Shown: piece after piece, positions 1 through 64,000 of the stretch
Layout: every line of letters starts with the position of its first letter
Position numbering within the stretch: position 1 is the first letter of the stretch
Source of the DNA: a phage
NCBI GenBank assembly: GCA_020279385.1
Contig: GCA_020279385.1_4762.2
DNA length: 64,000 nt
Reading direction: 5' to 3' (one strand)
Position numbers and translations under genes: made by a program
The notes under the pieces: model-generated
Databases searched by the model: none
Told to the model about the DNA's origin: nothing
What the model saw: the letters and a program-made list of their open reading frames with translations, nothing else

Positions 1-3000
1 GTCATTGCCGGATTAGACTGGTCAACAATGTATAAACCGCCTTGTTTCGCATACAGGTTACGACCTGCAATAAAGTCTCTATATGCTGTCGCGTCGCCAT
101 TGTGTTCCATAGCAAAGGCGTAATGCTCGACTAATCCACCATCATTGATTTTACCGAAAGCGATAGCATTACTATCAACAACTTGAGATGTTCCAGTGCC
201 ACCAACGATAATAGACCATGAGTTTTCCATACCTTCCGATGCGGTTGCGCCATGCAGAGTAATTCCGGTGTGACCGTCAACTCCACGCTCACCCAACACC
301 AGATGACCATTACTCGGATCATCAGTCGAGTTCTTAGTCACAAACAGAGTTTCAAAGGAACCTGATTTTAAGCACTCTAAATCGCCCTTCACGTTAACGT
401 TTTTATTAAACGTGTAATTGCTCTCAATGGTCTGGTCAATGTCTCTACGCGCCCATTTAGCGGCCTCTACGTCACCCAATTTCAAACTATTCTGAGCGGT
501 TGCCATCTTAGGTAAGAAATTAGCAAGTGCGTAGTTTAATCCTTTAGGGGTAACAGCAATTCCGTCATGCTGGTAGTTTCCTAGTTCTTGAGTAGAACCT
601 TGCAGATTGTCACCAACAAAACAGTTTTCCTGAGTAGCAACTTTCAAGAAACCACGACGAGCTTCGGTTGCTTTCCATGTATCCTCTGTCTGAACAACAT
701 ATTTGAAGTTCTTCGGAGAAATTGCTACATTAGCCAGTGTACCAGCCACGGTTTCGGCTTGAGTACCAACTCGGATAATACCTTCTTTACCTTCGGTGGC
801 CTTTTTGCCTTGCAGCTTTTTAGGAGTAATGATCGTAGCGTCATCTTCTCCTGCGTCTGTAAGCTGAGTAGTTGCAACTTTAGCGACACCTTTTGTATCT
901 TCGGTTGCATCAAGACCGCTGATCATGATACCCTGCCACAAGTCACCAGTAAGGTTAAGCCCCTGAGTCGGGTCTACTTTCAAACGCTGCGCATTCTCAA
1001 AGAAGGTTTTAATCTTCAATGGGGTAGAAATGCGAGCATCGTCAAGACCTGCGTCAAATTCCGGTTGAGTTGCAATTTCTGCTAAACCATGTAAAGTTTC
1101 CGTTGCGCGGCGAGTATGCAGCTTTTTAGGCGTGATGATATGGTTATCACTTTGACCTAAGTTTGTTTCTTCCTGAGTTGCAATTTCAGCGATACCAGTG
1201 CGCGATTCGGTAGCAGTACGTTTCGTTAGCGTGCGAGTCGTGATTAGTAAAGCATCTTGCGGGGTTGATTCTGTAGCCCCTTGCACTTCCGCGTCAGTTG
1301 CCAGATAACCAACACCACGGGAAGTTTCGGTCGCCTTGACTTCGTTGATGTTTTGTGGCGTAACAATTTTAACATGGTCGTTGATGTTATAGATCCCTGT
1401 ACCAGCTTCACCACGTCTAGCGGCAGCACTACCGCCAGCCTGAACAATTTCAGCAATACCAGCGAGATCTTCGGAAGCGCGACGTTCTTCTAATTTCTTA
1501 GGAGTAATAGCGCGGGTATCGTCTAAACCTTCATTGGTTTCTTGCTGGGTTGCAATTTCCATCACGCCACGACGGGCTTCGGTAGCAACACAATCATTTA
1601 ACTTTTTAGGCGTAACGATAACATCATCCAGGAAGCTGGAACCAGTATCTTGATGCGTTTCCGCTTGAGTTGCAATGCGAGCAATACCGCGTCGAGTTTC
1701 GTTGGCTGTTTTGTTAGCCAGAACCTTTGGAGTCACCGCAACTTCGTCGCTAGGATTATCTTCATGGTTTTTGTTTGTTTCATCCTGGGTAGCCAGTGCA
1801 ATTACACCAACACGATCTTTACGAGTCGGATCTACTCGTTCTACAATCGGGTGAGCATGTGCCACCAACCAGTATTTCTTACCATCATCACCTTCTGAAT
1901 AAGAGAACTCCAGATAAGGTACATAATCATTTGCAGCGTTGAAAGACAATTCAGACACTCCCGTCCATGTATCGGTCCCATTGAATGGGTACTCGCTACG
2001 CTTAGGAAACTGAACCATGTTTTTCTGAATAAGGATTTTTGTATCCTCTGTGGCGGTGATAATACGGCAATTCTGGTTTCCGTGCATATACTGCATAGAA
2101 ACTTGAATACGATCACCCGGCTCGACATTGGTTGGTAAAGTCAAGGTAACATCACGTTCACCAAATACTGCAACATAGCTATTAGGGGATAAGCGAGTAT
2201 CACTAATGATAGGATTCAAGCGAACAGACTGATCACCATCCCACAAACGCCATAAGTTTTCCGGTTTGTCAAATATGAATACACCATGACCGCTACGCTT
2301 ACCAACAATTTCTTTTACCCCGAAAGTACCGATCGATTGTTCTTGTGCACCTTCATGCACTTTTACCGTAACATGGTTGGTTGCAGTCAATCCGTCAAGA
2401 TCGGTAGTCTGGATCATATCACCGTTATTAGCAAACTTAGGAAGCATCAAAACAATGTTACCCAAAGAACTACGGCGGAATACCTGATCACCGTTTTGCA
2501 TCTGGATCGGGTCGATAGATGGTTGTGCATATACCCCGCGTGGCTCCGTTCCCGTCTGGTAAACGTGCCAGCGATTGCGAACAAAAATGAAGTAGTTCAT
2601 TGCATAAGGGGTAGTACAGTACCATTTGCGGTTGTTTACCACACCGTTATGATAGAACTCATGACCAGCCGCAAGGAACGATAACTCATTAACACCGCAC
2701 TTGCCACCGATATCTTTTACTGTTATAGTGTCGCCCTCTGCCGGATTAGTAGGCATTGAGAATGTCAAGTTTGCAAACTGACAGTCCGCTGCGATATAGT
2801 CACCGGACTTTAAAGGAGTATCGCCGGAAGTTGCTGCAACATAATCCCAACGTGGGTCCGTGCGCAGTGCTTGCCATTTAGTCGGGTCAAAGTCACCTGC
2901 TGGTTTTGCGATATCTTCTTTTGCATAATACGGACGGTTTTGATAGATTGTAGTGCCGTATTGATCATAACCGCGAGTTGTGTCATACTGAGTAATACCA

Positions 3001-3134
3001 TTATGGTAATTGAAAAATTCAACGTTGACCGCATCGGTGTTGACATTCTTATCAGCCAATGCTACATTGACGACCTTTTCATTACCAGCGTCAAAGCCAA
3101 ATGTGGCCTTGAAATGTTGAGAAAAATCTGCCAT
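1..3134 (-). CDS. 34: long tail fiber proximal subunit gp34 (partial; ORF continues beyond window start)
   Basis: Continuous minus-strand frame from ATG at 3132-3134 (RBS AGGAG upstream) to window edge; N-terminus MADFSQHFKATFGFDAGNEKVVNVALADK resembles T4 gp34; absent from ORF track because no stop in window. Confidence 0.8.
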   Translation of the reverse strand, partial: MADFSQHFKATFGFDAGNEKVVNVALADKNVNTDAVNVEFFNYHNGITQYDTTRGYDQYGTTIYQNRPYYAKEDIAKPAGDFDPTKWQALRTDPRWDYVAATSGDTPLKSGDYIAADCQFANLTFSMPTNPAEGDTITVKDIGGKCGVNELSFLAAGHEFYHNGVVNNRKWYCTTPYAMNYFIFVRNRWHVYQTGTEPRGVYAQPSIDPIQMQNGDQVFRRSSLGNIVLMLPKFANNGDMIQTTDLDGLTATNHVTVKVHEGAQEQSIGTFGVKEIVGKRSGHGVFIFDKPENLWRLWDGDQSVRLNPIISDTRLSPNSYVAVFGERDVTLTLPTNVEPGDRIQVSMQYMHGNQNCRIITATEDTKILIQKNMVQFPKRSEYPFNGTDTWTGVSELSFNAANDYVPYLEFSYSEGDDGKKYWLVAHAHPIVERVDPTRKDRVGVIALATQDETNKNHEDNPSDEVAVTPKVLANKTANETRRGIARIATQAETHQDTGSSFLDDVIVTPKKLNDCVATEARRGVMEIATQQETNEGLDDTRAITPKKLEERRASEDLAGIAEIVQAGGSAAARRGEAGTGIYNINDHVKIVTPQNINEVKATETSRGVGYLATDAEVQGATESTPQDALLITTRTLTKRTATESRTGIAEIATQEETNLGQSDNHIITPKKLHTRRATETLHGLAEIATQPEFDAGLDDARISTPLKIKTFFENAQRLKVDPTQGLNLTGDLWQGIMISGLDATEDTKGVAKVATTQLTDAGEDDATIITPKKLQGKKATEGKEGIIRVGTQAETVAGTLANVAISPKNFKYVVQTEDTWKATEARRGFLKVATQENCFVGDNLQGSTQELGNYQHDGIAVTPKGLNYALANFLPKMATAQNSLKLGDVEAAKWARRDIDQTIESNYTFNKNVNVKGDLECLKSGSFETLFVTKNSTDDPSNGHLVLGERGVDGHTGITLHGATASEGMENSWSIIVGGTGTSQVVDSNAIAFGKINDGGLVEHYAFAMEHNGDATAYRDFIAGRNLYAKQGGLYIVDQSNPAM
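640..1820. repeat. in-frame tandem repeat array (~120 bp period, about 8-9 units) inside gene 34
   Basis: Recurring nucleotide motif on plus strand (e.g. gttgcaatttc...ataccag...cttcggtagc at ~1180, ~1450, ~1550, ~1670); minus-strand translation gives repeated ATE(A/S)RRG(I/V)xEIATQ peptide units. Confidence 0.6.
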
Positions 3135-3161
3135 TATTGGGTCTCCTTTTATAGTATGTTC

Positions 3162-3169
3162 ATATTTAT
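3162..3169 (-). promoter_or_regulatory. T4-type late promoter TATAAATA for gene 34
   Basis: Plus-strand TATTTATA = minus-strand TATAAATA ~28 nt upstream of gene 34 ATG. Confidence 0.6.
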
Positions 3170-3179
3170 AAAATAAGGC

Positions 3180-3208
3180 TTGATAGAAACAAAAGAGGAT
3201 GATATATT
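3180..3208 (+). promoter_or_regulatory. possible sigma70-like promoter (TTGATA-17-TATATT) upstream of rnh region
   Basis: TTGATA at 3180-3185, TATATT at 3203-3208; -10 abuts the ATG of the 61-aa ORF, so function is uncertain. Confidence 0.3.
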
Positions 3209-3394
3209 ATGGTTAAATTTGATTTGTCAGAAGGTGCAAAATGGATAGTTGACAGAATACCTGATAAGGATTATAATTATTTTCGCGCAGAACTAAACAA
3301 TGCAATTCTGCGAGTTATGGAGAAATACGGGTATGATCGTGAAGTATCTAGCTCGTTTGATGAGTCTGTTGTTGTGAGAGTGGAGAGAACTTAA
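3209..3394 (+). CDS. hypothetical small protein (61 aa)
   Basis: ATG with RBS AAGAGGA upstream; ends just before rnh start. Confidence 0.4.
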   Translation: MVKFDLSEGAKWIVDRIPDKDYNYFRAELNNAILRVMEKYGYDREVSSSFDESVVVRVERT

Positions 3395-3396
3395 TT

Positions 3397-4344
3397 ATGA
3401 CGTATAACCCGTTTACAAAAACTACCGCTACACTTAATGATTTCTTCGATGCTCCAGAAGATAAACTGCCGGAAGGTGTGCATTTGATTGATATGTCGCA
3501 GCTTATGATTGCTACTATCTCGCATACCTTTAAACCGGAAGACCCTATTAGTGAAGGCATGATCCGTCATCTTATTCTTGACACCATGCGTTATAATATG
3601 ACAAAATTCAAAGAGCAATACCCAATTACGGTACTTGCCTTTGATTCAAGCAAAGGTTACTGGCGACGTGATATCGCCCCTTACTATAAACGCAACCGTA
3701 AGGAAAAACGAGACGCAGATCCGCGTGATTGGGAGATGATCTTTGCTGCGATCAATAAGATCACCGAAGAGTTTAAAGAGAACATGCCTTATCACGTTAT
3801 TAAGGTTGACAAAGTTGAAGCGGATGATATAATCGCTGTGTTAACTAAAAAGTTTTCTGTAGAAGGTCGCCAGGTGCTAATCAACTCCGGCGATGGTGAC
3901 TACACACAGTTGCACAAATACAAAAACGTGAAACAGTGGGCGCCAGTACAGAAAGCATGGAAGAAATGCAAATATGGTAGCCCTTACAAAGACCTTATGG
4001 TAAAATGTGTTAAGGGTGACGCAAAAGACGGTGTAGCTTCGATCAAGTGCCGTAGTGATTTCATTATCTCACGACTGGAAGGAGAACGAGCTAAACCAAT
4101 TGCAACCAAATGGTTAGAGCAAATTTTCGATGCCGAAGATCCAAAGTCTTTGATGACAGAGGAAGAAGCACGACGCTTTGACGAAAACCGCGAACTTATT
4201 GATTTTGAATTTATTCCTGATAACATCGAATATGAAATTTTGTTAGCATGGGAAAAATCTAAACCAGCACCACGCGGTAAAATTTATAACTATTTTGTAA
4301 CAAATGCGTTAGTTAAAATGTTGCAGAAAATTGGTGAGTTCTAA
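3397..4344 (+). CDS. rnh: RNase H (5'-3' exonuclease / flap endonuclease)
   Basis: 315 aa; motifs WRRDIAPYYKRNR, EADDIIAVL, GDGDYTQLHKY, PRGKIYNYF colinear with T4 RNase H. Confidence 0.9.
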   Translation: MTYNPFTKTTATLNDFFDAPEDKLPEGVHLIDMSQLMIATISHTFKPEDPISEGMIRHLILDTMRYNMTKFKEQYPITVLAFDSSKGYWRRDIAPYYKRNRKEKRDADPRDWEMIFAAINKITEEFKENMPYHVIKVDKVEADDIIAVLTKKFSVEGRQVLINSGDGDYTQLHKYKNVKQWAPVQKAWKKCKYGSPYKDLMVKCVKGDAKDGVASIKCRSDFIISRLEGERAKPIATKWLEQIFDAEDPKSLMTEEEARRFDENRELIDFEFIPDNIEYEILLAWEKSKPAPRGKIYNYFVTNALVKMLQKIGEF

Positions 4345-4354
4345 GGGTTGACAT

Positions 4355-4951
4355 ATGAAAGAACTTGAATTAAAATACTATGCACACTCACAAATTGGCG
4401 TCGAAACAATCTGTGATTTGTGGGTAGCAATGTATGACGGGTACAATATCGTAGATCATGCTAACACACTAAAACACGAATTTTATTATGATACCGAAGA
4501 ACATGCACTGCGTCGAAAAGGAATTTATGCTCGACTTGACGTTAATAGATCATTGATCATGGTCAAAATAGGTGATGGTGAATCTGGACTATTCAACCGA
4601 GAAGAAATTACTTTTTCAACAATGGATGATTTTTATCACTATGTTGATAGTCTAGGCGTAAACTCCGACCTTATCGTTCCTTTATTGCAAGTAATGACAT
4701 ACCGCAAGTCATTGACACTTGACCTTGAGGGTGCTATAGTGGAAATGTGCAAAGACACTTTATATTATTGCAAAGTCGGTGAAGGGATGGGCGATGCTCA
4801 CTATGAACTTGAGTTCGAGTTAAAATCAGGTGACGAAAAAGCACTTGACATTATCCGAGAAATGATGCTAAAATATGTTGGTGACGATTTACGTCCTAGC
4901 GAAATCTCAAAAGCTGAACGTGGTTTTCAATTAATGACTAAAGAGGGTTAA
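4355..4951 (+). CDS. CYTH-domain (triphosphate tunnel metalloenzyme / CyaB-like) protein
   Basis: 198 aa; N-terminal ExExK motif (KELELKYY), paired Arg (LRRKG), C-terminal acidic ExExE-like strand (YELEFELK); inserted between rnh and dsbA relative to T4. Confidence 0.55.
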   Translation: MKELELKYYAHSQIGVETICDLWVAMYDGYNIVDHANTLKHEFYYDTEEHALRRKGIYARLDVNRSLIMVKIGDGESGLFNREEITFSTMDDFYHYVDSLGVNSDLIVPLLQVMTYRKSLTLDLEGAIVEMCKDTLYYCKVGEGMGDAHYELEFELKSGDEKALDIIREMMLKYVGDDLRPSEISKAERGFQLMTKEG

Positions 4952-4955
4952 TATT

Positions 4956-5231
4956 ATGACTGAACAGAAAAAAGAAAAAGTAGTATTTGATGAAGCAGTA
5001 CACGGAAATACCCTGGCACAACTGATTAAAGAAGCCAGCGATCAGAAAACCATTCAAGAAGCATATGGCGATAAGATCAAAGAGATCAAACAGCGTGCTA
5101 AAGAAGAATTAGGCGTAGATGGTAAAATGTGGGGCATTCTGTTTAAACTGTATCACCAGCAACAGCGCGAAACCTTCGAAGCAGAACGCGACGAAGCGGT
5201 AGAACTCTATGATCGGGTGTTCAATGCTTAA
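4956..5231 (+). CDS. dsbA: double-stranded DNA-binding protein DsbA
   Basis: 91 aa; FDEAVHG...LAQLIKEASD...ELGVDGKM...ELYDRVF matches T4 DsbA pattern; RBS AAGAGGG. Confidence 0.85.
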   Translation: MTEQKKEKVVFDEAVHGNTLAQLIKEASDQKTIQEAYGDKIKEIKQRAKEELGVDGKMWGILFKLYHQQQRETFEAERDEAVELYDRVFNA

Positions 5232-5478
5232 TGAACATGCGGTAAAAGCCGCAAACAAAACAGCAAACGGTCTTGCAATCGAAAAACTGGTTGTTGAAGA
5301 GGGATTGACTTATCTTGAAGCGACAACGCAGTTTGTAGAGGAAAACTCTATCGAATATGGTCACTATCAGAAGTATATTCCGGTGTCCATTATTGACAAG
5401 ATCACACAAGAATGTATAGTAAATAGAACGCTCAGGAAGGGAGTGATCGACGAACCGACCAACACTCTCGATATTTAA
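5224..5478 (+). CDS. 33: late transcription accessory protein gp33
   Basis: IEKLVVEEGLTYLEATTQFVEENSI and C-terminal TNTLD resemble T4 gp33; start chosen at ATG 5224 (track start 5209 is also possible). Confidence 0.75.
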   Translation: MLNEHAVKAANKTANGLAIEKLVVEEGLTYLEATTQFVEENSIEYGHYQKYIPVSIIDKITQECIVNRTLRKGVIDEPTNTLDI

Positions 5479-5487
5479 GGGGTATGT

Positions 5488-6165
5488 ATGATCAGAAACC
5501 GTCTTCCTCCAGATCCAGATATGCGAATTAATGCTAAATCTGTGTATATGTTATATTGCATGATGAAAGCTCATATGAACGGGCGTTATGATTGCGTAAA
5601 ATATAATTGGAGGATGCGGTTGTCTGATGCCGCATTCAATAAACGCAGAGATAAGTATTATTTCGCAAAATTAGCGGAAAAGTACAATCTAAGAGAATTA
5701 TACTTCTTATTCCTAAGCAATCTGGTAGCCAATACCGATGCATGGGTAGGTGAAATCACCGATGTTGACGCATACGGCTTTTATATGGAATACATAGGAA
5801 AGATAACTGATGCAGCAACACGATTTGACGATGACATTAAAAGTCTGGTATACTTCTCAGAGAAACGCGGGGTTACTCTTAAAGAGCTAATTACATACAA
5901 TCCCGCAACCGAAACTAGCGGTATCTTTAAACTACTGCAAAATCGGATTATATCGTTTGAGTCGTTTATGTTGTTAGATAGCTTTCTAAATATAATCGAC
6001 GAACACGATAAGGTAGCCAAAGACTTGATTTGGCAAACTTATAGTGTTAAAATGAAGGCGTACAAGAAACTACTTGTTATTGACGCCGCAAAAGCAAGAG
6101 CATTATTTGTTAAAGTAGTTAAAGAGTGTAAAGAAATATCGAGGTTAAAAGGTGAAAACATATGA
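5488..6165 (+). CDS. 59: helicase loader gp59
   Basis: 225 aa; KSVYMLYCMMKAHMNGRYDCVKYNW...SNLVANTDAW...FKLLQNRIISFESFMLLDSFLNIID colinear with T4 gp59. Confidence 0.9.
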   Translation: MIRNRLPPDPDMRINAKSVYMLYCMMKAHMNGRYDCVKYNWRMRLSDAAFNKRRDKYYFAKLAEKYNLRELYFLFLSNLVANTDAWVGEITDVDAYGFYMEYIGKITDAATRFDDDIKSLVYFSEKRGVTLKELITYNPATETSGIFKLLQNRIISFESFMLLDSFLNIIDEHDKVAKDLIWQTYSVKMKAYKKLLVIDAAKARALFVKVVKECKEISRLKGENI

Positions 6166-6748
6166 TCCTGAATTGTATGCTCGTTGTCATGAACTCTTTA
6201 AATATGATAACGGTAAGCTGATTCGCAAGATATCGACAAACCGAAAGCATAAAGTCGGATCTAGAGCGGGTGGAGTTAATCCTAGTCATGGATACAGATT
6301 GGTGTGTATCGATGGTAAACATCATAAAGAGCATAGAATAATTTTCTTTATGCATCATGGATACATGCCAAAATACGTTGACCATGTTAACCGAATTATA
6401 ACAGATAATCGGATTGAAAACTTGAGAGATGCGAACGAGCAACAAAACTCAAGAAATATGGGTAAACAGAAAGGTCGATCGTCTGAATATATCGGTGTTA
6501 GTCTTTATAAACGAGATGGTAAATATGTTGCCAATATTCAGGTCGAAAGAAAGAAGTTGATATATTTGGGAATATATGTTCATGAGAAAGCGGCAGCACT
6601 TGCGAGAAACTTTGTTGCTGATGCTATAGACCCAAACTTTTTCAACAAAACAGAAGTAGTTGACATTTCTCCCGAAGAGATGTTAGAATTTGAAAATAGA
6701 AAGCCAAAACTGTTAGATATAATTGATAAAGTATTGACAAGCAATTAA
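6152..6748 (+). CDS. free-standing HNH homing endonuclease (HNH_3 + AP2-like DNA-binding domain)
   Basis: 198 aa; GTG start with GAGG RBS; HGYRLVCIDGKHHKEHRIIF...VDHVNRIITDNRIENLRDANEQQNSRN HNH motif; EYIGVS...KYVANI...IYLGIY...EKAAALARN AP2-like; inserted between 59 and 32. Confidence 0.8.
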   Translation: MKTYDPELYARCHELFKYDNGKLIRKISTNRKHKVGSRAGGVNPSHGYRLVCIDGKHHKEHRIIFFMHHGYMPKYVDHVNRIITDNRIENLRDANEQQNSRNMGKQKGRSSEYIGVSLYKRDGKYVANIQVERKKLIYLGIYVHEKAAALARNFVADAIDPNFFNKTEVVDISPEEMLEFENRKPKLLDIIDKVLTSN

Positions 6749-6808
6749 GTATCTGATATAGTATAAAACGTAAATTAATCAATAGTTAATGTATAAAGAG
6801 GTATAATT

Positions 6809-7783
6809 ATGAACATGTTTCGTCGTCAAGATAGCTCCAAACTGCAAGCTCAACTGGCCGCACTGAAAGGTGGCAACGGTTTCTCCAAAGAAGATCCGAA
6901 AGAGTGGAAGATTAAGACTGATGCAGCAGGTAACGGTGAAGCCCTGATTCGCTTCCTGCCGTCTAAGACAGAAGACGGTCTGCCGATTGTGAAACTGGTA
7001 AACCATTCCTTCAAAGTTAATGGTAAATGGTATTGGGAAAACTGCTCCAGCACCCACGGTGATTTTGATTCTTGCCCTGTGTGCAAATATATTAACGAAA
7101 AAGATCTGTACAATACCGATAAAACCGAATGGCAACTGATTAAGCGTAAAGCGTCTTACTACGCAAATATTCTGGTACTGAAAGATCCTCAAGCACCAGA
7201 AAATGAAGGTAAGGTATTCAAATTCCGCTTCGGTCAGAAAATTTATGATAAGATCGTTGCGATGGTGAACGTGAATACCGATATGGGCGAAGTTCCGGTA
7301 GATGTAACTTGTGTGTTCTCCGGTGCTAACTTCCTCCTGAAAGCTAAGAAGGTTGATAAACACCAGAACTATGATGATTCTCGTTTCATGCAGCAATCAC
7401 AGCTTCCGAAAATTGAAGACGAAGCATATCAGAAATATCTGATGGAAAACATGGTTGATCTGAGTGAGATTGTAGCGCCTAGCCAGTTTAAACCGTTCGA
7501 TGAACTGGAAACCAAATTTAAGAAAACTATGGGCGTTTCTATGGTAGCTGGTGCTGCGGCTTCCAGTGCCGCGGCAGCGATTAACAGCCAGCTTGACGAT
7601 TTTGACGCACAGATGAATGCATTCGATTCTGGTATGACCGCAGCTAGCACTGTAGTTGGTATTAACGCAGCTAGCACGGCGTTAGATTCTTCCGCTGATG
7701 ACCTGATGGCATCTCTGGATCTGGGTGGCGGTACTTCCTCCGCTTCTGATCTGGATGACCTGGATTCTCTGTTAGCGATGTAA
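6809..7783 (+). CDS. 32: single-stranded DNA-binding protein gp32
   Basis: 324 aa; LPSKTED...[23 protein letters not shown] (zinc site), [43 protein letters not shown], acidic C-terminus; strongly T4 gp32-like. Confidence 0.95.
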
Positions 7784-7795
7784 TGAATTTTACAG

Positions 7796-7820
7796 CCTCC
7801 CTTCGGGGAGGCTTTTTTAT
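7796..7820 (+). terminator. rho-independent terminator after gene 32
   Basis: Hairpin CCTCCC-TTCG-GGGAGG followed by CTTTTTTAT. Confidence 0.8.
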
Positions 7821-7845
7821 TGCCTAAATTTTTATGAAAAAGGTG

Positions 7846-7873
7846 TTGACATGCTGATGTTAGGATGTATAAT
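7846..7873 (+). promoter_or_regulatory. sigma70-type early promoter (TTGACA-16-TATAAT) with conserved leader
   Basis: TTGACA 7846-7851, TATAAT 7868-7873, leader acaaacatcgaaacaaaggagga before ATG 7904. Confidence 0.7.
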
Positions 7874-7903
7874 ACAAACATCGAAACAAAGGAGGATAAA
7901 ATT

Positions 7904-9082
7904 ATGTTAGTACGTCAAGCACATGAGATTCGTATAGAAATAAAAGGAAACACGAAAACTCCCTTCTATTGGGAAAATGTTGTAAAAAATTCATGTTTGG
8001 AAGTTGGTTATTCTTTCATGGGGTTTGTTGGAGAATGGTCTGGTCTCAAAACAAAAGCTCTTATATTATGTAATAACAAGCATGAATACACATCAACTCT
8101 AGCAAATATCAGGAAAAAAGTTTCGTGTAAGAAATGTGTGGTTGATTCTCAAAGATTAAACCTAAACCATGTGATAGAAAGAATAAAACAAGAAACAAAC
8201 GATGTATTTGTTGGTTTTGTTGGTGGGGAGTATAAAAATAGCAGAACAAGACTCATTATGAACTGTGCAAACGGACACACATACCAACCAACATATACAG
8301 ATTTCATTCATCAAAAAACAAGATGTCCTTTATGTAACGGTGGCAAGATGTATGATAAAGAAGATTCCTTATCTTATATAAATGAAAATAAAGGAGATTA
8401 TAAATTTTTGGGTATAATTGGGGAATGGAAAGGAACAAAAACTAAACTTAAATTTGAGTGTCCTAATAATCACATTTACGAACAAAGTTATGATAAGTTC
8501 AAACTAGGTCGTCGGTGTCACAAATGTAGCGGAACAGCACCAATAACAAAAAGTGACCGATTAAAACAAATTGAAAAAATATGCGAAACCAACAGACTAA
8601 AATTTATTGGGATTTCAGGAAAGTGGAAAGGTGCATTAACAAGAATACTTCTGACATGCGAACGTAACCATGAATGGGTTGTAACTATTGATAATTTTGT
8701 TAATCGCGGAACACGCTGCCCGTTGTGTTCTAAGCATGGTTATCAGGCATTAAAGACAGGAACTCTTTATATACAGAAATTAACCAACAATGATTCCTTT
8801 GTTGGCGTGAAATTTGGAATAACAAACAAAGAAACACATGAGCGCATGAGAAACCAATCTCGTGTTTCAAAGTTCGATCACGAGATCTTTTATGAATTGA
8901 CTTTACAAGATGGTCAAAAGATCTTAGAATTAGAAAACAAAATCAAGGAAGCGATGAAAGGTAAAACTTCCTATATCTCGAAAGAAGATATGCCGGATGG
9001 CTGGACAGAGACAGTAGCGCCGTCTGAATTGAGCACTATCATGTATATCGTAAAATCTTTTGAAAAAGAGTTGACAGCGTAA
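7904..9082 (+). CDS. protein with four tandem Zn-ribbon repeats and C-terminal GIY-YIG-like (T5orf172-type) domain
   Basis: Four ~50-aa repeats of form F(V/L)G..GEW.G.KTK...C...H.Y.......C..C; C-terminus LYIQKL...FVGVKFGITNKETHERMRN...DGWTE; start set at ATG 7904 (track start 7865 lies inside the promoter). Confidence 0.6.
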   Translation: MLVRQAHEIRIEIKGNTKTPFYWENVVKNSCLEVGYSFMGFVGEWSGLKTKALILCNNKHEYTSTLANIRKKVSCKKCVVDSQRLNLNHVIERIKQETNDVFVGFVGGEYKNSRTRLIMNCANGHTYQPTYTDFIHQKTRCPLCNGGKMYDKEDSLSYINENKGDYKFLGIIGEWKGTKTKLKFECPNNHIYEQSYDKFKLGRRCHKCSGTAPITKSDRLKQIEKICETNRLKFIGISGKWKGALTRILLTCERNHEWVVTIDNFVNRGTRCPLCSKHGYQALKTGTLYIQKLTNNDSFVGVKFGITNKETHERMRNQSRVSKFDHEIFYELTLQDGQKILELENKIKEAMKGKTSYISKEDMPDGWTETVAPSELSTIMYIVKSFEKELTA

Positions 9083-9098
9083 CGCAACAGTGTATAAT
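9071..9098 (+). promoter_or_regulatory. sigma70-type early promoter (TTGACA-16-TATAAT) with same leader as the 7846 promoter
   Basis: TTGACA 9071-9076, TATAAT 9093-9098, leader acaaacatcgaaacaaagagagg; overlaps 3' end of previous CDS. Confidence 0.7.
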
Positions 9099-9129
9099 AC
9101 AAACATCGAAACAAAGAGAGGATTATATT

Positions 9130-9459
9130 ATGTGGACAGTAGAAAAAATCGTAGACGAATCAACCGAAATTGTCTCATGCGGGACTATTGAAGAATGTCT
9201 TAACGCCGCTAACCGCGATTGTATTACGGTTTATGAATCTCGTCGCGGGGATGGCAGCTTAATTCAAAGTGATTATCGTTACACCGCACATAAAATTGTA
9301 TTCCGTTTCTGGGAAAACGGTGTTAATGTTGGTGTCAGCTTACTGAAAATGTGGCGTGATTATTCCGAACGCTATTATGTTTCTCCCGATGATGGTAATG
9401 AATTTAAAACCGAGATCACAGAAGAAAATGTAAACGAAAACTTCTTTAAACTGATTTGA
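9130..9459 (+). CDS. hypothetical protein (109 aa)
   Basis: ATG 9130 after promoter and RBS; no recognisable motif. Confidence 0.5.
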   Translation: MWTVEKIVDESTEIVSCGTIEECLNAANRDCITVYESRRGDGSLIQSDYRYTAHKIVFRFWENGVNVGVSLLKMWRDYSERYYVSPDDGNEFKTEITEENVNENFFKLI

Positions 9460-9473
9460 CAGGAGATTATATT

Positions 9474-10043
9474 ATGATTCAATGTGTATTTGCGATTGGT
9501 AACACTAAAATGTCGGATGAAAATTGGGCTTTTGGTTTTAAAGGTGGCTTACCGTGGGGTCGTCCAATCAAAAAAGATATGGAAAACTTTCAAATCCGCA
9601 CTATTGGTGAGGTTGATTTTTCTGCGGTAGTAATGGGACGCAATACCTTTGAAAGTCTGCCTAAAGCACTTTGGGGACGTTTGAATGTGGTTGTTAGCAC
9701 CGATACCAACAAGCCAGAACCGAAAGCTAAAAACGGCGACCAACCTGATGTGTATACTGGAATTGAATTGAAGGATCTGTTAAAAGCCCTAGAGAAAACG
9801 CAAGGTTTGGTAAGTGTTATCGGCGGACCTTCCCTGATTGAAAAAGCGGTTGACTTTGCGGACCGTATTGTGTTAACGTATGTTCAACGTTCAGGGATCA
9901 ACGATCCATTTGAATATGATGTTGGAATCTCTAAGGAAATGATTCAGGAATTATATTTTGACTTTGCAACAAAAGAAGAACATAGTTACTTCCTTGATGA
10001 TTACCTGATCAGCGAACAAATTTTAGAACGTAAGAAGGCGTAA
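9474..10043 (+). CDS. frd: dihydrofolate reductase
   Basis: GLPWGRPIKKDMENF, VVMGRNTFESLP, VSVIGGPSLIE DHFR motifs; ATG 9474 with RBS AGGAG (track start 9456 is TTG). Confidence 0.9.
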   Translation: MIQCVFAIGNTKMSDENWAFGFKGGLPWGRPIKKDMENFQIRTIGEVDFSAVVMGRNTFESLPKALWGRLNVVVSTDTNKPEPKAKNGDQPDVYTGIELKDLLKALEKTQGLVSVIGGPSLIEKAVDFADRIVLTYVQRSGINDPFEYDVGISKEMIQELYFDFATKEEHSYFLDDYLISEQILERKKA

Positions 10044-10044
10044 C

Positions 10045-10137
10045 ATGAAAATTCTGACAGATTATGAGTGCAAACATTGTGGTGAATCTTTGATGTTTGC
10101 TGGTAGTCGGTGTTTACACTGCGGACGGGAACAATAA
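10045..10137 (+). CDS. possible tiny Zn-ribbon protein (30 aa)
   Basis: MKILTDYECKHCGESLMFAGSRCLHCGREQ; CxxC...CxxC; start overlaps frd stop, stop overlaps next ATG (TAATG). Confidence 0.3.
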   Translation: MKILTDYECKHCGESLMFAGSRCLHCGREQ

Positions 10138-10400
10138 TGAAAATCAGTATTATTCGATTATGGTCGGCAACCCATGAAAACTACGCAGTAGCAGAAGATC
10201 TTTACGGGTTGCAATATCTCTATGATGAATCGAAAGCGTCATGGTTTCCTGTACAAGAAAATAGCGATATATCAAGACCTGTTACTGTATTCGGTCCAGA
10301 CGATATTTTTATTAACATTAGCGAGACAGTAGCAAAACTGCGTAAGAAAGCAAAGAAAAAGGGGAAGTGGGATGAAAGAATATTTGAAACTGTTACGTGA
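10137..10400 (+). CDS. hypothetical protein (87 aa)
   Basis: ATG 10137 coupled to upstream ORF; overlaps td start. Confidence 0.45.
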   Translation: MKISIIRLWSATHENYAVAEDLYGLQYLYDESKASWFPVQENSDISRPVTVFGPDDIFINISETVAKLRKKAKKKGKWDERIFETVT

Positions 10401-11607
10401 TGTTATTGATAATGGCTGGCCTCGTGAAGACCGCACGGGGGTAGGTACGCTCTCTAAATTCGGCGCAGAGATGCGAATTGATTTAAGCAAGGGTTTCCCC
10501 TTACTGACCACTAAAAAGATGGCTACAGCCTCTGTAATTGGCGAATTGCTATGGTTTATGGAGGGATCACTTGACCGCCGTCGCTTACAGGAAATTACAC
10601 GCGGCAAGTTTGACGAGGAAGCCTTTGATATTTGGCGCGGCAACTGTCTTGATATGAAAGAAAAGAATCCCTTGCGATTCAATGGTTATAATGTCGGCAA
10701 TATGTATGGTATGGCGTGGCGACGCAAACCGATTCATCCACACGGTGAAATCAAAATTAAGCGAGTTAAGAGCAAATATGCACATACATTTAAGCACCCG
10801 TGGGTAGAAGACTTTACGCCAACCAATGAAACAGAAGACCGTTTATGTGCTATCTGGCGTGGTATGCGTTATGAAGAGTTTGATTCTGAATATAATCAAT
10901 TCTTAGTAGCCGATCACTGGAAGACTCAATCTAATTTTGTTAATGATGCATATTGCTTGTGGGGATTCCAGGAATGGGTAGATGATGGTTATTTCGGTTA
11001 TCTGCTTGATAGTGATTATCTGGGTGGGGATATTTTAGCACCAGATACCACGATCTTTGCTAGTATGGACGTAGACACATCAAGCACTAAAGACGATGAA
11101 GAATATGTCTATCGCCCGAAGATTTGGGAAGACCAGTTACAAAAAGTTATTGACATGATCAAGAATGATCCGTATAGTCGTCGTATTATCATTGATTCAT
11201 GGAACGTACAGGAAACGCATAATGCTGTGTTAGGTGTATGTCATCCGATGGTACAGTTTTATGTTTCCAACGACAACAAATTGAGTTGTTTATTTTTCAT
11301 GCGTTCGAATGATCTCTTTTTAGGGAATCCGTTCAACGTAGCGAGCTATGCACTGTTAACGCATATCATCGCGAAGATTTGCGGGTTAGAAGTTGGCGAA
11401 CTGGTTTATCAGTGTGGGGATTGCCACATTTACAAAAACCATTTTGATCAAGTTATGGAACAGTTAAGCCGTGTTCCGTTTGATAAACCAACAATTGAGT
11501 TGCCGGAATTTAAGTCTTTAGATGAGGTATTGACAAAGACTCCGAAAGACTTTAAAATTCACAACTATCAAAGCCATCCAGCAATCACCGCTCAAATGGC
11601 AGTATAA
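10372..11607 (+). CDS. td: thymidylate synthase with ~110 aa internal insertion
   Basis: 411 aa; TS motifs RTGVGTL, LLWFMEG, PYSRRIIIDSWNV, CHPMVQFYV, FMRSNDLFLGNPFNVASYALL, GDCHIYKNH; extra segment between GMAWRR and DQLQKVI versus ~8 aa in E. coli ThyA. Confidence 0.9.
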   Translation: MKEYLKLLRDVIDNGWPREDRTGVGTLSKFGAEMRIDLSKGFPLLTTKKMATASVIGELLWFMEGSLDRRRLQEITRGKFDEEAFDIWRGNCLDMKEKNPLRFNGYNVGNMYGMAWRRKPIHPHGEIKIKRVKSKYAHTFKHPWVEDFTPTNETEDRLCAIWRGMRYEEFDSEYNQFLVADHWKTQSNFVNDAYCLWGFQEWVDDGYFGYLLDSDYLGGDILAPDTTIFASMDVDTSSTKDDEEYVYRPKIWEDQLQKVIDMIKNDPYSRRIIIDSWNVQETHNAVLGVCHPMVQFYVSNDNKLSCLFFMRSNDLFLGNPFNVASYALLTHIIAKICGLEVGELVYQCGDCHIYKNHFDQVMEQLSRVPFDKPTIELPEFKSLDEVLTKTPKDFKIHNYQSHPAITAQMAV

Positions 11608-11610
11608 ACA

Positions 11611-11627
11611 AAAGGGGGCGAAAGCCC
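11611..11627. other. GC hairpin (GGGGGCGAAAGCCCCC) between td and nrdA
   Basis: Perfect stem-loop; no plus-strand T tract, so probably an RNA structure rather than a strong terminator. Confidence 0.4.
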
Positions 11628-11676
11628 CCAATATGGAGGATAAACTTGTTCCTGCTAAAATATGAAGTGAGGTAAT

Positions 11677-13920
11677 ATGATTAAAAATGTTGTTAAGTCT
11701 TCCGGTCTGACTGTTCCGTTTGAAAAAGAAAAAGTAATGAAAATTCTGGAAGCGGCAGCCGAAGGTCATAACGTTGATCCATATGAATTGTTTGATATGG
11801 TTGAACCACTTCTGACAGAAGGTATGTCTACCAATGATATCCAGAAAGTATTGATTAAGGTCGCCGCAGATAACATTACTGTAGAAACTCCTGATTATCA
11901 ATATGTAGCAAGTAACCTTGCAATGTTCGCGCTTCGTAAATCAGTATACGGTCAATTCCAACCTATTGATTTTTATAGCCATATTGAGCGTAATATTGCA
12001 ACCGGAAAATATGATCGCGAAATTCTACAAAAGTATTCCCGTGAAGAAGTGGAATATCTGGAGAAATTCATCGACCATAAACTTGATTTTAAAATGACCT
12101 ATGCTGGTGCGATGCAGTTAAAAGAGAAATATCTTGTTCAGGATCGCAGCACTAAGAAAATCATCGAAACACCGCAATTTGCGTATATGCTGATCGGTAT
12201 GTGCTTACATCAAGAAGAGACAGAAAATCGACTTGAACATGTGATTGATTTTTATAATGCTGTTGCGAATAAGCAAATCTCTCTGCCTACTCCGATTATG
12301 GCAGGTGTGCGTACCCCAACACGCCAATTTAGTTCGTGTGTGGTGATTGAAAGTGATGACTCATTGCAGGGTATTAATGAAACCGCAAATGCAATCATTA
12401 AGTATATTAGCAAGCGTGCTGGTATCGGTATCAACGCTGGCATGATTCGCGCGGAAGGATCTAAGATCGGGCATGGTGAAGTTCGTCATACTGGCGTTAT
12501 CCCATTCTGGAAACATTTTCAGACTGCCGTTAAGTCATGCTCACAAGGCGGTATTCGTGGAGGGGCAGCTACTCTCTATTACCCAATGTGGCATTTAGAG
12601 TTTGAAAGTCTGATTGTGTTAAAGAACAATAAGGGGGTGGAAGATAACCGCATTCGTCATCTTGATTACGGCGTACAGATTAATAACCTGATGGTAGAGC
12701 GATTCCTTAAACGGGATTACATTACTCTGTTTAGTCCAGATGTTGCAGGTGGCTTGTTGTGGGATCTGTACTTCCGAGATGAGGAAGGTTTCCGCCAGCT
12801 TTACGAAAAACTGGAAAAAGATCCGAGTGTTCGTAAAACTCGTGTTAAAGCCGAAGACCTGTTTTTAGCGGTGGCAATTGAACGTTTTAACACTGGTCGA
12901 ATCTACCCAACATTCACAGACAACATGAACAATCACGGGGCGTTTATTCGTAATGTAGCACCAATTAAACAATCTAACCTGTGTTGTGAAATTGCTCTGC
13001 CTACTAAACCGATGGGGCGTGATGATTCAGAGATCAGCCTATGTACTTTGGCAGCATATGTTTTAGGTAATTTCGATATCGAAAACATGGAAGAAGTAGA
13101 ACGCATTGCTATGGTTATGGTGCGTGCACTTGACAACCTGTTAGATTATCAGGATTATCCTGTAGAACAAGCTCTGACAGCCAAAAAACGTCGCTCTCTG
13201 GGTGTTGGTGTTACTAACTTTGCGTCATATCTAGCGGATAATTTCTTCACATATGAAGACGCTAACGAGTTTACGCATAAAACGTTTGAACGCTTGCAAT
13301 ATGCTCTGATTAAGGCTAGTGTGCAACTGGCTAAAGAGAAGGGTGCTTGCGAACTGATGCACGAAACACGTTATGGACGCGGTGAACTGCCTATCGACTG
13401 GTACAAAAAGACAGTAGATGAACTGGTTGATCCTGTGTATGAGATGGATTGGGAAGAACTGCGCGAAGACCTGAAAAAATATGGCATTCGTAATAGTACG
13501 CTTTCGGCTCTGATGCCTTGTGAGTCGTCTTCTCAGGTATCTAACAGCACAAACGGTATTGAACCGCCTCGCGGGATTGTATCGGTTAAAGGATCGAAAG
13601 AAGGGCAATTTAATCAGGTTATTCCGAACGTAGAGAATAATGCTGATGTTATTGACCTGCTTTGGACACTGATCAAGAAAGGTAACAAGCCCTATCTGAC
13701 ACTGGCAGCGATCATGCAGAAGTTTGTAGATCAGGCGATTAGTTCCAATACATCCTATGATCCAAGCACTTATAAGACTGGTAAAGTCGATATTGCTGAT
13801 GTGTTAGATGATATGTTGTTCGCTCAACATTACGGTCTGAAAACCCTGTATTATGCGAACGTTCGCGACGGTGCAGATGGTACGGAAGACGCTAGCGAGT
13901 GCTCATCTTGCAAGCTGTAA
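11677..13920 (+). CDS. nrdA: ribonucleotide reductase large subunit
   Basis: 747 aa; class Ia RNR alpha features (active-site NLCCEI, C-terminal redox Cys pair ECSSCKL). Confidence 0.95.
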   Translation: MIKNVVKSSGLTVPFEKEKVMKILEAAAEGHNVDPYELFDMVEPLLTEGMSTNDIQKVLIKVAADNITVETPDYQYVASNLAMFALRKSVYGQFQPIDFYSHIERNIATGKYDREILQKYSREEVEYLEKFIDHKLDFKMTYAGAMQLKEKYLVQDRSTKKIIETPQFAYMLIGMCLHQEETENRLEHVIDFYNAVANKQISLPTPIMAGVRTPTRQFSSCVVIESDDSLQGINETANAIIKYISKRAGIGINAGMIRAEGSKIGHGEVRHTGVIPFWKHFQTAVKSCSQGGIRGGAATLYYPMWHLEFESLIVLKNNKGVEDNRIRHLDYGVQINNLMVERFLKRDYITLFSPDVAGGLLWDLYFRDEEGFRQLYEKLEKDPSVRKTRVKAEDLFLAVAIERFNTGRIYPTFTDNMNNHGAFIRNVAPIKQSNLCCEIALPTKPMGRDDSEISLCTLAAYVLGNFDIENMEEVERIAMVMVRALDNLLDYQDYPVEQALTAKKRRSLGVGVTNFASYLADNFFTYEDANEFTHKTFERLQYALIKASVQLAKEKGACELMHETRYGRGELPIDWYKKTVDELVDPVYEMDWEELREDLKKYGIRNSTLSALMPCESSSQVSNSTNGIEPPRGIVSVKGSKEGQFNQVIPNVENNADVIDLLWTLIKKGNKPYLTLAAIMQKFVDQAISSNTSYDPSTYKTGKVDIADVLDDMLFAQHYGLKTLYYANVRDGADGTEDASECSSCKL

Positions 13921-13928
13921 AATAAGTG

Positions 13929-13957
13929 TTGACGCGGGGAGAAATCCCCGCTATAAT
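13929..13957 (+). promoter_or_regulatory. sigma70-type promoter (TTGACG-17-TATAAT) with palindromic spacer
   Basis: Spacer contains inverted repeat CGGGGAGAAATCCCCG; leader acaaccatcaaaaacaagtgagga. Confidence 0.65.
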
Positions 13958-13988
13958 ACAACCATCAAAAACAAGTGAGGATTTTATT

Positions 13989-14156
13989 ATGACCAAATTA
14001 AAATGTGTTGCTGTAGATTTTGAGCTAGCTGATAGCTTTGTTGTCGGTGATGTATATGAGGCTCGATATGATGGGACTTGCTACTACGTTGAGGATGAAT
14101 ACGGCGTAGAATGGGCTATTCTTCCCGATGATAAATGTTTTGAGGTTGTAGGATAA
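13989..14156 (+). CDS. hypothetical small protein (55 aa)
   Basis: ATG 13989 downstream of promoter and RBS GTGAGGA; track start 13926 lies inside the promoter. Confidence 0.45.
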   Translation: MTKLKCVAVDFELADSFVVGDVYEARYDGTCYYVEDEYGVEWAILPDDKCFEVVG

Positions 14157-14329
14157 TGGCTACTGTATGGTTATTGATTGCAATAAGCAATTCAATGTAT
14201 AATTACGGAAATATGTCAAGCATTGAGTTTGCAACAAAGCAGGATTGCGTTAAAGCTCGCGAGATTATCCGTGAAGACAATAAACGCTTTATGAATCTAT
14301 ATTGCGTTGAAAAACAAAAGGTGAACTAA
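14156..14329 (+). CDS. hypothetical small protein (57 aa), tandem paralog 1
   Basis: MATVWLLIAISNS...; ATG overlaps previous stop (TAATG); below track length cutoff. Confidence 0.4.
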   Translation: MATVWLLIAISNSMYNYGNMSSIEFATKQDCVKAREIIREDNKRFMNLYCVEKQKVN

Positions 14330-14496
14330 TGGCTACATTATGGTTATTGCTTTCCGTTAGCGTAGGATCATATAATAAAGGAACTGTTACCAGCGTGGAG
14401 TTTTCATCACATCAAAGCTGTTTTGAAGCCGTGCAGGAATTGCAACAGGATAACGAAATAAACAGAAATACTAAGTTCTTTTGTGTTAAAAAGTGA
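14329..14496 (+). CDS. hypothetical small protein (55 aa), tandem paralog 2
   Basis: MATLWLLLSVSVGS... shares N-terminal MAT(V/L)WLL and central SxEF...C motif with preceding ORF. Confidence 0.4.
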   Translation: MATLWLLLSVSVGSYNKGTVTSVEFSSHQSCFEAVQELQQDNEINRNTKFFCVKK

Positions 14497-14511
14497 TAGT
14501 GAGGTGAATTA

Positions 14512-15699
14512 ATGAGCGTATTTAACCGCGAACATGTTGATATTATGAACGAACCGATGTTTCTGGGTAGTGGGTTGGGTATCGCTCGCTATGATATTCA
14601 GCGTCATCAAGTATTTGAAGAACTGATCGAAAAGCAATTGTCATTTTTCTGGCGTCCCGAAGAGATTTCACTTGCAACCGACCGCATACAATATCTTAAT
14701 ATGGGTGACGTTGAAAAGCGTTTCTTTACCGAAAACTTGAAGTATCAGACATTACTTGATTCTATTCAAGGTCGCGCACCGTCCGCAGCATTTGGTCCAA
14801 TTGTATCTGATCCAACTCTCGATACATGGTTGCAAACATGGACATTCAGCGAAACGATTCATAGCCGAAGCTATACACACATTATGCGTAACTGTTTCAT
14901 TGATCCGGCTAGTGAGTTCGACCAGATCATCGATAACCCTGCTATCATGAAGCGAGCGGAATCTATCGGGAAATATTATGATGATGTTCTTTATTGGATT
15001 CGTAAGTATGAGAATGCAAAAGAAGATCTCCGCTATTGGGAAGAAGAAGTTCTCCACCACTATTGGGAAGAACGAGACGATCAGACAGAATTAGATGATG
15101 CAAGAAGATTTTTTGAAGATACAAAACGAGATCTGATGGCTTCGATTTATCTGTGTGCACACTGCGTCAATGCACTGGAAGCAATCCGTTTTTATGTGTC
15201 CTTTGCATGTACTTTCAGCTTTGCCGAACGTGGTTTACTGGAAGGTAACGCGAAGATCATGAAATTTATTGCGCGTGATGAACAACTTCATTTAAAAGGC
15301 ACACAATACATTATTCGTCAATGGCAAACGGGGGGTGATGGTGATGAGTGGAAACAGATTGCGGAAGAACTTGAAGGCGAAGCAACGAAAATCTTTCTGG
15401 ATGTTGTCGAGCAAGAAAAAGAATGGGTAGACCACCTATTCGCAATGGGGGCAATTCCTAACCTGTCACCGGAAATTCTGAAAACCTATGTAGAATACCT
15501 GGCAGATTCCCGTATGCGTGCTGTCGGACTGAAAAGCCCGTTTAGTGTTCGTCGTCATCCGTTACCGTGGATGCGTAAGTGGTTAAACTCTGACGAAGTT
15601 CAAAACGCGGCGCAAGAAGTAGAGATTATGTATCTGGTGTCTCAGGTTAATACCGATTTAACAGACGATGACTACAACCGATTCGGTAAATATCTATGA
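14512..15699 (+). CDS. nrdB: ribonucleotide reductase small subunit
   Basis: 395 aa; di-iron/tyrosyl radical protein pattern (SETIHSRSYTHI, EAIRFYVSFACTFSF, ARDEQLH); uninterrupted ORF. Confidence 0.95.
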   Translation: MSVFNREHVDIMNEPMFLGSGLGIARYDIQRHQVFEELIEKQLSFFWRPEEISLATDRIQYLNMGDVEKRFFTENLKYQTLLDSIQGRAPSAAFGPIVSDPTLDTWLQTWTFSETIHSRSYTHIMRNCFIDPASEFDQIIDNPAIMKRAESIGKYYDDVLYWIRKYENAKEDLRYWEEEVLHHYWEERDDQTELDDARRFFEDTKRDLMASIYLCAHCVNALEAIRFYVSFACTFSFAERGLLEGNAKIMKFIARDEQLHLKGTQYIIRQWQTGGDGDEWKQIAEELEGEATKIFLDVVEQEKEWVDHLFAMGAIPNLSPEILKTYVEYLADSRMRAVGLKSPFSVRRHPLPWMRKWLNSDEVQNAAQEVEIMYLVSQVNTDLTDDDYNRFGKYL

Positions 15700-16172
15700 T
15701 ATATTTTGTCGATTTAGATTTTACGATCACAGATCCAACACATCGACTAGCAAAGATGCCAACCGAAAATCTTGATAAAGTCGAGTCATGGATCGAATAT
15801 AACAAGGCATGTGGGGGAGATTCCCCCATTTACGATGTAATTCGTGTTATTAATGCTCTTTCCGACAACGGGCATTTGATTTACATCCTCACCGGACGAA
15901 GTTCACATGCTTACATGGAAACAATTGATTGGTTAATTTCTAACGGGGTGTGTTTTGATAAAATCTTTATGAGAGGCCGTACCGATTCCCGTAAAGATTA
16001 TCACATCAAATTAGAGGTAATTAAATCCTTTGATAAAGATGAAGTTGTCGGAGTCTTTGAGGATAACCCAGAAGTGATTAAAGTTTTGCGTGAAAATGGT
16101 TATCGTGTCTTTGACGTAGGAAATCACAAAGATAAGACGCGAGCGGATATTGCAAATCACGGTCATGATTAA
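15696..16172 (+). CDS. HAD-superfamily phosphatase (nucleotidase-like)
   Basis: 158 aa; N-terminal DxDxT motif (FVDLDFTIT), later ILTGR and FEDNPE acidic motif; start overlaps nrdB stop (ATGA). Confidence 0.6.
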   Translation: MIYFVDLDFTITDPTHRLAKMPTENLDKVESWIEYNKACGGDSPIYDVIRVINALSDNGHLIYILTGRSSHAYMETIDWLISNGVCFDKIFMRGRTDSRKDYHIKLEVIKSFDKDEVVGVFEDNPEVIKVLRENGYRVFDVGNHKDKTRADIANHGHD

Positions 16173-16183
16173 TGTTTGTTCAA

Positions 16184-16211
16184 AGTCGCCCATAGTGGCG
16201 ACTTTTTTGTT
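16184..16211 (+). terminator. rho-independent terminator
   Basis: AGTCGCC-loop-GGCGACT hairpin followed by TTTTTTGTT. Confidence 0.75.
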
Positions 16212-16219
16212 ATTGGGTG

Positions 16220-16248
16220 TTGATAATCGGATCTTGCCATAGCATAAT
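16220..16248 (+). promoter_or_regulatory. sigma70-type promoter (TTGATA-17-CATAAT)
   Basis: Followed by leader cgcacatcgaaacggagga and ATG 16273. Confidence 0.6.
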
Positions 16249-16272
16249 ACGCACATCGAAACGGAGGAACAT

Positions 16273-16491
16273 ATGGAAACAGAAGAACAAGTCATTGCAT
16301 ATTTTCATCGTAAAAAGATGAAACTTAGAATCGAAAAACAGTACATCAATCACTATATTGACCGAGTCCACTTAACAAGTACACCTTACCTATTCCGGTT
16401 GATAAACCCTCGAAAACGGTGGGATAAGTTGGATAGAAACACAAAAATAATTGATAAGCTCACTCAATGGTGGAATGAATACAACAAGTAA
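16273..16491 (+). CDS. hypothetical protein (72 aa)
   Basis: Promoter + RBS GGAGGA + ATG. Confidence 0.5.
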   Translation: METEEQVIAYFHRKKMKLRIEKQYINHYIDRVHLTSTPYLFRLINPRKRWDKLDRNTKIIDKLTQWWNEYNK

Positions 16492-16498
16492 AAAGTAG

Positions 16499-16527
16499 TT
16501 GACACTGAATAACGGGGGTAGTAATAT
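16499..16527 (+). promoter_or_regulatory. PeSL-like promoter cassette (TTGACA-17-TAATAT) with hairpin spanning -10
   Basis: Inverted repeat GGGGGTA...TACCCCC around -10; leader catcgaaacgaaacaaaggagaatcaaa; near-identical copy at 16780. Confidence 0.7.
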
Positions 16528-16560
16528 ACCCCCATCGAAACGAAACAAAGGAGAATCAAA

Positions 16561-16779
16561 ATGAAATTTACTTGCACCGACTCTATCAGCAAACACTTTG
16601 TAGTAGGAGAAGTATACGAATCTACTACCATTCGCCAGCGTGACCTGATGGGTCGCCTTTACAATCAGCCAGTATTCATTATTGGTGAAGAATTGTTCTA
16701 CATTGAAAACCGTCCGTGGGTTGCTTTCAATAAACGAGGACGCAAGGTAGCAAAATTCGAACTTGTCATTAAAAAGTAG
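16561..16779 (+). CDS. hypothetical protein (72 aa)
   Basis: ATG after conserved leader. Confidence 0.5.
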   Translation: MKFTCTDSISKHFVVGEVYESTTIRQRDLMGRLYNQPVFIIGEELFYIENRPWVAFNKRGRKVAKFELVIKK

Positions 16780-16808
16780 TTGACAGCATGAAACGGGGGT
16801 AGTAATAT
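16780..16808 (+). promoter_or_regulatory. PeSL-like promoter cassette (TTGACA-17-TAATAT), copy of 16499 cassette
   Basis: Same hairpin/-10 and leader as the 16499 cassette. Confidence 0.7.
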
Positions 16809-16849
16809 ACCCCCATCGAAACGAAACTAACTTACTAAGGAGTATCAAG

Positions 16850-17248
16850 ATGATTAAATTTCAAACTCGCAAAGACGTTCTGGACTTCGTTAAAGTTTTC
16901 GGTTACGCTGCATTGCAACATGCAATGGACAAAATGACCATCTCCCCAGATCAGACTATGCTGATCCGTATGGTTAAAGCAACCGCCTACAAAAACGACA
17001 TTACCCTCTCAGAAATCAACGACGGTAATAATGTCCGCGAGGTAATTGTTTCTTTCGAATCACCGAAAATTGGCGGTTTTCATACCACGATGTTAGGTGA
17101 AATCACTGTCACTGTATACGGGCAAGGTGGCGGAGTGTTTACCGTCAAAGAAGCAATGGAAAACGGAACACTGAACAAAGAAAAACTGGAATTTGTCCTG
17201 AAAATCATCAAGGAGCGTAACGAAGCTCGCGATATTCTGGAAAGTTAA
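16850..17248 (+). CDS. hypothetical protein (132 aa)
   Basis: ATG after cassette leader and RBS AAGGAG. Confidence 0.5.
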   Translation: MIKFQTRKDVLDFVKVFGYAALQHAMDKMTISPDQTMLIRMVKATAYKNDITLSEINDGNNVREVIVSFESPKIGGFHTTMLGEITVTVYGQGGGVFTVKEAMENGTLNKEKLEFVLKIIKERNEARDILES

Positions 17249-17255
17249 TAAGGTG

Positions 17256-17280
17256 GGCGGGAGAAATCCCGCCTTTGTTG
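17256..17280 (+). terminator. rho-independent terminator
   Basis: GGCGGGA-GAAA-TCCCGCC hairpin followed by TTTGTTG. Confidence 0.7.
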
Positions 17281-17298
17281 TGACGTGAGGAAAGGATA

Positions 17299-17760
17299 AT
17301 GATTAATGAGCTAATAGAAAACTATGGATTCGTTAAATATTCATGTTTAGAGTGTAAAGATGGTGATGTGATTCTACCGCCTCAGAAGAACCGTTTAAAT
17401 GTTCTTTACGCTATTGTGGTTGATGATGAACTGGTATATATTGGTCAGACTGTTAATCTCAGAAAGCGGATCAATTATTACCGGACTAGCATTAACAGAC
17501 AGACACCAACGGCGGATACTCGCAAGAGTAAGAATATTCATAAGGCGCTAGAGGAAGGGAAGACAGTAACATTCTATTACCGCCAGTGCTTTGAGTTATA
17601 TATTGAGAATCCAACGGGTAAAGATATTATAAGCACTGCCGATATCGAAGAACCTGTTTTGATCACCAAATTTAAACCAGAATGGAACACAAATTATGTC
17701 AACAAAAGAAAACAACAAAAAAGTTTTAGCATTGTTCAAAAATCTGATGGCACTATGTGA
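17299..17760 (+). CDS. denA: endonuclease II (GIY-YIG nuclease)
   Basis: VLYAIVVDDELVYIGQTVNLRKRINYYRT GIY-YIG core closely resembles T4 EndoII; lies between nrdB and rnlA as in T4. Confidence 0.8.
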   Translation: MINELIENYGFVKYSCLECKDGDVILPPQKNRLNVLYAIVVDDELVYIGQTVNLRKRINYYRTSINRQTPTADTRKSKNIHKALEEGKTVTFYYRQCFELYIENPTGKDIISTADIEEPVLITKFKPEWNTNYVNKRKQQKSFSIVQKSDGTM

Positions 17761-18865
17761 CGGATCTGATACGTTCTATTACAAAGATGAAATTACGGCG
17801 ATGCAAACCCGTATGCGCATTTTTAGCTATCTGTACTTGAGCAAACCGGAAATGTGGAATAAACCAGATGCGTTAGAGTGTCGCGGGATCATGTTTGAAA
17901 TTGACGATAAAGGTCGTCCGGTCCGCATCGCATCTCGTCCTATGGAGAAGTTTTTTAATTTGGGCGAGAATGATCGCGCTCGCTTTAAGCCGGAAGATGT
18001 GGAAATGGTCATGGACAAAATGGACGGTAGTCTAGTAAGCACATACATTGATAACGGCTATGTTCAGTTGAAGTCTAAAGCGGCCTTGTACTCAAGCCAG
18101 GCAGAGAGAGCAAACGGTCTTCTGTATTCAGAGAAGTATGCGGATCTACGCGCTAAGATTGCTGATATTGGGTCTGATTATACTTTCAACTTTGAATATA
18201 CAGCACCCAGCAACCGAATTGTTGTAGAATATTCTGAACCGTCGCTAACACTTCTGAATGTACGCCATAACGTCACAGGAGAGTACGTACCGCATCAAAT
18301 GCTATTTGCTGACGCAATCCTACGTCCTCATCTGGTAAATGCGTTACAGGTTGATTCAGCGCGTTTTAGCAATATTCTTGATGAAGTTAGGATCGCAGAA
18401 GGTATCGAAGGAATTGTTGCCCGCACTAAAGACGGTCAAATGTTCAAAGTGAAGAGTGAATGGTATATTGGTGTGCACAACATTAAAAACACATCGATGT
18501 TTCCTAATAACCTGATCTACTATGTCGTAGAAAGCGAAACCGATGATTTGCGTGCTGCATATGAAGGCGAACCGGAAGCAATGGAACGAATCGAGCTATT
18601 CGAGGAAGCATTCAGGTCTATTCTTCGCAATGCCTTCACGACAGCAACAGAATTTTATAACGCACACGCGGGAGAAGACAGAAAGACATATGCATCAAAT
18701 GCGACTATCGAATCACGTAAACACGGTGATGCACAAGCATATATTTTCATGTGTCTGATGATTGCATTTGATGGTCTTGATTATGACCGTATTATGGATT
18801 CAATGAAAACTTACTATCTACGGAATTATAAGAAACTTATTCCGGCTGATAAGATTGATTGGTAA
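17696..18865 (+). CDS. rnlA: RNA ligase 1
   Basis: 389 aa; ALECRGIMFE, IASRPMEKFFNLGEN, KMDGSLVSTY (ligase lysine motif), NFEYTAPSNRIV, NIEGIVA, KRKTYA colinear with T4 Rnl1 (gp63). Confidence 0.9.
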   Translation: MSTKENNKKVLALFKNLMALCDGSDTFYYKDEITAMQTRMRIFSYLYLSKPEMWNKPDALECRGIMFEIDDKGRPVRIASRPMEKFFNLGENDRARFKPEDVEMVMDKMDGSLVSTYIDNGYVQLKSKAALYSSQAERANGLLYSEKYADLRAKIADIGSDYTFNFEYTAPSNRIVVEYSEPSLTLLNVRHNVTGEYVPHQMLFADAILRPHLVNALQVDSARFSNILDEVRIAEGIEGIVARTKDGQMFKVKSEWYIGVHNIKNTSMFPNNLIYYVVESETDDLRAAYEGEPEAMERIELFEEAFRSILRNAFTTATEFYNAHAGEDRKTYASNATIESRKHGDAQAYIFMCLMIAFDGLDYDRIMDSMKTYYLRNYKKLIPADKIDW

Positions 18866-18871
18866 TAATAA

Positions 18872-18896
18872 GCGGGGCTAGTTCCCCGCCTTTTGT
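18872..18896 (+). terminator. rho-independent terminator
   Basis: GCGGGG-CTAGTT-CCCCGC hairpin followed by CTTTTGT. Confidence 0.75.
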
Positions 18897-18909
18897 CGTT
18901 GGGGGTAAT

Positions 18910-19233
18910 ATGTCAAAGCTGATATACATTGTTATCATATCTGTATTGCTGGGGGTGGGTGGCAATATGTGGTGGGAAAATAAAAAAGAGGTAGATCGAC
19001 TGAATCAGGAATTTACAGAATATAAGAAAAAGACAGATGAAAAGATGAAGGTCGTAGACTCACTACAAAAGGAGATGTACGGAATAAGAACTAAGTTTGC
19101 AGAAGAACAAAACAAAGCAATGAAAGACGCTACACGAGGCTATGTAGTAGCACAAAAACCCAAGTTGGTAGAGAAACAGCTTAATGATTCATTTAAGGAG
19201 TTTACCGAAGAATTAAAGGAGGCGACTAAATGA
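18910..19233 (+). CDS. membrane-anchored coiled-coil protein (i-spanin-like candidate)
   Basis: N-terminal TM helix (LIYIVIISVLLGVGG) then charged helical region; ATG 18910 after terminator; occupies the T4 alc position. Confidence 0.4.
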   Translation: MSKLIYIVIISVLLGVGGNMWWENKKEVDRLNQEFTEYKKKTDEKMKVVDSLQKEMYGIRTKFAEEQNKAMKDATRGYVVAQKPKLVEKQLNDSFKEFTEELKEATK

Positions 19234-19682
19234 GCATAGAAATATTGTCTACGCAAGAGCAGATAAACAATTTTAATCTTGTTGATTATCTGGGGATAGG
19301 TGCAAGCATTATTATCCTGATGGTGTTTTCAATTTTCGTGATACACTGGATGTTTAAGAAAGCACATAAGAATTTTCAGACCGCCATAATCCATGTCTTC
19401 GCTGTGCCTATTGTATTTGCGCTTTCTTCGTGTACAATGGACCATTATTCACAGGAACCGAAATTACATCCTCCACTACCAGCACCAATAGAAAAAGTTG
19501 ACATTGACCTGAAAGTGGATACAATAGACGGTAAACCTAGAGTTTCTATGTCGTGGGAGGACTCCCAAAAATTCAGAGTCTGGCTTGCGGATATTAAGAG
19601 ATATACACTTGAAAGTAAGTTGATCATGTGTTATTATCGAAAAGAACTTAATGAGGAACGGTGCAAACCGAAGGAGAAATAA
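19230..19682 (+). CDS. membrane protein with internal lipoprotein-like signal (o-spanin-like candidate)
   Basis: Strong RBS AAGGAGG; hydrophobic segment; internal MFKK...VFAVPIVFALSSC resembles signal peptide + lipobox; proline-rich PPLPAP follows. Confidence 0.35.
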   Translation: MSIEILSTQEQINNFNLVDYLGIGASIIILMVFSIFVIHWMFKKAHKNFQTAIIHVFAVPIVFALSSCTMDHYSQEPKLHPPLPAPIEKVDIDLKVDTIDGKPRVSMSWEDSQKFRVWLADIKRYTLESKLIMCYYRKELNEERCKPKEK

Positions 19683-20560
19683 TGCCGAAATGTGAAGTGA
19701 TTTTAACCGTTGGTTGTTCTGGGTCCGGTAAAACTACATGGGCTATGGAAACATGTAAAAGGTTTAGTAATTATCGTAATGTGAATCGTGATGACCTTCG
19801 TCTTATGTTGTTTGGTGTTGACTCACTTTTGAAATACAAATATACTAAGGAAAAGGAAAAGCTGGTAGAGTCTATTCAGAGAATGATTGCTCGCGAGACT
19901 CTATCACGCGGATTGAGTATCATTATCTCTGATACCAACCTGAAAGAAAAACATCGTGTATTCTACAAAGAACTTGCAAAAGAATTTAACGCGGTGTATA
20001 CTGAACAAGTGTTCAATGAACCGTTTGAGACACTAAAGAAACGTAATTTCTATCGCGGCGAGAAAGCAATTCCACTTTCTCATTTGCGTAACCAATTTTA
20101 TCTGATGCAGGAATATATGGGTCAAGAAGTATACAAACCGAATACTATGCTGCCAAAGGCAGTGATCTTTGATATTGATGGAACATTAGCGGATAAGGGC
20201 GGTCGTCATCCGTTTGACTGGACAAAGGTCAAAGAAGATAAACCACGTCAGCAAGTGGTCGAAATGCTTAAACTGTATCGTGATAATGGTTATCGTATCA
20301 TTACATGCTCAGGGCGTGAGGATGTTTGCGAAGAAGATACTCTGCAATGGTTGCGTGAACAGGGTATTGAACCTAGTGATCACTTTCAACGTGAAACTAA
20401 TGATCGTCGTCCTGATCATGAAGTGAAGAAAGAGATCTTCTTCTCTGAAATTGCACCGCGTTATCATGTTGTTTTGGCGGTAGATGACCGTGATCAAGTG
20501 GTTGACATGTACCGCGCAATTGGTGTAGAATGTTTTCAGGTTAACTACGGAGACTTTTAA
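19682..20560 (+). CDS. pseT: polynucleotide kinase / 3'-phosphatase
   Basis: 299 aa; Walker A GCSGSGKTTWA, NRDD, phosphatase DxDGT (IFDIDGTLA), SGRE, DDRDQVV, C-terminal GVECFQV..GDF as in T4 Pnk. Confidence 0.9.
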   Translation: MPKCEVILTVGCSGSGKTTWAMETCKRFSNYRNVNRDDLRLMLFGVDSLLKYKYTKEKEKLVESIQRMIARETLSRGLSIIISDTNLKEKHRVFYKELAKEFNAVYTEQVFNEPFETLKKRNFYRGEKAIPLSHLRNQFYLMQEYMGQEVYKPNTMLPKAVIFDIDGTLADKGGRHPFDWTKVKEDKPRQQVVEMLKLYRDNGYRIITCSGREDVCEEDTLQWLREQGIEPSDHFQRETNDRRPDHEVKKEIFFSEIAPRYHVVLAVDDRDQVVDMYRAIGVECFQVNYGDF

Positions 20561-20763
20561 TGTTTACCGATAAACTCAAGCAATTAGGCGAAGCACTTGC
20601 TAAACGTGGTTTTAATGTTGAAATTGAACCCGCACCAGTTAACCCGTTTAGCGATGAGCGTCGTAGTGTATATGTCATTATGAGCAATGGTCATGGCGTG
20701 AATACATTCAATGTAAAACAGTATAGCGACGGATCAGTAGAATACTTTCGCGTATACGGTTAA
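20560..20763 (+). CDS. hypothetical protein (67 aa)
   Basis: ATG overlaps pseT stop (TAATG). Confidence 0.45.
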   Translation: MFTDKLKQLGEALAKRGFNVEIEPAPVNPFSDERRSVYVIMSNGHGVNTFNVKQYSDGSVEYFRVYG

Positions 20764-20784
20764 TTAATATGTGAGGATTATATT

Positions 20785-21291
20785 ATGTTGTCACAAACTT
20801 ACATGCAGATCGCCTATCTGATCGCAAAGAACTCTAAATGTGTTTCGTGGAAGGTAGGCGCACTGATCGAAAAAGACGGGCGAATCATTTCTACTGGATT
20901 TAACGGAACTCCAGCAGGGCAAGTAAATTGTAGCTGTCATGCACATAAAAACGGTTGGCTGGATGATGACGGCAAAATGATCCCAGAAAAACGACCAGAG
21001 CATAGTGCATGGTCACAGAAAAACGAGATCCATGCTGAATTAAATGCTATTTTGTTTGCTGCCCGTAGCGGTGTATCGATTGAAGGCGCTAGTATGTGGT
21101 GTACTGCTTCACCGTGTCCAGATTGCGCTAAAGCAATTGCAAACAGTGGTATTAAACATCTATACTATTGCGATACATACGACCGAAATGGTGGGCGTGA
21201 TTGGGCTGATATTTTGGATAAAGCCGACATTACGGTTACGCGTATTCCAAAAGCATTATTGACTGATTTGAAGGGTATTGATAATGACTGA
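20785..21291 (+). CDS. cd: dCMP deaminase
   Basis: 168 aa; zinc-binding HAELNAI and PCPDCAKAI deaminase motifs. Confidence 0.85.
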   Translation: MLSQTYMQIAYLIAKNSKCVSWKVGALIEKDGRIISTGFNGTPAGQVNCSCHAHKNGWLDDDGKMIPEKRPEHSAWSQKNEIHAELNAILFAARSGVSIEGASMWCTASPCPDCAKAIANSGIKHLYYCDTYDRNGGRDWADILDKADITVTRIPKALLTDLKGIDND

Positions 21292-21598
21292 ACAAATTGA
21301 TAATATCGCACTTCGTGAAGCACTAAAGAAAATGCTTGCTGTAGGTACTCACTCTTTACAGTTTACTAAGAAAGATGGTACTGTCCGTGAGATGTTCGCC
21401 ACGCGAGATCCGGCACTGATGCCGTTTGAAACATACGAAAAGTGGTTAGTTCCTAATGTTGAAAAACCGCGTAAAGAATCAGAAACATCTTTGCCAGTAT
21501 ATGAAATTGCAGTTGAAGGTTTCCGTAGTTTTGGGCTTGATAGTCTGATTAATGTAGACGGGCTGACTCCAGCGCAGATCGTCGAAATTTATAAATAA
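21284..21598 (+). CDS. hypothetical protein (104 aa)
   Basis: ATG 21284 with RBS GAAGGG (track start 21278 is TTG). Confidence 0.5.
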   Translation: MTEQIDNIALREALKKMLAVGTHSLQFTKKDGTVREMFATRDPALMPFETYEKWLVPNVEKPRKESETSLPVYEIAVEGFRSFGLDSLINVDGLTPAQIVEIYK

Positions 21599-21640
21599 TT
21601 CATCATTAAACTGTATTGATTTGAAGAGGTAATAAAAATT

Positions 21641-21964
21641 ATGACCGTTAAAACTCCTAAAGCACTTGGTGATTATGTAATTATCGAAGCTAAAGCAGAA
21701 AGCGCAGGGACCGAAGTAAAAAGCTCTATGGGGATCATTATTGAGCAAAAGCGCACTATGGGTGAGATTCCGCTGGTAGGTAAGATTATTGATATTGGTG
21801 AAACGGTAGATAAAGAATTGCTGGGTAAAACTGTTCTACTGCCACACGGAAAGATGAATAAAGTTCCTCATCCAGACGTTATTAACGGCGTTAAGAAGGA
21901 AGAAGAGATCGACCTGAAATGGACTGTAACACACAAACAGAATATTGTGGTAGTTTACGGTTAA
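21641..21964 (+). CDS. 31: co-chaperonin gp31 (GroES analogue)
   Basis: 107 aa; position between cd and DNA ligase and GroES-like pattern (GDYVIIEA, mobile-loop-like SSMGIIIEQ, VPHPDV). Confidence 0.65.
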   Translation: MTVKTPKALGDYVIIEAKAESAGTEVKSSMGIIIEQKRTMGEIPLVGKIIDIGETVDKELLGKTVLLPHGKMNKVPHPDVINGVKKEEEIDLKWTVTHKQNIVVVYG

Positions 21965-21975
21965 TGATTTTAAAC

Positions 21976-22002
21976 GGCGGGATTATTTCCCGCCTATATT
22001 TT
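21976..22002 (+). terminator. rho-independent terminator
   Basis: GGCGGGA-TTATT-TCCCGCC hairpin followed by TATATTTTGG. Confidence 0.7.
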
Positions 22003-22046
22003 GGCTATATGATTTTGTAAGTTATTGATTATTAAGGAATTTTATT

Positions 22047-22211
22047 ATGAAAACTATGAATGTAAACATCCACGAAATCCATACCGAAGTATTCACCGAA
22101 GAAGACCAGTTTGGTGTATGGGTAAATCCTCATTCGATTACTATCGATATTCCTAATGACGATTATGATCCGTTCTCTCTGATTAGCGAGATTAGTTTCA
22201 ATGACTTCTGA
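22047..22211 (+). CDS. hypothetical small protein (54 aa)
   Basis: ATG 22047; acidic; below track cutoff. Confidence 0.35.
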   Translation: MKTMNVNIHEIHTEVFTEEDQFGVWVNPHSITIDIPNDDYDPFSLISEISFNDF

Positions 22212-22680
22212 AATTGATATCTATGCGGGTGGACCTTATCCATCTGGTGAATTGAGTAATTTCAATAAAAGACCATTCCGTCTATTTGGTTGCGATATTA
22301 ACAGCACAGAAGGATTTTTACAGGGGCTAAGATTTAAGAACCCTCAGAGACAAAGAGAAATCTTTTTGATGCACGGTGGCAAAGCAAAAAGAACCGGAAG
22401 AACTGAAAAGATTGAGAATCACATGTTATATTTTCAGGGTCGCCCGATTCATCGAATGAGTGAGCATTATTACAGACTGGTACATCTGGCATTTGTTACG
22501 ATGGCACGGAATAACCCAGAATTTTGTAAAGCATTACTCGCTACCGGAAATAAGAAATTACGTCATAGCATAGGTGGAACTGATCCGTTAAAGACTATAT
22601 TGACTGAATCGGAATTTTGTAGTATCCTCAATGATATTCGTGAACGTTTAACAAAACGAGGTGAAAATGTCAATTCTTAA
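22201..22680 (+). CDS. NADAR / YbiA-like domain protein (putative ADP-ribosyl- or N-glycoside hydrolase)
   Basis: 159 aa; ELSNF...F......STEGFLQGLRF resembles the YbiA/NADAR FSNF...TSEHYFQA.KF core; LLATG and GGTDP segments also align with YbiA-like proteins. Confidence 0.5.
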   Translation: MTSEIDIYAGGPYPSGELSNFNKRPFRLFGCDINSTEGFLQGLRFKNPQRQREIFLMHGGKAKRTGRTEKIENHMLYFQGRPIHRMSEHYYRLVHLAFVTMARNNPEFCKALLATGNKKLRHSIGGTDPLKTILTESEFCSILNDIRERLTKRGENVNS

Positions 22681-24163
22681 TATCATTAACCAGCTTGCAG
22701 CGACCGACAAAACATCGCTGAAAGAAAAGATTCTGAAAGAATCCGCGAGCAATGAAACGCTGAAAGAATGCTTTTATCTGGCATATTGCAAACAGGTTAC
22801 GTTTGGCGTAAAGAAATACGATAAACCATCGCGCTATTCGTCTGTATTGTCTTTATCCGGTGCATTACAGGTCTTTAAAAATAAACTTGCCACGCGTCAA
22901 GTAACTGGTAATGCAGCATTACAGCTAGTTACCGATACTCTGACTTGCTTGTCAGAGGATGATGCTAAAGTTGCAATGATGGTCCTGAATCGTGATCTGG
23001 AATGCGGTTGTTCCGCCACCACTGCAAACAAGGTATGGAAGAAACTGATCCCCCAGCAGCCGTGTCACCTTGCATCGTCATATTCTGATAAGGCTATTGC
23101 TAATATCAAGTATCCGGCGTATGCACAACTTAAAAGCGATGGTGCTCGTGGTATGGCTGATATTGACGGGGAAACATTAGCAATCTATACCCGTTCAGGT
23201 AATACCTATCAGGGACTTGATGATTTGTTTGCGGTTTTAGAGCGTCTACGAGGCCGTGGAATTGTTCTAGATGGCGAATTGGTATATATGCCTACCCTTT
23301 CGCAAACACCAGCGCAGAACTTCGTTGAGAGCGTTTATGATGGTACTCTGTCATGGATATTTGAAGAAGAGGAAATGCCATTAACGCCAGTAGCGGAAGC
23401 AGTAAAAGAATCCGTTGTTGCAGACCGTCAGACCGGAAATGGTATCCTCAACAAATCACTTAAAGGAACTATTCCAAAAGAAGAAGCCCAATGTATTGTT
23501 TATACTGTCTGGGATGTTATCGACCGTGATGTGTATTACGGAAACGAGAAAGCAACGAAGCAATATAAAGATCGATTCGAAGAACTAAAACAGATTGTTG
23601 AAGAACTTAACGATCCTCGTGTTCAGATAATCGAAAATACTGTAGTTAACAATATCGATGAAGCTCGCGAAGTATATCATCGCTATGTAAACATGGGCTT
23701 AGAAGGTATTATCCTTAAAAATTTACATGGTGTATTTGAAGATCGTCGCAGTAAAGATCAGGTTAAATTTAAAGAAGTGATTGACTTCGACGCTGAAATT
23801 GTTGATGTATATCCGCATAGTAAAGATCCTAATAAGGTAGGCGGTTTTACTGTCCGTAGTGCGTGCGGACGAATGATGACTAACACCGGATCGGGATTAA
23901 CCGACACCACAACCGAAAAAGGTGATGATGGTATTGAACGTGTAATTCCGTTCGATCGTCGAAATGAACTCGACCGAGAAATGTTATGGGCTGACCGTCA
24001 TAACCTGATTGGAAAAGTCATTGAGATGACATGCAACGGGTACATTCGCAGCAAATCACGTAAAGAAGATGAACCGGAGTTCTCTTTATTTCTCCCGATC
24101 ATCAAACGTATTCGCTACGACAAGACCACTGCAAATACAGTAAAAGAGGTATTCGATGTGTGA
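22667..24163 (+). CDS. 30: ATP-dependent DNA ligase
   Basis: ~498 aa; KSDGAR adenylation lysine motif, LDGELVY, NGILNKSLKGTIPKEEAQC, GLEGIILKN, KFKEVID, GGF; colinear with T4 DNA ligase; ATG 22667 after RBS GAGGTG. Confidence 0.9.
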   Translation: MSILNIINQLAATDKTSLKEKILKESASNETLKECFYLAYCKQVTFGVKKYDKPSRYSSVLSLSGALQVFKNKLATRQVTGNAALQLVTDTLTCLSEDDAKVAMMVLNRDLECGCSATTANKVWKKLIPQQPCHLASSYSDKAIANIKYPAYAQLKSDGARGMADIDGETLAIYTRSGNTYQGLDDLFAVLERLRGRGIVLDGELVYMPTLSQTPAQNFVESVYDGTLSWIFEEEEMPLTPVAEAVKESVVADRQTGNGILNKSLKGTIPKEEAQCIVYTVWDVIDRDVYYGNEKATKQYKDRFEELKQIVEELNDPRVQIIENTVVNNIDEAREVYHRYVNMGLEGIILKNLHGVFEDRRSKDQVKFKEVIDFDAEIVDVYPHSKDPNKVGGFTVRSACGRMMTNTGSGLTDTTTEKGDDGIERVIPFDRRNELDREMLWADRHNLIGKVIEMTCNGYIRSKSRKEDEPEFSLFLPIIKRIRYDKTTANTVKEVFDV

Positions 24164-24632
24164 TAATGAAGGGGCGAAAGCCCCTAAACCTAAAAAATTG
24201 TCAAAGAAAGAGCAACGCCAGATCCTGAAAATGAAATACGGTGGACGTTGTGCCTATTGTGGCGAGGAACTAGGGGATCGCTGGCACGCAGACCACATCA
24301 AACCAGTATTGCGACGCTCAAAAGTAGTCTATGATGAAAATGGACGAATTGCCCGTAATGATGATGGATCGTGGAAGTATAAGGTTGTAGGAATGCATAA
24401 ACCGGAACATGATATACTTGATAACATGAATCCGTCGTGTGTGCAATGCAATCTTTATAAAAGCTGTATGGGCTTAGAATACTGGCGTAAGTGTATACGC
24501 GAGAACTTCCAGAAATACATTCAGCGCAATATGGGGTTGCGAGCGGCTAAACGCTTTGGCTTACTGTCAATCCACGACCAGCCAGTAGAATTTTATTTCG
24601 AAAAGTATGAGCGCGAGCATCAAGAAAAATAA
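24156..24632 (+). CDS. HNH endonuclease
   Basis: 158 aa; CAYCGEELGDRWHADHIKPV...NMNPSCVQCNLYK HNH zinc-finger nuclease motif; start overlaps ligase stop. Confidence 0.75.
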   Translation: MCDNEGAKAPKPKKLSKKEQRQILKMKYGGRCAYCGEELGDRWHADHIKPVLRRSKVVYDENGRIARNDDGSWKYKVVGMHKPEHDILDNMNPSCVQCNLYKSCMGLEYWRKCIRENFQKYIQRNMGLRAAKRFGLLSIHDQPVEFYFEKYEREHQEK

Positions 24633-24645
24633 TTCAAAAAAGTTG

Positions 24646-24674
24646 TTGACAGGGGATCACCGATCCCCTATACT
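24646..24674 (+). promoter_or_regulatory. PeSL-like promoter cassette (TTGACA-17-TATACT)
   Basis: Palindromic spacer GGGGATCACCGATCCCC; leader acacataccgaaacgaactaggagaatcaa. Confidence 0.7.
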
Positions 24675-24708
24675 ACACACATACCGAAACGAACTAGGAG
24701 AATCAATT

Positions 24709-24888
24709 ATGAACTTCAACGAAATCATCGCTAAAATCCGCTACAACGAAGAAACCATTGAACTGATGCAAAACAATATCACCAATGGTTATATGATTGC
24801 AGCGTCACAAGAAATCATTGATTTGACGGTAGCAGAAAATGCTCAGTTGAAACATCAACTTTCAACGGCTGGCGTGATTGTTATGTAA
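24709..24888 (+). CDS. hypothetical small protein (59 aa)
   Basis: ATG 24709 after cassette leader; track start 24607 precedes the promoter. Confidence 0.45.
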   Translation: MNFNEIIAKIRYNEETIELMQNNITNGYMIAASQEIIDLTVAENAQLKHQLSTAGVIVM

Positions 24889-24905
24889 TAAAGAGAGGTG
24901 ACTAA

Positions 24906-25208
24906 ATGGCAAAAGTTAAGGTAGGCGAGGTCTTCAAAATGGAAGACCACACCGTGGAAGAGATGAAAGGCGCAGTATTGAAAGTAACTAATTCAATGTG
25001 TCGTAGTGTGCTTTACATCAACTTTATAGACGGTGATGTGTGGTGGGCTAGCGATAGCGATAAATGGGATATCAAGTTCTACAAAGGTCATACTCACTGG
25101 TTAGGAACAGAGGATGTTGTAGAAGTTCTGGCGGTTGATGTTATGCCAGGCGAGATCGAAAGTCTTAGCGGAACCGCAAAAGAAGCATTGACACGCCATT
25201 TTGTGTGA
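24906..25208 (+). CDS. small protein, HxHW-LAVDV paralog family member
   Basis: 100 aa; C-terminal KGHTHWLGTEDVVEVLAVDV motif shared with five neighbouring ORFs. Confidence 0.5.
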   Translation: MAKVKVGEVFKMEDHTVEEMKGAVLKVTNSMCRSVLYINFIDGDVWWASDSDKWDIKFYKGHTHWLGTEDVVEVLAVDVMPGEIESLSGTAKEALTRHFV

Positions 25209-25214
25209 TATAAT
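25188..25214 (+). promoter_or_regulatory. possible sigma70-like promoter (TTGACA-15-TATAAT)
   Basis: TTGACA 25188-25193, TATAAT 25209-25214; short spacer, followed by hairpin GGGAG...CTCCC. Confidence 0.35.
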
Positions 25215-25265
25215 ATAACAATCATTGGGAGGGGTAATACTCTCCCACAAATTGAGGATAATATT

Positions 25266-25457
25266 ATGTGTGGTCTTAAAATGGTTGCTGAATATAAGCG
25301 AACTGGTAATATTATTATGTATCGACGCAATGCCAACGAAGACTGGAAACCTTCCAACCGCATTAAATCCATCCAGACGTTTATGAATAACATCAAAGAA
25401 AACCTTTTCGTTAAGCGTGTTGGCGCTGAACATTGGGAAGTTTACGAAGCTGTATAA
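25266..25457 (+). CDS. hypothetical small protein (63 aa)
   Basis: RBS GAGGA + ATG. Confidence 0.45.
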   Translation: MCGLKMVAEYKRTGNIIMYRRNANEDWKPSNRIKSIQTFMNNIKENLFVKRVGAEHWEVYEAV

Positions 25458-25473
25458 TTTTGAGGAAAATATT

Positions 25474-25776
25474 ATGGAACGTACCAATTTGTTTGTAACC
25501 GAACCTTTCGTTGAAGGAAACAAGAACCTTGCTAATACGGTTATTCTTTACGAAGATTGGATCTTTTACATCGATGAGAATTTAGATGTATATTGTCGTC
25601 CAACCCCAAATGACTCATTCTATATCGAAGAAAACGATACCCATAATCATTGGTATGACGGAAACGACGAAACCGATCTTGCTATTGTTCTCGAATCCGG
25701 CGTAGAATCGGAACATGCCGATGAAGTAGCAGACAAATTTATGAAATACGCATATAAAGATAAAGTTGAAGAATAA
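25474..25776 (+). CDS. small protein, HxHW paralog family member
   Basis: 100 aa; WIFYIDENLDVY and THNHWYDG...LAIVLE motifs; ATG 25474 (track start 25417 is inside previous gene). Confidence 0.5.
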   Translation: MERTNLFVTEPFVEGNKNLANTVILYEDWIFYIDENLDVYCRPTPNDSFYIEENDTHNHWYDGNDETDLAIVLESGVESEHADEVADKFMKYAYKDKVEE

Positions 25777-25784
25777 AAAAGTTG

Positions 25785-25813
25785 TTGACAGGGGATCGGT
25801 GATCCCCTATAAT
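25785..25813 (+). promoter_or_regulatory. PeSL-like promoter cassette (TTGACA-17-TATAAT)
   Basis: Palindromic spacer GGGGATCGGTGATCCCC; near-identical to cassettes at 29045 and 31421. Confidence 0.75.
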
Positions 25814-25846
25814 GCACACATACCAACGAGATATAGGAGAATCAAA

Positions 25847-26014
25847 ATGTTCCAGACTAAAGCAGAATGCGAAGCATACATTGTAGCAAACCACGGTGAA
25901 GACTACCTGAAATTCGATATCGTAGTAGCACAGAAGATCACCGGAATGGTTGCAAAATATCTAGGTGTTAAAGAAGGTTACTATCCAAGCAACGCACCAG
26001 AAATTAACAAATAA
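25847..26014 (+). CDS. hypothetical small protein (55 aa), paralog of the 29107 ORF
   Basis: MFQTKAECEAYIVANHGEDYLKFDIVVAQK... about 85% identical to the 29107 product. Confidence 0.5.
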   Translation: MFQTKAECEAYIVANHGEDYLKFDIVVAQKITGMVAKYLGVKEGYYPSNAPEINK

Positions 26015-26017
26015 TAG

Positions 26018-26046
26018 TTGACAATGATTAAAGGGAGTAGTAAGAT
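26018..26046 (+). promoter_or_regulatory. PeSL-like promoter cassette (TTGACA-17-TAAGAT)
   Basis: Hairpin GGGAGTA...TACTCCC spans -10; leader catcaagacaacaaacggagaatcaaa. Confidence 0.6.
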
Positions 26047-26078
26047 ACTCCCATCAAGACAACAAACGGAGAATCAAA

Positions 26079-26258
26079 ATGAAAGCTATCGAAGTTCAGA
26101 AGTACATGGAACTCATCATTGAAGGTAAAGCACATACAGTATTGACTACCAACGTAGGATATGATAAAAATGTGCATATGCTGGTAGACAATATCGGCTG
26201 GATGAAGTTTAATCCTAATGAGAATGTACAAGCTCAAGAAATGACCATCCCTTTCTAA
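26079..26258 (+). CDS. hypothetical small protein (59 aa)
   Basis: ATG after cassette leader; below track cutoff. Confidence 0.4.
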   Translation: MKAIEVQKYMELIIEGKAHTVLTTNVGYDKNVHMLVDNIGWMKFNPNENVQAQEMTIPF

Positions 26259-26270
26259 GAGGAATATATT

Positions 26271-26549
26271 ATGATGCGAATTACTGCAACGCTGGATAAG
26301 ACACACAAAGAAAGATTTTTCGGTATGATCTTAAAAACGCCGATTTTCGATAATTACCTTTATGTTGACTATGAAGGCCATATTAGCTATAAATGTAAAA
26401 ATGATATTCGTGATTCCTTTGGTGATAAATCACAAGCTGATATTCACGATCATTGGTGGACCTTCGACGAACCTTTACGGATTATCGCAGTTGATGTAAA
26501 AACAATAAAAGAAGCTGATAAGGTAGTTAACGATTATGAGCAAATTTAA
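26271..26549 (+). CDS. small protein, HxHW-LAVDV paralog family member
   Basis: 92 aa; YLYVDYEGHISY and IHDHWWTFDEPLRIIAVDV. Confidence 0.5.
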   Translation: MMRITATLDKTHKERFFGMILKTPIFDNYLYVDYEGHISYKCKNDIRDSFGDKSQADIHDHWWTFDEPLRIIAVDVKTIKEADKVVNDYEQI

Positions 26550-26745
26550 AGACTATAAAGCATATCAACAGATCCTGCGAGTATACGCACCAGAGTTCGC
26601 CGAAAAGATGATGGAAGATGCATCAAAATGCCCGTCCTTTTCTGGAAACAAAAACCATTATTCGACTGGTATTGTGTCATGGAAAGAAACCGCATATACT
26701 CAACAATGGATAGATGTGTTTTCAAAAACTCTTGAGTGGTGTTAA
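26536..26745 (+). CDS. hypothetical small protein (69 aa), tandem paralog A
   Basis: MSKFKDYKAYQ... shares N-terminus and Cys/Trp pattern with next ORF. Confidence 0.5.
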   Translation: MSKFKDYKAYQQILRVYAPEFAEKMMEDASKCPSFSGNKNHYSTGIVSWKETAYTQQWIDVFSKTLEWC

Positions 26746-26747
26746 TT

Positions 26748-26963
26748 ATGAGCAAATTTAAAGATTATCGAGCATATAAAGCGATCTGCGATATATTCGA
26801 TGAAAAGACCGCTCATGAAATGATGGAAGATGCAGAACAATATGAATCATTCGTCAATTCCAAAGATTGCACAGTAAACGGGATTGTGTGCTGGAAAGAT
26901 ACAAAGTATGAAGAAAAATGGATTACCGTGTATTACGGAGAACTAGAATATGAAATTAACTAA
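26748..26963 (+). CDS. hypothetical small protein (71 aa), tandem paralog B
   Basis: MSKFKDYRAYK...; ATG 26748. Confidence 0.5.
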   Translation: MSKFKDYRAYKAICDIFDEKTAHEMMEDAEQYESFVNSKDCTVNGIVCWKDTKYEEKWITVYYGELEYEIN

Positions 26964-27270
26964 AAAGATTTTCCCAGAATTGCGTAACTGTCTGTTATTG
27001 GTTACTGAATATAAGCCGTATACGATCTACTTGTATGTTGATGAAAATCTGAAAATCCGTTACTATGATTATACGTCTCCAGTGATGAAATCATTTGCTC
27101 ACTCGATAGCAAATAACTGTATGAATCACAATCATTGGGTATCAGAAACGGATGACGATGCGTCAGAAGTTGTAGTGGTTGCATGGAATCTATCACCAGC
27201 GGAAGCAGATCAAGCACGCATTAAGCATTATGCGAAAAACAATTGGTTTGACCTTATAAGTGAGGACTAA
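26950..27270 (+). CDS. small protein, HxHW paralog family member
   Basis: 106 aa; IYLYVDENLKIRYYDY and NHNHWVSE...VVVVAWN. Confidence 0.5.
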   Translation: MKLTKKIFPELRNCLLLVTEYKPYTIYLYVDENLKIRYYDYTSPVMKSFAHSIANNCMNHNHWVSETDDDASEVVVVAWNLSPAEADQARIKHYAKNNWFDLISED

Positions 27271-27274
27271 TATT

Positions 27275-27553
27275 ATGTTCAAAGTAGGTGATAAGTTTAT
27301 TCTTAGTCGTGATATTCTCCCTAATCTGAAAGGTTGTATCATCAATCCTAGTAAAAATTCATGGTTTTATCTGTTTATCGACGACAAACTGAATGTACGC
27401 GCAGAATATAAAGAAGGTCTTCGTACTGGTCTAGGTTTCTTTCACGATCATGATCATAGCCATTGGTTAAACGGTGGATTCGAAGCAACGGTGCTAGCGG
27501 TTGACGTGACCTACACAAACATCATAGAAAAATATCAAAAAATTATTTTATAA
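27275..27553 (+). CDS. small protein, HxHW-LAVDV paralog family member
   Basis: 92 aa; WFYLFIDDKLNV and HDHSHWLNGGFEATVLAVDV; ATG 27275 with RBS GTGAGGA. Confidence 0.5.
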   Translation: MFKVGDKFILSRDILPNLKGCIINPSKNSWFYLFIDDKLNVRAEYKEGLRTGLGFFHDHDHSHWLNGGFEATVLAVDVTYTNIIEKYQKIIL

Positions 27554-27559
27554 AAAGTG

Positions 27560-27588
27560 TTGACACCGGATCGGGGATATAGCATAAT
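27560..27588 (+). promoter_or_regulatory. PeSL-like promoter cassette (TTGACA-17-CATAAT)
   Basis: Hairpin GGGGATAT...ATATCCCC spans -10; leader catcgaaacgagataca...aggagaatcaaa. Confidence 0.7.
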
Positions 27589-27634
27589 ATCCCCATCGAA
27601 ACGAGATACACTTTCTAACTAGGAGAATCAAATT

Positions 27635-27922
27635 ATGGCATACATTACTATCACTCTGAAAGTTAACAAATTTGCTCACGCTGCACACGAAACAGACAAT
27701 GCAATCCGTAACAACAAGTTCGCACGTCTGGTACGCGATGCAGTAGCTAAAGAGTTCAACTTCAAATTTGCAGACGGTAAAGTTATCACTAAATGGACTC
27801 ATGACGGAGAAACTAAAGTAGAACTTGCTGATAACTTCGCAAATCAGGAATATGCACACCGTCGCATTAATGAAATTATCAGCGATGAACTCTACTACGG
27901 TGTACAGGAAGGACTGTTTTAA
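27635..27922 (+). CDS. hypothetical protein (95 aa)
   Basis: ATG after cassette. Confidence 0.5.
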   Translation: MAYITITLKVNKFAHAAHETDNAIRNNKFARLVRDAVAKEFNFKFADGKVITKWTHDGETKVELADNFANQEYAHRRINEIISDELYYGVQEGLF

Positions 27923-27927
27923 TATAC

Positions 27928-27952
27928 GGGGCGTTAAGCCCCACCCCTTTTC
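27928..27952 (+). terminator. rho-independent terminator
   Basis: GGGGC-GTTAA-GCCCC hairpin then ACCCCTTTTCAT; same hairpin recurs at 31705. Confidence 0.65.
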
Positions 27953-27975
27953 ATCCAACTATTGAGGATAATACT

Positions 27976-28284
27976 ATGAAAGATAATATCTTTGAATTTA
28001 CCCGCGAAAATCTCCCAATGTTCCGAAAGTCTCTGCTTAAACTAGAGAACAGCAATTACAACGTATATTTTTACATCACCGAAGACCTAGAGATCCTTTA
28101 CGCAGATTATCCAGGTCCGATCCGTACCTTCGAAGAAGCATCGCAGTATAAAAATGTTCACGGTCATGAGCACTGGTTACGAGAAAACCCAGGTCGCAAG
28201 AAAGCACGCGTTAAAGTGTTGGCGATTGACATAACACCAGCATACGCCGACCGGATTGCACTGAATGATTATTTGTCTAAATGA
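27976..28284 (+). CDS. small protein, HxHW-LAxD paralog family member
   Basis: 102 aa; VYFYITEDLEILYADY and HGHEHWL...KVLAIDI. Confidence 0.5.
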   Translation: MKDNIFEFTRENLPMFRKSLLKLENSNYNVYFYITEDLEILYADYPGPIRTFEEASQYKNVHGHEHWLRENPGRKKARVKVLAIDITPAYADRIALNDYLSK

Positions 28285-28292
28285 TTTCATTA

Positions 28293-28320
28293 GCCGACCT
28301 TAGTGTCGGCTTTTTTATTT
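28293..28320 (+). terminator. rho-independent terminator
   Basis: GCCGAC-CTTAGT-GTCGGC hairpin followed by TTTTTTATTT. Confidence 0.8.
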
Positions 28321-28339
28321 CCAAAAATTAAAAAAGTTG

Positions 28340-28368
28340 TTGACACCTGATCACGCCTATAGCACAAT
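28340..28368 (+). promoter_or_regulatory. PeSL-like promoter cassette (TTGACA-17-CACAAT)
   Basis: Same architecture and leader (acacatcgaaacgagataccacttaggagaatcaaa); -10 slightly degenerate. Confidence 0.55.
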
Positions 28369-28408
28369 ACACACATCGAAACGAGATACCACTTAGGAGA
28401 ATCAAACA

Positions 28409-28678
28409 ATGGCACTGACTAAAACCACTACCAACTTTGCAAAACGTCACGGCTTCGACCTTGAAATCAATAGCTTTAACGATTACACCCTTCTGTGTGT
28501 ATATGAAATCGAAAATGATTGCGAGTGGATGTTCAGCTATCGCGTAAACGAAGACGGATCTTTCACTTGGAACGGAAATATCTATCTTGCACAGGAAGTA
28601 AAAGAAGAACTTCCGGCGACTATCAAAGATGAGAAACATTTACGTCAAGTTTTAAAATTTATTTCTGAAAATATCTAA
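28409..28678 (+). CDS. hypothetical protein (89 aa)
   Basis: ATG after cassette. Confidence 0.5.
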   Translation: MALTKTTTNFAKRHGFDLEINSFNDYTLLCVYEIENDCEWMFSYRVNEDGSFTWNGNIYLAQEVKEELPATIKDEKHLRQVLKFISENI

Positions 28679-28686
28679 AAAAGTTG

Positions 28687-28715
28687 TTGACACCAAAGTA
28701 AGAACATAGCATAAT
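28687..28715 (+). promoter_or_regulatory. PeSL-like promoter cassette (TTGACA-17-CATAAT)
   Basis: Leader acacataccgaaacgaactggagaatcaaa. Confidence 0.65.
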
Positions 28716-28748
28716 ACACACATACCGAAACGAACTGGAGAATCAAAA

Positions 28749-29030
28749 ATGAAATTCATCAAAGCAACCGAAATCCTGAAAAACAAAGAAGCATACATCG
28801 GAAACATCGTTGGTATGAACATTCGCGGCGCTGGTAGCCAGTGGACCAAACTGGTTGATGTTAAAGCTAAAGGCGATAAAATTGAGTTCACTGTAAAAAT
28901 GCTTACTCATAACGCACATATGGGTATCAAGACAAAAACGATGGCCGCAGATAAAAGCATCAACTATCAAGATCTGGGCGATTGGTTGAACTGGTGCAAA
29001 ATGCACAACATCGAAACTAATCACGAATAA
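28749..29030 (+). CDS. hypothetical protein (93 aa)
   Basis: ATG after cassette. Confidence 0.5.
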   Translation: MKFIKATEILKNKEAYIGNIVGMNIRGAGSQWTKLVDVKAKGDKIEFTVKMLTHNAHMGIKTKTMAADKSINYQDLGDWLNWCKMHNIETNHE

Positions 29031-29044
29031 TTTTAAAAAAGTTG

Positions 29045-29073
29045 TTGACGGGGATCGGGAGATCCCCTATAAT
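29045..29073 (+). promoter_or_regulatory. PeSL-like promoter cassette (TTGACG-17-TATAAT)
   Basis: Palindromic spacer GGGATCGGGAGATCCCC; copy of the 25785 cassette. Confidence 0.7.
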
Positions 29074-29106
29074 ACACACATAACGAAACGAAATAGGAGA
29101 ATCAAA

Positions 29107-29274
29107 ATGTTCGAGACTAAAGCAGCATGTGAAGCATATATCATTGAAACCCACGGCGAAGATTATCTGAAATTTGACATTGTAGTAGCACAGAAGATTG
29201 TAGGGATGGTTGCGAAATACCTCGGAGTTAAAGAAGGTTACTATCCTAGCAACGCACCAGAAATTAACAAATAA
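29107..29274 (+). CDS. hypothetical small protein (55 aa), paralog of the 25847 ORF
   Basis: MFETKAACEAYIIETHGEDYLKFDIVVAQK...; below track cutoff. Confidence 0.5.
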   Translation: MFETKAACEAYIIETHGEDYLKFDIVVAQKIVGMVAKYLGVKEGYYPSNAPEINK

Positions 29275-29288
29275 TTTTATAAAAAGTG

Positions 29289-29317
29289 TTGACAGGGGAG
29301 GATAACTCCCCTACAAT
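29289..29317 (+). promoter_or_regulatory. PeSL-like promoter cassette (TTGACA-17-TACAAT)
   Basis: Palindromic spacer GGGGAGGATAACTCCCC; leader caaccatcaagacgagataccacttaggagaatcaaa. Confidence 0.65.
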
Positions 29318-29357
29318 ACAACCATCAAGACGAGATACCACTTAGGAGAATCAAACA

Positions 29358-29609
29358 ATGGCTAACATCGAAACCGCAAAGAAAATCGCTAAAGACCTGA
29401 ACGTTAAAGGCTTCCGTAAACTGAAATTACAGCGTGTACGCTACACCATCGGCAAACAGTGCTCTTTCATGAGCGAAGAAGTTGCTAACAGCCTCATTGA
29501 TAACCTGATTGCGGCTGGCTGGGAAGTTGCGGATCTGAAAACTTGCCGCGAACTGGCTAACAAAGGTCTTTTAGATTCTGTTACTATCAAACCAATGGGG
29601 GCAGCGTGA
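29358..29609 (+). CDS. hypothetical protein (83 aa)
   Basis: Starts MANIE, sharing its first 16 nt with the 31486 ORF. Confidence 0.5.
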   Translation: MANIETAKKIAKDLNVKGFRKLKLQRVRYTIGKQCSFMSEEVANSLIDNLIAAGWEVADLKTCRELANKGLLDSVTIKPMGAA

Positions 29610-29851
29610 AAAGAAAATTAATTAAACGCAATAAGGAATTTCTTAATAACTGCATTAAGGCCGCTAATGGTTGGCCTTTGTTCCTCTTCCTTTATGATTG
29701 GTATTCTAAACAATCGGTAGAGGAAACACGACACTATAAGAAGATCAGAAAAGAATCATATACAAAACAAGGCCGCATTAACGGACTTTACTTAATGTGG
29801 CACGGCAAAGAACCTTCTAAAATCTGTGTTGGATTAAAGGGGCGTATATGA
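29606..29851 (+). CDS. hypothetical basic protein (81 aa)
   Basis: GTG start overlapping previous stop; Lys/Arg-rich; uncertain. Confidence 0.35.
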   Translation: MKRKLIKRNKEFLNNCIKAANGWPLFLFLYDWYSKQSVEETRHYKKIRKESYTKQGRINGLYLMWHGKEPSKICVGLKGRI

Positions 29852-30564
29852 AACAAAAATTAATATTCTGCAACTTTGACGGATCGGGGATAATGGGGCT
29901 AGAATGGGCTAAAGCAGGTCATAAGGTGATCTGCTTTAATGCTGACGATGGCGACCACGGCACATACAAAAAGTATAATACCCGATTTGAACATCCAAAC
30001 ATTACCTATGTAAACACATGGATTGATTTGAACTGGCTGGAAAGAGCAATGGACCTTGAATGGGGGAAACCGGATATTATCTTTGCATTCCCACCGTGCA
30101 CCAATTTAGCTGTTAGTGGCGCTGCACACTTTGAACGAAAGAAACGAGAACAAGGACCATTGATTCAAGTTCATGATGTAAGGGCAGCTAAAATAACCGC
30201 TTATTTGGGTGAATGGCTAGGAGTTCCCTACATGATAGAGAATCCTGTAAGCGTTATCTCTAGCATGTGGCGTAAGCCTGATTATATGTTCCATCCGTGG
30301 GAATATGGTGGTTATTTGCCGGAAGATGATAAGCATCCTACGTTTCCTGAGTATATTGCCGCCCGTGATATGTACCCGAAAAAGACTTGCTTATGGACCG
30401 GACAAGGCTTTATGATGCCAGAAAAGAAACCTTTGCAGATTAATAAAGGGTACAGTAAACAGCATTCTAAGCTAGGCGGGAAAGGAACGAAAACAAAGAC
30501 TATAAGGTCACTTACCCCGCGAGGATTCGCAAAGGCAGTATTTGAAGCCAATAAGGATCTATGA
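29848..30564 (+). CDS. C5-cytosine methyltransferase-like protein (compact, no obvious target-recognition domain)
   Basis: 238 aa; motif I-like IFCNFDGSGIMG, motif IV-like FPPCTNLAVSG (Pro-Cys), motif VI-like ENPVSV, motif X-like RSLTPRGFAKAVF. Confidence 0.5.
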   Translation: MKQKLIFCNFDGSGIMGLEWAKAGHKVICFNADDGDHGTYKKYNTRFEHPNITYVNTWIDLNWLERAMDLEWGKPDIIFAFPPCTNLAVSGAAHFERKKREQGPLIQVHDVRAAKITAYLGEWLGVPYMIENPVSVISSMWRKPDYMFHPWEYGGYLPEDDKHPTFPEYIAARDMYPKKTCLWTGQGFMMPEKKPLQINKGYSKQHSKLGGKGTKTKTIRSLTPRGFAKAVFEANKDL

Positions 30565-30893
30565 TGAGATTGTTTAAGTATTCGCTAACGTCAAATTACG
30601 ATAAACAAGGTCATTGCATCCGTTGCCCTGATTGTCATAGCCATAACATCGAAAGCAAGATCACCGATCATATTGATGGACTTTGGTCGCCAGCAAGTGA
30701 AATAGAATACTATTGCTCTGATTGTGGAATTGTAGTAGCATATTGGGCATACGGATCATATGATCCATACTTCCAGATGGGAGAGCGTTCAATCCCTGCG
30801 CTCATCTGGAGAATTAAGAACAATATCCGCCATTCATGGGATGAGTTCTTAAAAGATATTGATTTACGTGATGATCCATTCAGGAGACTATAA
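30561..30893 (+). CDS. Zn-ribbon protein (110 aa)
   Basis: CIRCPDCHSH ... CSDCG; two CxxC pairs; translationally coupled to flanking genes. Confidence 0.5.
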   Translation: MMRLFKYSLTSNYDKQGHCIRCPDCHSHNIESKITDHIDGLWSPASEIEYYCSDCGIVVAYWAYGSYDPYFQMGERSIPALIWRIKNNIRHSWDEFLKDIDLRDDPFRRL

Positions 30894-30894
30894 C

Positions 30895-31413
30895 ATGAAC
30901 CGTTTAACGCCTAAACGCCGCTACTATACCAATACTAAAAACTTTGTTATCTCTGTTTACGAAGCATGGTTAGAAGATGGCTATATCAACATGAACCCAG
31001 ATTATCAGCGTCCTTTAGTATGGGACACCGAAAACAAACGTATGTTTATTGAAAACCTGATTAATGATTTTCCGGTTGGTGCTATCGCAATGGCTAAGAT
31101 TGATGATGGCTCTCGCTATGAGATCGAAATCGTGGACGGTAAACAGCGTTTAAACGCAATATTCTCCTTTATGAAGGATGAGTTTAGCATTGCCGGTAAT
31201 GATGATTCTATGTTGTATTACAGTGATTTTACGCCAGCAGAAAAGCGACGTTTCCGAAATCTCGGACTACCCGCGATCATGATGGAAGAGAGCACACGAG
31301 AAGACCGATTAGAGTATTTCTACAAAACAAACTTTTTCGGTGTGCCTCAATCGGAAGAACATCGCCAGCATGTGATTGCCCTATTGCAAGATGAGCAATT
31401 AAAAAATAACTAA
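30895..31413 (+). CDS. DUF262 / ParB-like domain protein (DGQQR-type motif)
   Basis: ~173 aa; NPDYQRPLVW and EIVDGKQRLNAIFSF resemble the DUF262 DGQQR signature; ATG 30895 with RBS CAGGAGAC. Confidence 0.55.
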   Translation: MNRLTPKRRYYTNTKNFVISVYEAWLEDGYINMNPDYQRPLVWDTENKRMFIENLINDFPVGAIAMAKIDDGSRYEIEIVDGKQRLNAIFSFMKDEFSIAGNDDSMLYYSDFTPAEKRRFRNLGLPAIMMEESTREDRLEYFYKTNFFGVPQSEEHRQHVIALLQDEQLKNN

Positions 31414-31420
31414 AAAGTTG

Positions 31421-31449
31421 TTGACAGGGGATCGGTGATCCCCTATAAT
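31421..31449 (+). promoter_or_regulatory. PeSL-like promoter cassette (TTGACA-17-TATAAT)
   Basis: Spacer GGGGATCGGTGATCCCC identical to the 25785 cassette. Confidence 0.75.
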
Positions 31450-31485
31450 GCACACATACCGAAACGAACTACTAAGGAGTATCAA

Positions 31486-31698
31486 ATGGCTAACATCGAA
31501 ATCATCATTACCGACGTAACTTATGACCGCATTAACGAAATCGGTACTGCATTACTGGAAGATGGAACAACTCGTACCATCAACTACGCAGAATACGTTG
31601 AAATGCGTGGTTGTATTAAACGAGTAGGAAAATATACCCTGATTGAAAAAGACTATTCAGGATACACCTTAGAGCAATTGCTTGATGGTGCATTATAA
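31486..31698 (+). CDS. hypothetical protein (70 aa)
   Basis: ATG 31486 after cassette; starts MANIE like the 29358 ORF; track start 31435 lies in the promoter. Confidence 0.5.
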   Translation: MANIEIIITDVTYDRINEIGTALLEDGTTRTINYAEYVEMRGCIKRVGKYTLIEKDYSGYTLEQLLDGAL

Positions 31699-31704
31699 TA
31701 AAAA

Positions 31705-31728
31705 GGGGGCGTTAAGCCCCGTTTTCAT
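31705..31728 (+). terminator. rho-independent terminator
   Basis: GGGGGC-GTTAA-GCCCC hairpin followed by GTTTTCAT. Confidence 0.7.
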
Positions 31729-31766
31729 AAATATAGGTTTATAGGTTATCAACTAGAGGATATAAA

Positions 31767-33818
31767 ATGTTTAACTTAGAAATCGACGATCTAATGATTG
31801 AATCTTTCGAGAAATGGCTGTTGACGGAAGAGGAAGAAAACTTTGGCAGTATTGCTCCTGTACAGTGCTTAAAGCCTAAGCAGAATCCTAAACAGCTTTT
31901 TGCAGTACAGACACGCGATAAAGATGTGATTGTCCGTCTTTGCAACTTCACCAACAAAACACCTAAAATCATTCGTATGGGCGACAAGACCGCACATGTT
32001 GTACTGTGCGAAATGAACAAAAGCGGTCGTATTGTACAGCTTAAAAATGGTCTAGGCGATAACCCGATTGCAGTCATGGCAAGTGCTTTTGATGTGGTTA
32101 TGGAAACAGCCCGTAAAGCGCAATTAGACGCTGTTATGTTCCGTTTTAACGTATCCCGCATGAAAGGTAAGACCGAACTGATTAAGCGCGTTATAGAGCG
32201 TTTGGTGCGTCGTACACCGAAGTTTGAAGTATTCCAGCAGGAAGTAATGACCAGCAAAAAGATCGCTTTAGTTGTTGTCAAGCGTCGCGGGATAGCGATT
32301 GATAAGATTAAAGGGATTAAACTTGATGAATCCTTGTTCACTAAAGTAGAAAGTGATTTAGGTGATCGCTGGGTATCTAAGGCTACTGGTGAATCTCTGA
32401 CTAAAGATGAAGCGTATGCGGCTAGTCTTGTGTCAGAAGAAGAACGAAACGCGGAAGCAGAACAACGCGTAGCGGCTAAATCTCGTTTGACTAAAGAAGA
32501 AATGCTGAAAACTCAAGCGACCTATAACAGCGACTATGTGAATCATCCAGAAAAAATTAATCTTAAACCGGAAGAAGATATCACCGAAGCCGAACCTAAG
32601 AAACAGTTTAATACTCTGATTGACCGTCAAGCCTTAGAACGTTCAACCGCCCGTTCTCTGAATGACTGGACAAGTGATATTATCACTCGCTATGGTTTCA
32701 TGCGTACTATTTTTGAAAGCGAAGCCGATGCAAAATACGCAGTAAGCGAACTGGTAAAAGTTCAGGATCAATATGATCCGTTGTCTGCGGAAGTTATCGC
32801 AGCATCAATCAAACGCTTAAAAGAAATCATGAGCGAGGAAGTATTCGAAAACAAGATCACCGCCCTGGCAATGGATCGAGTAGACCAGTCTATGCCAGCA
32901 GATGTAAAAGCTGAAATGCTGCGTAGTCATATCACCCAGATTAAAACCGATGCCCTACGTAATGTTGCTTCCGGTATGTTTGAAGCAATTGCTAGCAACA
33001 TGGGTGAAATGATGGCAGATATTGATCTTGATCTGCCAGGTGCGGAAGGTTTTGTGTTGAGCGAATATGCGGATGCAGCATACATCAATATGAACAACTT
33101 CCTAACCGACCGTAAGCTGGAAGAATTTGATGGTATCGCAGATCCAGAAGAATTGGTCAAGATGTGCGATGCACTGGATAATGCCTTCTCTAACTATGGT
33201 GTTAAACTTGATCCGGGTACTATTCTGTATCGTGGTATGGACTTCCGGTCTCAAATGTGGGAAACTGCACGTAAGCAAAAAGCGTTTTACTTTAAAAACT
33301 ATGTGAGCACTTCCCTTGCACCTAACATTTTTGGCGGCTGGAATGCAAACGTGGCTAGTGCCGTTGCTGGTGTTGATTCTATGGCTGGCTCTCGCGGTGA
33401 AGGTGGCGCTAATGTTGCTTTCTCCATTGCTGGCGCGGAAAACATCCCTGTATTGCCAGTAGGTAACAAAGCATTTGCTTACAAAGAATGCGAGATTTTA
33501 CTTCCTCGCGGTGTTGTGTTATCCTTTGATACGGTAACTCGTGCTACGGCATCGACGGATTCACAAGAAACTTATTACATTGAGGCACATATTATGAACA
33601 AAAATGAACTGGCAGCATTACAAGAATCTGGCGAGATGATCGCGGACGGTGATGCATTCATCCGTGAAGGTGTTGTTAAACCTGCTTCTGACCTGTCTTT
33701 CTCCAGCTTTATTACCGAAGCTAAAACCGAACGTAAGAAAGCAGATAAGGCAACTCTACGTCAGCTTATCGCTGATCTGGTATCTGTAGACGCAATGCCA
33801 GATAAATTTAAAATGTAA
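31767..33818 (+). CDS. alt: ADP-ribosyltransferase Alt
   Basis: 683 aa (T4 Alt ~682 aa); C-terminal R-S-ExE ART triad (LYRGMDF, YVSTSL, KECEILLPRG); position next to ligase region and gene 54 as in T4. Confidence 0.75.
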   Translation: MFNLEIDDLMIESFEKWLLTEEEENFGSIAPVQCLKPKQNPKQLFAVQTRDKDVIVRLCNFTNKTPKIIRMGDKTAHVVLCEMNKSGRIVQLKNGLGDNPIAVMASAFDVVMETARKAQLDAVMFRFNVSRMKGKTELIKRVIERLVRRTPKFEVFQQEVMTSKKIALVVVKRRGIAIDKIKGIKLDESLFTKVESDLGDRWVSKATGESLTKDEAYAASLVSEEERNAEAEQRVAAKSRLTKEEMLKTQATYNSDYVNHPEKINLKPEEDITEAEPKKQFNTLIDRQALERSTARSLNDWTSDIITRYGFMRTIFESEADAKYAVSELVKVQDQYDPLSAEVIAASIKRLKEIMSEEVFENKITALAMDRVDQSMPADVKAEMLRSHITQIKTDALRNVASGMFEAIASNMGEMMADIDLDLPGAEGFVLSEYADAAYINMNNFLTDRKLEEFDGIADPEELVKMCDALDNAFSNYGVKLDPGTILYRGMDFRSQMWETARKQKAFYFKNYVSTSLAPNIFGGWNANVASAVAGVDSMAGSRGEGGANVAFSIAGAENIPVLPVGNKAFAYKECEILLPRGVVLSFDTVTRATASTDSQETYYIEAHIMNKNELAALQESGEMIADGDAFIREGVVKPASDLSFSSFITEAKTERKKADKATLRQLIADLVSVDAMPDKFKM

Positions 33819-33835
33819 TTTTTAAGAAATAATGG

Positions 33836-33864
33836 TTGACTCAAACGGGGACTAGTTTTATACT
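33836..33864 (+). promoter_or_regulatory. sigma70-type promoter (TTGACT-17-TATACT); its hairpin may also terminate alt
   Basis: Imperfect hairpin CGGGGACTAG...CTAGCCCCG followed by TTTTCTGTT. Confidence 0.55.
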
Positions 33865-33896
33865 AGCCCCGTTTTCTGTTATATGGGAGGTTTAAA

Positions 33897-34721
33897 ATGT
33901 TCAAACAATTACAGGATTTTCGTCTTTCAGAAGAATCACGCGAATCAATGATGGAACGTATGGACAATTATATTGAAACATATGACATTGAGGGGATTAA
34001 TGGTTACATGATCACTGAGATGATCAGCGATCAGATTAACTTTGATGATTATGTGAAGGTTATCCGCTTCCTTGAGCGTGAGACACAAGATTATGGATTT
34101 GTCAAGAAAATCATTAATGTGATGTATGAAGTACACTCCGAAGACTTTGGAGATAATGTATTCAAACATTACAAACATAACAACATAACCCCAGCAGAAT
34201 ATAATGCAATCTGTGATTATGTATCTGAACAATACGAATGGGTAAATGGTGCTCTCTTAGGGGAAGAAGACATGACCGATGAGATATCAGAGATTGTCGA
34301 TTTGATGGATTGCGTCATGGATAAAACCGAAAAGTTAAACGGTACTCTTTATCGCGGTCAACATCTTGACATTCAGACAATAGAGCGCATCATTGAAGAT
34401 AAGGAGTTTACCTTTAAAAACTTTGTATCGACCAGCATGACACCGATCATCTTTGGAGGATGGCTATCAAACAGCACTAGCCTTTATTGTGAGAATCGAT
34501 ATGAATCAATGACCGGAAAGATGCAACATTCTTGTAATGTATCATGGGTAATTGACGTAAAAGATCATAAAGGTTTTGTTGTTGGGTCAATTGCATGGAA
34601 CCCTTGCGAATGTGAAGTAATTTTACCGCGCGGGACTTGCGTCAAGGTAAACGACGTAGTAGAATCTTTCGGCGATGAGAATCGTAGACAATTTACAATT
34701 TTCGGTGAGGTGACTAAATGA
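33897..34721 (+). CDS. Alt/Mod-like ADP-ribosyltransferase (second ART paralog)
   Basis: 274 aa; R-S-ExE triad (TLYRGQHL, FVSTSMTPIIFGGW, CECEVILPRG) parallels Alt C-terminus. Confidence 0.65.
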   Translation: MFKQLQDFRLSEESRESMMERMDNYIETYDIEGINGYMITEMISDQINFDDYVKVIRFLERETQDYGFVKKIINVMYEVHSEDFGDNVFKHYKHNNITPAEYNAICDYVSEQYEWVNGALLGEEDMTDEISEIVDLMDCVMDKTEKLNGTLYRGQHLDIQTIERIIEDKEFTFKNFVSTSMTPIIFGGWLSNSTSLYCENRYESMTGKMQHSCNVSWVIDVKDHKGFVVGSIAWNPCECEVILPRGTCVKVNDVVESFGDENRRQFTIFGEVTK

Positions 34722-35203
34722 AAATGATTAAACTGATTGGTCTTGCGGCTGCATTCATGCTTACTGGTTGTGCCAACATGGAAGCTATGATGAATGCTAA
34801 ATCAGATCCGGTTTTCTTGCTTCGTGAATGTAAAGCAGCATATGCAAGTGATGATCAGATCGAATCGTGCTTTATTTCTAAAATGGAACGTCGAGACGTG
34901 GATCGCGTTAAAGTTGGTTTAGCACCACAAACGCAGATGTTCAAGGATGCAATCAAAGAAGCGCGGGAAGAGAAAGCACAAGAAGAAAAGAAGCGTCAAG
35001 AAGAATTGCGCAAGCAGAAAGAAGAGTCTATACAACTTGAGAAGATGAAAGCACGGGATCGCTGTATTATCATGTCTGACATGCAGATAGAGCAAGAAGC
35101 AAGAAAGGCAGCATTAAACGGTGATTATGACCGTTATGAAGAACTTAACAGCGCAGAATTTCAAACTAAGGCACTAAAATATTGCAATGATTTAGCAAAA
35201 TAA
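34718..35203 (+). CDS. predicted lipoprotein with charged coiled-coil region
   Basis: 161 aa; signal peptide + lipobox MKMIKLIGLAAAFMLTGC; KEAREEKAQEEKKRQEELRKQKEE helical segment. Confidence 0.6.
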   Translation: MKMIKLIGLAAAFMLTGCANMEAMMNAKSDPVFLLRECKAAYASDDQIESCFISKMERRDVDRVKVGLAPQTQMFKDAIKEAREEKAQEEKKRQEELRKQKEESIQLEKMKARDRCIIMSDMQIEQEARKAALNGDYDRYEELNSAEFQTKALKYCNDLAK

Positions 35204-35206
35204 AAA

Positions 35207-35230
35207 GGCGGGGGATAATCCCCGCCTTTC
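35207..35230. terminator. bidirectional rho-independent terminator between convergent genes
   Basis: GGCGGGG-ATAAT-CCCCGCC hairpin flanked by A run on plus (T run for minus) and TTTCGCTT. Confidence 0.75.
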
Positions 35231-35235
35231 GCTTA

Positions 35236-36168
35236 TCAGAACCAGTTAGTGACAGTATTCACCACACGCCCACCAACGCCATTTAGACGCGATAAAGCAT
35301 TACCAGCAGCAGATAACCCACTATCAAGTAAATTATTGCCGAAAGTGTTTGTTATTGCGTTTATTGCCTTATCCTCAATCCATTCTCGCGCGGCTTGCTC
35401 TCCTACAGCACCAGTTTGCATAGAACGATATGCGAAAGTAACATCGAATGTTGTGATTTCGTTGTTGTTTTCATAGTTTAATTCCGGTGCACTCACACCA
35501 ACAGGAACACAACCATTAAACATCATGATCGTGTGAGGAACTCCCATTCGGTTATGTAAGTTGACCTGAATATCTGCTTCAACGTCAACAGGAAGCGCAC
35601 GAAGCCCTGTAACGGGGTCTTCCACTGAGTTAACCCAATCCTGCATTGCTCTATAGTTTGATGCGCTAGAGTCCATTCTAAAGCTCAATACAAGCGGATC
35701 AAAATCACGTCCGGTAATTCGAATGTTTGGCGCATTGTGGTTACGGTCCATTTCATAATTCAATCTGTTTTCTGGAACCTTAACAGCATACACCAGAAGA
35801 CCGCTTGTCTTATATGCCATATTGAACCAGTCAAGAGCATACGTACCAACATCAAATTGCCCCAGAAGAGATTGAACTACGCGGGATGACATTGCACCTA
35901 AAAGATACTTTTTGACACCGGATGAATCAACAGCACGCCTAACACCCTGTACAGCAAGATTTGTTAATGCGTCAGTATAATCACCACGAGTAATCCCGAA
36001 ATAGTCATTTAATGCATTTGGTATAATATCATATACCGCACCGCCCATACTTTCTAGGATCGCTTGTGTCTTATTACTTGGAGTGGTGGCAAATGCCACA
36101 CTGAATAAGTTCGATCGCTGAAAGTCAAGGTTAGCGGCTTGTTCGTTAAAGTCATTTAAATCAAACAT
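35236..36168 (-). CDS. 54: baseplate tail-tube initiator gp54
   Basis: 310 aa; synteny (54-48-29-28-27-51) and length. Confidence 0.75.
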   Translation of the reverse strand: MFDLNDFNEQAANLDFQRSNLFSVAFATTPSNKTQAILESMGGAVYDIIPNALNDYFGITRGDYTDALTNLAVQGVRRAVDSSGVKKYLLGAMSSRVVQSLLGQFDVGTYALDWFNMAYKTSGLLVYAVKVPENRLNYEMDRNHNAPNIRITGRDFDPLVLSFRMDSSASNYRAMQDWVNSVEDPVTGLRALPVDVEADIQVNLHNRMGVPHTIMMFNGCVPVGVSAPELNYENNNEITTFDVTFAYRSMQTGAVGEQAAREWIEDKAINAITNTFGNNLLDSGLSAAGNALSRLNGVGGRVVNTVTNWF

Positions 36169-37226
36169 TATGCCGCACTCCCAAATATAGTACCACGGGA
36201 AAGTGTCAAGATCTCTCTAAATGATACTTCCAGAACAAAGGTACTCGGCAAGTTAGGAGAAATAGCAAGGCCATTAAACTTACCATCAGGCGACTTGTCC
36301 AGACGTACACTTGAGATCTGAGCGGGACCAAATGCATCGCTACGCCCTTCAAACGATGTACGCTTGCCGAAGTTAGAGATCATCCATATTGTCGGGTTAG
36401 ATACAGTAATTACGTTTGATAGAAAATCGGTGATCCCTTCAAACAGCGTATCATTTCTCTTTGCCTCGGCTGGAGTGGATTTGCTCAATAGTGTATTTTT
36501 ATACCACGCATCAACTTCCGCTTTTAATTCTTTTGCTGTGCTGGAAATACCACTAGAACCATAAGACAACTCTAAAAACGTTTCGTATATGATCAGAATA
36601 TTGCGAAGGTCTTCAATACTACGTGGGGTTAGATGCCATACGTAGTTTTTCGTTCGTGCGTCAGCACCCGCATACATGCTTCGCGCAGTATTATAAATCT
36701 GTTCACCGTGATCGGCAAGGTATCCACCAGTAATACTTTCGATACCACCAAAAACGGCAGTAGATGCCATATTAGAAAGAGCACCGCCTAAAGTACCACC
36801 GCCGCGAGAAATAACAGATTCACCAACATCATTAAACTTATGGCTGGCAGCGTCAACGTCAGATTGACTACGAGGAAGAAGAATATTAGCAATTGCCTCG
36901 CGGTCAAACGCAGCATTTCTCCCTCCCAAATTTAAATCAAAACCAGCGATATTAACGCTACCGCCAAAACCGCTAGCAACATTTTTCTTTTTCCTGAAAT
37001 CACGCAGCGATCCAGTAGTACGAGATGTGTAATCGTATGCAGTGAATAACAGACCATTATTATATAAGTCGTTGATATAATAACCGCTAGCATCATTACC
37101 GCTAGCACGTTCAGCGGGGAATTGAGCGGTTAATGTTTTCCCTTTATTTTTTGAGGTAAAACCAGCGGAGGTTTTAACCCCCGCTTTAAAGCTATCAACG
37201 GCATCATTGATAACACTAATTTTCAT
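36168..37226 (-). CDS. 48: baseplate tail-tube cap gp48
   Basis: 352 aa; synteny/length; start overlaps gp29 stop. Confidence 0.75.
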   Translation of the reverse strand: MKISVINDAVDSFKAGVKTSAGFTSKNKGKTLTAQFPAERASGNDASGYYINDLYNNGLLFTAYDYTSRTTGSLRDFRKKKNVASGFGGSVNIAGFDLNLGGRNAAFDREAIANILLPRSQSDVDAASHKFNDVGESVISRGGGTLGGALSNMASTAVFGGIESITGGYLADHGEQIYNTARSMYAGADARTKNYVWHLTPRSIEDLRNILIIYETFLELSYGSSGISSTAKELKAEVDAWYKNTLLSKSTPAEAKRNDTLFEGITDFLSNVITVSNPTIWMISNFGKRTSFEGRSDAFGPAQISSVRLDKSPDGKFNGLAISPNLPSTFVLEVSFREILTLSRGTIFGSAA

Positions 37227-38959
37227 TAAAAGTTCCCCATATTAATTGTACCGGGGGCATCAATTCTAGTTGTTGGTGCACCCTGTTTAATAGTTCTATT
37301 GTTTGTTACAATTTGTGTATTATTTACGTTTGAGGTCTGATTTGTCGTTTGTTGCTGGATTGCAGCTTGTTTCTGCATTTGTTCAGTACGCTCCGCTTGT
37401 TTTGCTGTTTCCGTTTCAGTTGCAGGAACAGGTTTAGCTGGAACCACACCCTTAGTTTTATCGGTATACATCTCATCAAATTTTTCAATAAGACGCTCTA
37501 ACTGAGAACGATCACTTTCAACTAATGTAGGATCTTGAACTTGCTCACGGTAAACATCAATATCCTTTTTCAACTCTTCCATTCTTTCTTTGTCATAGTC
37601 ACCGCTCAAATTCTCCATAACTTCATTAATATTATTGATCGCTCCCTCGCTTTTAATTCTAAGTTTACGACTAGCAGATCGTTGTTCAGCAGAAACAGAC
37701 TTATATTCTCCGCGTTTTAATTCTTCTTGTCGTTTCTCTGCGTCAACATCCTTTTGATCTCTCCAGCCCAGACTAACAAGACCTTCGTTAACTTTATCCT
37801 TAATAGATTCGCCTATGGCCTCGCCAATATCACGGGCTTTTCCGGTCCAGCCAGTACGCTCCCCGTATTTGTCCTCTTCGTGTTCAGACTCGACCTTATC
37901 CATTAATTCGAGTTCTCTTTCATTTGGCGTATAGCCTTGAGCGACAGCAGATTTTAAAGCACCATATTCTAACTTATCGGCATAATCACCCATACCAGGG
38001 ATCATGCGAAGAATTTTAGCAATACCCGTAGTGATAATTCGATCAAGTTGGATAAAGGTTTTATAGAATGCATCACCAATACCCATAACAAGAGATTTAA
38101 TTAATTCTCCATATTCACCTTTAGACCAATAATCTCGAACTTGACGAATAGTTGTTAGAATATCACTAATTGGTCCAGCCCATTCTCCGGCCTTATCCAT
38201 AAATTCATCGAATTTTGTTTCGAATAAATCACTCCAATATCTGAAATGAATCATAAGGGTGTCGATGGCAAAAACAATACCCATCAAAATAGCGCCCCAT
38301 TTTGCGGCTTCTGCCATAGCGGTCAAGGTGATCTTAAATAACATCCCTAAGACCTTATTAGAGATACCTATGGTTTCTTTAAATCCTCCACGAACAACTT
38401 TAAGAAGATTTTCCATAGAATCCGCATTGCGCTTATCTGCGGCGTTCTTCTTCTTCCGTTCCTCAACATCTGGTTTTTTCTTTGGAAGACCTTGATAGTT
38501 GTCATTATTAGGCTGTTCCGGTACAATAGGCAAAACTGGCTGAGGTGATGGCATTGTTTGCGGTTGTTCCGGTTTTTTCAGTGCTTCTTCAATCGCACCA
38601 ATACCGCTAGCCATTTTACTGACAACACCAAATCTACGTTCCATCATAACACCAAAACCACGTAATTTCTCATTCATCTGAGAAGAGAAATTATTGAGTT
38701 TTTGCAATTCTTCATAAGTTTTTTGGGTATTGCCAGCGGTAGATTGGGTATTCTCTGCCGTCAATTCATTGGCTGCGGTGTTATCCTCTACCGCACCAAC
38801 AACTTCATTAGATTTTTGTTCTACTGTCTCCGCCACCAATTCGGTAGCGGCTTGCAAATTATCAATAGAATCAAGTTTATCTAACTTGTTAAGTTTATCA
38901 ATCGGATTTTCTTCCGCTTCCTTGCGCATCCCGCGAAATGATGTTAATGCGTCATTCAT
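37226..38959 (-). CDS. 29: baseplate hub / tail length determinator gp29
   Basis: 577 aa; synteny/length; coiled-coil rich with Pro-rich segment. Confidence 0.75.
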   Translation of the reverse strand: MNDALTSFRGMRKEAEENPIDKLNKLDKLDSIDNLQAATELVAETVEQKSNEVVGAVEDNTAANELTAENTQSTAGNTQKTYEELQKLNNFSSQMNEKLRGFGVMMERRFGVVSKMASGIGAIEEALKKPEQPQTMPSPQPVLPIVPEQPNNDNYQGLPKKKPDVEERKKKNAADKRNADSMENLLKVVRGGFKETIGISNKVLGMLFKITLTAMAEAAKWGAILMGIVFAIDTLMIHFRYWSDLFETKFDEFMDKAGEWAGPISDILTTIRQVRDYWSKGEYGELIKSLVMGIGDAFYKTFIQLDRIITTGIAKILRMIPGMGDYADKLEYGALKSAVAQGYTPNERELELMDKVESEHEEDKYGERTGWTGKARDIGEAIGESIKDKVNEGLVSLGWRDQKDVDAEKRQEELKRGEYKSVSAEQRSASRKLRIKSEGAINNINEVMENLSGDYDKERMEELKKDIDVYREQVQDPTLVESDRSQLERLIEKFDEMYTDKTKGVVPAKPVPATETETAKQAERTEQMQKQAAIQQQTTNQTSNVNNTQIVTNNRTIKQGAPTTRIDAPGTINMGNF

Positions 38960-39474
38960 GATAGGCGATCCAATATGTTAATTCCACCATAGATAGTGCC
39001 TTCCGGCGTATCCAGCGCAATAGTTTTTCTTAATCCTGTAGCCCAATCCATAATAAAAGCTGGGAAATCATGGAAGTCTACGCTAGGATCGTGATAATGA
39101 TGACTCAAGAAATCAGCGTCATCGATAATGGGGTCAGAAGTATACATTGGATTTTTAAATTTAAAGACTTTACCATTTAAAGTAAATTCAGTCTCTGTAC
39201 AAATATACACATCAGACAGCTTAAGACCATCTTTTTCTTCCAGACACTTACCATTAAACGCACAAAGGTTAAGCATAACCAATTCCGACTCGGCAGCGTT
39301 TAACCCAGGACAGATTGAATCAAGAAGAATCTTTAATGTTTCATCACAGCTACGAACATCTTTTAATAATCGATGTTGCTTAATCCCCATTTTTGGGATC
39401 TTGATATGTTTCCCGTTTATCTCTAAAGTTTTTACAGGAACAACAAATTTTAGCATAGGTTTAGTTTCTGTCAT
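38956..39474 (-). CDS. 28: baseplate distal hub subunit gp28
   Basis: 172 aa; synteny/length. Confidence 0.7.
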   Translation of the reverse strand: MTETKPMLKFVVPVKTLEINGKHIKIPKMGIKQHRLLKDVRSCDETLKILLDSICPGLNAAESELVMLNLCAFNGKCLEEKDGLKLSDVYICTETEFTLNGKVFKFKNPMYTSDPIIDDADFLSHHYHDPSVDFHDFPAFIMDWATGLRKTIALDTPEGTIYGGINILDRLS

Positions 39475-40583
39475 TATATCTTACCTTCAAATTTGACTTC
39501 CTGTAATTCTTCGCTGTTACCGATCATATACAGGTGAGTTAATGATTGTTCTCGGCTAATTTCATGCACCACTTCATCAACAATAAAATCATTGCGTGCT
39601 TGTTGCTTCTCATCAAAGAATCGAATAACCATACCAGGGCGCAACGAAAAATTACCATGACACACGGCGGTAGCATATGAATCATATTGTTCTATTGTGG
39701 CAAGTTTAGAACCTTCCAAAAATGCATTCTTATAAGTCAACTCCCCATAAGCGCCACCATGTGCAAAATGAGCAATGTTATCCCCGTTACCAACAACAAT
39801 TTTATTATACTGCTTAGTAACAAAATCAATAGTCGTGTATGTCACATTGTTAAATGAATTTTTAACTTTAGCATTGCTCTTAGTCTGCCACTCGAAATTA
39901 AAAACCATCAGATTAGGTGACATATCAATAAATTGCCCCATGAGTCTAGGCTCACAGATTATAGCTGGTATTGGCTCATTTTTTAATATTGTATCGTGTC
40001 CGGCTATAGTTATACCATCAAAATCTTCCCAGCAATACACGAAAGACTCGGTTTCTACGCTTTGCCCGTATGCCCTCACAAAATCCATATAGTCATTTAT
40101 GGTACTAACCCACGGACAACGAGGAATAACAACGTTATCACCTTTTATGGTTGGTTTCCATAAAGGAACTTCTTTATAGATAGCGTCAATCATGCTGGTT
40201 ACGTTATTAACAGCGTTATTTGTCAATGCGCGAGAAAATTTAAGGTTTAGTGTTTCGTGATAGCTCTTTAACTGGAATGTTAAAATGTTGTCGGATTTTT
40301 GGTCAATCGTTACATTACTATGAGAGATCCCATAGATTCGGTTGAACACTTCATCTGTGTTGGCAGTAGATAACGAAATCTGAATGATCTCCCGCCCGTT
40401 TAATTTTGTATGCATCGCTTTATTATCATAGAATTGCAACAATCCTTCGTTCACCCCACGAATCGAATCACGCAGAGTCATTGTAACAAAGGTAGCACCC
40501 AATTCTATAAAGCGATGATTTAGAAACGCCTCATAATCCTGATAAAGTTTTATTGAGACATTAGGAAACCCCGTTCTTTGCAT
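39474..40583 (-). CDS. 27: baseplate hub subunit gp27
   Basis: 369 aa; synteny/length. Confidence 0.75.
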   Translation of the reverse strand: MQRTGFPNVSIKLYQDYEAFLNHRFIELGATFVTMTLRDSIRGVNEGLLQFYDNKAMHTKLNGREIIQISLSTANTDEVFNRIYGISHSNVTIDQKSDNILTFQLKSYHETLNLKFSRALTNNAVNNVTSMIDAIYKEVPLWKPTIKGDNVVIPRCPWVSTINDYMDFVRAYGQSVETESFVYCWEDFDGITIAGHDTILKNEPIPAIICEPRLMGQFIDMSPNLMVFNFEWQTKSNAKVKNSFNNVTYTTIDFVTKQYNKIVVGNGDNIAHFAHGGAYGELTYKNAFLEGSKLATIEQYDSYATAVCHGNFSLRPGMVIRFFDEKQQARNDFIVDEVVHEISREQSLTHLYMIGNSEELQEVKFEGKI

Positions 40584-41331
40584 TGTTTGCCTCTTTTACG
40601 TCTTTCTCGACCAGTGTCAGTGCAATGTTTCTCTCGACGGGTAACATTTCCATAAGATCACTGATAGAATAATTTGATTTTGCCAACAGATGATTTATTC
40701 GATAAAATATGAATAACTCATCTGGATTCAACAACAATTTGAATAATGGAAGAAGACCTATGTATTTCAGGTCATGACTTTCACAACAAGATATCTTTTG
40801 TTCGATCTTGATCGTGTGCATTTGTTTAACAACTTCTTCAAATTCAGCAAACGAGATTGAATCGATAACCTGTTCTCTAACTTCTTCCGGTAATTCGGTC
40901 CACAGATAATCATTAACACCATCAGATACACGCTCTATCGCATCTAGAAACGTTTTTGCATAGTCGGTTGATGGTTTCACATACCGGAAAGTTATTTTAA
41001 GCCCTGCGGCCTCCAGAACGATTGGTTTTAGTGCTTCGACCTGTAAGTTGAGCAACATTTTTCTTTCTTTGTTGCAAGTCGGGCAAGTAAAGCAAAGCGG
41101 TATCTTTGTTTTACCTATTGAGCTAGTAAAAACGTTCAGGAAAATATATTCACGAAATGCAGGGTCTACGTCTGGATATATTTCTTCTAGTAGCTCATCC
41201 AGGATAGTTTGTTCTTCTTCTGGATTCATCTTAATTTCAGTTGACACCAGAAGGAAATCTCTGTAATCTTTAACAGTGAAAGGTTTAAATCGCTGTACAC
41301 CTTCCGGTAGTTTTATTCGTATAATATTCAT
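40561..41331 (-). CDS. 51: baseplate hub assembly protein gp51
   Basis: 256 aa; synteny; CxxC pairs. Confidence 0.65.
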   Translation of the reverse strand: MNIIRIKLPEGVQRFKPFTVKDYRDFLLVSTEIKMNPEEEQTILDELLEEIYPDVDPAFREYIFLNVFTSSIGKTKIPLCFTCPTCNKERKMLLNLQVEALKPIVLEAAGLKITFRYVKPSTDYAKTFLDAIERVSDGVNDYLWTELPEEVREQVIDSISFAEFEEVVKQMHTIKIEQKISCCESHDLKYIGLLPLFKLLLNPDELFIFYRINHLLAKSNYSISDLMEMLPVERNIALTLVEKDVKEANNAKNGVS

Positions 41332-41351
41332 GGTATAATCCCCCTTTCGGG

Positions 41352-41359
41352 TATTTATA
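41352..41359 (-). promoter_or_regulatory. T4-type late promoter TATAAATA for gene 51 operon
   Basis: Plus TATTTATA in divergent 51/26 intergenic region, ~20 nt upstream of gene 51 ATG. Confidence 0.55.
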
Positions 41360-41401
41360 AAATACTAAATAATTCTATGTGTTTATAAAGGGTGTTTTAT
41401 T

Positions 41402-42031
41402 ATGCAATACTTTTTCAAGTTCCAAATAGGCGAAAAGTTGATACACGCCCGTGCTTTCACCTTCGGCGAATTTCAAAAACTAGTAGCAGCAAAAGAGACT
41501 GGCAAGCTGTCAGAGGTTGTTATAGAGATCATACATGAATGTACGGGGATCAATGCATTAGAGCTAGAGAAATGCGAAGCAGAATATATTTTTCTTCTCT
41601 TATGGTGTCACAGCCTCAATAAGATGAAAATTGATGCTACTTGGGTGTGTGGTGTATGCAATAAAGAGAAAGTATACTCTCTTGATGTTTCACGCACACA
41701 GATACCAGAAGTTGAACCGTATATTCTGGACGTAGGACAAGTAAAAATCAAGTTTCGTCAACCTAAGTTTACAGAAGATGTTGATATTATGCAGATGGTA
41801 ATTGCATGTATCGAATATATCGTGATCGGCGATCAGCAATTCAATATAGACGACCTGAACGCACAGGACTTTGACCGCGTGCTGGATATGCTTACCACGG
41901 ATAAAGTGGAAGAAGTGATCGACGAGCTAACAAGAAATCAAATCACGCTGGCAGTACCGATCAAGTGCGAATGCGGGGAATCTGGTGTATATTCATTATC
42001 AGGTCTATCCAGTTTCCTTAAAATTCTTTGA
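41402..42031 (+). CDS. 26: baseplate hub subunit gp26
   Basis: 209 aa; divergent from 51, upstream of 25. Confidence 0.65.
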   Translation: MQYFFKFQIGEKLIHARAFTFGEFQKLVAAKETGKLSEVVIEIIHECTGINALELEKCEAEYIFLLLWCHSLNKMKIDATWVCGVCNKEKVYSLDVSRTQIPEVEPYILDVGQVKIKFRQPKFTEDVDIMQMVIACIEYIVIGDQQFNIDDLNAQDFDRVLDMLTTDKVEEVIDELTRNQITLAVPIKCECGESGVYSLSGLSSFLKIL

Positions 42032-42039
42032 GGTATAAC

Positions 42040-42426
42040 ATGGCAACTATTAATCAGATGTATACCGATTTGGATCTCAATATATCCAGATCGTGGAATA
42101 ACGACGTTAAAAAGAACATAGGGATTAAAGCGGTTAAGGATTCTATTCTACTGATCGTTACTACTCGCAAGGGATCTCGTCCATTTGATCCACTGTTTGG
42201 ATGCGATCTCAATAAATCTTTGTTTGAGAACATGAACCCACTGACGGTGGATACCTTATCAAAAAACATCAATGAGGCGATCCGAAACTATGAACCACGG
42301 GTCCGAAACCTGACAGTAGAAGTAACTCCGCAGTACGACGATAACTCAATCATAGTATCAATCTACTTTTCAGTAATAGATAACCCGGATGATCTTGAAC
42401 AACTACGCATAAGACTTGCAAAGTGA
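42040..42426 (+). CDS. 25: baseplate wedge subunit gp25
   Basis: ATG 42040; TTRKGSRPFDPLFGCDL, NYEPRV, FSVIDNPDD closely match T4 gp25. Confidence 0.9.
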   Translation: MATINQMYTDLDLNISRSWNNDVKKNIGIKAVKDSILLIVTTRKGSRPFDPLFGCDLNKSLFENMNPLTVDTLSKNINEAIRNYEPRVRNLTVEVTPQYDDNSIIVSIYFSVIDNPDDLEQLRIRLAK

Positions 42427-42473
42427 TTTTGTGTGTGATATGATATAGGTCTTAGTGTGAATAAGGGGATATT

Positions 42474-42881
42474 ATGGACCTAAACGATTTGAAAGAACAA
42501 TTAGAAGCTGACATGAAGATCGATGCGACTAAGTTGCAATGGGAGGCGCTGAATAATCCGGTAGTATACTCAAAGTGGTTAAGGATTTACAGCGAGGCGA
42601 AGCGAGAGACGATTGCACTTGAGGCTAAAAAGAAAAAGGCTATGAAAAATCGTCTTGACTTTTACACTAACCGTAGTGATGACTGGTGTCGCGCTGAATA
42701 TGAGAAATCAGAATTGAAAGTTGTCATGGCAGCAGACGACGAGATCTTACCGCTTGATACGAAAATTGCATATTACCAGATGGTAATGGATTTCGCTGGT
42801 CGCGCACTTGATATCGTTAAATCTCGTGGATTTGCGATCAAGAATGCTATAGAATTGCGTATGCTGGAATCTGGTCGCTAA
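42474..42881 (+). CDS. uvsY: recombination mediator UvsY
   Basis: 135 aa; KLQWEALNNPVVYSKWL, YEKSELK, KSRGFAIKN colinear with T4 UvsY. Confidence 0.85.
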   Translation: MDLNDLKEQLEADMKIDATKLQWEALNNPVVYSKWLRIYSEAKRETIALEAKKKKAMKNRLDFYTNRSDDWCRAEYEKSELKVVMAADDEILPLDTKIAYYQMVMDFAGRALDIVKSRGFAIKNAIELRMLESGR

Positions 42882-42901
42882 ATACATGCAGGAGGAATTT
42901 T

Positions 42902-43078
42902 ATGAAAATCTGTATTTGTTGTAAACAACCTGTCGAGGATGCGTTAGCCGTCCAGACAGAAAACGGCGTTGTTCACACTGGCTACTGCTTACAGCTAGTA
43001 ACAGAACGTTCGATTAGTGAAGATGCGAACGGCGAAGAACAAGAACAACTCGTAGAGCAAACAATGCTGTTAATGTAA
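42902..43078 (+). CDS. possible small Cys-rich protein (58 aa)
   Basis: RBS GGAGGA + ATG; MKICICCKQP...; below track cutoff. Confidence 0.35.
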   Translation: MKICICCKQPVEDALAVQTENGVVHTGYCLQLVTERSISEDANGEEQEQLVEQTMLLM

Positions 43079-43111
43079 TTTGTTGATAACCGATTTTAAT
43101 TGGTTTATTTT

Positions 43112-43137
43112 GCCCCATCATTGATGGGGCTTTTTTA
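43112..43137 (+). terminator. rho-independent terminator (plus-strand uvsY operon)
   Basis: GCCCCATC-ATT-GATGGGGC hairpin followed by TTTTTTATAT. Confidence 0.8.
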
Positions 43138-43141
43138 TATC

Positions 43142-43378
43142 TTAAAAATCCTCTTCCGGCTCCTCTTCTGGCTCGTTGTCCGCTTCCAATTGCTTACGGC
43201 GTCCAGCGATGGCATCACGGATCGAAATATCATCAGCAGGTTTCAATTCTGTTTCTTTCTTGCGCTTCTCATAATATGCCTCAAGTTCATTTAATCCCTC
43301 GATAGTATTACAAGAATAAATCTTACGCATGAAACCGTCAATAGCGGCCTCAACCAAAAAACGTTTAAAGCTAATCAT
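43142..43378 (-). CDS. uvsW.1: UvsW.1-like small acidic protein
   Basis: 78 aa immediately downstream of uvsW; acidic C-terminus; RBS GGAG. Confidence 0.55.
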   Translation of the reverse strand: MISFKRFLVEAAIDGFMRKIYSCNTIEGLNELEAYYEKRKKETELKPADDISIRDAIAGRRKQLEADNEPEEEPEEDF

Positions 43379-43395
43379 TTTTAATCTCCGTAGAA

Positions 43396-43418
43396 TAAAG
43401 GGGCATTAAAGCCCCTAT
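43396..43418 (-). terminator. hairpin/attenuator between uvsW and uvsW.1
   Basis: Minus-strand GGGGCTTTAATGCCCC followed by TTTATTC. Confidence 0.45.
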
Positions 43419-43421
43419 TTA

Positions 43422-44924
43422 TTAGATCTCGATTGTTTTCGTGACATATTCGAATCGATCGGTGTTGTAAATTTTTATTCTTTCAAGGGCATGTTTAAGA
43501 GCATAATTAAGGTGGCTAAACTGTTTCTTAGCATTCTTGCTCTTTGTCTTAACCGCCAAATGATCGATAAGATCCCAGACCGTTGCAATGTCTTTCGAAC
43601 CATGTTTACGCAATGCACGACCGATACTCTGACGAACGATAGTTGATTCCTTCACTGGATGACCGAAAATAACATGATGCAAATTCTTAATTGAAACACC
43701 AGTAGAGAATACACCATAAGACGCAACACAAATGATCCCGGTGTCACCCTCCGCCATTTTCTTAAATTCATCACGTTCTTCTGTCTTAACTCCACCGTCA
43801 ATATAATAAACCTTGTCATGTACCTTCTGTAACGCGTCATACATAAGTTTTCCGTGCTTAGTATTGCGGAACATCAGGAATACGTTTTCGCCCTTCTTAG
43901 CGAGTTTTAGCGCCAAATTACAAGCAAACTTATTTCGTCGTGGGTTAGACGTAATATACTTGATCTCTTCCGCATATTCTCTCCCCTTAACCGCGCTACA
44001 TTCCTCATCGGTATAACGAAGGAAAAGACAGTTAATTTTCAGTTTTGTCACCTGCCCTTCTTCCATCAGGCGGTCAATACTCACGATCTTAGAAATATCA
44101 CCGAAAAGCCCGACATACTGCATCATGTTAGCTTTCCCATCACGAGGGGAACCAGTCATGCCGATCTTAAATTGGCAATGATCCATATCAGTAACGATGT
44201 TTAGCAGGTTTTTAGCAGTGGCCTTGTGACATTCATCAACAATTACCATCCCAAATTGCTGGAACCACTCACGAGGTTGTTTACATGCAGATTGCCACGT
44301 ACTAACAACGATCAGGCGATCACCTACGTGTTTACTAGTACCGCTCATGATAGTATGAATTGCTTCATAAGGAAACTGGCGATAATCAACAAAGTCATCA
44401 CGCATTTGCAGCACTAGCGACGTGGTAGGAACGATGATCAGCACTTTCCCTTCGTAGTTCTCTAAGTACCAGCGAGACAACATACAAGCAATCGCAGATT
44501 TACCAGCGGACGTAGGCAAAACTAACATACGGCGTTTATGATGAATACCTTCAAAGACAGCCTTTGATTGATACCAATGCGGGGTGATCCTGTTAGCACC
44601 GGAATATAATTCTAAGTCATTACACCATTTTGTAATTTCTTCTTCTGTAACTTGTTCTTTTTCGAATAAGCGAGGATCTACCCATACGCTATAGCCCATA
44701 TTTTTAGCGAAGATTCCCACGGTTTTAGTTAGGCCGATTGGCAGCTTTCCGTTGTAATCTAAAAGACGAATACGCCCATCCCATCCACCATACTTAAATC
44801 TTTTTTGAAACCGCGCTCTCTCGACTTCAAAACTAAAATAATCTCGCATTTCTAATAAAATTGAATCGCTACATTCAATTTGAACATGGGAGTAGTTCAG
44901 AAAGTGAATTTTAATATCTTGCAT
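43422..44924 (-). CDS. uvsW: SF2 DNA helicase UvsW
   Basis: ~500 aa; Walker A PTSAGKS, DECH box, GRALRKHGSK; colinear with T4 UvsW; ATG at 44922-44924 with RBS GAGG. Confidence 0.9.
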   Translation of the reverse strand: MQDIKIHFLNYSHVQIECSDSILLEMRDYFSFEVERARFQKRFKYGGWDGRIRLLDYNGKLPIGLTKTVGIFAKNMGYSVWVDPRLFEKEQVTEEEITKWCNDLELYSGANRITPHWYQSKAVFEGIHHKRRMLVLPTSAGKSAIACMLSRWYLENYEGKVLIIVPTTSLVLQMRDDFVDYRQFPYEAIHTIMSGTSKHVGDRLIVVSTWQSACKQPREWFQQFGMVIVDECHKATAKNLLNIVTDMDHCQFKIGMTGSPRDGKANMMQYVGLFGDISKIVSIDRLMEEGQVTKLKINCLFLRYTDEECSAVKGREYAEEIKYITSNPRRNKFACNLALKLAKKGENVFLMFRNTKHGKLMYDALQKVHDKVYYIDGGVKTEERDEFKKMAEGDTGIICVASYGVFSTGVSIKNLHHVIFGHPVKESTIVRQSIGRALRKHGSKDIATVWDLIDHLAVKTKSKNAKKQFSHLNYALKHALERIKIYNTDRFEYVTKTIEI

Positions 44925-44960
44925 AGCGAATAGCCTCACTCAATAAATACAGTATACAAA

Positions 44961-44968
44961 TATTTATA
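44961..44968 (-). promoter_or_regulatory. T4-type late promoter TATAAATA upstream of uvsW
   Basis: Plus TATTTATA ~40 nt upstream of uvsW ATG. Confidence 0.5.
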
Positions 44969-44994
44969 CAAACACCCCCAATCAGGAGAATAAC

Positions 44995-45720
44995 ATGTTT
45001 GATAAAGAATATTTCGAAGAACTCCGCGCTATTGCGGCGTCCGACGACAAAGAAGCACAGAAAACAGCTAAAACAGAATTAGCTGACTACGCAAAACAAT
45101 TTGATATTAAGGTCAAAAAGACGCTCTCGTTAGAGAACATGATCGAGTTCGTAGAAACCGAATTAACTAAACTGGCTTCCGAAATGGAAGAAGAAACTCC
45201 GGCAGAAGGAACCAGTATTAACGATCTTATTCTGGCAGCAGACACCGCAGATGATAAAGTGGTATTCGACGAAGTTGATCCGTCTCTGGTTGAAGCAATG
45301 AAAGAACCTGAGATCGTCATTGAAGAAACAAAAGAAGAATCTCCAGCAGTTGAACCAGTGGTCGAAGAAGTTAAGTCAGATGTTGAAGAAGCACCGGAAG
45401 TTAAAGTGGAATCTCCGGCAGCCAACATTTTCTCTGACGAAGCAGAACATCGTTCTCCAGCACATAACACTGATTCATTTTGCGATCTTACTGGCTTCCG
45501 TCCGACCATTTGCTTGATCGGTGGCGGTCGTGGTTACTACTCCTGCCCGTGGTGGATTTTCGACTGGATCGTTAATACTCCAGATTGGAAGAAGTATCCA
45601 GAGCGTTTCCCGCACGCGTATGTACACGACACCCTCAAGTCACTGATCTATTATATCAAACGCGATGGGTCTGTCAAGGTGAGAGAGACTAAACATAGCC
45701 AATTCCACACACTCAAGTAA
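44995..45720 (+). CDS. acidic protein, possibly Inh-like by position (between uvsW and hoc)
   Basis: 241 aa; long E/P/V-rich acidic region then Cys/Trp-containing C-terminal domain; assignment by synteny only. Confidence 0.4.
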   Translation: MFDKEYFEELRAIAASDDKEAQKTAKTELADYAKQFDIKVKKTLSLENMIEFVETELTKLASEMEEETPAEGTSINDLILAADTADDKVVFDEVDPSLVEAMKEPEIVIEETKEESPAVEPVVEEVKSDVEEAPEVKVESPAANIFSDEAEHRSPAHNTDSFCDLTGFRPTICLIGGGRGYYSCPWWIFDWIVNTPDWKKYPERFPHAYVHDTLKSLIYYIKRDGSVKVRETKHSQFHTLK

Positions 45721-45985
45721 TTTTTGGGTGATAAAAGTTGTGAAATATTTGTTATAATTTTAATTGTAGTTCCGTTATGCAATTAAAAAGAGGATACTAC
45801 ATGTCTAACAAAATCAATGTATTACATCAAACAGAACAAATACCCAGACGAGATCGATACTATTTCGTCCTCGTTGCATCACTATTCTAATACTCATGTA
45901 TTGGAATCTCGCAATGGTTATCTGGTTGATGGCAATCAACTATTTCAATTAATTAAATTCGGATTTTCTATGGGAGTGGCTTTAT

Positions 45986-47200
45986 ATGGCTTTCACAGTA
46001 TCAATACAATCTAACAAAAGATGTTTTCTTGCTGGTGATGGTTTCACCTTAACGGCGACTGTAGCGGGTGACGAACCATCACCCAGCAATTTGACATATA
46101 CATGGACAAAAGACGGCAAACCGCATGAAAATAAGACAGCTACGCTAACTGTAGAAGGCGCAACAAGTGAAAATGCGGGTAGCTATAAAGTAACGGTACA
46201 AGATACCGATACGACGGAATCAGTAGAATCTGAAGTTTTCCTCATGGAAGAAGCGGAATTAATCGTAAATATCACCGAACCGCCGCATTTCTACGTATCA
46301 TCACAAAAAGACGTAGAATTACATGCAACAGTAAAATTTTCGGGTGGGAAGACTCCAGCAGACAACTATGAACTACATTATAGTTGGAGTAAGGGCGAAG
46401 AAGTTATAGACACAAAACAGAATATTACAATCCAAAAATTTACAGCAGATAAAAACGGCGTGTATACTGTAAAAGTGTGGGGCGAGTCGGAAAATTCAGC
46501 CGATAGCGCATCGACTAAAATCATGCTGGCAACAATGAACGTAGATCAGGATGTGGTGGAATCAAAGACCGTGGCACTAGGTAATGAGATCTTACTTAAT
46601 TATGTTGTGTCAGAGGACATTGTAGGCGATTCTAGCGGTATGCCTGAATTGACGATCAAACATAACTGGTATTTGCAGCGCGAAGGGCAACTGTCACCGA
46701 CTCTGATCGGTAATGAGGTCGGCGAAGCACTGGAAGGATTTTCTATCACTCCAGACGGTCATCTGTTCAAAGAGAGTGCTACTTACGATGACACAGCCAA
46801 ATTCTGGTGTGTTGCTAAACTATATCAACAGATTGAAGATGAACCAGTAGAAGTTGCAACAAGTACAAGTAGAAAATGTTCAATGGAAGTTGTTAAAATG
46901 TTTCGTTACGTACACCCGATCCCGTGGCGCAAAACTTCATTTATCTACATTGGATGGTGGGTATTTGACGAGATTGTTAAATTCAATGAGGCTGGGTTAG
47001 AGTGGCGTGACCGAGAAGTTTATTCTACCAGCAAGTACGCCAAAGATCTGGAGACAATCGCGGCAGCGGAAGAAAAATATAGTGATTGCACTTGCATGGA
47101 ATCTCGCAATGGTTTCATGTATCATTCCAAAGAGTTACATAAACTGGACCGAGATACGTTAGAGCGAGTTCTACGCATTCGTGAAACGCATCCTGCTTAA
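45986..47200 (+). CDS. hoc: Hoc-like outer capsid protein with Ig-like domains
   Basis: 404 aa; repeated Ig-like strand patterns (TLTATVAGDEPSPSNLTYTWTKDGKP, GSYKVTV, YSWSKGEEV, GVYTVKV); position as T4 hoc. Confidence 0.65.
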   Translation: MAFTVSIQSNKRCFLAGDGFTLTATVAGDEPSPSNLTYTWTKDGKPHENKTATLTVEGATSENAGSYKVTVQDTDTTESVESEVFLMEEAELIVNITEPPHFYVSSQKDVELHATVKFSGGKTPADNYELHYSWSKGEEVIDTKQNITIQKFTADKNGVYTVKVWGESENSADSASTKIMLATMNVDQDVVESKTVALGNEILLNYVVSEDIVGDSSGMPELTIKHNWYLQREGQLSPTLIGNEVGEALEGFSITPDGHLFKESATYDDTAKFWCVAKLYQQIEDEPVEVATSTSRKCSMEVVKMFRYVHPIPWRKTSFIYIGWWVFDEIVKFNEAGLEWRDREVYSTSKYAKDLETIAAAEEKYSDCTCMESRNGFMYHSKELHKLDRDTLERVLRIRETHPA

Positions 47201-47211
47201 TGAAATCTATC

Positions 47212-47240
47212 AGCCATCCTTCGGGGTGGCTTTTTTGTTT
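47212..47240 (+). terminator. rho-independent terminator after hoc
   Basis: GCCATCC-TTCG-GGGTGGC hairpin followed by TTTTTTGTTTTT. Confidence 0.75.
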
Positions 47241-47247
47241 TTAGTGC

Positions 47248-47275
47248 TTGACAGAGCGATTTAGATGCCTATAAT
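47248..47275 (+). promoter_or_regulatory. sigma70-type promoter (TTGACA-16-TATAAT)
   Basis: TTGACA 47248-47253, TATAAT 47270-47275. Confidence 0.6.
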
Positions 47276-47402
47276 GACACGCATCGACATGCTACTGTCC
47301 ATAGTGAGGCGAAGAAAATATTATGAATATGGGGTTGAAAATGGCGTTGATAACTGTTACTGTATTATTCGTTGTTGTGTTTATGAATGTATGAGGTGAA
47401 GT

Positions 47403-47600
47403 ATGAATGAGATTGTACGATTGATCAAAGAAGCACCAATCGAGATGTATTTTCTGGCTTTGGTTGCAACAATGGTCTATCAGCTAGTCGCATGTCATGT
47501 GTGGAAGTCGGAAAATGCGTTTATCCGGTTTTTTGGTACTGTCATGATCCAGTTTCCGGTACTGATCACTATCCTGTTAATCGTCAATGGGGCGAAGTGA
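47403..47600 (+). CDS. small membrane protein (65 aa)
   Basis: Two hydrophobic segments; RBS GAGGTGAAG. Confidence 0.4.
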   Translation: MNEIVRLIKEAPIEMYFLALVATMVYQLVACHVWKSENAFIRFFGTVMIQFPVLITILLIVNGAK

Positions 47601-47875
47601 TGGACAAGAAAACAGCGTTAATGGTTTACATGCTACGCGAAGACCACGGTCTTAATTTTGTTGATATTGCTAAGAAGATTGGCGGTATCAGCGGACAAGA
47701 TGCGGCTAAGGCATGGTTGATGGTAAAAGATGCACGCGAGGCTTACGCCAACCGTGAAAAGGTTGTTTATCGTAAACACCACATCAACAAAAAATTTAAA
47801 AATAAAGTTCAAAAACGTGTTGACAAGCCAAATAACACTGTTATAATGGACGCATTCAAACGGGCAATGTCCTGA
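47600..47875 (+). CDS. hypothetical basic protein (91 aa)
   Basis: ATG 47600 overlapping previous stop (ATGA). Confidence 0.4.
   Translation: MDKKTALMVYMLREDHGLNFVDIAKKIGGISGQDAAKAWLMVKDAREAYANREKVVYRKHHINKKFKNKVQKRVDKPNNTVIMDAFKRAMS
47820..47847 (+). promoter_or_regulatory. sigma70-type promoter (TTGACA-16-TATAAT) inside 3' end of preceding ORF
   Basis: TTGACA 47820-47825, TATAAT 47842-47847. Confidence 0.55.
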
Positions 47876-47921
47876 TTTGTAATTAATATTCTGAATAACT
47901 AATCAATAGAGGTGACTAATT

Positions 47922-48359
47922 ATGAAATTCCGTAAAAACCACGTAGCAATGAAAAAGGCAATGTTCGAAGCATTCAAAGCAGTTGATCAGGGCGGTGTTA
48001 CTCTGATTGAGCAAATTAATGTTGATGTTTGGCAATCTCCGGCGATCACCTGCTCCCGTCTTGCTACGGCTGGCCTTCTGAAAGTTCACAGCTCTACCGC
48101 ATACGACGAAGCATTGCAAGTTATTAAGGCTTTTGCTGGAGACGTTACCAGCAAGTGGGTCTATGAGAATAAAGGTGAAATTGCGGTTGCTCACGTAGGC
48201 AACAATATCCAGATGGAAATCAAGATTAAGGAAGGGTCTAAACGCAATCAGATGCTTGTTCGCTTCCAGCCATACAAAACTAACGTAGTGCCGGATGATC
48301 TGATCATCTCTAAGAGTAATGTTACCATTCGCCGAAATCAGATCGTTATCAACAAATAA
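47922..48359 (+). CDS. hypothetical protein (145 aa)
   Basis: RBS AGAGGTG + ATG. Confidence 0.5.
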   Translation: MKFRKNHVAMKKAMFEAFKAVDQGGVTLIEQINVDVWQSPAITCSRLATAGLLKVHSSTAYDEALQVIKAFAGDVTSKWVYENKGEIAVAHVGNNIQMEIKIKEGSKRNQMLVRFQPYKTNVVPDDLIISKSNVTIRRNQIVINK

Positions 48360-48368
48360 TTAACATTA

Positions 48369-48393
48369 GCCGTCCTTCTGGGCGGCTTTTTTG
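48369..48393 (+). terminator. rho-independent terminator
   Basis: GCCGTCC-TTCT-GGGCGGC hairpin followed by TTTTTTG. Confidence 0.75.
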
Positions 48394-48773
48394 TATCTGT
48401 TATTAACATAATTTTAGTTTACATGTGCACAATATTAATACTGTTTGATTAAATTATGATCAAAACGAAGAAAGATCTTTAGAACATAGAAAATGTATCT
48501 TTGGTTAATTATTAATCACTACATATTGTAACACAAATGTTATACTCCGTAGGAGTTCGCGAAGCGATATCCTTTTGTGTAGTTTTTACATGTATGATTA
48601 AATTATGATCAAAACGAAGACTTATCTTATAGAATAATAAAAATTTGTTTCGAACATTTATTAATCAATTACTGGAAGTGTTTTTATTGCTCGCTGTGCT
48701 CGCTTCCGCTACGCGGATACTTGTATTTGTTATTAACTTGTAGTATGATATTGCTTTCTATGGAGGAAATATT
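48394..48773. repeat. AT-rich noncoding region with imperfect direct repeats
   Basis: TTGTAT(C/T)TGTTATTAAC at 48391 and 48721; TTACATGT..TGATTAAATTATGATCAAAACGAAGA at ~48420-48475 and ~48585-48620. Confidence 0.6.
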
Positions 48774-49361
48774 ATGTTTGACCAGTTACAAGATCTATTT
48801 GGAGTAAAACCACTTCGTAGATGTGCTTTAATAGGCTCTAGAAAAGCGCCTAGCGACATTTTGATAATGGCTAGTACCATTGGGAGGGTATTGTCAGAAA
48901 ATCGCGTTGTAGCGCATTCTGGAGGGGCTTACGGTATGGACAATGCTTTCATGAAGTATTACGATCCAGATTATAGAAAAATTTTCATTCCAAATTGGAA
49001 GTTTTATGACCACAAGCATAACGGTCATGATGTTATTGCATGGCAAACATTAGAACAAAAAAATCTGGCGATGGATGAATTAGAACATGTTTATGATAAT
49101 CCTCGTTCTATACCGTTATACATGCAAAATCTGTTTTCTAGAAATGTTGCTCAAGTCTTAGGTGAGACACTTGATGATCCTGTAGATTGTGTGATATTCT
49201 GGGCGAAAGAAGTTAATGGAATCGTTTCGGGAGGAACTAGAATTGCTGTTTATGTTGCCCGTAGACATGGGATACCATGTTTTAACTTATATCATCAAGA
49301 AAATAGATCCGCCGTCGAAAAAATCTTGGGCGGATCTGACTTGTCTTGGTTAGATATTTAG
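48774..49361 (+). CDS. DprA/SLOG-like Rossmann-fold protein (putative)
   Basis: 195 aa; CALIGSRKAPSD...MASTIGRVLSENRVVAHSGGAYGMDNAF resembles the DprA/Smf GSR...SGGARGID core. Confidence 0.4.
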   Translation: MFDQLQDLFGVKPLRRCALIGSRKAPSDILIMASTIGRVLSENRVVAHSGGAYGMDNAFMKYYDPDYRKIFIPNWKFYDHKHNGHDVIAWQTLEQKNLAMDELEHVYDNPRSIPLYMQNLFSRNVAQVLGETLDDPVDCVIFWAKEVNGIVSGGTRIAVYVARRHGIPCFNLYHQENRSAVEKILGGSDLSWLDI

Positions 49362-50603
49362 TTAAGCGTTGTCAATCTCAAGCGGTGGCAGTTCGATTCC
49401 TAAAATGTAGGACATTTCTGAACGTCCAGCCATTTTACCCCAATCGTCACCCTTGATGACCTGGTGTTCTTCCTGATCAACTTTTGATGTGTATGGGTTG
49501 ACAGAGAGTGAATAACGATTCATAATAGCTACATGATGCTGGAAGCTATTGGGGTCAATTACACTCTTATACGCGCCAGCGCCGTCGGCTTCTGTATATG
49601 GGGAGTAGAACAGAGAACCTACACTCTCCATATCACCGATCATGTGCTTACAACCAACGAGCATATAATCGAAAGGTGTTGTCGTGTCTGCGTACACTTC
49701 CAGACCGCAACGTAGACGACCTTCGCTTAGAGCATTGTCGGTTTCTTCCATCCAACCGGAAGATTGCAGGAGGCCAACCACGCGAGAAGACGCCAAAACG
49801 TATGTACCAGCAAAGGAGGAAGTCCGCAACATTTGATTGCTCATTTCGCAAGCATAGCGGTAAAGTTCACGCGCTTGTGCTGGTGCATCCTGAACGCTAA
49901 CGAGAGAAAGTACGCCGTCAGGGGTGATCCCTTTAATTTTATAGCGAGATGATACAGTGATCAACTTCTGAATAATATCTTTGTTGATCTCTTCGGAAGC
50001 GATCGTAGCCAGAAGATCAATTACAGAGTTTTCAGAGTTGATTTGGCTTGCCTCAAGATCCTGCATCAATTCGGTCGTGAATGAGGTTTTCAGTTTACGA
50101 GAACCTACATTAACCTGCCATTTATCAAACTGCATAGAGGTAGACGAAATTTCGGTGTTTTTATCTTCAAAGTATTCTACCGATGCACAATCGCTATAGA
50201 AACGAATTTTGTTTGTCATTACGCCTTTAAAGATTGCGGCTTCTGGAGTTTCGGCATCTTCACCGACTGTACCAGCGGTCACAACTTCGTATACAACATC
50301 GCCTGATTTGAATAGTGCGCCTTCGTCATAAGATTTTTCTTTTGAAAACTCTTCAATCTCTGTGCGATCACCAGCCGCGCCACCGTAGGTTGTAGCAGTT
50401 CGGAAAGTCATCTGACCATCACGATTAAGATAACGTAGTCCGTACAATGCAGATACTGGTTGATCCGTTGGCTGGATTGCTACCAGATCAGAGAAAATCA
50501 GGTTGTTTACCGCGCGAGTTAATGATAATAGTTGCGGTCGCGCTGTCTGGTTAGCTACTGAGGAAGTAGATTCCCGCAACAGTTCAGTAAAAATATGAGT
50601 CAT
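49362..50603 (-). CDS. 24: head vertex protein gp24
   Basis: Start set at ATG 50601-50603 (MTHIFTELLRES... parallels T4 gp24 MAKINELLREST); ATTYGGAAG, KWQVNVGSRKLKT, SNPYT motifs. Confidence 0.85.
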   Translation of the reverse strand: MTHIFTELLRESTSSVANQTARPQLLSLTRAVNNLIFSDLVAIQPTDQPVSALYGLRYLNRDGQMTFRTATTYGGAAGDRTEIEEFSKEKSYDEGALFKSGDVVYEVVTAGTVGEDAETPEAAIFKGVMTNKIRFYSDCASVEYFEDKNTEISSTSMQFDKWQVNVGSRKLKTSFTTELMQDLEASQINSENSVIDLLATIASEEINKDIIQKLITVSSRYKIKGITPDGVLSLVSVQDAPAQARELYRYACEMSNQMLRTSSFAGTYVLASSRVVGLLQSSGWMEETDNALSEGRLRCGLEVYADTTTPFDYMLVGCKHMIGDMESVGSLFYSPYTEADGAGAYKSVIDPNSFQHHVAIMNRYSLSVNPYTSKVDQEEHQVIKGDDWGKMAGRSEMSYILGIELPPLEIDNA

Positions 50604-50640
50604 GTTTATGAATCCTGTATTTGCCTTAATGGATATATCA

Positions 50641-50648
50641 TATTTATA
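50641..50648 (-). promoter_or_regulatory. T4-type late promoter TATAAATA for gene 24
   Basis: Plus TATTTATA ~37 nt upstream of gene 24 ATG, just downstream of a minus-strand terminator. Confidence 0.6.
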
Positions 50649-50649
50649 C

Positions 50650-50677
50650 AAAAAGAAAAAGGAATCCGAAGGATTCC
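50650..50677 (-). terminator. rho-independent terminator between gene 23 region and gene 24
   Basis: Minus-strand hairpin GGAATCC-TTCG-GATTCC followed by TTTTTCTTTTT. Confidence 0.7.
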
Positions 50678-50687
50678 AAAAATAAAC

Positions 50688-50840
50688 TTACTTCTTCCTA
50701 GAAACATTATCAACGCTACGGTTAACTTTGTTTACCAGATTAATTGCATGGTCAGAACGAATAATTGCATAAGCTAATGCTAACATCAATTCGTTGTATT
50801 CCTTACGAGTCATAACATAGCTGTTTTCTTTCTTACTCAT
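50688..50840 (-). CDS. possible small protein (50 aa) between genes 23 and 24
   Basis: ATG with strong RBS GGAGGA; MSKKENSYVMTRKEYNELMLALAYAIIRSDHAINLVNKVNRSVDNVSRKK; not in track. Confidence 0.3.
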   Translation of the reverse strand: MSKKENSYVMTRKEYNELMLALAYAIIRSDHAINLVNKVNRSVDNVSRKK

Positions 50841-51105
50841 GCATTTCCTCCTTATGGAGAATTTGGGGTTAATTCAGGGAACAGCGTACCAAAACCAAAA
50901 TTACCGCTAGCGTCACGCTGAAATGTCATAACAAGGCAGATCTGTATATCTACCAAATCTATCCGACCTAATATCAACATGAACGCTCATTTCATTCATT
51001 GGTCCTTTGCCATGCAGTTACTACGAAAATTTGTGGAATTGTTTGTTGTGTGTATCTATTTTCGCTCCCAATAGAATATAGGCTTGCAACCCTATTTATA
51101 TACGC

Positions 51106-51134
51106 AAAAAGGGAAGACCCTTTCGAGTCTTCCC
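51106..51134 (-). terminator. rho-independent terminator after gene 23
   Basis: Minus-strand hairpin GGGAAGAC..GTCTTCCC followed by TTTTT. Confidence 0.7.
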
Positions 51135-51218
51135 TTTGGAATTAACACTTTACACTGTCATAAGGTTTATGATAAGTCGGGCATTGCACCCGACAGGAGT
51201 TTTCAGGAATGGCTTATA

Positions 51219-52805
51219 TTAGCAACCTTTAACCCATACACGACGGAAGTATGCGTTTTTACCTACGCTGTCTTTGCTCAACATACCGGAGGTGATGCGA
51301 GCGGACGGTGCCTGGGATTTGCTGTCTGCAAACGGGTTAATACCGATGCCGTAGCGAGTCTTGAAGCCCAGAACCGGGTGGAAAGACTGCGGATCAGTTG
51401 CACGCAGCGGAGTCAGAGCAACATACGGAGCATAGTAGATACCAGCATCCATTTCGTTGTCGCCTTTGTAACCTACGGTGAAGTAGTCCTGACGAGCATA
51501 CTGGTCGATGAATACTTTGTACTTACCAGCCAGAACACCAGCGAAAACAGCTTTAGTGGTGTCGGTATTCAGACCTTTTGCAGCACCCTGCATAGCAAGA
51601 CTGATACCCTGATCAGCAGAAGCCAGAATGTTTACAACGTTACGGGAAGCGATAACAAAGTTACCAGCACCGCGACCAGTCTGACGAGCGATTTCAGCAG
51701 CTTCTTTGTCGATCTGGTAGATCAGAGATTTGAAGGATTCACCAGCCCAACGAGCACCGCGAGTATCGATCGGGTCTTGCAGGTCAAATACACCAGCTTT
51801 AGAACCAACGGTCTGAGTCATACCAGTCTTACCCACCTGAGCGGTAAAGTTGATAACGTCAACGATTTCACGGTTGATTTCCAGCAGAACTTCGTTAGCT
51901 AGGATAGCATTCAGTTCAGCGTCAGCGTCCATACCGTGTACAGCACGCAGATCCTGCGCAACTTCGATAGAATAACGAGCTTTCAGTTGGCGAGATTTCG
52001 CTTCAACAACCTGTTTGTCAATACGCATTGACATTTCAGCCCACGGGTTATTGCTGGAACCGTTAAAACCTTCCTGAATTTCGGCAATGGAAGTAGCCAT
52101 ACCATAAGCGATTTCAGCCAATTTACCTTCTTCCATCAGCTTCATAACAGTTTCGTCTGCGGTTTCTTGACCTGCTTTGGTAGGGGTTACTGCGTCTGCG
52201 GTAACGTTTTGCAGATATGCAATACCAGTTTCTGCGAAGGTGTGGTGAACAATATCACCAGCTGCAATCTGAGTACCGATTTCCAGTTTAGCAAACGGAG
52301 TACCAGTCGGGGAACCAGTGGTTGCACCTTTAGCAGCCAGAGAGCTATGGAACACATCAGGCGCATACATCGGATGGAATGCTTCTTTCGCCTGAGATGC
52401 CAGCGGGTTAGGACCGTATACAGAACGGATTGCAAAGATCTGGCTAGTCGGAGTGCTCATCGGCTGAACGCCACAAATATCAAATGCGATCAGGTTAGGG
52501 ATAGCACGGCGAACCATACCGATAACAGCCGGACCTACGTTGGTGATTGCACCAGTAGTCTGACCAGACGCGATATTAGATGCGTCATAACCGTGGTCGC
52601 CAGCAACTTCGGCTTCTGCGATAAAGCCACCGAATGCTTCAACAACTTTTTCATCCTTATAGATCGGGTCTACAGCAAAATCCGCTTCCTGAGATTCCAG
52701 AATTTTAGCAACCAGTTTCTGCTTAGACGCAGTTGCGATTTCCGGCAGTTTTTCGTTCTCCAGCAGCGGGGACCATTTTTCCATCAGTTCTTTGGTAGTT
52801 TTCAT
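51219..52805 (-). CDS. 23: major capsid protein gp23
   Basis: 528 aa; very close to T4 gp23 (VRRAIPNLIAFDICGVQPM, EAFHPMY, DKQVVEAKSRQLKA, GRGAGNFVIASRNV, GIYYAPYVALTPLR, NAYFRRV). Confidence 0.95.
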   Translation of the reverse strand: MKTTKELMEKWSPLLENEKLPEIATASKQKLVAKILESQEADFAVDPIYKDEKVVEAFGGFIAEAEVAGDHGYDASNIASGQTTGAITNVGPAVIGMVRRAIPNLIAFDICGVQPMSTPTSQIFAIRSVYGPNPLASQAKEAFHPMYAPDVFHSSLAAKGATTGSPTGTPFAKLEIGTQIAAGDIVHHTFAETGIAYLQNVTADAVTPTKAGQETADETVMKLMEEGKLAEIAYGMATSIAEIQEGFNGSSNNPWAEMSMRIDKQVVEAKSRQLKARYSIEVAQDLRAVHGMDADAELNAILANEVLLEINREIVDVINFTAQVGKTGMTQTVGSKAGVFDLQDPIDTRGARWAGESFKSLIYQIDKEAAEIARQTGRGAGNFVIASRNVVNILASADQGISLAMQGAAKGLNTDTTKAVFAGVLAGKYKVFIDQYARQDYFTVGYKGDNEMDAGIYYAPYVALTPLRATDPQSFHPVLGFKTRYGIGINPFADSKSQAPSARITSGMLSKDSVGKNAYFRRVWVKGC

Positions 52806-52863
52806 GTTCTTTAAACCTTGTTTGTTGTTAACCTAAAGTATTTATTAGTAGATTTGAATTGCA

Positions 52864-53658
52864 TTAGATGAAATTCAGGTAGCGAGATACGCCGGAATCT
52901 ACAGTTGCTTTTTTCTCTGATTCTTCGACAGCTTCTGCAATAACATTCAGCTTGTCGGCATCAGTATTTAGTGATTCTTCAATCTTCGCTGGTTTGTCTT
53001 CTTTCTTAGCCACCATTTCGACAATTGTAGTTAATTTCTTATCGAAAGTTTCGCTATATTCCAGACCTTCAATCAGCGCGGTTACTTTTTCTTTCTGAGT
53101 ATCGGAAAGATCACGAGTGCTTTCATTGATCGCTTGTTCGCGCTTCATGCCACGAATTTCGCTTTCAAGTTGCAGTTTGGCATCAAAGAGTTCGGAGGTT
53201 TTTTCTTTTTCTTCTTTGAGTGCTTCGTCAAGTTCAGCAACAACGTCTACAGATTCTTCCGGTACTACAACATTGTGAGTAACGAAAACATCTTTCAGAG
53301 AACCAATCAGGGATTCGCACAGATCCGCTTTAATATTACGGGTGACGGCTTCTTTATTTTCTGCCAGCCATTTAGCGCCTAAGTGATTCAGGAATTTATC
53401 TGCATCTTCGTACAGTTTGGTTTCAATCTCGGTGCGTGCTTCTTCGACCTTTGATTCTACCAGTTCATCGGCTTTAGCGGCGATTTTTTCAATGTGGCTT
53501 TCTGCCAGTGCAACAGCATTAGCTTTTACCGCCTGAGCGTAGATAGTACCAAAATTTTCTTTTACTTCCGGCGACAGTTCGACGGATTCAAACAGGTCAT
53601 CGAGAGCAACGTCTACGGTGATCTGTTTTGCTTCTTCGAGCAGCATTTCTTTAAGCAT
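52864..53658 (-). CDS. 22: prohead core scaffold protein gp22
   Basis: 264 aa acidic coiled-coil protein; synteny and length. Confidence 0.8.
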   Translation of the reverse strand: MLKEMLLEEAKQITVDVALDDLFESVELSPEVKENFGTIYAQAVKANAVALAESHIEKIAAKADELVESKVEEARTEIETKLYEDADKFLNHLGAKWLAENKEAVTRNIKADLCESLIGSLKDVFVTHNVVVPEESVDVVAELDEALKEEKEKTSELFDAKLQLESEIRGMKREQAINESTRDLSDTQKEKVTALIEGLEYSETFDKKLTTIVEMVAKKEDKPAKIEESLNTDADKLNVIAEAVEESEKKATVDSGVSRYLNFI

Positions 53659-53689
53659 GGTTATAACCTTCTTGTTGATAACGACGTTA

Positions 53690-54385
53690 TTATTTATAGC
53701 GTTTAGATAACGCTTCTGCGAGCGCCATAAACGCGCTATTATTCGATTCTACGATGTTTTGTTGTGAGACTGTAGGGTTAATCACTTTTTCGGTTTTATC
53801 GCTTTCTGGTGCGTCTGACGCGCTAGAATCGCTATCCGTTGACTCAACCACAGGAGTTACCCACGCATCCGGTGCGCTCGGACCCCAAACAACATCAACA
53901 CCAACCGTCAACACAAAACCTTCCTGTACAATATTGTATCCGCGACCAGAGTCTTTCAACCGACCCAACCCACGGGAGGAAACGCCAGGAATCCAGCCAG
54001 CGCGAATCAGTGCCGCAAGTTTATCACCTGCGCCTTTATCCCCTTCAATAACACGGGCTTTACCCATCACGTTATTACCTTCCCACCATAATTTTTCAAT
54101 TATGATGCAAGCATTAGATGGGTCTGGCATTGCTCTTGCTGGGTGATTAAGTTCGCCTAGAGCTTGATGTGTCTCAACTTGTTCATGTATGTATTTAGTA
54201 ACCGCATTTTCTAGAACACTGCGAGGATACCAGCGTTTATTGCGGTTTACCGTTTCGGCTTGCAGGAAAATCCCTTGAATATAGAGATTTCCTGTAGCCT
54301 TATCATCAAATGATTCAAGCAATGACGAACTACCGCGAGCACAAGGAACGCCCCATTGTTCGATCAGTAATTCGTTCTTTTCCAT
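53690..54385 (-). CDS. 21: prohead core protease gp21
   Basis: 231 aa; QALGELNHP, IRAGWIPGVSSRGLG, VWGPSAPDAWVTP match T4 gp21. Confidence 0.9.
   Translation of the reverse strand: MEKNELLIEQWGVPCARGSSSLLESFDDKATGNLYIQGIFLQAETVNRNKRWYPRSVLENAVTKYIHEQVETHQALGELNHPARAMPDPSNACIIIEKLWWEGNNVMGKARVIEGDKGAGDKLAALIRAGWIPGVSSRGLGRLKDSGRGYNIVQEGFVLTVGVDVVWGPSAPDAWVTPVVESTDSDSSASDAPESDKTEKVINPTVSQQNIVESNNSAFMALAEALSKRYK
53691..53698 (-). promoter_or_regulatory. T4-type late promoter TATAAATA for gene 22
   Basis: Plus TATTTATA ~32 nt upstream of gene 22 ATG, inside 3' end of gene 21. Confidence 0.55.
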
Positions 54386-54396
54386 GTTGTTTCCTG

Positions 54397-54804
54397 TTAT
54401 AATCCTAACGCCTTACGTTTACGCATTGCTTTTTTGCGCTTACGTTCCGCATGACGTTCGATAGATGGATTTGCGCGTTTGGTTTTTGCAGCACGACGGG
54501 CAATTTGACGGCGTTTAGCTTTGCTTAGGCCAGTAGTCATGTAAGCATTACGCTCACGGGTTTTGCGATCTTTCTTACGTGCAACTTCCCCGCGTGCGTT
54601 TACATGTTTAACCATTGCTTCATTTACAGTAATTCCGTCGATGATAGACAGCATTGCTACCGCCAGTTCCGGCTCATCCTCGGAGATACCTTCAACGATT
54701 TTCAATAGTTCTTCTGACTCAAACATAGCCAACATGTCCAATTTTTCCTGTGCTTCCGGCAGAAAAGTTTCTAAGTCAGCTTTAGGAGTAAAATCTTTAA
54801 TCAT
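54397..54804 (-). CDS. 68: prohead core protein gp68
   Basis: 135 aa; basic C-terminus; synteny. Confidence 0.6.
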   Translation of the reverse strand: MIKDFTPKADLETFLPEAQEKLDMLAMFESEELLKIVEGISEDEPELAVAMLSIIDGITVNEAMVKHVNARGEVARKKDRKTRERNAYMTTGLSKAKRRQIARRAAKTKRANPSIERHAERKRKKAMRKRKALGL

Positions 54805-54816
54805 GTTGGCTTCCTA

Positions 54817-55059
54817 TTATTCGTCGTCTTCTTTGTCTTTTTTATCGTCTTTGCGATCTTCGTCTTCGTCGTCCTCATCATCCATATCTTTTTCATCATC
54901 GCGGTCTTTTTCTTCTTCACCTTCGATCATGATACTGGATGCGATTTCGACACGCTGGGATTCGATGATCTGGGCTTTTTTAGCCTCCATGATCTTATCA
55001 AATTCTTTTTCGATCAGCGTTAGATCGCGAGTTTTAATTGCTTCGATAAATTGTTTCAT
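54817..55059 (-). CDS. 67: prohead core protein gp67
   Basis: 80 aa; highly acidic C-terminus; synteny. Confidence 0.6.
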   Translation of the reverse strand: MKQFIEAIKTRDLTLIEKEFDKIMEAKKAQIIESQRVEIASSIMIEGEEEKDRDDEKDMDDEDDEDEDRKDDKKDKEDDE

Positions 55060-56625
55060 TTAAAAATCCTCTATTTCATCGGGAGTTTGTTTAAAGCGCG
55101 GATCGTTCGCTTCTTCTTCGATCTGTTTCTTCTCGGTGTCCATCTGGTCATCGGTATATTTCAGAATGTCACGCATCACTGTCTGGTTAGAGAAATATTT
55201 ACCAATGTAAGGTGTAATACGTTCGATTAGACCGATTCGACGTTCTAAAATTTCCGCGTCTTTAACTTCTGTATAGTAAGAGTCCCGATGGAAAACCACC
55301 TTGATATTATTTATTTCACGATCCCAATCGTCTTCCGTAATTACATTTTTGAGAATCAGATTATATTTCAGAGGATCGCGCAATACTTCCGAAAACTGTG
55401 ATTGCAGAGTTCTAATGAATTTCGAAAATTCCAACTCATCGCGAGTAATTTCTGAACCGTCACCACCGATCACCATATTAGCATCGGAGAGATTACTGCG
55501 TGACAATGGTACACGCAACGCTTCATACAATTTACGGTTAAAGTAGCGAATATCATCGATATCACTCATACCGGATGCACCGGGTAAAGTAGTAACGTCG
55601 GTGATTGCTTTACCATCTCGACGCTGTAACCAGTAGTCCTCTGTCATTGATAGATTTGCTTGCTGGTTTTTAAGTTTACCAGTCGATGCATCATAAACAA
55701 CGCGGTTTTTAAAAGACTGTGCCACTGAGTTCATGTGCTGTGCAGCCTTGCGGTTGTTCATGTTTCCGGTATCAATAAAGAACACTCGGCGTTCCGGTGC
55801 ACGCGTGATACGATAAACGACCATTGCGTCTTCCAACAATTTAAGCTGGTTTGCTGGCTTAACAGCCCGATGCAAATAACCAATGATATATTTATCATCA
55901 CAATCCATCAAGCCGCTGTGAGCGTATGTAATAGCACTACGCGGGATTTTAACGCGACTATTAGGAGAGAATACTTGACCACCCGCGCAATAAGAACTAT
56001 TGCCTACGGTGTAAATGAAATATTCTTTCGTTGCTTTATAAATTTTACCTTCCGGTGTGTCTTCTGTAATGATCTCGCGAACATATTCAAGATTACGTGG
56101 GTCAAGCTGGCGTAATTCTACGATACCATCTTTTGGATTTTTGCCGATGATTTTATGGAAGAAAATACGCGAATCGACATACCAGCGACGGAACATATCC
56201 TGACCGCGCCTATCAAACTGGATAGTGTTTAAAAGATCTTTAAATTCTTCATGAATGCGCTCTTTTACAGATTCACTAAAGCCAGTCGCCTCAAGATTTA
56301 ATGAAACAACTTCATGACCTTCTTCAAATACAATCGCATCGTTAACGATATTTTGTACAGCGTTTTCGACTTCATGGTTATTCATCAAACCGCGATATGT
56401 GTTAACTAATTGCTTAGTTGTGCTGATTTTCTGGTCGGTGCTGTAAAATTGCTGGGTAAGAGAGTTCCACGAGCTAGCCGGAGAATTATCATTAATTTCT
56501 ACTTCCGTAGCACCATCATTGTTTTTAGGTGCGGCGATAGACTCTGCTTTATCTTTAATTTGTTCTTCGTATTTGTCGTTGTCAAAATCAGCCCAACGCG
56601 CAAGCATTTTTAATCTACTAAACAT
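55060..56625 (-). CDS. 20: portal vertex protein gp20
   Basis: 521 aa; FRRWYVDSRIFFHKII, IGYLHRAVKPANQLKLLEDA, MTEDYWLQRRDGKA, EILERRI colinear with T4 gp20. Confidence 0.9.
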   Translation of the reverse strand: MFSRLKMLARWADFDNDKYEEQIKDKAESIAAPKNNDGATEVEINDNSPASSWNSLTQQFYSTDQKISTTKQLVNTYRGLMNNHEVENAVQNIVNDAIVFEEGHEVVSLNLEATGFSESVKERIHEEFKDLLNTIQFDRRGQDMFRRWYVDSRIFFHKIIGKNPKDGIVELRQLDPRNLEYVREIITEDTPEGKIYKATKEYFIYTVGNSSYCAGGQVFSPNSRVKIPRSAITYAHSGLMDCDDKYIIGYLHRAVKPANQLKLLEDAMVVYRITRAPERRVFFIDTGNMNNRKAAQHMNSVAQSFKNRVVYDASTGKLKNQQANLSMTEDYWLQRRDGKAITDVTTLPGASGMSDIDDIRYFNRKLYEALRVPLSRSNLSDANMVIGGDGSEITRDELEFSKFIRTLQSQFSEVLRDPLKYNLILKNVITEDDWDREINNIKVVFHRDSYYTEVKDAEILERRIGLIERITPYIGKYFSNQTVMRDILKYTDDQMDTEKKQIEEEANDPRFKQTPDEIEDF

Positions 56626-56683
56626 TATTCACCTCGAATTGGGAGAAATTAGGCGGGGAACTTCTCCCCGCATGATAATATAT

Positions 56684-57178
56684 TTATTCTACCCAATCGA
56701 TAGCAAAAGTAACTTCAAACGTTTCAACTTCGTTGTTTTGTTCCCAATCGAGGGTTACTTCACCAACGTTGGTCGGGAAAATACCGTACAATGTTTTTTC
56801 GCTAGTTGATTCGGTGTTACGGTTAAGTTGACGAACAATAGCTTGTTTCTTATATTGTGCAGGAGTTGCACCAGTGATTGCCGAACCAGTGCCATGTGTC
56901 TGATCGCTCCATGCAACGATAGCATCACGGATCTTGTGTGCGTCATCGTTGAATACAGTGATGGTCCAGTCGTCGTATACACGGTCGCCAGCGATGTTAA
57001 TTTTACGGTTTTGATAGCCTACAGCAATTTTTTCTACGGTAGCAGCCGGGACAGTAGCAGCCTTACACATCAGCTTAAAGTTTTGCCCCAGATATGGGAT
57101 CTCAACTTCAAACAGGTTAGGACGAGCAAAATCGCCAGACTCGAAACCGCGTGTAATATCATTCAAATCGAGTGCCAT
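56684..57178 (-). CDS. 19: tail tube protein gp19
   Basis: 164 aa; FESGDFARPNLF, NRKINIAGDR, PTNVGE, NNEVETFEVT match T4 gp19. Confidence 0.9.
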   Translation of the reverse strand: MALDLNDITRGFESGDFARPNLFEVEIPYLGQNFKLMCKAATVPAATVEKIAVGYQNRKINIAGDRVYDDWTITVFNDDAHKIRDAIVAWSDQTHGTGSAITGATPAQYKKQAIVRQLNRNTESTSEKTLYGIFPTNVGEVTLDWEQNNEVETFEVTFAIDWVE

Positions 57179-57251
57179 AATTGATATTCCTTAATAGAGC
57201 GGGGATTTTCTCCCCGCTTGATTTAACTTTTAATCTATGCTAATTTACTGA

Positions 57252-59261
57252 TTATGCCTGGTTAGCTGGACCGATAATTTCGTCAAAGTCAGCACCAGTT
57301 GCAACAGCAGTGAAATTGAGCATGATATAGTTGATCGATTTTGCTGGTTTGATGAACATACTAGCAACAAATTCATTACGATCAATTACATCCGGCGTGT
57401 TGTTCGTGGTGTCGCATTGTACTCGGAAGTCATAAATGCCGCCCAGAGAGCGAATCGTGCTGAGATATTGCGAAACCTCCATACGGAAGGAAGCGCGAGT
57501 AAAGTTATCGTTGTTTTCAAACAGTTTGTATTTGCTTGAATCGCCGATATTCTTTTTCAGCATGTTAAACAGACGACGAACGTTAATTCGGTCAAACGGG
57601 CTAGGAACAGTCGTAGCGGTTTTATCACCCATCAGGATAAACCCTTCACCACCAGCACCGATCACCGGGTTAATTGCGGCCTGATACAGACGATCGCGGT
57701 GCGCCTTGCGAGGCTCAATTGCCAGTTTAACCACGTTCATGATCTGACCACGGTTATAACCTGCCGGACTCATCCACGGCTGGGATACAGCATCAGTACG
57801 AGCGCACAAACCAGCAATATCAGCAGCCAACGGAACCCAACGGTTTACGTCGTTGTATTTGTCATACTGATATTTGTAGTTACCATCAATAACCGCGTAA
57901 GTGGTATTAATGTTCATGTTGTTTTCATTATAGTTTCCTGAACCTTCGCGCCATGCAATCAGGTTATCAATTGCGGTAGTCACCGGAATATTAACAACAG
58001 TGCTACGCGGCGGAGAAACCATTACTAAGCAATCCTGACGCTCATCACCGATGGAAACAGCATGTTTCTGTACGGTAGAGAACGCATCGCCTTCGCCAGC
58101 ACATGCACCAGCGATCAACAGGTTTACGTGAATAGATTCACGTTCAGCAAACAGATCCCAACCTTGCATCATCGCACCGATGAACGGATCAGCACCAACT
58201 CCACCAGTCGTTGCTTCGTTAGCAGAAACACCACCAGCAAGAGAGATAATACCACTGAAACCATCTACCCACCCTTGAGCGGTTGCATAGATGTACTGGC
58301 TAGAACCACGAGCAAAGAAGTCGTCCATGTAGATAGAATTTCCGTATACGTCTTTATCCCCTTTCAGAGTAGACAGTACATAGGATTCTACCACAACACC
58401 ATCGCGACGAACAATAAATGCATATTGATTATCATTCTGCGGTGCATATGGAATCAGGTTGCGTGCTGCGGCACGAGTTCCGCCGAACGGATACATAGTT
58501 AATTCAGGTGCTACCGCGCCACTGAACGCGCTACGTGCCAGAATTTCAACTTCCAGCGAGTTGCCAATCTCACCAGCATAGATCGCGCTTACCGCTGGCA
58601 TATCATACTTCTGGAGTTTAGTCAAGAAAGTCTGATTTGTGATATTGGCGCGGGAAGTTTCCAGATCCGTTAACAGAAGACCGGAATCAGTAACAATTTT
58701 AGTTACTGACAGCGCCGCACTACCGTTACCTGACGAAGAAGTGAACTCTGCCGTCCAACCGCCATCAAGTTCTGGATATACACCGATTGCTTTAGCGTGA
58801 GCGATAATTTTACCAGTTGGGATAAATACGCCCTTAACTTTACCATCACCATCACCATCAACTTTAGTTACTTTACCAGCCGTTTCAATATCTTGACGGT
58901 TATGTTTAATCTTGATGGTATCGCCTACTTCATAGTTTGAACCTTCGTTTGTGATTTCAAACTCTACGTTACCAGCTAGGGCAGTTGCGTTTTTTGCTTT
59001 TTCTTTATTGAGTACACGAACAACACGCAGGTCATTGCCATACTGGAGGAAGTTAGCCCCGCTCATGAAATAGTCTGCGGTGTTATTATCCGGCTGACCA
59101 AATTTATTAACTAATTCAACTTCATTAGTTACTTGAACAATCTGGAAAGCTGGACCCCATTGAAATTTACCTACCAGCGCCGCGCGACCAGTCGCAGATT
59201 GCACAATGGTAGTGGAGAGAGTAGTTTCTTTCGTTTCGAAACCCGGTGATAATAGAGTCAT
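57252..59261 (-). CDS. 18: tail sheath protein gp18
   Basis: 669 aa; synteny and length (T4 gp18 ~659 aa). Confidence 0.85.
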   Translation of the reverse strand: MTLLSPGFETKETTLSTTIVQSATGRAALVGKFQWGPAFQIVQVTNEVELVNKFGQPDNNTADYFMSGANFLQYGNDLRVVRVLNKEKAKNATALAGNVEFEITNEGSNYEVGDTIKIKHNRQDIETAGKVTKVDGDGDGKVKGVFIPTGKIIAHAKAIGVYPELDGGWTAEFTSSSGNGSAALSVTKIVTDSGLLLTDLETSRANITNQTFLTKLQKYDMPAVSAIYAGEIGNSLEVEILARSAFSGAVAPELTMYPFGGTRAAARNLIPYAPQNDNQYAFIVRRDGVVVESYVLSTLKGDKDVYGNSIYMDDFFARGSSQYIYATAQGWVDGFSGIISLAGGVSANEATTGGVGADPFIGAMMQGWDLFAERESIHVNLLIAGACAGEGDAFSTVQKHAVSIGDERQDCLVMVSPPRSTVVNIPVTTAIDNLIAWREGSGNYNENNMNINTTYAVIDGNYKYQYDKYNDVNRWVPLAADIAGLCARTDAVSQPWMSPAGYNRGQIMNVVKLAIEPRKAHRDRLYQAAINPVIGAGGEGFILMGDKTATTVPSPFDRINVRRLFNMLKKNIGDSSKYKLFENNDNFTRASFRMEVSQYLSTIRSLGGIYDFRVQCDTTNNTPDVIDRNEFVASMFIKPAKSINYIMLNFTAVATGADFDEIIGPANQA

Positions 59262-59292
59262 TAGAATTTCCTCATCTTTTTATGCATTATCG

Positions 59293-61613
<2,321 letters not shown>

Positions 61614-61626
61614 AATAAATTACCTC

Positions 61627-62460
61627 TTAAAATTCTCTTACAATACGTGGACCCGGTGGAGTCGGTGCAACTGGTATTGGAATATCACTAGAATATGATT
61701 CTTTGATAGTTCCGTCCCAATCTTCTTGCTCGACGTCACGTTTAACGACCTCGTGATCCACTGATTCAAAATTACCGCTAGGATTCAATTCACGAGAATT
61801 GGCATGAAAATCAAGATAAATCGTTCTGATTTCCCCCTTAACGTCGGTAGCTGGAGGATATATAAACCCGATAAATTCGAACATAATGGTCCACTCAAGA
61901 CGACGACGAGAAAACTTATCTTCGCCTACCTGTTCATCTGGAGTAATAGAACTAATTGTGACCTGAATATCTCGATCAATCCATACATCATTACCGTGTA
62001 GTTCTTTAATCTTACAGTTAAAATGAGGCTGGAAGTAAGGAAGAATCTGTTCAATTATTTGAAACATATCATCTTCGTTACGCGTATAAATCCCTAACTC
62101 GAAAGTAAACTTATATGGTACAGGATTATATTGTGTTACGCTCCTGATTCCATCAGCCGTATATTTTGGTACTGTCTTATTTGCAATATTGGTTTTAAAG
62201 TTCTGGGCGTATGTCATATCAATCAAAGAAAGACACATACGCGGTAAAATAGTTTCTACCTTTGCTACGTCTTCCTCACTTGAGATATTGTTATATTTGT
62301 CCAGACTCATCATGAATTTTTCTTTCTTTGCGTAGGTGATAGGAACTTTAATAAACCGCTCACCGTCACTACGCACCCTTTTAATTTGTACGCCGGAGAA
62401 TAAATTACCCAGCAATACAATATACCGTCTAATTGACGAATTGTAAAAATGTGAAAACAT
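61627..62460 (-). CDS. 15: tail completion / sheath stabiliser gp15
   Basis: 277 aa; synteny and length. Confidence 0.75.
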   Translation of the reverse strand: MFSHFYNSSIRRYIVLLGNLFSGVQIKRVRSDGERFIKVPITYAKKEKFMMSLDKYNNISSEEDVAKVETILPRMCLSLIDMTYAQNFKTNIANKTVPKYTADGIRSVTQYNPVPYKFTFELGIYTRNEDDMFQIIEQILPYFQPHFNCKIKELHGNDVWIDRDIQVTISSITPDEQVGEDKFSRRRLEWTIMFEFIGFIYPPATDVKGEIRTIYLDFHANSRELNPSGNFESVDHEVVKRDVEQEDWDGTIKESYSSDIPIPVAPTPPGPRIVREF

Positions 62461-63216
62461 TTATTCATATCTCCATGTAGGAAACTTATCTGAGAGAAGT
62501 CTAGCTTTAACCGTTTTATAACTTATACCAAACATTTTAGCTGCATCACTCAAAATATAAAATTCCATATCGTCGATGAAGAATCTTTTTGCCCTAAAGT
62601 GTTGTTTTCCTCTCGGTGTATTTTGCGTTATTGCTGCCACATGTTCTGGGGGTAGTTTTCTCCCTGTTAATTTTGCCGCAACCTTCTCTCCTATATCTGG
62701 TCGTTTCTTTCCTCGCCACGTTTTACCTATTTTGAACTTGTGTTCTTCTGTGAACTTTCTTCCTGTGTTTGCCTTCTTTAGCGCGTCTATCTGCTTCTGT
62801 GATAGCTTATGACCTTTGAATCTTGCGCTAACCTTATCTCTAGATTCTTGCTTCCATACTCTATTTCGGTTTGCTTCTGCGTGTCTTTCGCTTGCAAGTT
62901 TTCTTCGTTCTTCGCTCATCCCAGCGTGAGTATTTCCACCTTGTCCACCAACCGAAACATTATAGGTATCTTCTCTTTTTACAAATTCCTCTGTAACTAT
63001 TTCTCTTTCTGCTTTCCTTGCCTCTTTCCATGAGTCAAACGTTTTGAGAATTGTTTTTGTGAAGTTTTCTATCCCGTTCTTTTTAATAGACCTCTTAAGA
63101 GTCAATCCACTACCCATATAAGGATCTTGACTTATGTCACCATCATACCCACGAATGCCAACATATATCTTACCATTTATATTGTTCTTTATTTCGTATA
63201 GATAATAGTTTTTCAT
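62461..63216 (-). CDS. free-standing GIY-YIG homing endonuclease (Seg-like) between genes 15 and 14
   Basis: 251 aa; N-terminal YLYEIKNNINGKIYVGIRG GIY-YIG motif; basic repeat region; ends with HTH-like module. Confidence 0.75.
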   Translation of the reverse strand: MKNYYLYEIKNNINGKIYVGIRGYDGDISQDPYMGSGLTLKRSIKKNGIENFTKTILKTFDSWKEARKAEREIVTEEFVKREDTYNVSVGGQGGNTHAGMSEERRKLASERHAEANRNRVWKQESRDKVSARFKGHKLSQKQIDALKKANTGRKFTEEHKFKIGKTWRGKKRPDIGEKVAAKLTGRKLPPEHVAAITQNTPRGKQHFRAKRFFIDDMEFYILSDAAKMFGISYKTVKARLLSDKFPTWRYE

Positions 63217-63256
63217 AAGTCATTAGATCCTTATATTATATCAATACAAGTATTTA

Positions 63257-63997
63257 TCAAAAATCGGCGAAAGGTGAACCCTTGCCATTAATAGGATCAA
63301 ACGGATCAATAAAATCTTGTCCTTCGATTCTGAATTGCTTATCTTCTTTGTACTGATCTAAGTTGATATCTGTTAACCCGTCCAGATTAGTGATCGGTGC
63401 AAGATCCAGATCCGCAAACTCATCAACATTAATTCCCTCATTGCGTTGTAATTCTGGTCGCAATTCCTCACCGCTATACACGAATTTCTCTGCAATAATT
63501 TTACGCATGGCATTTTTGCCAGCCTGAAAAAACGGCTGATATGGCTCGACGTAATTGATTTCAAAGAGATCATTACTCATTGGAATATAAATTAAGTCAC
63601 CTGATTTTGGCTCTTGATCATCTACTTGATGCTTGAATAGGTTGGGGTTAACCGTAAAAGTTAATTCATCATTAGCTTGATACCCGAAACTAGAGAAGAA
63701 ATTACCCGCTCCTTCATACCCATCAAATGAGTTAATATAAGCCGCAAATTTCCATGCTTTAGTAAATTTGCTTTGAACATCCTCACCAAAGATCATATCT
63801 GGTTTGACAAATTCACGAGGGATGTAATATAATTCTACACCTCGCATCTGAATAGCTTCGGCGACCATAACGTCGGCTAACGTCTGGGTGTTTGTATGAC
63901 GGTTGAAATTTACGTAAGGATTGAGAATCTCGGTTTGTCGTGTATTCTCATAATCCTTTTGCGATTCAAGGCGAGCAAAAAGAGTGTTGTTAAACAT
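63257..63997 (-). CDS. 14: neck protein gp14
   Basis: 246 aa; [39 protein letters not shown] colinear with T4 gp14. Confidence 0.85.
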
Positions 63998-64000
63998 ATG

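Follow-up and report, generated by a model that had tools for sequence, protein, structure and literature searches.

The phage DNA analysed here (64,000 nucleotides, hereafter the window) is a segment of a Krischvirus genome (RB49-like, Straboviridae), and the 2.1 kb around the gene under study are 96–98% identical to Ec_Makalu_002, Whisky, JSE and RB49. The gene is a 198-aa ORF with its ATG at 4355 and its TAA stop at 4949–4951. Only 10 nt separate the rnh stop codon from this ATG, with an AAGGG Shine–Dalgarno-like sequence ahead of the start, and 4 nt separate the end of the gene from the ATG of dsbA, which is followed in turn by gp33, gp59 and gp32 (Pfam). No gene lies between rnh and dsbA in T4 (NC_000866), where the two are adjacent and 8 nt apart; this bears out the original prediction that an extra 198-aa ORF intervenes here. 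The features of the locus are as follows.

3249–3277, + strand: sigma-70-like site (consensus match 12/12)
3397–4344, + strand: rnh, T4-type RNase H/5′–3′ exonuclease, upstream neighbour (Pfam RNaseH_C, 2.6e-37; 5_3_exonuc_N, 4.6e-18)
3806–3833, + strand: candidate early promoter inside rnh, reading into the CYTH gene (TTGACA-16-TATAAT, consensus match 12/12)
4355–4951, + strand: gene for a CYTH/TTM-domain protein, ortholog of RB49p245 (ORF, Pfam, PHROG, AlphaFold2, Foldseek)
4956–5231, + strand: dsbA, late-transcription dsDNA-binding protein, downstream neighbour (Pfam Phage_DsbA, 5.4e-22)

All genes from 3209 to gene 32 lie on the + strand with tiny spacers, and sigma-70-like promoter matches on this strand between 2600 and 5600 number 23 against 8.6 expected, several of them being 12/12 matches within coding sequence. 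Only one T4-type late promoter motif occurs nearby (3163), and it is on the other strand, directed towards gene 34. Taken together, these sequence features make early or pre-replicative expression of the CYTH gene likely; most probably it would be expressed before replication, within a rightward orf61–rnh–CYTH–dsbA–33–59–32 unit. The gene cluster begins with a conserved 61-aa ORF (3209–3394, + strand; PHROG 3594, function unknown), which comes just past the divergently oriented late promoter motif of gene 34 (3163). Two other sigma-70-like matches fall close to the gene boundaries: at 4348–4376, where the −35 hexamer abuts the CYTH start codon and the predicted start lies near the 5′ breakpoint described below, and at 4845–4874, in the conserved 3′ arm of the gene, about 80 nt upstream of dsbA.

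Between genes 59 and 32, overlapping the end of gene 59, there is an HNH endonuclease gene (6152–6748, + strand; HNH_3 and an AP2-like domain) that the window and Skers have and that RB49, Phi1 and two Krischvirus contigs from metagenomes lack. It looks like a mobile homing-endonuclease insertion; the same slot in T4 holds an unrelated GIY-YIG homing endonuclease, SegG. Gene 32 is followed by a 405-aa ORF (7865–9082, + strand; Pfam PF21817, PF14311) that combines a treble-clef zinc finger with four CapR-homology repeats; in Skers, its ortholog bears the annotation GIY-YIG nuclease family protein. The end of the window (60932–64000) has no counterpart in the Skers regions compared. At 154.8 kb, the Skers record is shorter than those of other Krischviruses (about 164 kb), and its baseplate wedge gene almost adjoins the large terminase gene; opposite window 60932–64000, sequence may thus have been deleted, rearranged or missed in assembly in this record.

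Fold and active site of the CYTH protein

Sequence profile and predicted structure alike indicate that the 198-aa protein is a member of the CYTH/triphosphate tunnel metalloenzyme (TTM) superfamily. The Pfam CYTH profile PF01928 matches over its full length (residues 2–190 on profile positions 2–178 of 179) at 30.3 bits, above the curated gathering cut-off of 23.2, in support of the family originally predicted. In PHROGs, the protein falls into phrog_14893, a family that has no annotation, and an NCBIfam scan returned no family at E ≤ 1, so that no equivalog name can be given to it. Among solved structures, the inorganic triphosphatase YgiF of E. coli was the sole sequence match, both for the single sequence (E 0.025) and for a 19-member family profile (E 0.005). 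The AlphaFold2 model obtained from the family alignment (pLDDT 92, pTM 0.84) predicts an antiparallel β-barrel tunnel with a C-terminal plug helix, and all of its top PDB matches are TTM proteins. Foldseek ranked YgiF first (E 9e-13, TMq 0.79), followed by other TTM proteins at 0.60–0.65 and class IV adenylate cyclases at about 0.47; Cet1-type and viral capping RNA triphosphatases were among the fold matches. Identification as a class IV adenylate cyclase (CyaB) or as a Cet1-type RNA triphosphatase is disfavoured, since the closest structural and sequence kinship is neither to CyaB/YpAC-IV nor to the capping-enzyme triphosphatases.

YgiF is a protein of 433 aa with a CHAD domain at residues 221–433 (PMC4641920). 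The phage protein, which shares 23% identity with the CYTH domain of YgiF (PDB 5A60/5A61), has 198 aa and is devoid of this C-terminal, polyphosphate-binding domain. Strict equivalence with YgiF was rejected, the phage protein having a single CYTH domain with neither a CHAD match in Pfam nor a match in NCBIfam. The mammalian 25-kDa thiamine triphosphatase (PDB 3BHD, 5A64/5A65), which acts on an organic triphosphate, is likewise a stand-alone protein of similar size. CyaB/YpAC-IV (PDB 2FJT, 3N0Y) has the same CYTH fold and two-metal centre, and is the origin of the label ‘adenylate cyclase’ in some phage records. CYTH domains recur in viruses, from phages to giant viruses, as the proteins of Aeromonas phage 65.2, Aeromonas phage D3 and uncultured Caudovirales and the capping-enzyme triphosphatases show; these proteins reach a TM of only 0.4–0.55 to our model and none of them was found by tblastn at E ≤ 1e-3, which argues for independent acquisitions.

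In YgiF, the active site includes E160 (metal site 1), E4, E6 and E162 (metal site 2) and also K69 (PMC4641920). Both terminal motifs that had been picked out as CYTH hallmarks in the phage sequence, the N-terminal ExExK (KELELKYY, residues 2–9) and the C-terminal ExExE-like strand (YELEFEL, residues 150–156), are present and invariant in all homologs. E3, E5 and K7 on strand 1 (metal site 2) are conserved in 19 of 19 family members and in distant relatives, while E151, E153 and E155, invariant in the phage subfamily, align to the CELELEL strand of YgiF. The complete set of residues that are invariant across the family consists of E3/E5/K7, K71, R82/E84, R117, E151/E153/E155 and, in the plug helix, K186/R189, and most of it is also kept in cellular relatives at 25–30% identity. 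On every β-strand, entropy is close to zero along the active-site face, in contrast to the variable opposite face and helices. The ‘paired arginines’, also taken to be part of the CYTH signature, proved to be something else: R53–R54 lie in a short helix, vary (R53 to H in one allele class, R54 to K or Q elsewhere) and do not correspond to the TTM R-x-R motif.

This motif belongs to strand 3, which carries the catalytic arginine of the family (YgiF R56, equivalent to AtTTM3 R52). YgiF R56 is the proposed proton donor and the R56A mutation strongly inhibits catalysis, whereas the arginine neighbouring the catalytic one in AtTTM3 (R54) is dispensable (PMC4641920). Strand 3 reads G-x-x-L-R-x-R in canonical relatives and G-I-Y58-A-R60-L-D62 in the phage subfamily, R56-x-R58 of YgiF thus being turned into Y58-x-R60-x-D62. 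A single arginine (R60) is left, with an invariant Tyr and Asp beside it on the tunnel face; in the uncultured relatives, V or I replaces Y58 and, in one of them, N replaces D62. The phage protein further differs from YgiF by an extra lysine, K40, invariant and subfamily-specific, on the tunnel face of the strand adjoining strand 3, and by a β3–β4 hairpin region that is two residues shorter.

The register of this strand depends on the method. MAFFT and hhalign put R60 at the catalytic-Arg site, with a two-residue deletion in the next hairpin, and HMMER, in two alignments, puts Y58 there (the YgiF R56 site). The DSSP strings of two independent AlphaFold2 models favour Y58, the cross-strand pairing being deduced from the strand and loop boundaries: a four-residue loop (59–62) in the model of the canonical relative P0050 would set its first Arg, R54, opposite the invariant K67, and a four-residue loop (63–66) in the phage model would set Y58 opposite K71. 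In this register, which is a plausible one, Tyr-58 would have replaced the counterpart of YgiF R56. Y58 also takes, in one register, the position of Trp-53 of thiamine triphosphatase, which lies two positions before the first Arg of the same strand and stacks on the substrate ring (PMC4641920). Accordingly, the metal end of the tunnel, with its invariant glutamates, is canonical, while the distal, substrate-selecting end, with Y58, D62, K40 and a single Arg on strand 3, is rebuilt.

Distribution of the gene and replacement of its alleles

A tblastn search of 50,697 phage records detected the gene in 59, all of them Krischvirus or unclassified RB49-like, and the same number of records (59) contain this rnh–dsbA region. 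Outside Krischvirus (59/59 records), it occurs only in a few T4-like relatives, all uncultured. Among 5.8 billion proteins searched there were 43 clusters; HMMER, run exhaustively over 1.84 billion cluster representatives, gave only 16 matches at E ≤ 1e-3, and a scan of IMG/VR for further family members gave three Krischvirus contigs only. In all readable contexts, the phage-type homologs lie directly upstream of dsbA-33, and rnh precedes them wherever the contig reaches that far (Skers, Phi1, P0039, P0042, P0043, P0044 and P0047). The DsbA and gp33 proteins of the uncultured relatives are 70–83% identical to those of the window, as compared with 29–45% for the CYTH protein, which implies a long history of the gene in this lineage and a far higher rate of evolution than that of the adjacent genes. 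The nearest cellular relatives, P0045 and P0046, are found in unrelated contexts (with an archaeal PRK-family neighbour and a Mur ligase) and thus offer no functional hint.

Incomplete copies were also observed. The ortholog of phage vB_EcoM_G2494 (MK327935) is in two pieces, and the protein collection contains a truncated form of 130 aa (cluster P0034). Such forms may reflect either gene loss or sequencing errors; given the two-piece copy in MK327935, the gene may be dispensable.

Comparison of the Krischvirus alleles divides the gene into three parts.

4355–4384, + strand: conserved 5′ arm, codons 1–10 (MKELELKYYA, with E3/E5 and K7); 93–98% nt identity in all allele classes
4385–4801, + strand: variable cassette body, codons about 11–149; unaligned with Skers, about 52% nt and 39–42% aa identity between classes
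4802–4951, + strand: conserved 3′ arm, codons 150–198 (E151/E153/E155 strand and SKAERG plug helix); 93–100% nt identity in all Krischvirus allele classes

Skers aligns to window 1–60931 in long blocks at 96–98% identity (median 300-nt window, 98.7%), and 4385–4801 is the sole unaligned stretch of at least 30 nt in this range. The blastn alignment with Skers stops at 4384, and past about this position identity to the other allele classes falls to 38–44% nt; the breakpoints, at about 4385 and about 4800–4830, are common to all classes. The second most divergent 300-nt window against Skers, at 58676–58975, is 71% identical. Clustering resolved at least three deep allele classes carried by Krischvirus backbones: the window, RB49 and Phi1 are among the members of class I, clusters P0036–P0041 make up class II, and P0042 is class III. 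Over the gene body, the Skers allele has about 90% nucleotide identity to the class II cluster P0039. The bodies of different classes are as divergent from one another as from P0043, an allele that belongs to another genus-level lineage, with tails at 95–97% aa identity and flanks at 95–100%. As judged from the entropy periodicity in the strands, the helices and the outer barrel face of the cassette body have diverged and the tunnel face has been kept.

Between-class dS is about 1.0–1.2 in the gene and 0.04–0.2 in the flanking genes, which points to old alleles that have moved by recombination through the conserved ends. Recent hypermutation in place was rejected, because dS is raised as much as dN. 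The bodies of classes II and III have a GC content of 32–34%, as against 38.9% for the window's body and 40.6% for the whole window, which is consistent with import. Special constraint on the near-invariant C-terminus of the protein was rejected as well, since its identity is at the DNA level and common with the flanks, as at a recombination boundary.

Within class I, dN/dS is 0.1–0.35 for the gene body and does not exceed 0.44 on its exterior, compared with 0.04–0.15 in the neighbouring genes. The body is under purifying selection, relaxed relative to the neighbours, and gene-wide positive selection as the cause of the exterior divergence was rejected, dN/dS staying below 0.45 even on that face. 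Given the 59 phage records, the Pfam score above cut-off and this dN/dS, the CYTH ORF is more than a product of chance. A second, small mosaic patch lies in the 3′ part of rnh (4162–4250, + strand), where identity to the window is as low as about 58% in Skers and Phi1 and reaches 96–100% in P0042- and P0039-type contigs.

Possible function and substrate

In essence, the presence of a CYTH gene in this window is known annotation: the RB49 RefSeq record (RB49p245) already reads "similar to ygiF", and the ortholog goes by the name of inorganic triphosphatase or adenylate cyclase in a small number of GenBank records. A CYTH/YgiF-like gene in RB49-type phages has been public for some two decades. 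New relative to the searchable literature are the single-island allele replacement and the Y-x-R-x-D strand. No functional work on this gene or on phage CYTH/TTM proteins, including any anti-defence role, was found in that literature.

On the basis of active-site sequence, model and analogy, we would put the probability that the protein is a functional TTM phosphohydrolase of the two-metal kind, with a small triphosphate compound as its substrate, at slightly better than even (roughly 0.55). It would be a small, stand-alone YgiF-like TTM, with a mechanism modelled on YgiF and AtTTM3. A small molecule bearing a triphosphate would enter the eight-stranded β-barrel tunnel, one end of which would be shut by the C-terminal SKAERG helix, and its phosphates would be bound by K7, K71, R82, R117, K186 and R189. 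One metal would be held by E151 and the substrate; the second, held by E3, E5 and E153, would activate a water molecule for removal of the terminal phosphate. The gene itself would be a lineage-specific accessory gene, of which several ancient allele cassettes may have been exchanged by recombination via the conserved ends.

By homology, the default substrate would be inorganic triphosphate or a short polyphosphate, a possible but doubtful assignment. YgiF adds only marginally to the PPPase activity of E. coli, the bulk of which is due to inorganic pyrophosphatase (PMC3440374), so that a PPPi scavenger encoded by the phage looks redundant. PPPi is nevertheless a viable substrate, as defensive dNTP triphosphohydrolases could raise its level during infection (bioRxiv 10.1101/2021.04.26.441389). 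An organic triphosphate, nucleotide or nucleotide-like, is tentatively rated slightly higher, in view of the remodelled distal tunnel (Y58-x-R60-x-D62 and K40) and of the ample PPPase activity of E. coli. To our knowledge, Krischviruses have no modified cytosine. For the CYTH triphosphatases of jumbo phages, the degradation of unmodified NTPs has been put forward as a role (PMC7824862).

The history of the gene invites another reading, namely that of a counter-defence or host-takeover enzyme which destroys a triphosphorylated immune or stress nucleotide, the allele classes resulting from selection imposed by the host. Across 61 kb compared between two Krischviruses, the only island that does not align is this gene body, alleles of at least three classes, about 40% identical to one another, are set in flanks of 95–100% identity, the exterior has diverged with the tunnel conserved, and the gene outpaces those for DsbA and gp33 at every depth. 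We nevertheless regard this reading as unlikely: the low dN/dS, even on the exterior, speaks against gene-wide positive selection, the parallel rise of dS and dN is that of imported old alleles rather than of diversification in place, and no defence-related literature was found. PADLOC matched nothing, and thus gives no tie to a known defence system. In a more specific and likewise improbable version, the enzyme would hydrolyse a host-made triphosphorylated nucleotide of the chain-terminating or alarmone type, the distal tunnel (K40/Y58/D62) having been rebuilt for base or sugar and the cassettes being kept by differing hosts.

Alternatively, the protein may be a catalytically weakened binder, a sponge or sensor of a metal–triphosphate ligand rather than an efficient hydrolase. 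The proposed proton donor would indeed be missing if Y58 occupied the site of YgiF R56, a register backed by HMMER, by the hairpin geometry deduced from the two AlphaFold2 models and by the cellular relative P0046, and the chemistry of residue 58 varies within the phage subfamily (Y, V, I). However, the MAFFT and hhalign alignments have R60 in the catalytic position, and neither the four glutamates that bind metal nor the Lys/Arg residues that bind phosphate vary at all down to 29% identity, which exceeds what mere binding would need; this alternative, too, seems improbable. The position of the gene, directly after rnh in a replication gene cluster, would suit an RNA 5′-triphosphatase acting on pppRNA (Okazaki primers, phage or host transcripts) alongside the adjacent RNase H, and the TTM superfamily takes in the Cet1-type and viral capping enzymes seen among the fold matches, but structural distance makes this role very unlikely. 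The same distance renders it more unlikely still that the protein is a class IV (CyaB-type) adenylate or other nucleotidyl cyclase reprogramming the host through cAMP or another cyclic nucleotide, in spite of the ‘adenylate cyclase’ label of the ortholog in three GenBank records and of the CYTH fold and two-metal site common to CyaB (PMC4641920).

The CYTH/TTM family is structurally well understood, and the gene as found adds little to it. What could make it of interest at the bench is that the phosphohydrolase proposed here would represent a phage-restricted TTM subfamily in which the two-metal centre is intact and the substrate strand is rebuilt, encoded in an early replication and transcription cluster, present throughout the genus and located at the single allele-replacement hot spot in 61 kb. 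We know of no phage TTM with a known substrate. The substrate of such an enzyme would reveal which triphosphate compound matters in T4-like infection of E. coli.

Follow-up and report, generated by a model that had tools for sequence, protein, structure and literature searches.

Genes A and C, two nuclease genes lodged beside conserved essential genes of a T4-type phage, are probably free-standing homing endonuclease genes (HEGs) that spread by intron-less homing, with gene B as a fixed resident gene and gene D as a fourth, polymorphic nuclease-like cassette. All four lie in the window, a stretch of 64,000 nucleotides that belongs to Krischvirus, the RB49-like T4-type coliphages, and shares 94-99% nucleotide identity with RB49, Skers, JSE and others. 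The initial annotation of this DNA had described three mobile insertions, namely A between genes 59 and 32, B after the DNA ligase gene, and C between genes 15 and 14. The ORF list and the domain matches bear out the coordinates and strands of these three ORFs, with nuclease domains in all of them, and Pfam matches identify the flanking genes (59/32, ligase, 15/14) as they had been named. The description as mobile insertions holds for A and C, which are polymorphic and younger than their flanks, but not for B, which adjoins the ligase gene in every genome compared. The list of three nuclease genes was, in addition, incomplete, as a fourth nuclease-like gene, D, is found at 7904-9082.

The comparison set consists of the 59 records in which the ligase backbone is present, corresponding to ~53 distinct Krischvirus genomes. 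Junction boundaries were obtained from pairwise alignments together with whole-gene alignments of filled and empty alleles, which for the gene A junction covered five filled alleles, five empty ones and a single diverged one. Across the 64 kb, the only insertions longer than 500 bp that are specific to the window with respect to RB49 are A and C. Clean empty alleles are present in RB49, GEC-3S and Sf20, among others. The two genes assort independently: both are carried by G2494, MIZ4, MIZ5 and FL20, eight genomes carry A only, and four carry C only.

Gene A (6152..6748, plus strand) encodes a free-standing HNH_3 + AP2-like endonuclease of 198 aa, identified from its ORF, Pfam and phrog_99 (E=1.5e-50). 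Its left flank is gene 59, coding for the helicase loader (5488..6165, plus strand; Pfam T4_Gp59_N and T4_Gp59_C), and its right flank is gene 32, coding for the ssDNA-binding protein (6809..7783, plus strand; Pfam gp32, E=1e-51), which is at the same time the left flank of gene D. Translation starts at a GTG preceded by a GAGG ribosome-binding site, with an overlap of 14 nt with the gene 59 stop. The HNH domain is well supported (Pfam HNH_3, 43.6 bits, cut-off 24.8, spanning positions 4-46 of the 46-position profile), and the DH, N and N positions are present in YVDHVNRIITDNRIENLRDANEQQN. The AP2 part scores 23.4 bits in Pfam, under the cut-off of 33.3, and matches the WRI1 AP2 domains in the PDB (E=0.0018); the isolated HNH region gave no nuclease match in the PDB. 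RB49p040, a protein annotated as HNH + AP2, shares 41% identity with A across both domains, and A-like genes are detected by tblastn in 2,499 phage records. To our knowledge, no Krischvirus member of the HNH-AP2 family has been shown to cleave DNA.

Twelve of the ~53 Krischvirus genomes carry gene A, every time between genes 59 and 32. The segment linked to its presence was delimited by pairwise and multiple alignments to 6141..6835 (plus strand), and the linked changes are base-precise and confined to it. This segment comprises changes to the final ~8 codons of gene 59, gene A itself, a promoter and 5' UTR of gene 32 that have diverged, and changes to codons 1-9 of gene 32, a gene that in empty alleles begins with MFKRQDSS. 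The junction measures 652 bp in the window and 66 bp in RB49. The minimal insert can be narrowed to ~6141-6741, because in E26 the HNH gene is combined with a promoter and a gene 32 start of the empty type. The promoter of the window is a sigma-70-type early promoter of gene 32, TTGACA-17-TATAGT (6734..6762, plus strand; 11/12 match), whose -35 box lies inside the 3' end of gene A and which takes the place of the TTGACA/TATAAT promoter of the empty allele; an early promoter is annotated at the homologous place in the RB49 and GEC-3S records. Among carriers, the A cassette shows 0-3 differences per 668 bp in 4 of 5 cases, against 9-26 differences per flank (p ~2e-4). A second A allele is present in E26 and 011D4, with a dS of 0.69 and a dN/dS of 0.14, and the protein has therefore been kept functional.

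Gene C (62461..63216, minus strand) encodes a 251-aa endonuclease of the free-standing GIY-YIG (Seg/I-TevI-type) class, as indicated by Pfam, PHROGs, PDB and tblastn matches. Upstream of it lies gene 14, for the neck protein (63257..63997, minus strand; Pfam T4_neck-protein, E=2e-101), and downstream gene 15, for the tail sheath stabiliser (61627..62460, minus strand; Pfam T4-gp15_tss, E=2e-97), whose ATG is immediately abutted by the TAA stop of C. A GIY-YIG domain forms the N-terminal part of the protein and an I-TevI-type DNA-binding domain its C-terminal part, with a NUMOD3-like linker in between. The C-terminal domain passes its threshold (Pfam I-TevI_DNA-bd, 31.7 bits, cut-off 27, residues 203-250), and the other modules score below theirs: NUMOD3 with 18.0 bits (cut-off 20.4), SegE_GIY-YIG with 20.1 (cut-off 25) and TIGR01453 'group I intron endonuclease' with 40.2 bits (E=3.7e-10, cut-off 56). 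C also matches phrog_314 'homing endonuclease' (E=1.3e-46). Full-length C retrieved no PDB entry by phmmer, and the best PDB match of the isolated N-terminal domain is a weak one to the I-TevI catalytic domain (E=0.3), which aligns LYEIKN...KIYVG to IYQIKN...KVYVG. By tblastn, C shares 35-41% identity with the seg genes of T4, T6 and IME08 (segD), with E-values down to 5e-19 and 41% for T4/T6, and C-like genes are found in 886 phage records, including five places in T4; outside Krischvirus the best identity is ~44% at most. On these sequence matches, a GIY-YIG catalytic domain is recognised in gene C.

Gene C is carried by 9 records, equivalent to 8 of the ~53 distinct genomes, always between genes 14 and 15 and always at least 99.7% identical. 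The sites linked to it are confined, with the same base precision as for A, to 62443..63248 (minus strand), where 803 bp stand in place of 33 bp of the empty allele that span the 14/15 spacer and codons 1-5 of gene 15. As a consequence, gp15 begins with MFSHFYNS in the window and with MFGWHYNS in empty alleles. Copies of C differ among carriers at 0-2 positions per 806 bp, compared with up to 47 per 749 bp of flank (Fisher p ~2e-10). The flanks of Sf20, which is empty, are essentially identical to those of the window and TB34, which are both filled.

The mechanism proposed for A and C is intron-less homing, as described for SegF and SegG of T4 (PMC2993671). In a mixed infection, the A or C enzyme would cut the DNA of a co-infecting relative without the gene, in or close to the junction, and the break would be repaired by recombination off the nuclease-carrying genome, so that the gene and a short flank would be copied into the recipient. 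The carrier allele would escape its own enzyme through its interrupted junction and the different opening codons of the neighbouring essential gene. Domains, exact boundaries, the pattern of presence and absence, relative ages and selection are shown directly; cleavage by these proteins, their target sites, their homing and the exclusion of markers would all follow from analogy with characterized relatives. For marker exclusion, which the initial annotation had attributed to the three genes, the precedents are again SegF and SegG, and on this basis A and C may drive it. Flank polymorphisms tied to the presence of the nuclease genes, as co-conversion tracts would leave, do not extend past a few codons, and flank variants are shuffled with respect to which genomes carry the genes. 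This pattern is compatible with very short tracts or with later recombination, and gives no positive sign of break repair. Some seg and mob genes of T4 reportedly have hairpins that sequester the ribosome-binding site; for A, B, C and D, folding of the region from -45 to +25 round the starts gave z-scores of -0.5 to +1.2, with nothing notable.

Gene D (7904..9082, plus strand) follows gene 32, the position that in T4 is presumably held by segG. It encodes a nuclease-like protein, 392 aa long, in which Pfam recognises four treble-clef zinc-finger repeats of the CapR/DUF4379 type (CapR, 101.6 bits over 4 stretches; DUF4379, 44.1 bits) and which matches phrog_681, labelled 'endonuclease' (E=3e-100). 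The true start is the ATG at 7904, which has a GGAGG ribosome-binding site; the ATG at 7865 given in the ORF list falls within the -10 box of a promoter. The C-terminal domain is conserved and of a putative nuclease type. For the catalytic domain, a search with permissive Pfam settings returned a weak MUG113 match (E=0.09), the AlphaFold model has a pLDDT of 54, the profile of D found no match in the PDB, and NCBIfam and PHROGs were uninformative. Likewise, no nuclease Pfam domain was found in 8 close relatives drawn from a search of 5.8 billion proteins. By eye, the stretch GTLYIQK...VKFGIT resembles a GIY-YIG motif. Gene D is missing from JSE, E26 and Makalu_002, and its product ranges from 182 to 485 aa in other relatives (182 in MIZ4, 281 in Sf20). 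On sequence grounds it counts as a fourth polymorphic nuclease-like gene.

The surroundings of gene D differ from those of A and C. An early promoter TTGACA-16-TATAAT with its 5' UTR lies upstream (7846..7891, plus strand; promoter 7846-7873, 12/12 match), and this promoter recurs with its 5' UTR downstream (9071..9116, plus strand; promoter 9071-9098, 12/12 match), where it serves the gene after D. Both copies contain an exact direct repeat of 26 bp (7866-7891 and 9091-9116), found twice where 0 copies are expected by chance, and an intrinsic terminator (7794..7813) stands just upstream of the first promoter. JSE, in which D is absent, has a single promoter copy. Only D thus lies between repeated early-promoter/stem-loop motifs, the arrangement that characterises PeSL cassettes, and A and C do not. 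Gain and loss of D may have occurred by homing or by recombination between the duplicated promoter repeats; the flanking duplicated promoters suggest the second, PeSL-type route.

Gene B (24156..24632, plus strand) encodes a small zinc-finger-type HNH nuclease of 158 aa (Pfam HNH, 26 bits, cut-off 21.4; phrog_2118, E=1.6e-54) with the layout CxxC...HADH...CxxCN. Its ATG overlaps by 8 nt (ATGTGTGA) the stop of gene 30, the upstream gene for the ATP-dependent DNA ligase (22661..24163, plus strand; Pfam DNA_ligase_A_M), whose start is annotated in relatives as MSILN, two codons inside the ORF of the window. The initial annotation had proposed the comparison of the same junctions among relatives as a check on mobility, with the presence of the same gene in all relatives as the result that would speak against it. 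A and C show the presence/absence polymorphism, and B does not: it adjoins the ligase gene in 59/59 records. An apparent sixtieth record lacking B was dismissed, as only 59 records have the ligase and B is in all of them. For the same ten genome pairs, the dS of B is 0.07-0.14 and that of the ligase 0.10-0.14, so that B is neither younger than its flank nor discordant with it, and its dN/dS is 0-0.055. Fixation, a ligase-like dS and a low dN/dS together identify B as a fixed resident gene under selection, and not as a currently mobile insertion in Krischvirus. Fixation is the usual end-point of a successful homing element, and residence does not exclude a homing-gene origin for B. The gene was probably acquired a single time, at or before the base of the genus, and is now kept by purifying selection, probably translationally coupled to the ligase. 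Just downstream of B there are dispersed repeats of 70-90 bp and variable small ORFs.

Two more specific roles for B were considered and rejected. The match to endonuclease VII (gp49) is below threshold (Pfam Endonuclease_7, E=0.08, 13.3 bits, cut-off 23.6), and a substitution of this enzyme is discarded because RB49 already possesses a canonical gene 49 (RB49p061), to which B is no more than marginally similar, BLASTP of B against RB49p061 aligning only 33 residues (E=0.008). A terminase-associated HNH function is unsupported because the contexts of its relatives vary (750 bp upstream of a terminase gene in Bas77, beside a ParB-like gene in Solent, and elsewhere in the Morganella phage Mm5) and because Krischvirus packages its DNA with gp16/gp17.

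The presence and absence of the nuclease genes could also arise from general or repeat-mediated recombination, of the kind seen in the shuffling of PeSL cassettes in RB49 and phi1, with the genes as passive cargo and the nucleases playing no role. The surroundings of D agree with this, as the duplicated perfect early promoters, the 26-bp repeat, the upstream terminator and the single promoter of JSE reproduce the PeSL architecture of PMC2839356; so do the repeats and variable small ORFs past B and the fact that the early promoter of gene 32 has its -35 box where the minimal A insert ends on the right. A and C, however, have no flanking direct repeats, C resides in a late structural operon without an early promoter, and both genes replace unique sequence of the empty allele and change codons of neighbouring essential genes. 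Both also encode intact nuclease and DNA-binding architectures under purifying selection. Such features are hallmarks of homing genes and unlike the ORFan cargo typical of PeSL, and the reading of the genes as passive cargo is considered improbable. Their ancestral presence in the genus, followed by repeated precise loss, would turn the polymorphism into a sign of decay instead of invasion. Cycles of fixation, decay and loss are well known in homing genes, and the shortened forms of D in MIZ4 and Sf20 look like decay. Ancestral genes would nevertheless have diverged together with their flanks, as B has, whereas the copies of A and C are near-identical among carriers with flanks up to 6% apart, and no truncated remnant of either gene is present among the 59 records. 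Moreover, the empty alleles hold conserved sequence of 33 bp (C) and 66 bp (A) that is missing from the filled ones and that a simple deletion cannot make, which leaves ancestral loss as a highly improbable explanation next to homing.

For B, and possibly for the other genes too, the question is whether the nuclease is selfish at all, as it could have been domesticated to help the phage, either in DNA metabolism together with the ligase or by excluding competitors. A purely selfish nuclease should decay once fixed, and B is intact, present in 59/59 records, constrained like the essential ligase (dN/dS <=0.055 at a dS of ~0.1) and overlapping the ligase stop with its start. The varied contexts of its relatives fit a mobile gene family instead, the substitution of endonuclease VII is ruled out, and ongoing homing against other genera could equally keep selection on B. 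Domestication in this broad sense is somewhat unlikely. The narrower proposal that B is not selfish but a genus-wide domesticated HNH nuclease, working or co-expressed with the ligase that it overlaps, is regarded as unlikely; if true, it would explain why B stays intact under purifying selection of ligase level after fixation, and the role of B could then be nick-and-seal activity in the metabolism of phage DNA, or an attack on rival T4-type phages by cutting their ligase region.

Free-standing HEGs beside essential genes are a textbook trait of T4-type phages, and A and C, members of two very common phage nuclease families, are ordinary in this respect and add little that is new. GenBank records such as those of JSE, Skers and TB34 already list copies identical to both as homing endonucleases, and the uneven HEG counts of RB49, phi1 and JSE were tabulated in 2010 (PMC2993671). 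The gain lies in the correction, by which, of the three, A and C alone are currently mobile, B is fixed and under selection, and D is added. The exact empty and filled junction sequences can, furthermore, serve directly as substrates when cleavage and marker exclusion are tested in this group of phages, which is now in therapy use.

Among known systems, gene A is closest to the HNH-AP2 HEGs ('IPA-HNH' in Barth et al. 2023; the 'HNH-AP2' class of Petrov et al. 2010, with RB49 ORF040), with which it shares an N-terminal HNH_3 domain, followed by a candidate AP2-like one, and a location beside essential replication genes, a setting that PMC10448857 reports for the family. It differs in position, as RB49p040 sits at 47/55 and A at 59/32. 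Gene C shares with SegF and SegG of T4 the architecture class, with an N-terminal GIY-YIG and a C-terminal DNA-binding domain, and a free-standing location between conserved essential genes that is polymorphic among close relatives; it differs by its junction (14/15, in the late structural operon) and by its lineage. The likeness of C to I-TevI, encoded by the group I intron of the T4 td gene, is weak and consists of the alignment of the GIY/YIG motifs and the I-TevI_DNA-bd match; I-TevI sits in an intron and C is free-standing.

Gene D, for its part, resembles the T5orf172/CapR HEGs of ICP1 and T5-like phages (Barth et al. 2023), a family also located beside essential genes, in its four tandem CapR-type zinc-finger repeats, in its variable repeat number and in its polymorphism beside an essential gene, all features described in PMC10448857. 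It differs from them in that its T5orf172 or GIY-YIG-like catalytic domain is only putative and in its duplicated flanking promoters. These promoters bring it near the PeSL cassettes of RB49 and phi1 (Arbiol et al. 2010, PMC2839356), which usually carry small ORFans in hyperplastic regions. From these cassettes A and C differ by having no such repeats and, in the case of C, by its place in a late operon. Gene D is instead bracketed as they are, with a terminator and an early promoter on one side and the repeated promoter and 5' UTR on the other, and past B there is likewise a variable stretch of small ORFs and dispersed repeats.

High-identity megablast matches of three window regions, searched against 50,697 phage records, are restricted to Krischvirus phages (RB49, phi1, JSE, GEC-3S, Skers, and around 50 others). 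The whole window is also collinear with RB49, at 92-98% identity, and these two observations indicate that it is part of an RB49-like ("pseudo-T-even") T4-type coliphage. The initial annotation had described three free-standing homing-endonuclease-like genes, and both their positions and the names of the neighboring genes (59, 32, ligase, 15, and 14) are right. Gene A (6152-6748, plus strand), between genes 59 and 32, holds an HNH_3 domain that passes the Pfam cut-off and an AP2-like one that does not; two matches back the AP2 assignment, one in the PDB to WRI1, a plant AP2 factor, and one to RB49p040 (annotated as HNH + AP2, 41% identity). Gene B (24156-24632, plus strand), which follows the DNA ligase gene, holds an HNH domain above the cut-off with a CxxC...HADH...CxxCN layout. 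Gene C (62461-63216, minus strand), between genes 14 and 15, combines an I-TevI-type DNA-binding domain that exceeds the cut-off with significant homology to seg genes of T4, T6, and IME08; its top PDB match is the I-TevI catalytic domain, in an alignment spanning the GIY and YIG motifs.

Each gene was used alone as a query in the phage records. A is found in 12 records, 10 at 98.6-100% identity and two (E26 and 011D4) at 83%, and C in nine, representing eight distinct phages, with every copy at least 99.7% identical. B is found in 59 records, and a query with the ligase gene's 3' portion retrieves the same 59, each with B directly adjoining. Removal of six GenBank/RefSeq duplicates leaves about 53 genomes, of which 12 carry A, eight carry C, and all carry B. 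Variable presence among relatives, the check suggested in the initial annotation, thus holds for A and C but not for B, so that its interpretation of the genes is partly supported; a fourth cassette, D, had been overlooked. A and C assort independently: eight phages have only A, four have only C, and both are found together in G2494, MIZ4, MIZ5, and FL20. They are also the only window-specific insertions of more than 500 bp with respect to RB49 over the whole 64 kb: at A, the window has 652 bp against 66 bp in RB49, and at C it has 803 bp against 33 bp.

At the 14/15 junction, the allele with C substitutes for the 33 bp formed by the spacer and codons 1-5 of gene 15, so that the gp15 N-terminus reads MFSHFYNS in the window versus MFGWHYNS in empty alleles, and the C stop codon directly abuts the gene 15 ATG. 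No C-linked sites are found outside 62443-63248, beyond which Sf20, which has the empty allele, hardly differs from the window and TB34, both of them filled. Within gene 14 (63554-63800), JSE and pEJ01 show dense substitution clusters, partly common to both and absent from other phages; this patch is a recombination mosaic unrelated to the presence of C.

At the 59/32 junction, homology to empty alleles is lost at 6141, within the final eight codons of gene 59; there the filled allele gains a GAGG ribosome-binding site and the GTG codon that starts A. Full homology resumes from about 6836. In the interval, gene 32 keeps its promoter, 5' UTR, and first nine codons in diverged form, the 3' end of A contains part of a strong promoter (TTGACA-17-TATAGT), and gp32 has an N-terminal sequence different from the MFKRQDSS start of empty alleles. 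In E26, the diverged allele contains the HNH gene together with a promoter and gene 32 start of the empty type, which places the minimal insert at about 6141-6741, ending on the right at the gene 32 -35 box. The two A alleles show a dS of 0.69 (1.1 in the central part) and a dN/dS of 0.14, and their first 40 codons are nearly identical. By this pattern, the A lineage is old, has kept its function, and has recombined at the 5' end.

Copies of C in different carriers have 0-2 differences over 806 bp, compared with up to 47 over 749 bp in the flanks (Fisher p ~2e-10), and copies of A have 0-3 over 668 bp in four of five carriers, compared with 9-26 per flank (p ~2e-4). Both genes are therefore younger than their backbones, which indicates recent horizontal spread. 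The opposite history, in which the empty alleles arose by precise loss, is unlikely because these alleles hold conserved sequence missing from the filled ones and no remnants of A or C were found in the 59 records. Intron-less homing is the best-supported reading of A and C. The enzyme would cut a target site in a co-infecting relative's empty allele, and the nuclease gene would then be copied into the recipient by recombinational repair, while the carrier allele would be protected by disruption of the junction and alteration of the first codons of the neighboring essential gene. Such homing may also underlie the marker exclusion proposed in the initial annotation. The sequence comparisons establish the domains, boundaries, polymorphism, relative age, and selection; cleavage, its target site, homing, and marker exclusion are inferred. 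No co-conversion tract beyond a few codons is visible at either junction.

B behaves as a fixed gene. Across ten genome pairs, synonymous divergence of B (0.07-0.14) matches that of the ligase (0.10-0.14), and its dN/dS is 0-0.055. B has co-diverged with the genus, as strongly constrained as the essential ligase itself. An AAGAGG ribosome-binding site precedes its ATG, which overlaps the stop codon of the ligase gene. Outside Krischvirus, relatives are less than 50% identical and lie in varied contexts: next to the terminase in Bas77, next to a ParB-like gene in Solent, and at a different locus in the T4-like Morganella phage Mm5. The family has therefore probably been mobile over long times, with the Krischvirus copy fixed. 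A role of B as a replacement for endonuclease VII is ruled out, RB49 having a canonical gene 49 and the similarity being marginal.

Directly 3' of B lies a block of variable small ORFs (24619-24713 and 24619-31500), which explains the lower coverage in some relatives. RB49 has 764 bp extra at 24617/24618, and a 70-90 bp motif at 24625-24713 recurs at four scattered positions of RB49 (87-93% identity). These repeats fit the promoter-stem-loop (PeSL) repeats of hyperplastic regions.

D (7904-9082, 392 aa), directly after gene 32, encodes a nuclease-like protein with zinc-finger repeats of the CapR type, four in number, followed by a conserved C-terminal domain; searches for a nuclease domain in it did not confirm one. 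It is missing in JSE, E26, and Makalu_002 and measures 182-485 aa in other relatives. Two perfect early promoters with a common exact 26-bp repeat flank the gene, with a terminator upstream, the whole arrangement spanning 7794-9116; JSE, where D is absent, has a single promoter copy. The arrangement is that of the PeSL cassettes known from RB49 and phi1 (PMC2839356), and D could therefore move by repeat recombination, homing, or both. The combination of A, C, and the 392-aa form of D is found in none of the records of the phage collection. Skers has A and D and is absent from the C-carrying records, and the four phages with both A and C show about 75% coverage around genes 32 and D, with D truncated in MIZ4. 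By these comparisons, the window is a distinct mosaic of modules already known.

RB49 lacks A; between its genes 47 and 55 (locus L025, 26380-26934) lies a different HNH-AP2 gene, RB49p040, with 41% identity to A. Further paralogs of about 40% identity lie elsewhere in other Krischviruses, and the family is spread over several alternative sites in the genus. In FL15, the terminase large-subunit gene (gene 17; locus L026, 297-3113), mis-annotated as DnaB helicase, is interrupted within the Walker A motif (SRQLGK|T) by 331 in-frame residues that include a LAGLIDADG domain, features that identify the insertion as an intein. By match length, the same intein is present in ELT3, FL04, Makalu_002, and Makalu_003. 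The insertion point falls at about 60627/60628 in the window (minus strand, between K164 and T165), whose gene 17 is the intein-less allele, with a downstream extein 100% identical to that of FL15.

A and C belong to classes that are huge in phages, HNH-AP2 (2,499 records) and Seg-like GIY-YIG (886 records). Unequal counts of homing endonuclease genes (HEGs) were tabulated for RB49, phi1, and JSE by Petrov et al. 2010 (PMC2993671), with one seg-like gene in JSE and an "other HNH" in RB49 and phi1. HEG differences between RB49 and phi1 were noted by Arbiol et al. 2010 (PMC2839356), and HNH-AP2 and T5orf172/CapR HEG families beside essential genes were described by Barth et al. 2023 (PMC10448857). 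GenBank already annotates copies identical to A and C as homing endonucleases, and homing-type genes of this kind in Krischvirus are therefore already known and ordinary. The precedent for the homing proposed for A and C is SegF and SegG of T4, for which intron-less homing has been shown in experimental work cited in PMC2993671.

Follow-up and report, generated by a model that had tools for sequence, protein, structure and literature searches.

The gene that lies between gene 32 and frd in a T4-like coliphage is of an ordinary, already described type, that of phage homing endonucleases in which an array of CapR zinc modules is joined to a T5orf172/GIY-YIG-like domain (Netter 2021, PMC8096241; Barth, Dunham and Seed 2023, PMC10448857). 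We put at roughly 0.7 the probability that its product is a free-standing, sequence-specific DNA endonuclease of this CapR-array/T5orf172 class. The gene occupies positions 7904–9082 of a 64,000-nucleotide stretch of phage DNA, hereafter the window; all coordinates are positions in the window, and every feature given with coordinates lies on its plus strand.

CapR itself, the capsid repressor encoded by the Vibrio cholerae satellite PLE, binds DNA, and does so no longer once its four conserved cysteines are mutated (Netter 2021, PMC8096241). Among T5orf172 homing endonucleases, arrays of repeated zinc fingers ('beads on a string') are frequent; the repeats recombine with one another, and domains are swapped between genes. 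Boundaries of genetic exchange fall at these nuclease genes, and one protein with a T5orf172 domain, Odn, both binds its target and cuts it (Barth 2023, PMC10448857).

Locus, reading frame and expression signals

The surrounding region (5400–10100) is 99.3% identical to that of Escherichia phage vB_EcoM_Skers and 92–96% identical to those of RB49, Phi1, GEC-3S and other Krischvirus phages (T4-like Straboviridae). Its genes run in the order 59, an HNH_3+AP2 gene, 32, the endonuclease gene, a gene for a 109-residue protein, frd, a small open reading frame (ORF), td and nrdA. The first-pass annotation had placed the endonuclease gene next to gene 32, where T4 carries segG. It does adjoin gene 32, but on the other side: T4 segG lies between genes 59 and 32 (Edgell 2010), a slot filled in the window by the HNH_3+AP2 endonuclease gene (6152–6748), whereas the gene studied here takes up the 32/frd slot, in which T4 carries frd.1–frd.3. 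The identical gene of Skers (SKERS_100, 100%) bears the GenBank product name 'putative GIY-YIG nuclease family protein', the counterparts in GEC-3S and RB49 are annotated 'endonuclease', and the protein matches PHROG 681 'endonuclease' with an E value of 3e-100; NCBIfam gave no match to it. Neither the 109-residue ORF, which forms an alternative cassette, nor an insert of about 140 residues in td had a Pfam match even at E 10.

In the ORF list, the open frame runs from 7865 to 9082. ATG 7865 was rejected as a start, sitting as it does within the −10 hexamer of a perfect promoter (7846–7873). Because of this overlap, the Shine–Dalgarno sequence that precedes 7904 and the agreement of every annotated GenBank relative, all of which start at the equivalent of 7904, we take 7904 as the correct start. 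The coding sequence thus comprises 392 codons plus a stop (7904–9082), in line with the ORF list, SKERS_100 and PHROG 681, and the extent and length first proposed for it are confirmed by the ribosome-binding site and the starts of its relatives.

The Shine–Dalgarno sequence AAGGAGG (7889–7895), read from the sequence, stands 8 nt upstream of the ATG. The promoter, TTGACA-16-TATAAT, is a sigma-70 (phage early) promoter for the endonuclease gene that matches the consensus hexamers at 12 of 12 positions; its equivalent is annotated as a promoter in GEC-3S and fits the description of promoter-early stem-loop (PeSL) elements (Arbiol 2010). Farther upstream, gene 32 ends in a terminator consisting of a G+C-rich stem-loop and a T-run (7794–7813; eight pairs, six of them GC, in our scan), which is annotated as such in GEC-3S and doubles as the stem-loop of the upstream PeSL-type element. 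A second consensus early promoter (9071–9098, again with a 12/12 match and annotated in GEC-3S) serves the 109-residue gene and frd, and its −35 hexamer encodes the final residues of the endonuclease (the E-L-T-A codons). Such embedding of a downstream gene's promoter is common to several T4 homing endonuclease genes, but the endonuclease-specific promoters of T4 are middle or late, whereas that of the window gene is consensus early (Edgell 2010). An early promoter of this kind, being atypical of T4 homing endonucleases, counts against a homing function.

Direct repeats of about 84 bp flank the gene (7825–7907 and 9051–9133; 78.6% identical), the left copy made up of promoter, leader and Shine–Dalgarno sequence and the right of promoter, conserved leader and Shine–Dalgarno sequence, with a perfect sigma-70 promoter in both. 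The left copy follows the G+C-rich terminator hairpin of gene 32; the right copy has no obvious stem-loop. PeSL cassettes are known in RB49 and phi1, where they recombine and excise the genes between them (Arbiol 2010), and the surroundings of the window gene match them as repeats with a consensus sigma-70 promoter, leader, Shine–Dalgarno sequence and stem-loop (Arbiol 2010; Comeau 2014). However, PeSLs have been described flanking small ORFans in hyperplastic regions, whereas the copies in the window flank a nuclease gene in the replication module; the 32/frd endonuclease locus is not mentioned in the PeSL paper. PeSL-mediated recombination without any cutting may explain part of the presence/absence pattern described below. 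Ordinary recombination between PeSL-type repeats could likewise yield allele exchange, a point that counts against the homing reading.

A zinc-module array and a C-terminal nuclease domain

Four repeats of about 50 residues, each with two Cys pairs, had been read from the protein as Zn ribbons. Self-BLASTP returned the identity match only and no repeats, and we therefore tested the repeats by pairwise local alignment against shuffled sequences and with a hidden Markov model (HMM). Repeat pairs scored 12.7–21.8 standard deviations above shuffles, with the observed score reached in none of 300, and the HMM found each of the four repeats with E values of 2e-19 to 9e-25. Pfam CapR (PF21817) matched over four stretches with 101.6 bits against a cut-off of 24.2, and DUF4379, a 'probable treble clef zinc finger', overlapped these matches (44.1 bits against 24.5). 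The count of four is therefore upheld, together with the quoted repeat motif, present in all four copies as F-x-G-[FI]-x-G-[EK]-[WY]-x-x-x-x-T-[KR]; the length is not, the repeat core being about 57 residues and the period about 65.

Together, the matches to CapR and DUF4379 support the identification of the repeats as putative zinc-binding modules. Delimited with the help of AlphaFold2 secondary structure, module 1 covers 7979–8149 (residues 26–82; candidate ligands C56, H60, C75 and C78), module 2 covers 8171–8347 (90–148; C121, H125, C141 and C144), module 3 covers 8375–8539 (158–212; C186, H190, C205 and C208) and module 4 covers 8567–8740 (222–279; C252, H256, C272 and C275). Each repeat thus has C-x3-H, 14–15 residues and C-x2-C, that is, three cysteines and one histidine. 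This agrees with the layout expected of CapR/DUF4379 modules, four ligands in two pairs about 20–26 residues apart, but with Cys/His in place of CxxC in the first pair, so that the zinc modules hold up while the two Cys pairs become one C-x3-H and one C-x2-C. In the AlphaFold model, the repeat unit has three strands, preceded by a helix and followed by a short one; C-x3-H occupies the turn that joins strands 2 and 3, and C-x2-C lies at the N terminus of a further short helix after it. As far as secondary structure can tell, this looks like a treble clef rather than the two hairpins of a zinc ribbon. The full model has a mean pLDDT of 85 and a pTM of 0.34, a low value of the sort expected for flexibly linked beads. 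The protein is accordingly modelled as four Cys3His zinc modules, each predicted to fold independently, strung like beads before a compact domain of GIY-YIG fold. A Foldseek search of the PDB with the full model returned nothing at E ≤ 0.001; a resemblance of the alpha-beta-beta-beta-alpha repeats to tandem double-stranded-RNA-binding domains (dsRBDs; E 0.016–0.02, probability 0.2–0.5, TM about 0.1) was dismissed.

The C-terminal domain (8753–9079, residues 284–392) is T5orf172/MUG113-like, with a predicted GIY-YIG fold. Its own Pfam signal is sub-threshold: MUG113 (PF13455) scores 13.8 bits against a threshold of 22.3 (E = 0.089), and the T5orf172 (PF10544) and GIY-YIG (PF01541) profiles do not match the window protein. 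By contrast, among 13 diverse members of the family, MUG113 recognizes 8 (best E 1.1e-6), T5orf172 recognizes 7 (1.5e-5) and GIY-YIG recognizes 2. One homologue, P0036 (36% identity over 96% coverage), passes the T5orf172 threshold (23.2 against 20), and two others, P0032 and P0041, pass that of MUG113 (26.5 and 24.4 against 22.3). Through these homologues, the predicted membership of the domain in T5orf172/MUG113 is clear at the family level, which bears out the T5orf172/GIY-YIG relationship suggested at first reading. The motifs LYIQKL and DGWTE on which that suggestion drew are present in the domain, as are VKFGITN and ERMRN.

A profile search of 1.84 billion representative sequences found 2,007 relatives, 1,019 of them at E ≤ 1e-10, in nearly all of which the domain is C-terminal in a protein of 200–600 residues. 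In a sample of 101 relatives, CapR was found in 73, DUF4379 in 28, MUG113 in 25, DUF723 in 21 and T5orf172 in 12; Pfam T5orf172/MUG113 thus recognizes about a third of the members of what is, in the window protein, a divergent 'DGWTE' sub-branch. Y289, K303, G305, R314, E344, G366, E369 and T370 are invariant in all 101. The first tyrosine of GIY-YIG nucleases (Y289) and the arginine of helix 1 (R314) are kept, and the second tyrosine is replaced by K303-F304-G305. A K-x-G signature is typical of the T5orf172 consensus. Helix 2 carries one invariant glutamate, E344, and the other, E369, immediately precedes helix 3; both are candidates for the metal ligand that corresponds to E75 of I-TevI, and we regard Y289, K303-x-G305, R314, E344 and E369 as candidate catalytic residues, given their invariance in about 100 distant relatives. 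The sub-threshold Pfam scores of the window protein and its Lys-Phe-Gly at the second tyrosine nevertheless count against the homing reading.

Modelled in isolation, the domain has a pLDDT of 94.5 and the beta-beta-alpha-beta-alpha-alpha topology of the GIY-YIG superfamily fold. Neither the C-terminal domain nor the full-length alignment, used as a profile against PDB sequences, had any meaningful match, which suggests that the family has no solved structure detectable by sequence. Against models of viral proteins, Foldseek found 243 full-length structural relatives of the same architecture, with names that include CapR homology domain protein, GIY-YIG domain protein, homing endonuclease and T5 Orf172 protein. 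The first-pass annotation had called the architecture unusual. Besides these 243 matches, CapR, DUF723 or DUF4379 zinc fingers occur in 200 of 229 T5orf172 homing endonuclease genes (Barth 2023, PMC10448857), and the arrangement is the published norm.

Allele variation at the 32/frd slot

Sixty-six phage records match the region, and 29 of them carry DNA related to the gene. Eight carry the window allele (98.3–100% identity), 16 share only the last 24–30% of the gene, with homology that begins at gene position 822, 823, 847, 856, 865, 895 or 896, and 5 share only the last ~100 nt. In kvi and E26, the endonuclease gene is absent and the 109-residue ORF is found instead; FL04 and Cognac have both. 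Three metagenomic Krischvirus genomes carry other alleles in the identical 32/frd slot. Such patchy occurrence in close relatives, in one fixed place flanked by conserved genes, is characteristic of homing genes.

Two segments can be told apart. The allele-specific, hypervariable one (7931–8878) takes in the zinc array and the first half of the nuclease domain, and DNA homology between alleles is absent or fragmentary there; the constant 3′ segment (8879–9082), the last 67 codons, is common to nearly all alleles. We count at least 39 alleles, as allele clusters, across which median pairwise protein identity is 36% in the array, 58% in the first 50 residues of the nuclease domain and 97% in the last 67. 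Between alleles, the last 67 codons are 94–97% identical in nucleotide sequence, with dS of 0.13–0.27 and dN/dS of 0.03–0.25, whereas the preceding 50 codons have dS values from 0.7 to above 2.6, which is saturated. Within a single domain, synonymous divergence thus changes tenfold, a step that points to recombination breakpoints and not to unequal constraint. At ten loci that we compared, array DNA showed no or fragmentary homology, the C-terminal half of the nuclease was 95–97% identical and frd 88–94%; gene 32 was 93–99% identical in nine of them and 80% in one metagenomic contig.

Alleles carry one to seven repeats, most often four. In 11 of the 41 alleles used for this count, internal repeat pairs are at least 60% identical, a pattern that points to probable recent duplication of repeats within the gene. 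The repeats of the window allele are at most 51% identical to any repeat of any other allele. GEC-3S carries the same allele as the window, and the two cassettes are about 99% identical; outside the cassette, identity falls to 89% in the upstream intergenic stretch, 94–95% at the 3′ end of the gene and 67–85% in the downstream gene. Given these lower flanks, the cassette has either moved across a mosaic boundary or stayed in place across it. The only lead to a cleavage target is that phages sharing this allele diverge more in the intergenic stretch ahead of the gene and beyond codon ~335.

Beyond these phages, a scan of viral contigs by alignment found 23 distant loci with at most 35% identity; a scan of viral contigs with the 71-residue constant C terminus gave no confirmed locus. 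A blastn search of 5,426 complete E. coli genomes with the gene found no DNA similarity, and these genomes thus hold no evidence of exchange with host-borne satellites.

Relation to known endonucleases

The ICP1 proteins Gp174, Gp165, Gp121, Gp53 and Gp130 likewise have N-terminal CapR modules, often repeated, and a C-terminal T5orf172 domain; as in the window, the T5orf172 homing endonuclease genes of ICP1 are free-standing, lie beside essential genes, undergo repeat recombination and domain swapping, and mark boundaries of exchange. The window gene differs in its phage lineage, T4-like Krischvirus, although T4 itself has no such gene (Barth 2023, PMC10448857). It differs further in its first ligand pair, which is C-x3-H rather than the CxxC of the ICP1 proteins, in the divergent 'DGWTE' sub-branch of its nuclease domain, and in the allele series at its one fixed locus, which is much larger than for the ICP1 genes. 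Phage T5 encodes a direct homologue, the 'RB49ORF238c-like' protein AAX12067 (265 residues), with a C-terminal domain 39% identical to that of the window protein (E = 2e-20). It too has CapR modules upstream, two as against four, and is encoded by a free-standing gene among essential genes, there those of the tail, so that the genomic context differs. CapR of PLE belongs to the same zinc-module family, and is the one protein for which zinc-dependent, sequence-specific binding to DNA has been demonstrated, but is a transcriptional repressor with a single module and no nuclease domain. Odn of ICP1 and the Odn-like T5orf172 nucleases of coliphages resemble the window protein in pairing T5orf172 with a DNA-binding domain that can be exchanged; Odn is a demonstrated nuclease, whereas for the window gene the 5,426 complete E. 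coli genomes yielded no cognate host or satellite sequence.

The comparison with Seg-type endonucleases drawn at first reading fares less well, for the window protein is not of the Seg type. Seg proteins and I-TevI have an N-terminal GIY-YIG domain. In the window protein the order is reversed, with the nuclease domain C-terminal; it has lysine for the second tyrosine and no Pfam GIY-YIG match. SegG is nevertheless similar in being a free-standing nuclease of the GIY-YIG superfamily with a DNA-binding region, in adjoining gene 32 and in having the downstream gene's promoter embedded in its gene, and marker exclusion is expected of both. The two genes lie on opposite sides of gene 32 and differ in their promoters, early for the window gene and middle or late for segG.

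Proposed function and alternatives

By analogy with CapR, the zinc modules would together read a long asymmetric DNA site, and the tethered nuclease domain would cut near the bound site. The likely substrate would be the gene 32–frd region of co-infecting Krischvirus genomes that lack the window allele, and a genome so cut would then acquire the allele, with its flanks, through recombinational repair, resulting in homing or marker exclusion. Homology for swapping of arrays could be provided by the first ~9 codons, the last ~67 codons and the flanking promoter repeats. Support for the homing reading comes from the domain matches, the published activities of CapR and Odn, and the gene's sporadic presence and position at a mosaic boundary; the gene also has its own early promoter and a strong ribosome-binding site.

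The same early promoter and strong Shine–Dalgarno sequence, unlike those of T4 homing endonuclease genes, would also suit a domesticated, 'weaponized' nuclease, not a selfish homing element, that is expressed directly upon infection and cuts competitors, be they phages with other alleles, satellites, plasmids or host DNA, much as ICP1 Odn cuts PLE. Under an arms race over target specificity, one would expect what is found at this locus, at least 39 allele clusters with arrays 36% identical on a nuclease C-terminal half that is 97% identical under purifying selection, and frequent internal duplication of repeats (11 of 41 alleles); Odn and the Odn-like T5orf172 proteins of coliphages set a precedent. 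Yet the E. coli genomes, being without similarity to the gene, show no sign of a host or satellite cognate sequence of the kind that identified the targets of Odn, PADLOC returned no match, and the same pattern is equally expected of ordinary homing endonucleases competing between phages, with which the mechanism overlaps. We therefore consider a dedicated weapon, the main rival reading, unlikely.

Two further readings would do without DNA cleavage. Early expression, a nuclease domain sub-threshold in Pfam and the example of CapR, a domesticated DNA-binding derivative of the CapR-module family (Netter 2021, PMC8096241), would fit a non-catalytic repressor or activator with a dead nuclease fold. 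But the T5orf172 domain, absent altogether from CapR, is complete here, none of its putative catalytic residues varies in 101 relatives and its C-terminal half is under strong purifying selection (dN/dS as given above), which makes a regulator of this kind quite improbable. Least probable of all, at a few chances in a hundred, is a protein that binds or cleaves RNA. A multi-site DNA- or RNA-binding module had been proposed for the repeats, and the RNA part of that proposal could draw on the weak likeness to tandem dsRBDs; those matches fall below significance, however, the CapR family binds DNA in experiments (Netter 2021, PMC8096241) and the nuclease fold is of the DNA endonuclease type.

A more far-reaching proposal can be made. 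The 32/frd slot of Krischvirus phages might be a dedicated hypervariable specificity locus, in which the constant nuclease half and the promoter flanks form a docking platform and one to seven CapR modules are duplicated, deleted and swapped, so that dozens of specificities coexist and are kept by frequency-dependent competition between co-infecting phages. We hold this tentatively and consider it less likely than not.

Significance

The window gene opens no new category of system and, as a member of its class, is of modest interest. What it adds is a T4-like lineage in the recently recognized CapR/T5orf172 endonuclease class, in well-sampled coliphages that illustrate how nuclease genes mark recombination boundaries. 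The one feature beyond routine annotation is the allele series, in which a single constant nuclease is joined to 39 or more different arrays while the genomes are otherwise about 88–99% identical around the locus. By comparing these alleles, one could map target sites and the specificity of single CapR zinc modules, and could also test if such enzymes cause marker exclusion among therapeutic coliphages. If the slot does prove to be a specificity locus, its alleles would amount to a natural library for the DNA-recognition code of CapR fingers, a code that would be open to engineering and comparable in kind to those of zinc fingers and TALEs.

Variable genes on either side of gene 32

The window carries a second free-standing endonuclease gene (6152–6748, + strand), which starts with GTG and encodes 198 amino acids. 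Its product matches HNH_3 in Pfam (E = 2.2e-11) and PHROG 99 (E = 1.5e-50), with a Pfam score for AP2 that falls below threshold. The gene lies between genes 59 and 32, with a 14-nt overlap at the end of gene 59, and occupies the slot held by segG in T4. Among the loci compared, it is found in the related phages Skers, MIZ4, kvi, E26 and Cognac and is missing from GEC-3S, RB49 and FL04. Given the presence patterns of this gene and of the CapR–T5orf172 endonuclease gene, gene 32 is bordered by two unrelated and independently variable endonuclease genes.

The interval between gene 32 and frd also houses another promoter-flanked cassette, a 109-amino-acid open reading frame (ORF) that begins MFLNATLSQKSD and is not in the window. 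In kvi (4004–4333 of the fetched locus L029) and E26 (3987–4316 of L030) it stands in place of the endonuclease gene, and in FL04 (4678–5007 of L031) and Cognac (5267–5596 of L032) it follows that gene. A Pfam search with its product returned no match. This ORF is unrelated to the gene of the same length downstream of the endonuclease gene in the window (9130–9459, + strand; PHROG 16287, function unknown), which occurs in two diverged forms among the phages compared. The window copy shares 93% DNA identity with that of FL04 but only about 77% with those of GEC-3S, RB49, kvi and others; the neighbours on either side are 88–99% identical between the compared phages.

A shorter endonuclease allele, of 182 amino acids with one CapR module, is present in MIZ4, MIZ5, ELT4 and Sf20, where about 380 bp of unannotated DNA separate it from gene 32; in MIZ4 this stretch, allele included, lies at 3884–4811 of L004. 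The nuclease domains of this allele and of the window protein share only 56% identity, and the arrangement may reflect an endonuclease gene that has decayed or been truncated.

An insert in thymidylate synthase

The td gene of the window (10372–11607, + strand) encodes a thymidylate synthase of 411 amino acids that aligns over the full length of the 266-position Pfam model, implying an in-frame insert of about 140 amino acids. A Pfam search with the insert, which spans roughly residues 117–259, found nothing at a cut-off as loose as E = 10. Long td products (406–411 amino acids) are also encoded by kvi, E26 and three metagenomic contigs.

Zinc-module arrays in other settings

A homologue on a bacterial chromosome, P0032 (L034, 3961–5157; Escherichia coli assembly GCA_002543985.1, contig NMGG01000030.1), has 398 amino acids, four CapR modules and a MUG113 domain, and is 36% identical to the window protein; its NCBI annotation reads "GIY-YIG nuclease family protein". 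Small unannotated ORFs surround the gene, and the products of adjoining genes match the Pfam families PHP, 2-Hacid_dh_C, PhoH and Dyp_perox.

In the proteins P0042, P0044, P0046 and P0051–P0055, arrays of the same zinc-module family (CapR, DUF4379 or DUF723) are joined to C-termini unlike T5orf172, some with weak, sub-threshold Pfam matches to RAP or REase_MTES_1575, families that we call restriction-endonuclease-like from their Pfam names. These fusions suggest that the zinc array is a portable targeting module that serves several nuclease folds.

What the first reader, a model, noticed from the sequence alone, without database searches (positions are those of the whole stretch)
10372..11607. 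Thymidylate synthase with a ~110-residue internal insertion and no intron
TS motifs are colinear with ThyA, but between GMAWRR and DQLQKVI there are ~115 residues where E. coli ThyA has ~8. The ORF is uninterrupted, so unlike T4 td no group I intron is evident. The insert lacks intein boundary residues and could be a regulatory or interaction domain.
Basis: seen in the sequence. Interest (0 to 1): 0.5.

Follow-up and report, generated by a model that had tools for sequence, protein, structure and literature searches.

The report
Thymidylate synthase carrying a homing-endonuclease relic
This RB49-like phage makes an apparently intact thymidylate synthase with a 135-residue folded domain in a surface hairpin, and that domain looks like the trimmed remnant of a selfish homing-endonuclease-like gene that entered the enzyme in frame, with no intron or intein.

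Summary
ORF 10372-11607 (+), 411 aa, is a full-length ThyA-type thymidylate synthase (TS) of a Krischvirus (RB49/JSE-like coliphage). It has 135 residues (aa 119-253, nt 10726-11130) between GMAWRR and DQLQKVI, where my recalled E. coli ThyA has 9.

It is not an intron: Rfam finds nothing, the ORF is continuous, and dN/dS is 0.22. It is not an intein: there are no splice-junction residues and no Hint-domain hit.

The insert is homologous to a very large phage family labelled 'HNH endonuclease' in PHROGs. This family includes the IPA-HNH homing endonuclease gp59 of phage ICP1. In other phages the same TS hairpin holds a complete 245-285 aa copy, colinear with a free-standing phage ORF. That copy is present in some Asteriusvirus genomes and absent from others, with divergent flanking tracts.

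Krischvirus keeps only the central core. The N-terminal domain, the RCY segment, the conserved Asn and the C-terminal helix-turn-helix (HTH) are gone, and LDKD has become LDSD.

AlphaFold2 models the insert confidently as a compact domain on a two-stranded stalk.

Best reading: a working TS carrying an unspliced, probably nuclease-dead relic, kept by structural entrenchment or an unknown new role. I found no paper describing this.

The parts
10372..11607 (+). td gene: 411-aa ThyA-type thymidylate synthase including the insert (stop codon 11605-11607)
   Evidence: ORF list. Pfam PF00303 over 1-266/266, E 9.8e-84. phrog_160 thymidylate synthase, E 1.2e-99. Annotated td in RB49, JSE and Phi1.
10372..10725 (+). 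N-terminal TS segment (aa 1-118), ending in GMAWRR
   Evidence: aa 3-88 align to solved TS structures. R21, E58, W88 and W116-R117 are invariant in the family alignments. dN/dS 0.04 among 9 Krischvirus genes.
10726..11130 (+). The 135-residue insert (aa 119-253): relic of an IPA-HNH-type homing-endonuclease-like module
   Evidence: Alone it has no Pfam or PDB sequence hit and only phrog_2081 'HNH endonuclease' at E 0.1. tblastn hits long-insert TS of phiKp_21 (4e-12), UE-S1 (2e-12) and Vibrio phage D69 (1e-5). It aligns colinearly with the central part of the 245-283 aa inserts and with free-standing gp03 of Vibrio phage BT-1011. The family profile matches ICP1 gp59 with hhalign probability 98.7%. 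dN/dS 0.22.
10723..10761 (+). Ascending strand of the predicted beta-hairpin stalk (aa 118-130, RKPIHPHGEIKIK)
   Evidence: AlphaFold2 full-length model, strand E118-130, pLDDT about 90 or higher. Same strand in the insert-only model.
10828..11064 (+). Globular core of the insert (aa 153-231): helices 153-170, 181-193 and 199-204, and strands 210-213 and 228-231. It holds W162, W183, F189, D192, L212 and F229, which are conserved across the whole family, and LDSD (213-215 = DSD) in place of the family's LDKD
   Evidence: AF2 models. Invariant and nearly invariant columns. Group consensus comparison. Foldseek against viral models hits insert-bearing phage TS and phage proteins named homing endonucleases.
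10885..10896 (+). SEYN (aa 172-175): a 4-codon in-frame indel that varies among Krischvirus alleles. It lies in the least confident loop, where full-length modules carry the RCYNP...Y segment
   Evidence: Krischvirus protein alignment. pLDDT 72 for residues 171-180. Family alignment.
11104..11133 (+). Descending strand of the stalk (aa 245-254, YVYRPKIWED), returning to the TS core at DQ
   Evidence: AF2 strand E245-254. R248 is nearly invariant, and the V.RP.I motif is conserved in short and long forms.
11131..11604 (+). C-terminal TS segment (aa 254-411) with the catalytic Cys290-His291 and R270/R271, R311, S312, D314, N322, H352, Y354
   Evidence: aa 254-411 align to solved TS chains, with E 1e-45 or better for that stretch. 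These residues are invariant or nearly so.
11127..11426 (+). Mosaic tract immediately 3' of the insert: 57-88% nucleotide identity to RB49 inside a gene that is otherwise 97-100% identical. It corresponds to the 3' divergent tract of the Asteriusvirus insert cassette
   Evidence: Sliding identity, window against RB49. Two allele classes with dS about 0.9. UE-S1 against 121Q.

Best explanation
The gene encodes a functional thymidylate synthase with a foreign domain in the tip of a surface beta-hairpin, between WR (116-117) and DQ (254-255). The domain is translated with the enzyme and is not spliced out.

The domain descends from a homing-endonuclease-like module. That family is labelled 'HNH endonuclease' in PHROGs (phrog_2081) and includes ICP1 gp59, an IPA-HNH homing endonuclease gene of Barth et al. 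2023. The module entered td in frame at this hairpin.

In many other phages the module at this site is complete. It has an N-terminal beta domain, a central core with the motifs W..M..RCY, V..RW..F.NF..D, LDKD, YS..TC.F and a conserved Asn, and a C-terminal NUMOD-like helix-turn-helix. There it behaves like a mobile cassette.

In the Krischvirus lineage, deletions removed the N-terminal domain, the RCY segment, the conserved Asn and the helix-turn-helix. LDKD became LDSD. What remains is the hydrophobic core of the central domain on a two-stranded stalk.

Shown: the insertion, its homology, the reduction series, the presence/absence variation elsewhere, and purifying selection on the insert.

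Inferred: (a) the relic no longer cuts DNA; (b) it persists mainly because TS folding now depends on a well-behaved domain at that hairpin, so only rare, precise in-frame deletions could remove it; (c) TS activity is retained. A secondary role, such as nucleic-acid or partner binding, is possible but has no evidence.
For: TS identity and intact catalytic residues.

Insert size and single-site location.

The insert is coding and not spliced: continuous ORF; no Rfam family; dN/dS 0.22 against 0.04 and 0.13 for the TS segments among 9 Krischvirus genes; confident fold, pLDDT 93 and pTM 0.91 for the full-length model and pLDDT 93 for the insert alone.

Homology to the endonuclease-like family:
- Long TS inserts hit phrog_2081 at E 1e-24 to 1e-50.
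- tblastn with a long insert finds 1436 phage records, with annotations that include free-standing 'HNH endonuclease' and 'AP2 domain' ORFs.
- BT-1011 gp03 (224 aa, between tail genes) hits phrog_2081 at E 5e-62 and is colinear with the whole long insert.
- The insert-family profile matches ICP1 gp59 with hhalign probability 98.7%, E 1.6e-16. gp59 is named an IPA-HNH HEG in PMC10448857.
- The window's short insert alone hits long-insert TS by tblastn at 2e-12 to 1e-5.
- Its model matches insert-bearing TS and phage homing-endonuclease-named proteins in BFVD.

Same site in many TS: 84 of the top 150 representatives found with the insert profile are TS carrying the module at TS-profile positions ~120-132.

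Mobility elsewhere: in Asteriusvirus, UE-S1, KP13-7 and ph0011 carry an insert. 121Q, PBECO4, SP27 and others have a match consistent with an insert-less TS, which I confirmed as a 309-aa protein at the same locus only for 121Q. Flanks are 91-100% identical, but the insert and about 70 nt on its 5' side and about 280 nt on its 3' side are divergent.

Reduction series and motif decay.

Independent reduction at least twice, and inserts in two TS backbones.

The short form also occurs in another T4-like contig with frd-td-nrdA-nrdB synteny at about 52-54% identity, which suggests it is long retained.
Against: No experiment shows that the 411-aa protein is made unspliced, is active, or lacks nuclease activity.

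The window insert alone reaches phrog_2081 only at E 0.1, so its link to the family rests on intermediates.

A dN/dS of 0.22 and retention across about 50% protein divergence fit a selected function as well as they fit entrenchment.

All 59 Krischvirus records carry the insert, so no mobility is visible in this lineage.

The dN/dS estimates use Nei-Gojobori on a recombining gene. The trees are rough neighbour-joining trees.
Confidence: 0.7

Rival explanations
1. Exapted functional domain. Whatever its origin, the insert now serves the phage. It might dock TS to partners of the T4-type dNTP-synthesising complex or replisome, or bind DNA or RNA to localise or autoregulate TS.
For: Purifying selection on the insert, dN/dS 0.22. 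The same core is retained in a second T4-like lineage at about 52-54% identity and after an independent reduction in P0007/P0013. The fold is compact and confidently predicted, and a pTM of 0.91 suggests a fixed orientation relative to the core. The ancestral family is DNA-binding by architecture, with NUMOD-like or AP2 partner domains.
Against: No partner, ligand or regulatory element was identified. The family's polar motifs (RCY, LDKD, Asn) decay in the short forms while mainly hydrophobic core residues persist, which is what fold maintenance alone would give. The insert evolves 2-5 times faster than the TS segments. Insert-less TS work well in related phages.
Confidence: 0.22
2. Still-active selfish element. 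The Krischvirus insert is a minimal nuclease or nickase that still promotes gene conversion of td in mixed infections.
Against: Every recognisable DNA-binding appendage has been lost, as have the RCY segment and the conserved Asn, and LDKD is altered. There is no insert-less Krischvirus td to home into. The tract may simply reflect recombination between conserved td stretches.
Confidence: 0.05
3. A removable intervening sequence: an in-frame group I intron or an intein, so that the mature enzyme has normal length.
For: T4 td famously has a group I intron, and inteins occur in phage nucleotide-metabolism genes (literature).
Against: No Rfam intron in 9000-13000. dN/dS is well below 1, and indels are in multiples of three codons. 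The junctions are R118|K119 and E253|D254, with no Cys/Ser/Thr nucleophile, no His-Asn, and Asp at +1. There is no Hint or intein Pfam hit. The predicted fold is a helical domain on a beta stalk continuous with the TS sheet.
Confidence: 0.02
4. An ordinary lineage-specific loop expansion of TS, like the 50-residue small-domain insert of L. casei TS or the eukaryotic inserts, with no foreign origin.
For: This hairpin is a known variable site: human TS carries a short extra segment here (my knowledge, not tested). L. casei TS shows that TS tolerates large surface insertions (one search shows its extra ~50 residues unaligned).
Against: The insert shares significant sequence and structure similarity with thousands of non-TS phage proteins. 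Full-length versions equal an entire free-standing ORF. Presence/absence variation comes with divergent flanks.
Confidence: 0.01

Closest known systems
IPA-HNH homing endonuclease genes (ICP1 gp59, gp115-116, gp209; Barth, Dunham & Seed 2023, PMC10448857). In PHROGs: phrog_2081, 953, 374 and 3377, all labelled 'HNH endonuclease'
   Same: The core domain is homologous: the insert-family profile matches gp59 with hhalign probability 98.7%, and long inserts hit phrog_2081 at down to 1e-50. Full-length TS inserts share the architecture and motifs of free-standing members. Like them, they sit in or next to essential nucleotide-metabolism genes.
   Different: Here the module is not a separate gene. 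It is nested in frame inside the TS polypeptide. The window copy lacks the N-terminal domain, the RCY segment, the conserved Asn and any AP2 or NUMOD DNA-binding domain. Nuclease activity of the family was not tested here, and the passages I read in that paper infer it by HHsearch.
T4 td group I intron with I-TevI, and inteins in phage nucleotide-metabolism genes
   Same: A selfish endonuclease element occupies a conserved, essential nucleotide-metabolism gene. In Asteriusvirus the element comes with divergent flanking tracts that resemble exon co-conversion.
   Different: No ribozyme and no protein-splicing domain or junction residues. The element stays in the mature protein. The position differs from the T4 td intron, which lies further 3' in the gene (my knowledge, not tested).
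ThyA with surface insertions (L. casei TS 50-residue small-domain insert; eukaryotic TS inserts; T4 TS)
   Same: Same enzyme fold and catalytic residues. Extra residues are tolerated at the surface.
   Different: The insert is much larger (135 residues, and up to about 283 in relatives), forms an autonomous folded domain, and is of foreign origin. It lies after the WR motif, whereas the L. casei insert lies before the GPVYG..WR motif (the L. casei position is my knowledge).
In-frame fusion of LAGLIDADG homing endonuclease genes with mitochondrial rps3 in Ophiostoma-type fungi (recalled from the literature, not checked here)
   Same: A precedent for a homing endonuclease ORF carried in frame within a host coding sequence without its own splicing element.
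   Different: Different nuclease family, host gene and kingdom. There the fusion is terminal or within a tolerant region of a ribosomal protein gene that is itself inside an intron.

Membership tests
ThyA-type thymidylate synthase (Pfam PF00303) | Full-length match to the family profile above the curated cut-off | tested here: met
   281 bits against a cut-off of 24.3; profile 1-266/266.
ThyA-type thymidylate synthase (Pfam PF00303) | Catalytic Cys-His, dUMP-phosphate arginines, RS.D motif, Asn that specifies dUMP, and His/Tyr of GD.H.Y | tested here: met
   C290-H291, R21, R270-R271, R311-S312-D314, N322, H352 and Y354 are present. All are invariant or nearly so, and they align to solved TS. 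The E. coli Q165 equivalent is Met310 in this allele and Gln in the RB49 allele.
ThyA-type thymidylate synthase (Pfam PF00303) | dUMP to dTMP activity | not testable with these tools
   Needs complementation of a thyA mutant or an enzyme assay.
Intein | Cys/Ser/Thr (or Ala) as first residue, His-Asn at the end, and Cys/Ser/Thr as the +1 extein residue | tested here: not met
   The junctions are R118|K119-P-I-H and W252-E253|D254. The family alignment shows no conserved nucleophile, and Asp is invariant at +1.
Intein | Hint (protein-splicing) domain | tested here: not met
   No Pfam hit other than TS. The AF2 model shows three helices and a beta pair on a hairpin stalk.
Group I intron (as in T4 td) | Ribozyme secondary structure, usually with interruption of the reading frame | tested here: not met
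   No Rfam match at E up to 1 other than a chance 5.8S hit. The ORF is continuous. dN/dS is 0.22 and indels are in whole codons.
IPA-HNH / phrog_2081 homing-endonuclease-like family | Sequence and structure homology of the core domain | tested here: met
   Family profile including the window insert against ICP1 gp59: probability 98.7%, E 1.6e-16. Window insert alone: tblastn 2e-12 to 1e-5 against long-insert TS, phrog_2081 at E 0.1 only, and Foldseek BFVD hits with probability about 1.0.
IPA-HNH / phrog_2081 homing-endonuclease-like family | Conserved motifs W..M..RCY, LDKD, YS..TC.F and the downstream Asn | tested here: not met
   The window has W..M but no RCY segment, LDSD instead of LDKD, APDTTIF instead of YS..TC.F, and no Asn. 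The free-standing and long-insert groups keep all of these.
IPA-HNH / phrog_2081 homing-endonuclease-like family | Attached DNA-binding domain (AP2 or NUMOD-like helix-turn-helix) | tested here: not met
   None in the window insert. PF22083 NUMOD-like is present in the long insert of P0040, and AP2 is present in a free-standing Vibrio phage member.
IPA-HNH / phrog_2081 homing-endonuclease-like family | Sporadic presence among close relatives, with converted flanks | tested here: not met
   All 59 Krischvirus records carry the insert. The feature is met for the long form in Asteriusvirus.
IPA-HNH / phrog_2081 homing-endonuclease-like family | Site-specific DNA cleavage and homing | not testable with these tools
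   Needs cleavage assays and mixed infections.
Canonical HNH (beta-beta-alpha-metal) nuclease | HNH motif recognisable by profile, with the catalytic His and the metal-binding Asn/His on the helix | tested here: inconclusive

The most novel reading that the evidence does not exclude
Homing-endonuclease-like genes may have another way of living in essential genes: spliceless, in-frame nesting in a permissive surface hairpin of the host enzyme. Under this reading the host protein carries the element as a domain. Long forms would be bifunctional TS-endonuclease chimeras that home into insert-less td. The Krischvirus domain would be a relic that has since been recruited for a new job, such as tethering TS to DNA or to the dNTP-synthesis and replication machinery.
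Probability: 0.25. Interest if true: 0.75.

Novelty: new variant of a known kind. Interest (0 to 1): 0.55.

Why it matters
Homing endonuclease genes are thought to survive in essential genes by hiding in self-splicing introns or inteins, or by sitting between genes. Here an endonuclease-like module is simply translated as part of thymidylate synthase.

At least 84 protein clusters (50% identity) carry it at the same hairpin, so it is not a one-off. The series runs from complete copies to trimmed cores, which makes it a natural record of how a selfish insert decays and becomes a fixed protein domain.

There are practical consequences:
- Some of these genes are mis-annotated, as 'HNH endonuclease' or 'hypothetical protein'.
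- The site is a proven permissive position for domain insertion in TS.
- The mosaic tracts next to the insert bear on how nucleotide-metabolism genes are exchanged between phages, including therapeutic coliphages.

Tried and rejected
- Word-indexed protein search with the insert alone found nothing. This is a limit of the index, because the full-length query worked.
- The insert alone gave no hits against Pfam, NCBIfam or PDB sequences.
- A profile of the inserts against PDB sequences gave only chance hits at E above 1.
- Foldseek against PDB gave nothing. The afdb50 library was not available.
- hhalign against I-HmuI gave no core similarity. I therefore do not call the insert an HNH domain, only a member of the family that others label HNH.
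- Pfam on ten larger non-TS relatives found no nuclease domain.
- The IMG/VR scan returned only six loci, four of them insert-less TS at 48-50% identity, so GenBank genomes were used for the selection analysis.
- Literature searches found no description of this insertion: RB49/td/insertion, TS with homing endonuclease and in-frame, TS/HNH/fused, the T4 mobile-element review, the jumbo-phage survey, and the actinophage intein survey. The RB49 genome paper is not held.
- Rejected: intron, intein, assembly artefact and simple loop expansion. Reasons are given under the rival explanations.
Full report
**1. What is there**

ORF 10372-11607 (+) is an uninterrupted 411-codon gene. It lies between a DHFR-like ORF (9456-10043; frd in the RB49 record) and nrdA (11677-13920), the frd-td-nrdA order of T4-type phages.

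The DNA is 99.5% identical to Escherichia phage vB_EcoM_Skers, 97-98% to KFS-EC, GEC-3S and JSE, and about 92% to RB49. All 59 megablast hits cover at least 80% of the gene. The window is therefore a Krischvirus (RB49-like) genome, and the long td is the normal state of the genus.

The protein matches Pfam Thymidylat_synt end to end (profile 1-266/266, E 9.8e-84). Against solved TS structures it aligns as two blocks, aa 3-88 and aa 254-411. GMAWRR is aa 113-118 and DQLQKVI is aa 254-260, so 135 residues (119-253, nt 10726-11130) lie between them. My recalled E. coli ThyA sequence has 9 there.

The catalytic residues are all present and are invariant or nearly so in the family alignments: C290-H291, R21, R270/271, R311, S312, D314, N322, H352 and Y354. 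An active dUMP-methylating enzyme is therefore the expectation. This is inferred and was not tested.

**2. Not an intron and not an intein**

- Rfam finds no RNA family in 9000-13000 apart from a chance 5.8S hit at E 0.17.
- Among nine Krischvirus td genes, dN/dS for the insert is 0.22, against 0.04 for the N-terminal and 0.13 for the C-terminal TS segment. Length differences are whole codons, such as the 4-codon SEYN indel. The insert is therefore read as protein.
- The junction residues are R118|K119 and E253|D254, with Asp invariant at +1. These are not intein junctions, and no Hint domain is detected.

**3. Predicted structure**

With an alignment of insert-bearing TS, AlphaFold2 gives mean pLDDT 93.4 and pTM 0.91.

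- Residues 118-130 and 245-254 form a long two-stranded stalk.
- The stalk carries a compact domain: helices 153-170, 181-193 and 199-204, and strands 210-213 and 228-231.
- The only soft spot is residues 171-180 (pLDDT 72), which is where the SEYN indel lies.
- An insert-only model is equally confident (pLDDT 93.3).

**4. Where the insert comes from**

The insert alone has no Pfam, NCBIfam or PDB sequence match. Its only family hit is phrog_2081 'HNH endonuclease' at E 0.1.

A full-length search found a graded series of TS proteins with an insert at the same place:

| Protein length | Insert length |
|---|---|
| 401-418 aa | 127-145 aa |
| 454-478 aa | 176-200 aa |
| 517-554 aa | 245-283 aa |

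The long inserts hit phrog_2081 at E 1e-24 to 1e-50 over profile positions ~14-250. They also hit phrog_953, 374 and 3377, all labelled HNH endonuclease. One long insert ends in an I-HmuI NUMOD-like helix-turn-helix (PF22083).

tblastn with a long insert finds 1436 phage records. Their annotations include free-standing ORFs named HNH endonuclease, AP2-domain protein or DNA-binding protein.

One of these is gp03 of Vibrio phage vB_VpP_BT-1011 (224 aa), which lies between tail-fibre and tail-chaperone genes. It hits phrog_2081 at E 5e-62 and is colinear with the entire long insert.

The profile of all inserts, the window's included, matches ICP1 gp59 with hhalign probability 98.7% and E 1.6e-16. 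Barth, Dunham and Seed (PMC10448857) named gp59 an 'IPA-HNH' homing endonuclease gene. They noted that the domain is too divergent for the Pfam HNH models and was recognised only by HHsearch.

The window's own short insert links directly to long-insert TS by tblastn: UE-S1 at 2e-12, phiKp_21 at 4e-12 and Vibrio phage D69 at 1e-5. Its model matches an insert-bearing phage TS and phage proteins named homing endonucleases in BFVD, with Foldseek probability about 1.

**5. How common it is**

The insert profile, searched against 1.84 billion representative proteins, gives 31,276 hits at E up to 1e-3 and 6,010 at E up to 1e-10.

Of the best 150 hits, 84 are TS with the module at the same TS-profile position (~120-132). 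The other 66 are non-TS proteins of 175-724 aa, many of free-standing size.

Rough NJ trees place insert-bearing TS in two different TS backbones, one of which also contains insert-less TS. They also suggest that short inserts arose at least twice:
- once in the clade of Krischvirus plus P0003-P0006;
- once in P0007/P0013, which nest among long forms.

P0006 sits in a 169-kb contig with frd-td-nrdA-nrdB synteny. It is about 52-54% identical to the window protein. This suggests that the short form is older than the genus.

**6. Evidence for mobility of the complete form**

In the jumbo-phage genus Asteriusvirus, UE-S1 and KP13-7 (517 aa) and ph0011 (546 aa, a different insert variant) carry an insert. 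121Q, PBECO4, SP27, phAPEC6 and others give a match consistent with an insert-less TS. I confirmed this as a 309-aa protein at the same locus only for 121Q.

UE-S1 and 121Q compare as follows:
- 91-100% nucleotide identity in the neighbouring DNA, in the first ~285 nt of td, and from the GDCH codons to the end;
- only 46-76% identity in between.

The unit that differs is therefore the insert plus about 70 nt of 5' and about 280 nt of 3' TS coding sequence. This is what homing with co-conversion, or cassette exchange by recombination, would leave.

In the window, the only part of td that diverges from RB49 is 11127-11426 (57-88% identity, against 97-100% elsewhere). This tract starts at the 3' junction of the insert and ends at the same GDCH codons.

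**7. What has been lost in Krischvirus**

Group consensus sequences show that the 38 free-standing members, the 31 larger non-TS members and the 88 long-insert TS all keep these motifs: GvGy.G, y..W..M..RCY, V..rW..F.nF..D, y.LDKD, YS..TC.f and a downstream Asn.

The ten short-insert TS differ:
- they lack the N-terminal domain, the RCY segment, the Asn and the C-terminal helix-turn-helix;
- LDKD is relaxed (LDSD in the window);
- they retain the mostly hydrophobic positions W162, W183, F189, D192, LWGFQEWVD, L212 and F229.

This is the pattern expected if the fold is being maintained and the original activity has been lost.

**8. Is the family really HNH?**

This is not settled here. No Pfam HNH model hits any member sampled. 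hhalign against I-HmuI (sequence verified as 1u3e) finds no core similarity. Foldseek against PDB finds nothing.

I therefore describe the module as 'homing-endonuclease-like, labelled HNH by PHROGs and by Barth et al.'. I treat nuclease activity as untested.

**9. Most likely mechanism**

Shown: TS with an in-frame, unspliced, well-folded insert of foreign origin, at a site used by many phage TS, under purifying selection.

Inferred:
- The complete module is or was a homing element that spreads between td alleles and is tolerated because this surface hairpin accepts a whole domain.
- In the T4-like lineage leading to Krischvirus it was cut down to a nuclease-dead core.
- That core persists mainly because only a precise in-frame excision would restore a viable hairpin, so selection keeps it well folded.

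A recruited function, such as nucleic-acid or partner binding, is the main rival. I cannot separate it from entrenchment with sequence data.

**10. Novelty**

The gene is annotated as td in dozens of GenBank genomes, and the free-standing family has been described. I found no paper describing an IPA-HNH-type module nested in frame in thymidylate synthase, or its reduced relic in RB49-like phages. The library searched is incomplete; for example, the RB49 genome paper is not held.

I rate it a new variant of a known kind and of moderate interest.

Noticed in passing
window 11127-11426: A sharp 300-nt mosaic tract inside td. It is 57-88% identical to RB49, while the rest of td and nrdA is 97-100% identical. 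Two allele classes exist in the genus (window/JSE/KFS-EC against RB49/Phi1/G2248/SSG23), with dS about 0.9. The tract covers the catalytic Cys and the RS.D motif, and in this allele Met replaces the conserved Gln before Arg311.
   Followed up: partly
window 7865-9082 (+): A 405-aa ORF with four CapR-homology / treble-clef zinc-finger repeats (PF21817, E 2.7e-29) that hits phrog_681 'endonuclease' at E 3e-100. Most of the gene is only 23-60% identical to the corresponding RB49 region. It is probably a variable free-standing homing-endonuclease-like gene of the CapR/T5orf172 type, two genes upstream of frd.
   Followed up: partly
L001:1138-2571 (Vibrio phage D69 VPHD69_0093); phiKp_21 and ph0011 td; Whisky, Brandy and Cognac td: Annotation errors caused by the insert. 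A 477-aa TS with the module is annotated 'HNH endonuclease', and several insert-bearing td genes are annotated 'hypothetical protein'.
   Followed up: yes
window 10885-10896: A four-codon indel (SEYN present or absent) varies among Krischvirus td genes. It lies in the lowest-confidence loop of the insert, where complete modules carry the RCYNP..Y segment. This suggests reduction is still in progress.
   Followed up: partly
window 10110-10400 (+): A conserved small ORF (phrog_16012, unknown function; RB49ORF236c) overlaps the td start codon by 29 nt. This region (10113-10406) is also less similar to RB49 (78-88%) than its surroundings.
   Followed up: no
L019:1501-3141 (Escherichia phage ph0011): A third Asteriusvirus td state: a 546-aa TS whose insert is only about 49% identical overall to that of UE-S1. 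Different variants of the module therefore occupy the same site within one genus.
   Followed up: partly
proteins P0138, P0140, P0170, P0174, P0184, P0192, P0203, P0207, P0239, P0243: Some insert-bearing TS show a second gap of about 20-55 residues in the TS profile match near profile position ~180. They may carry an additional insertion downstream of the catalytic Cys region.
   Followed up: no
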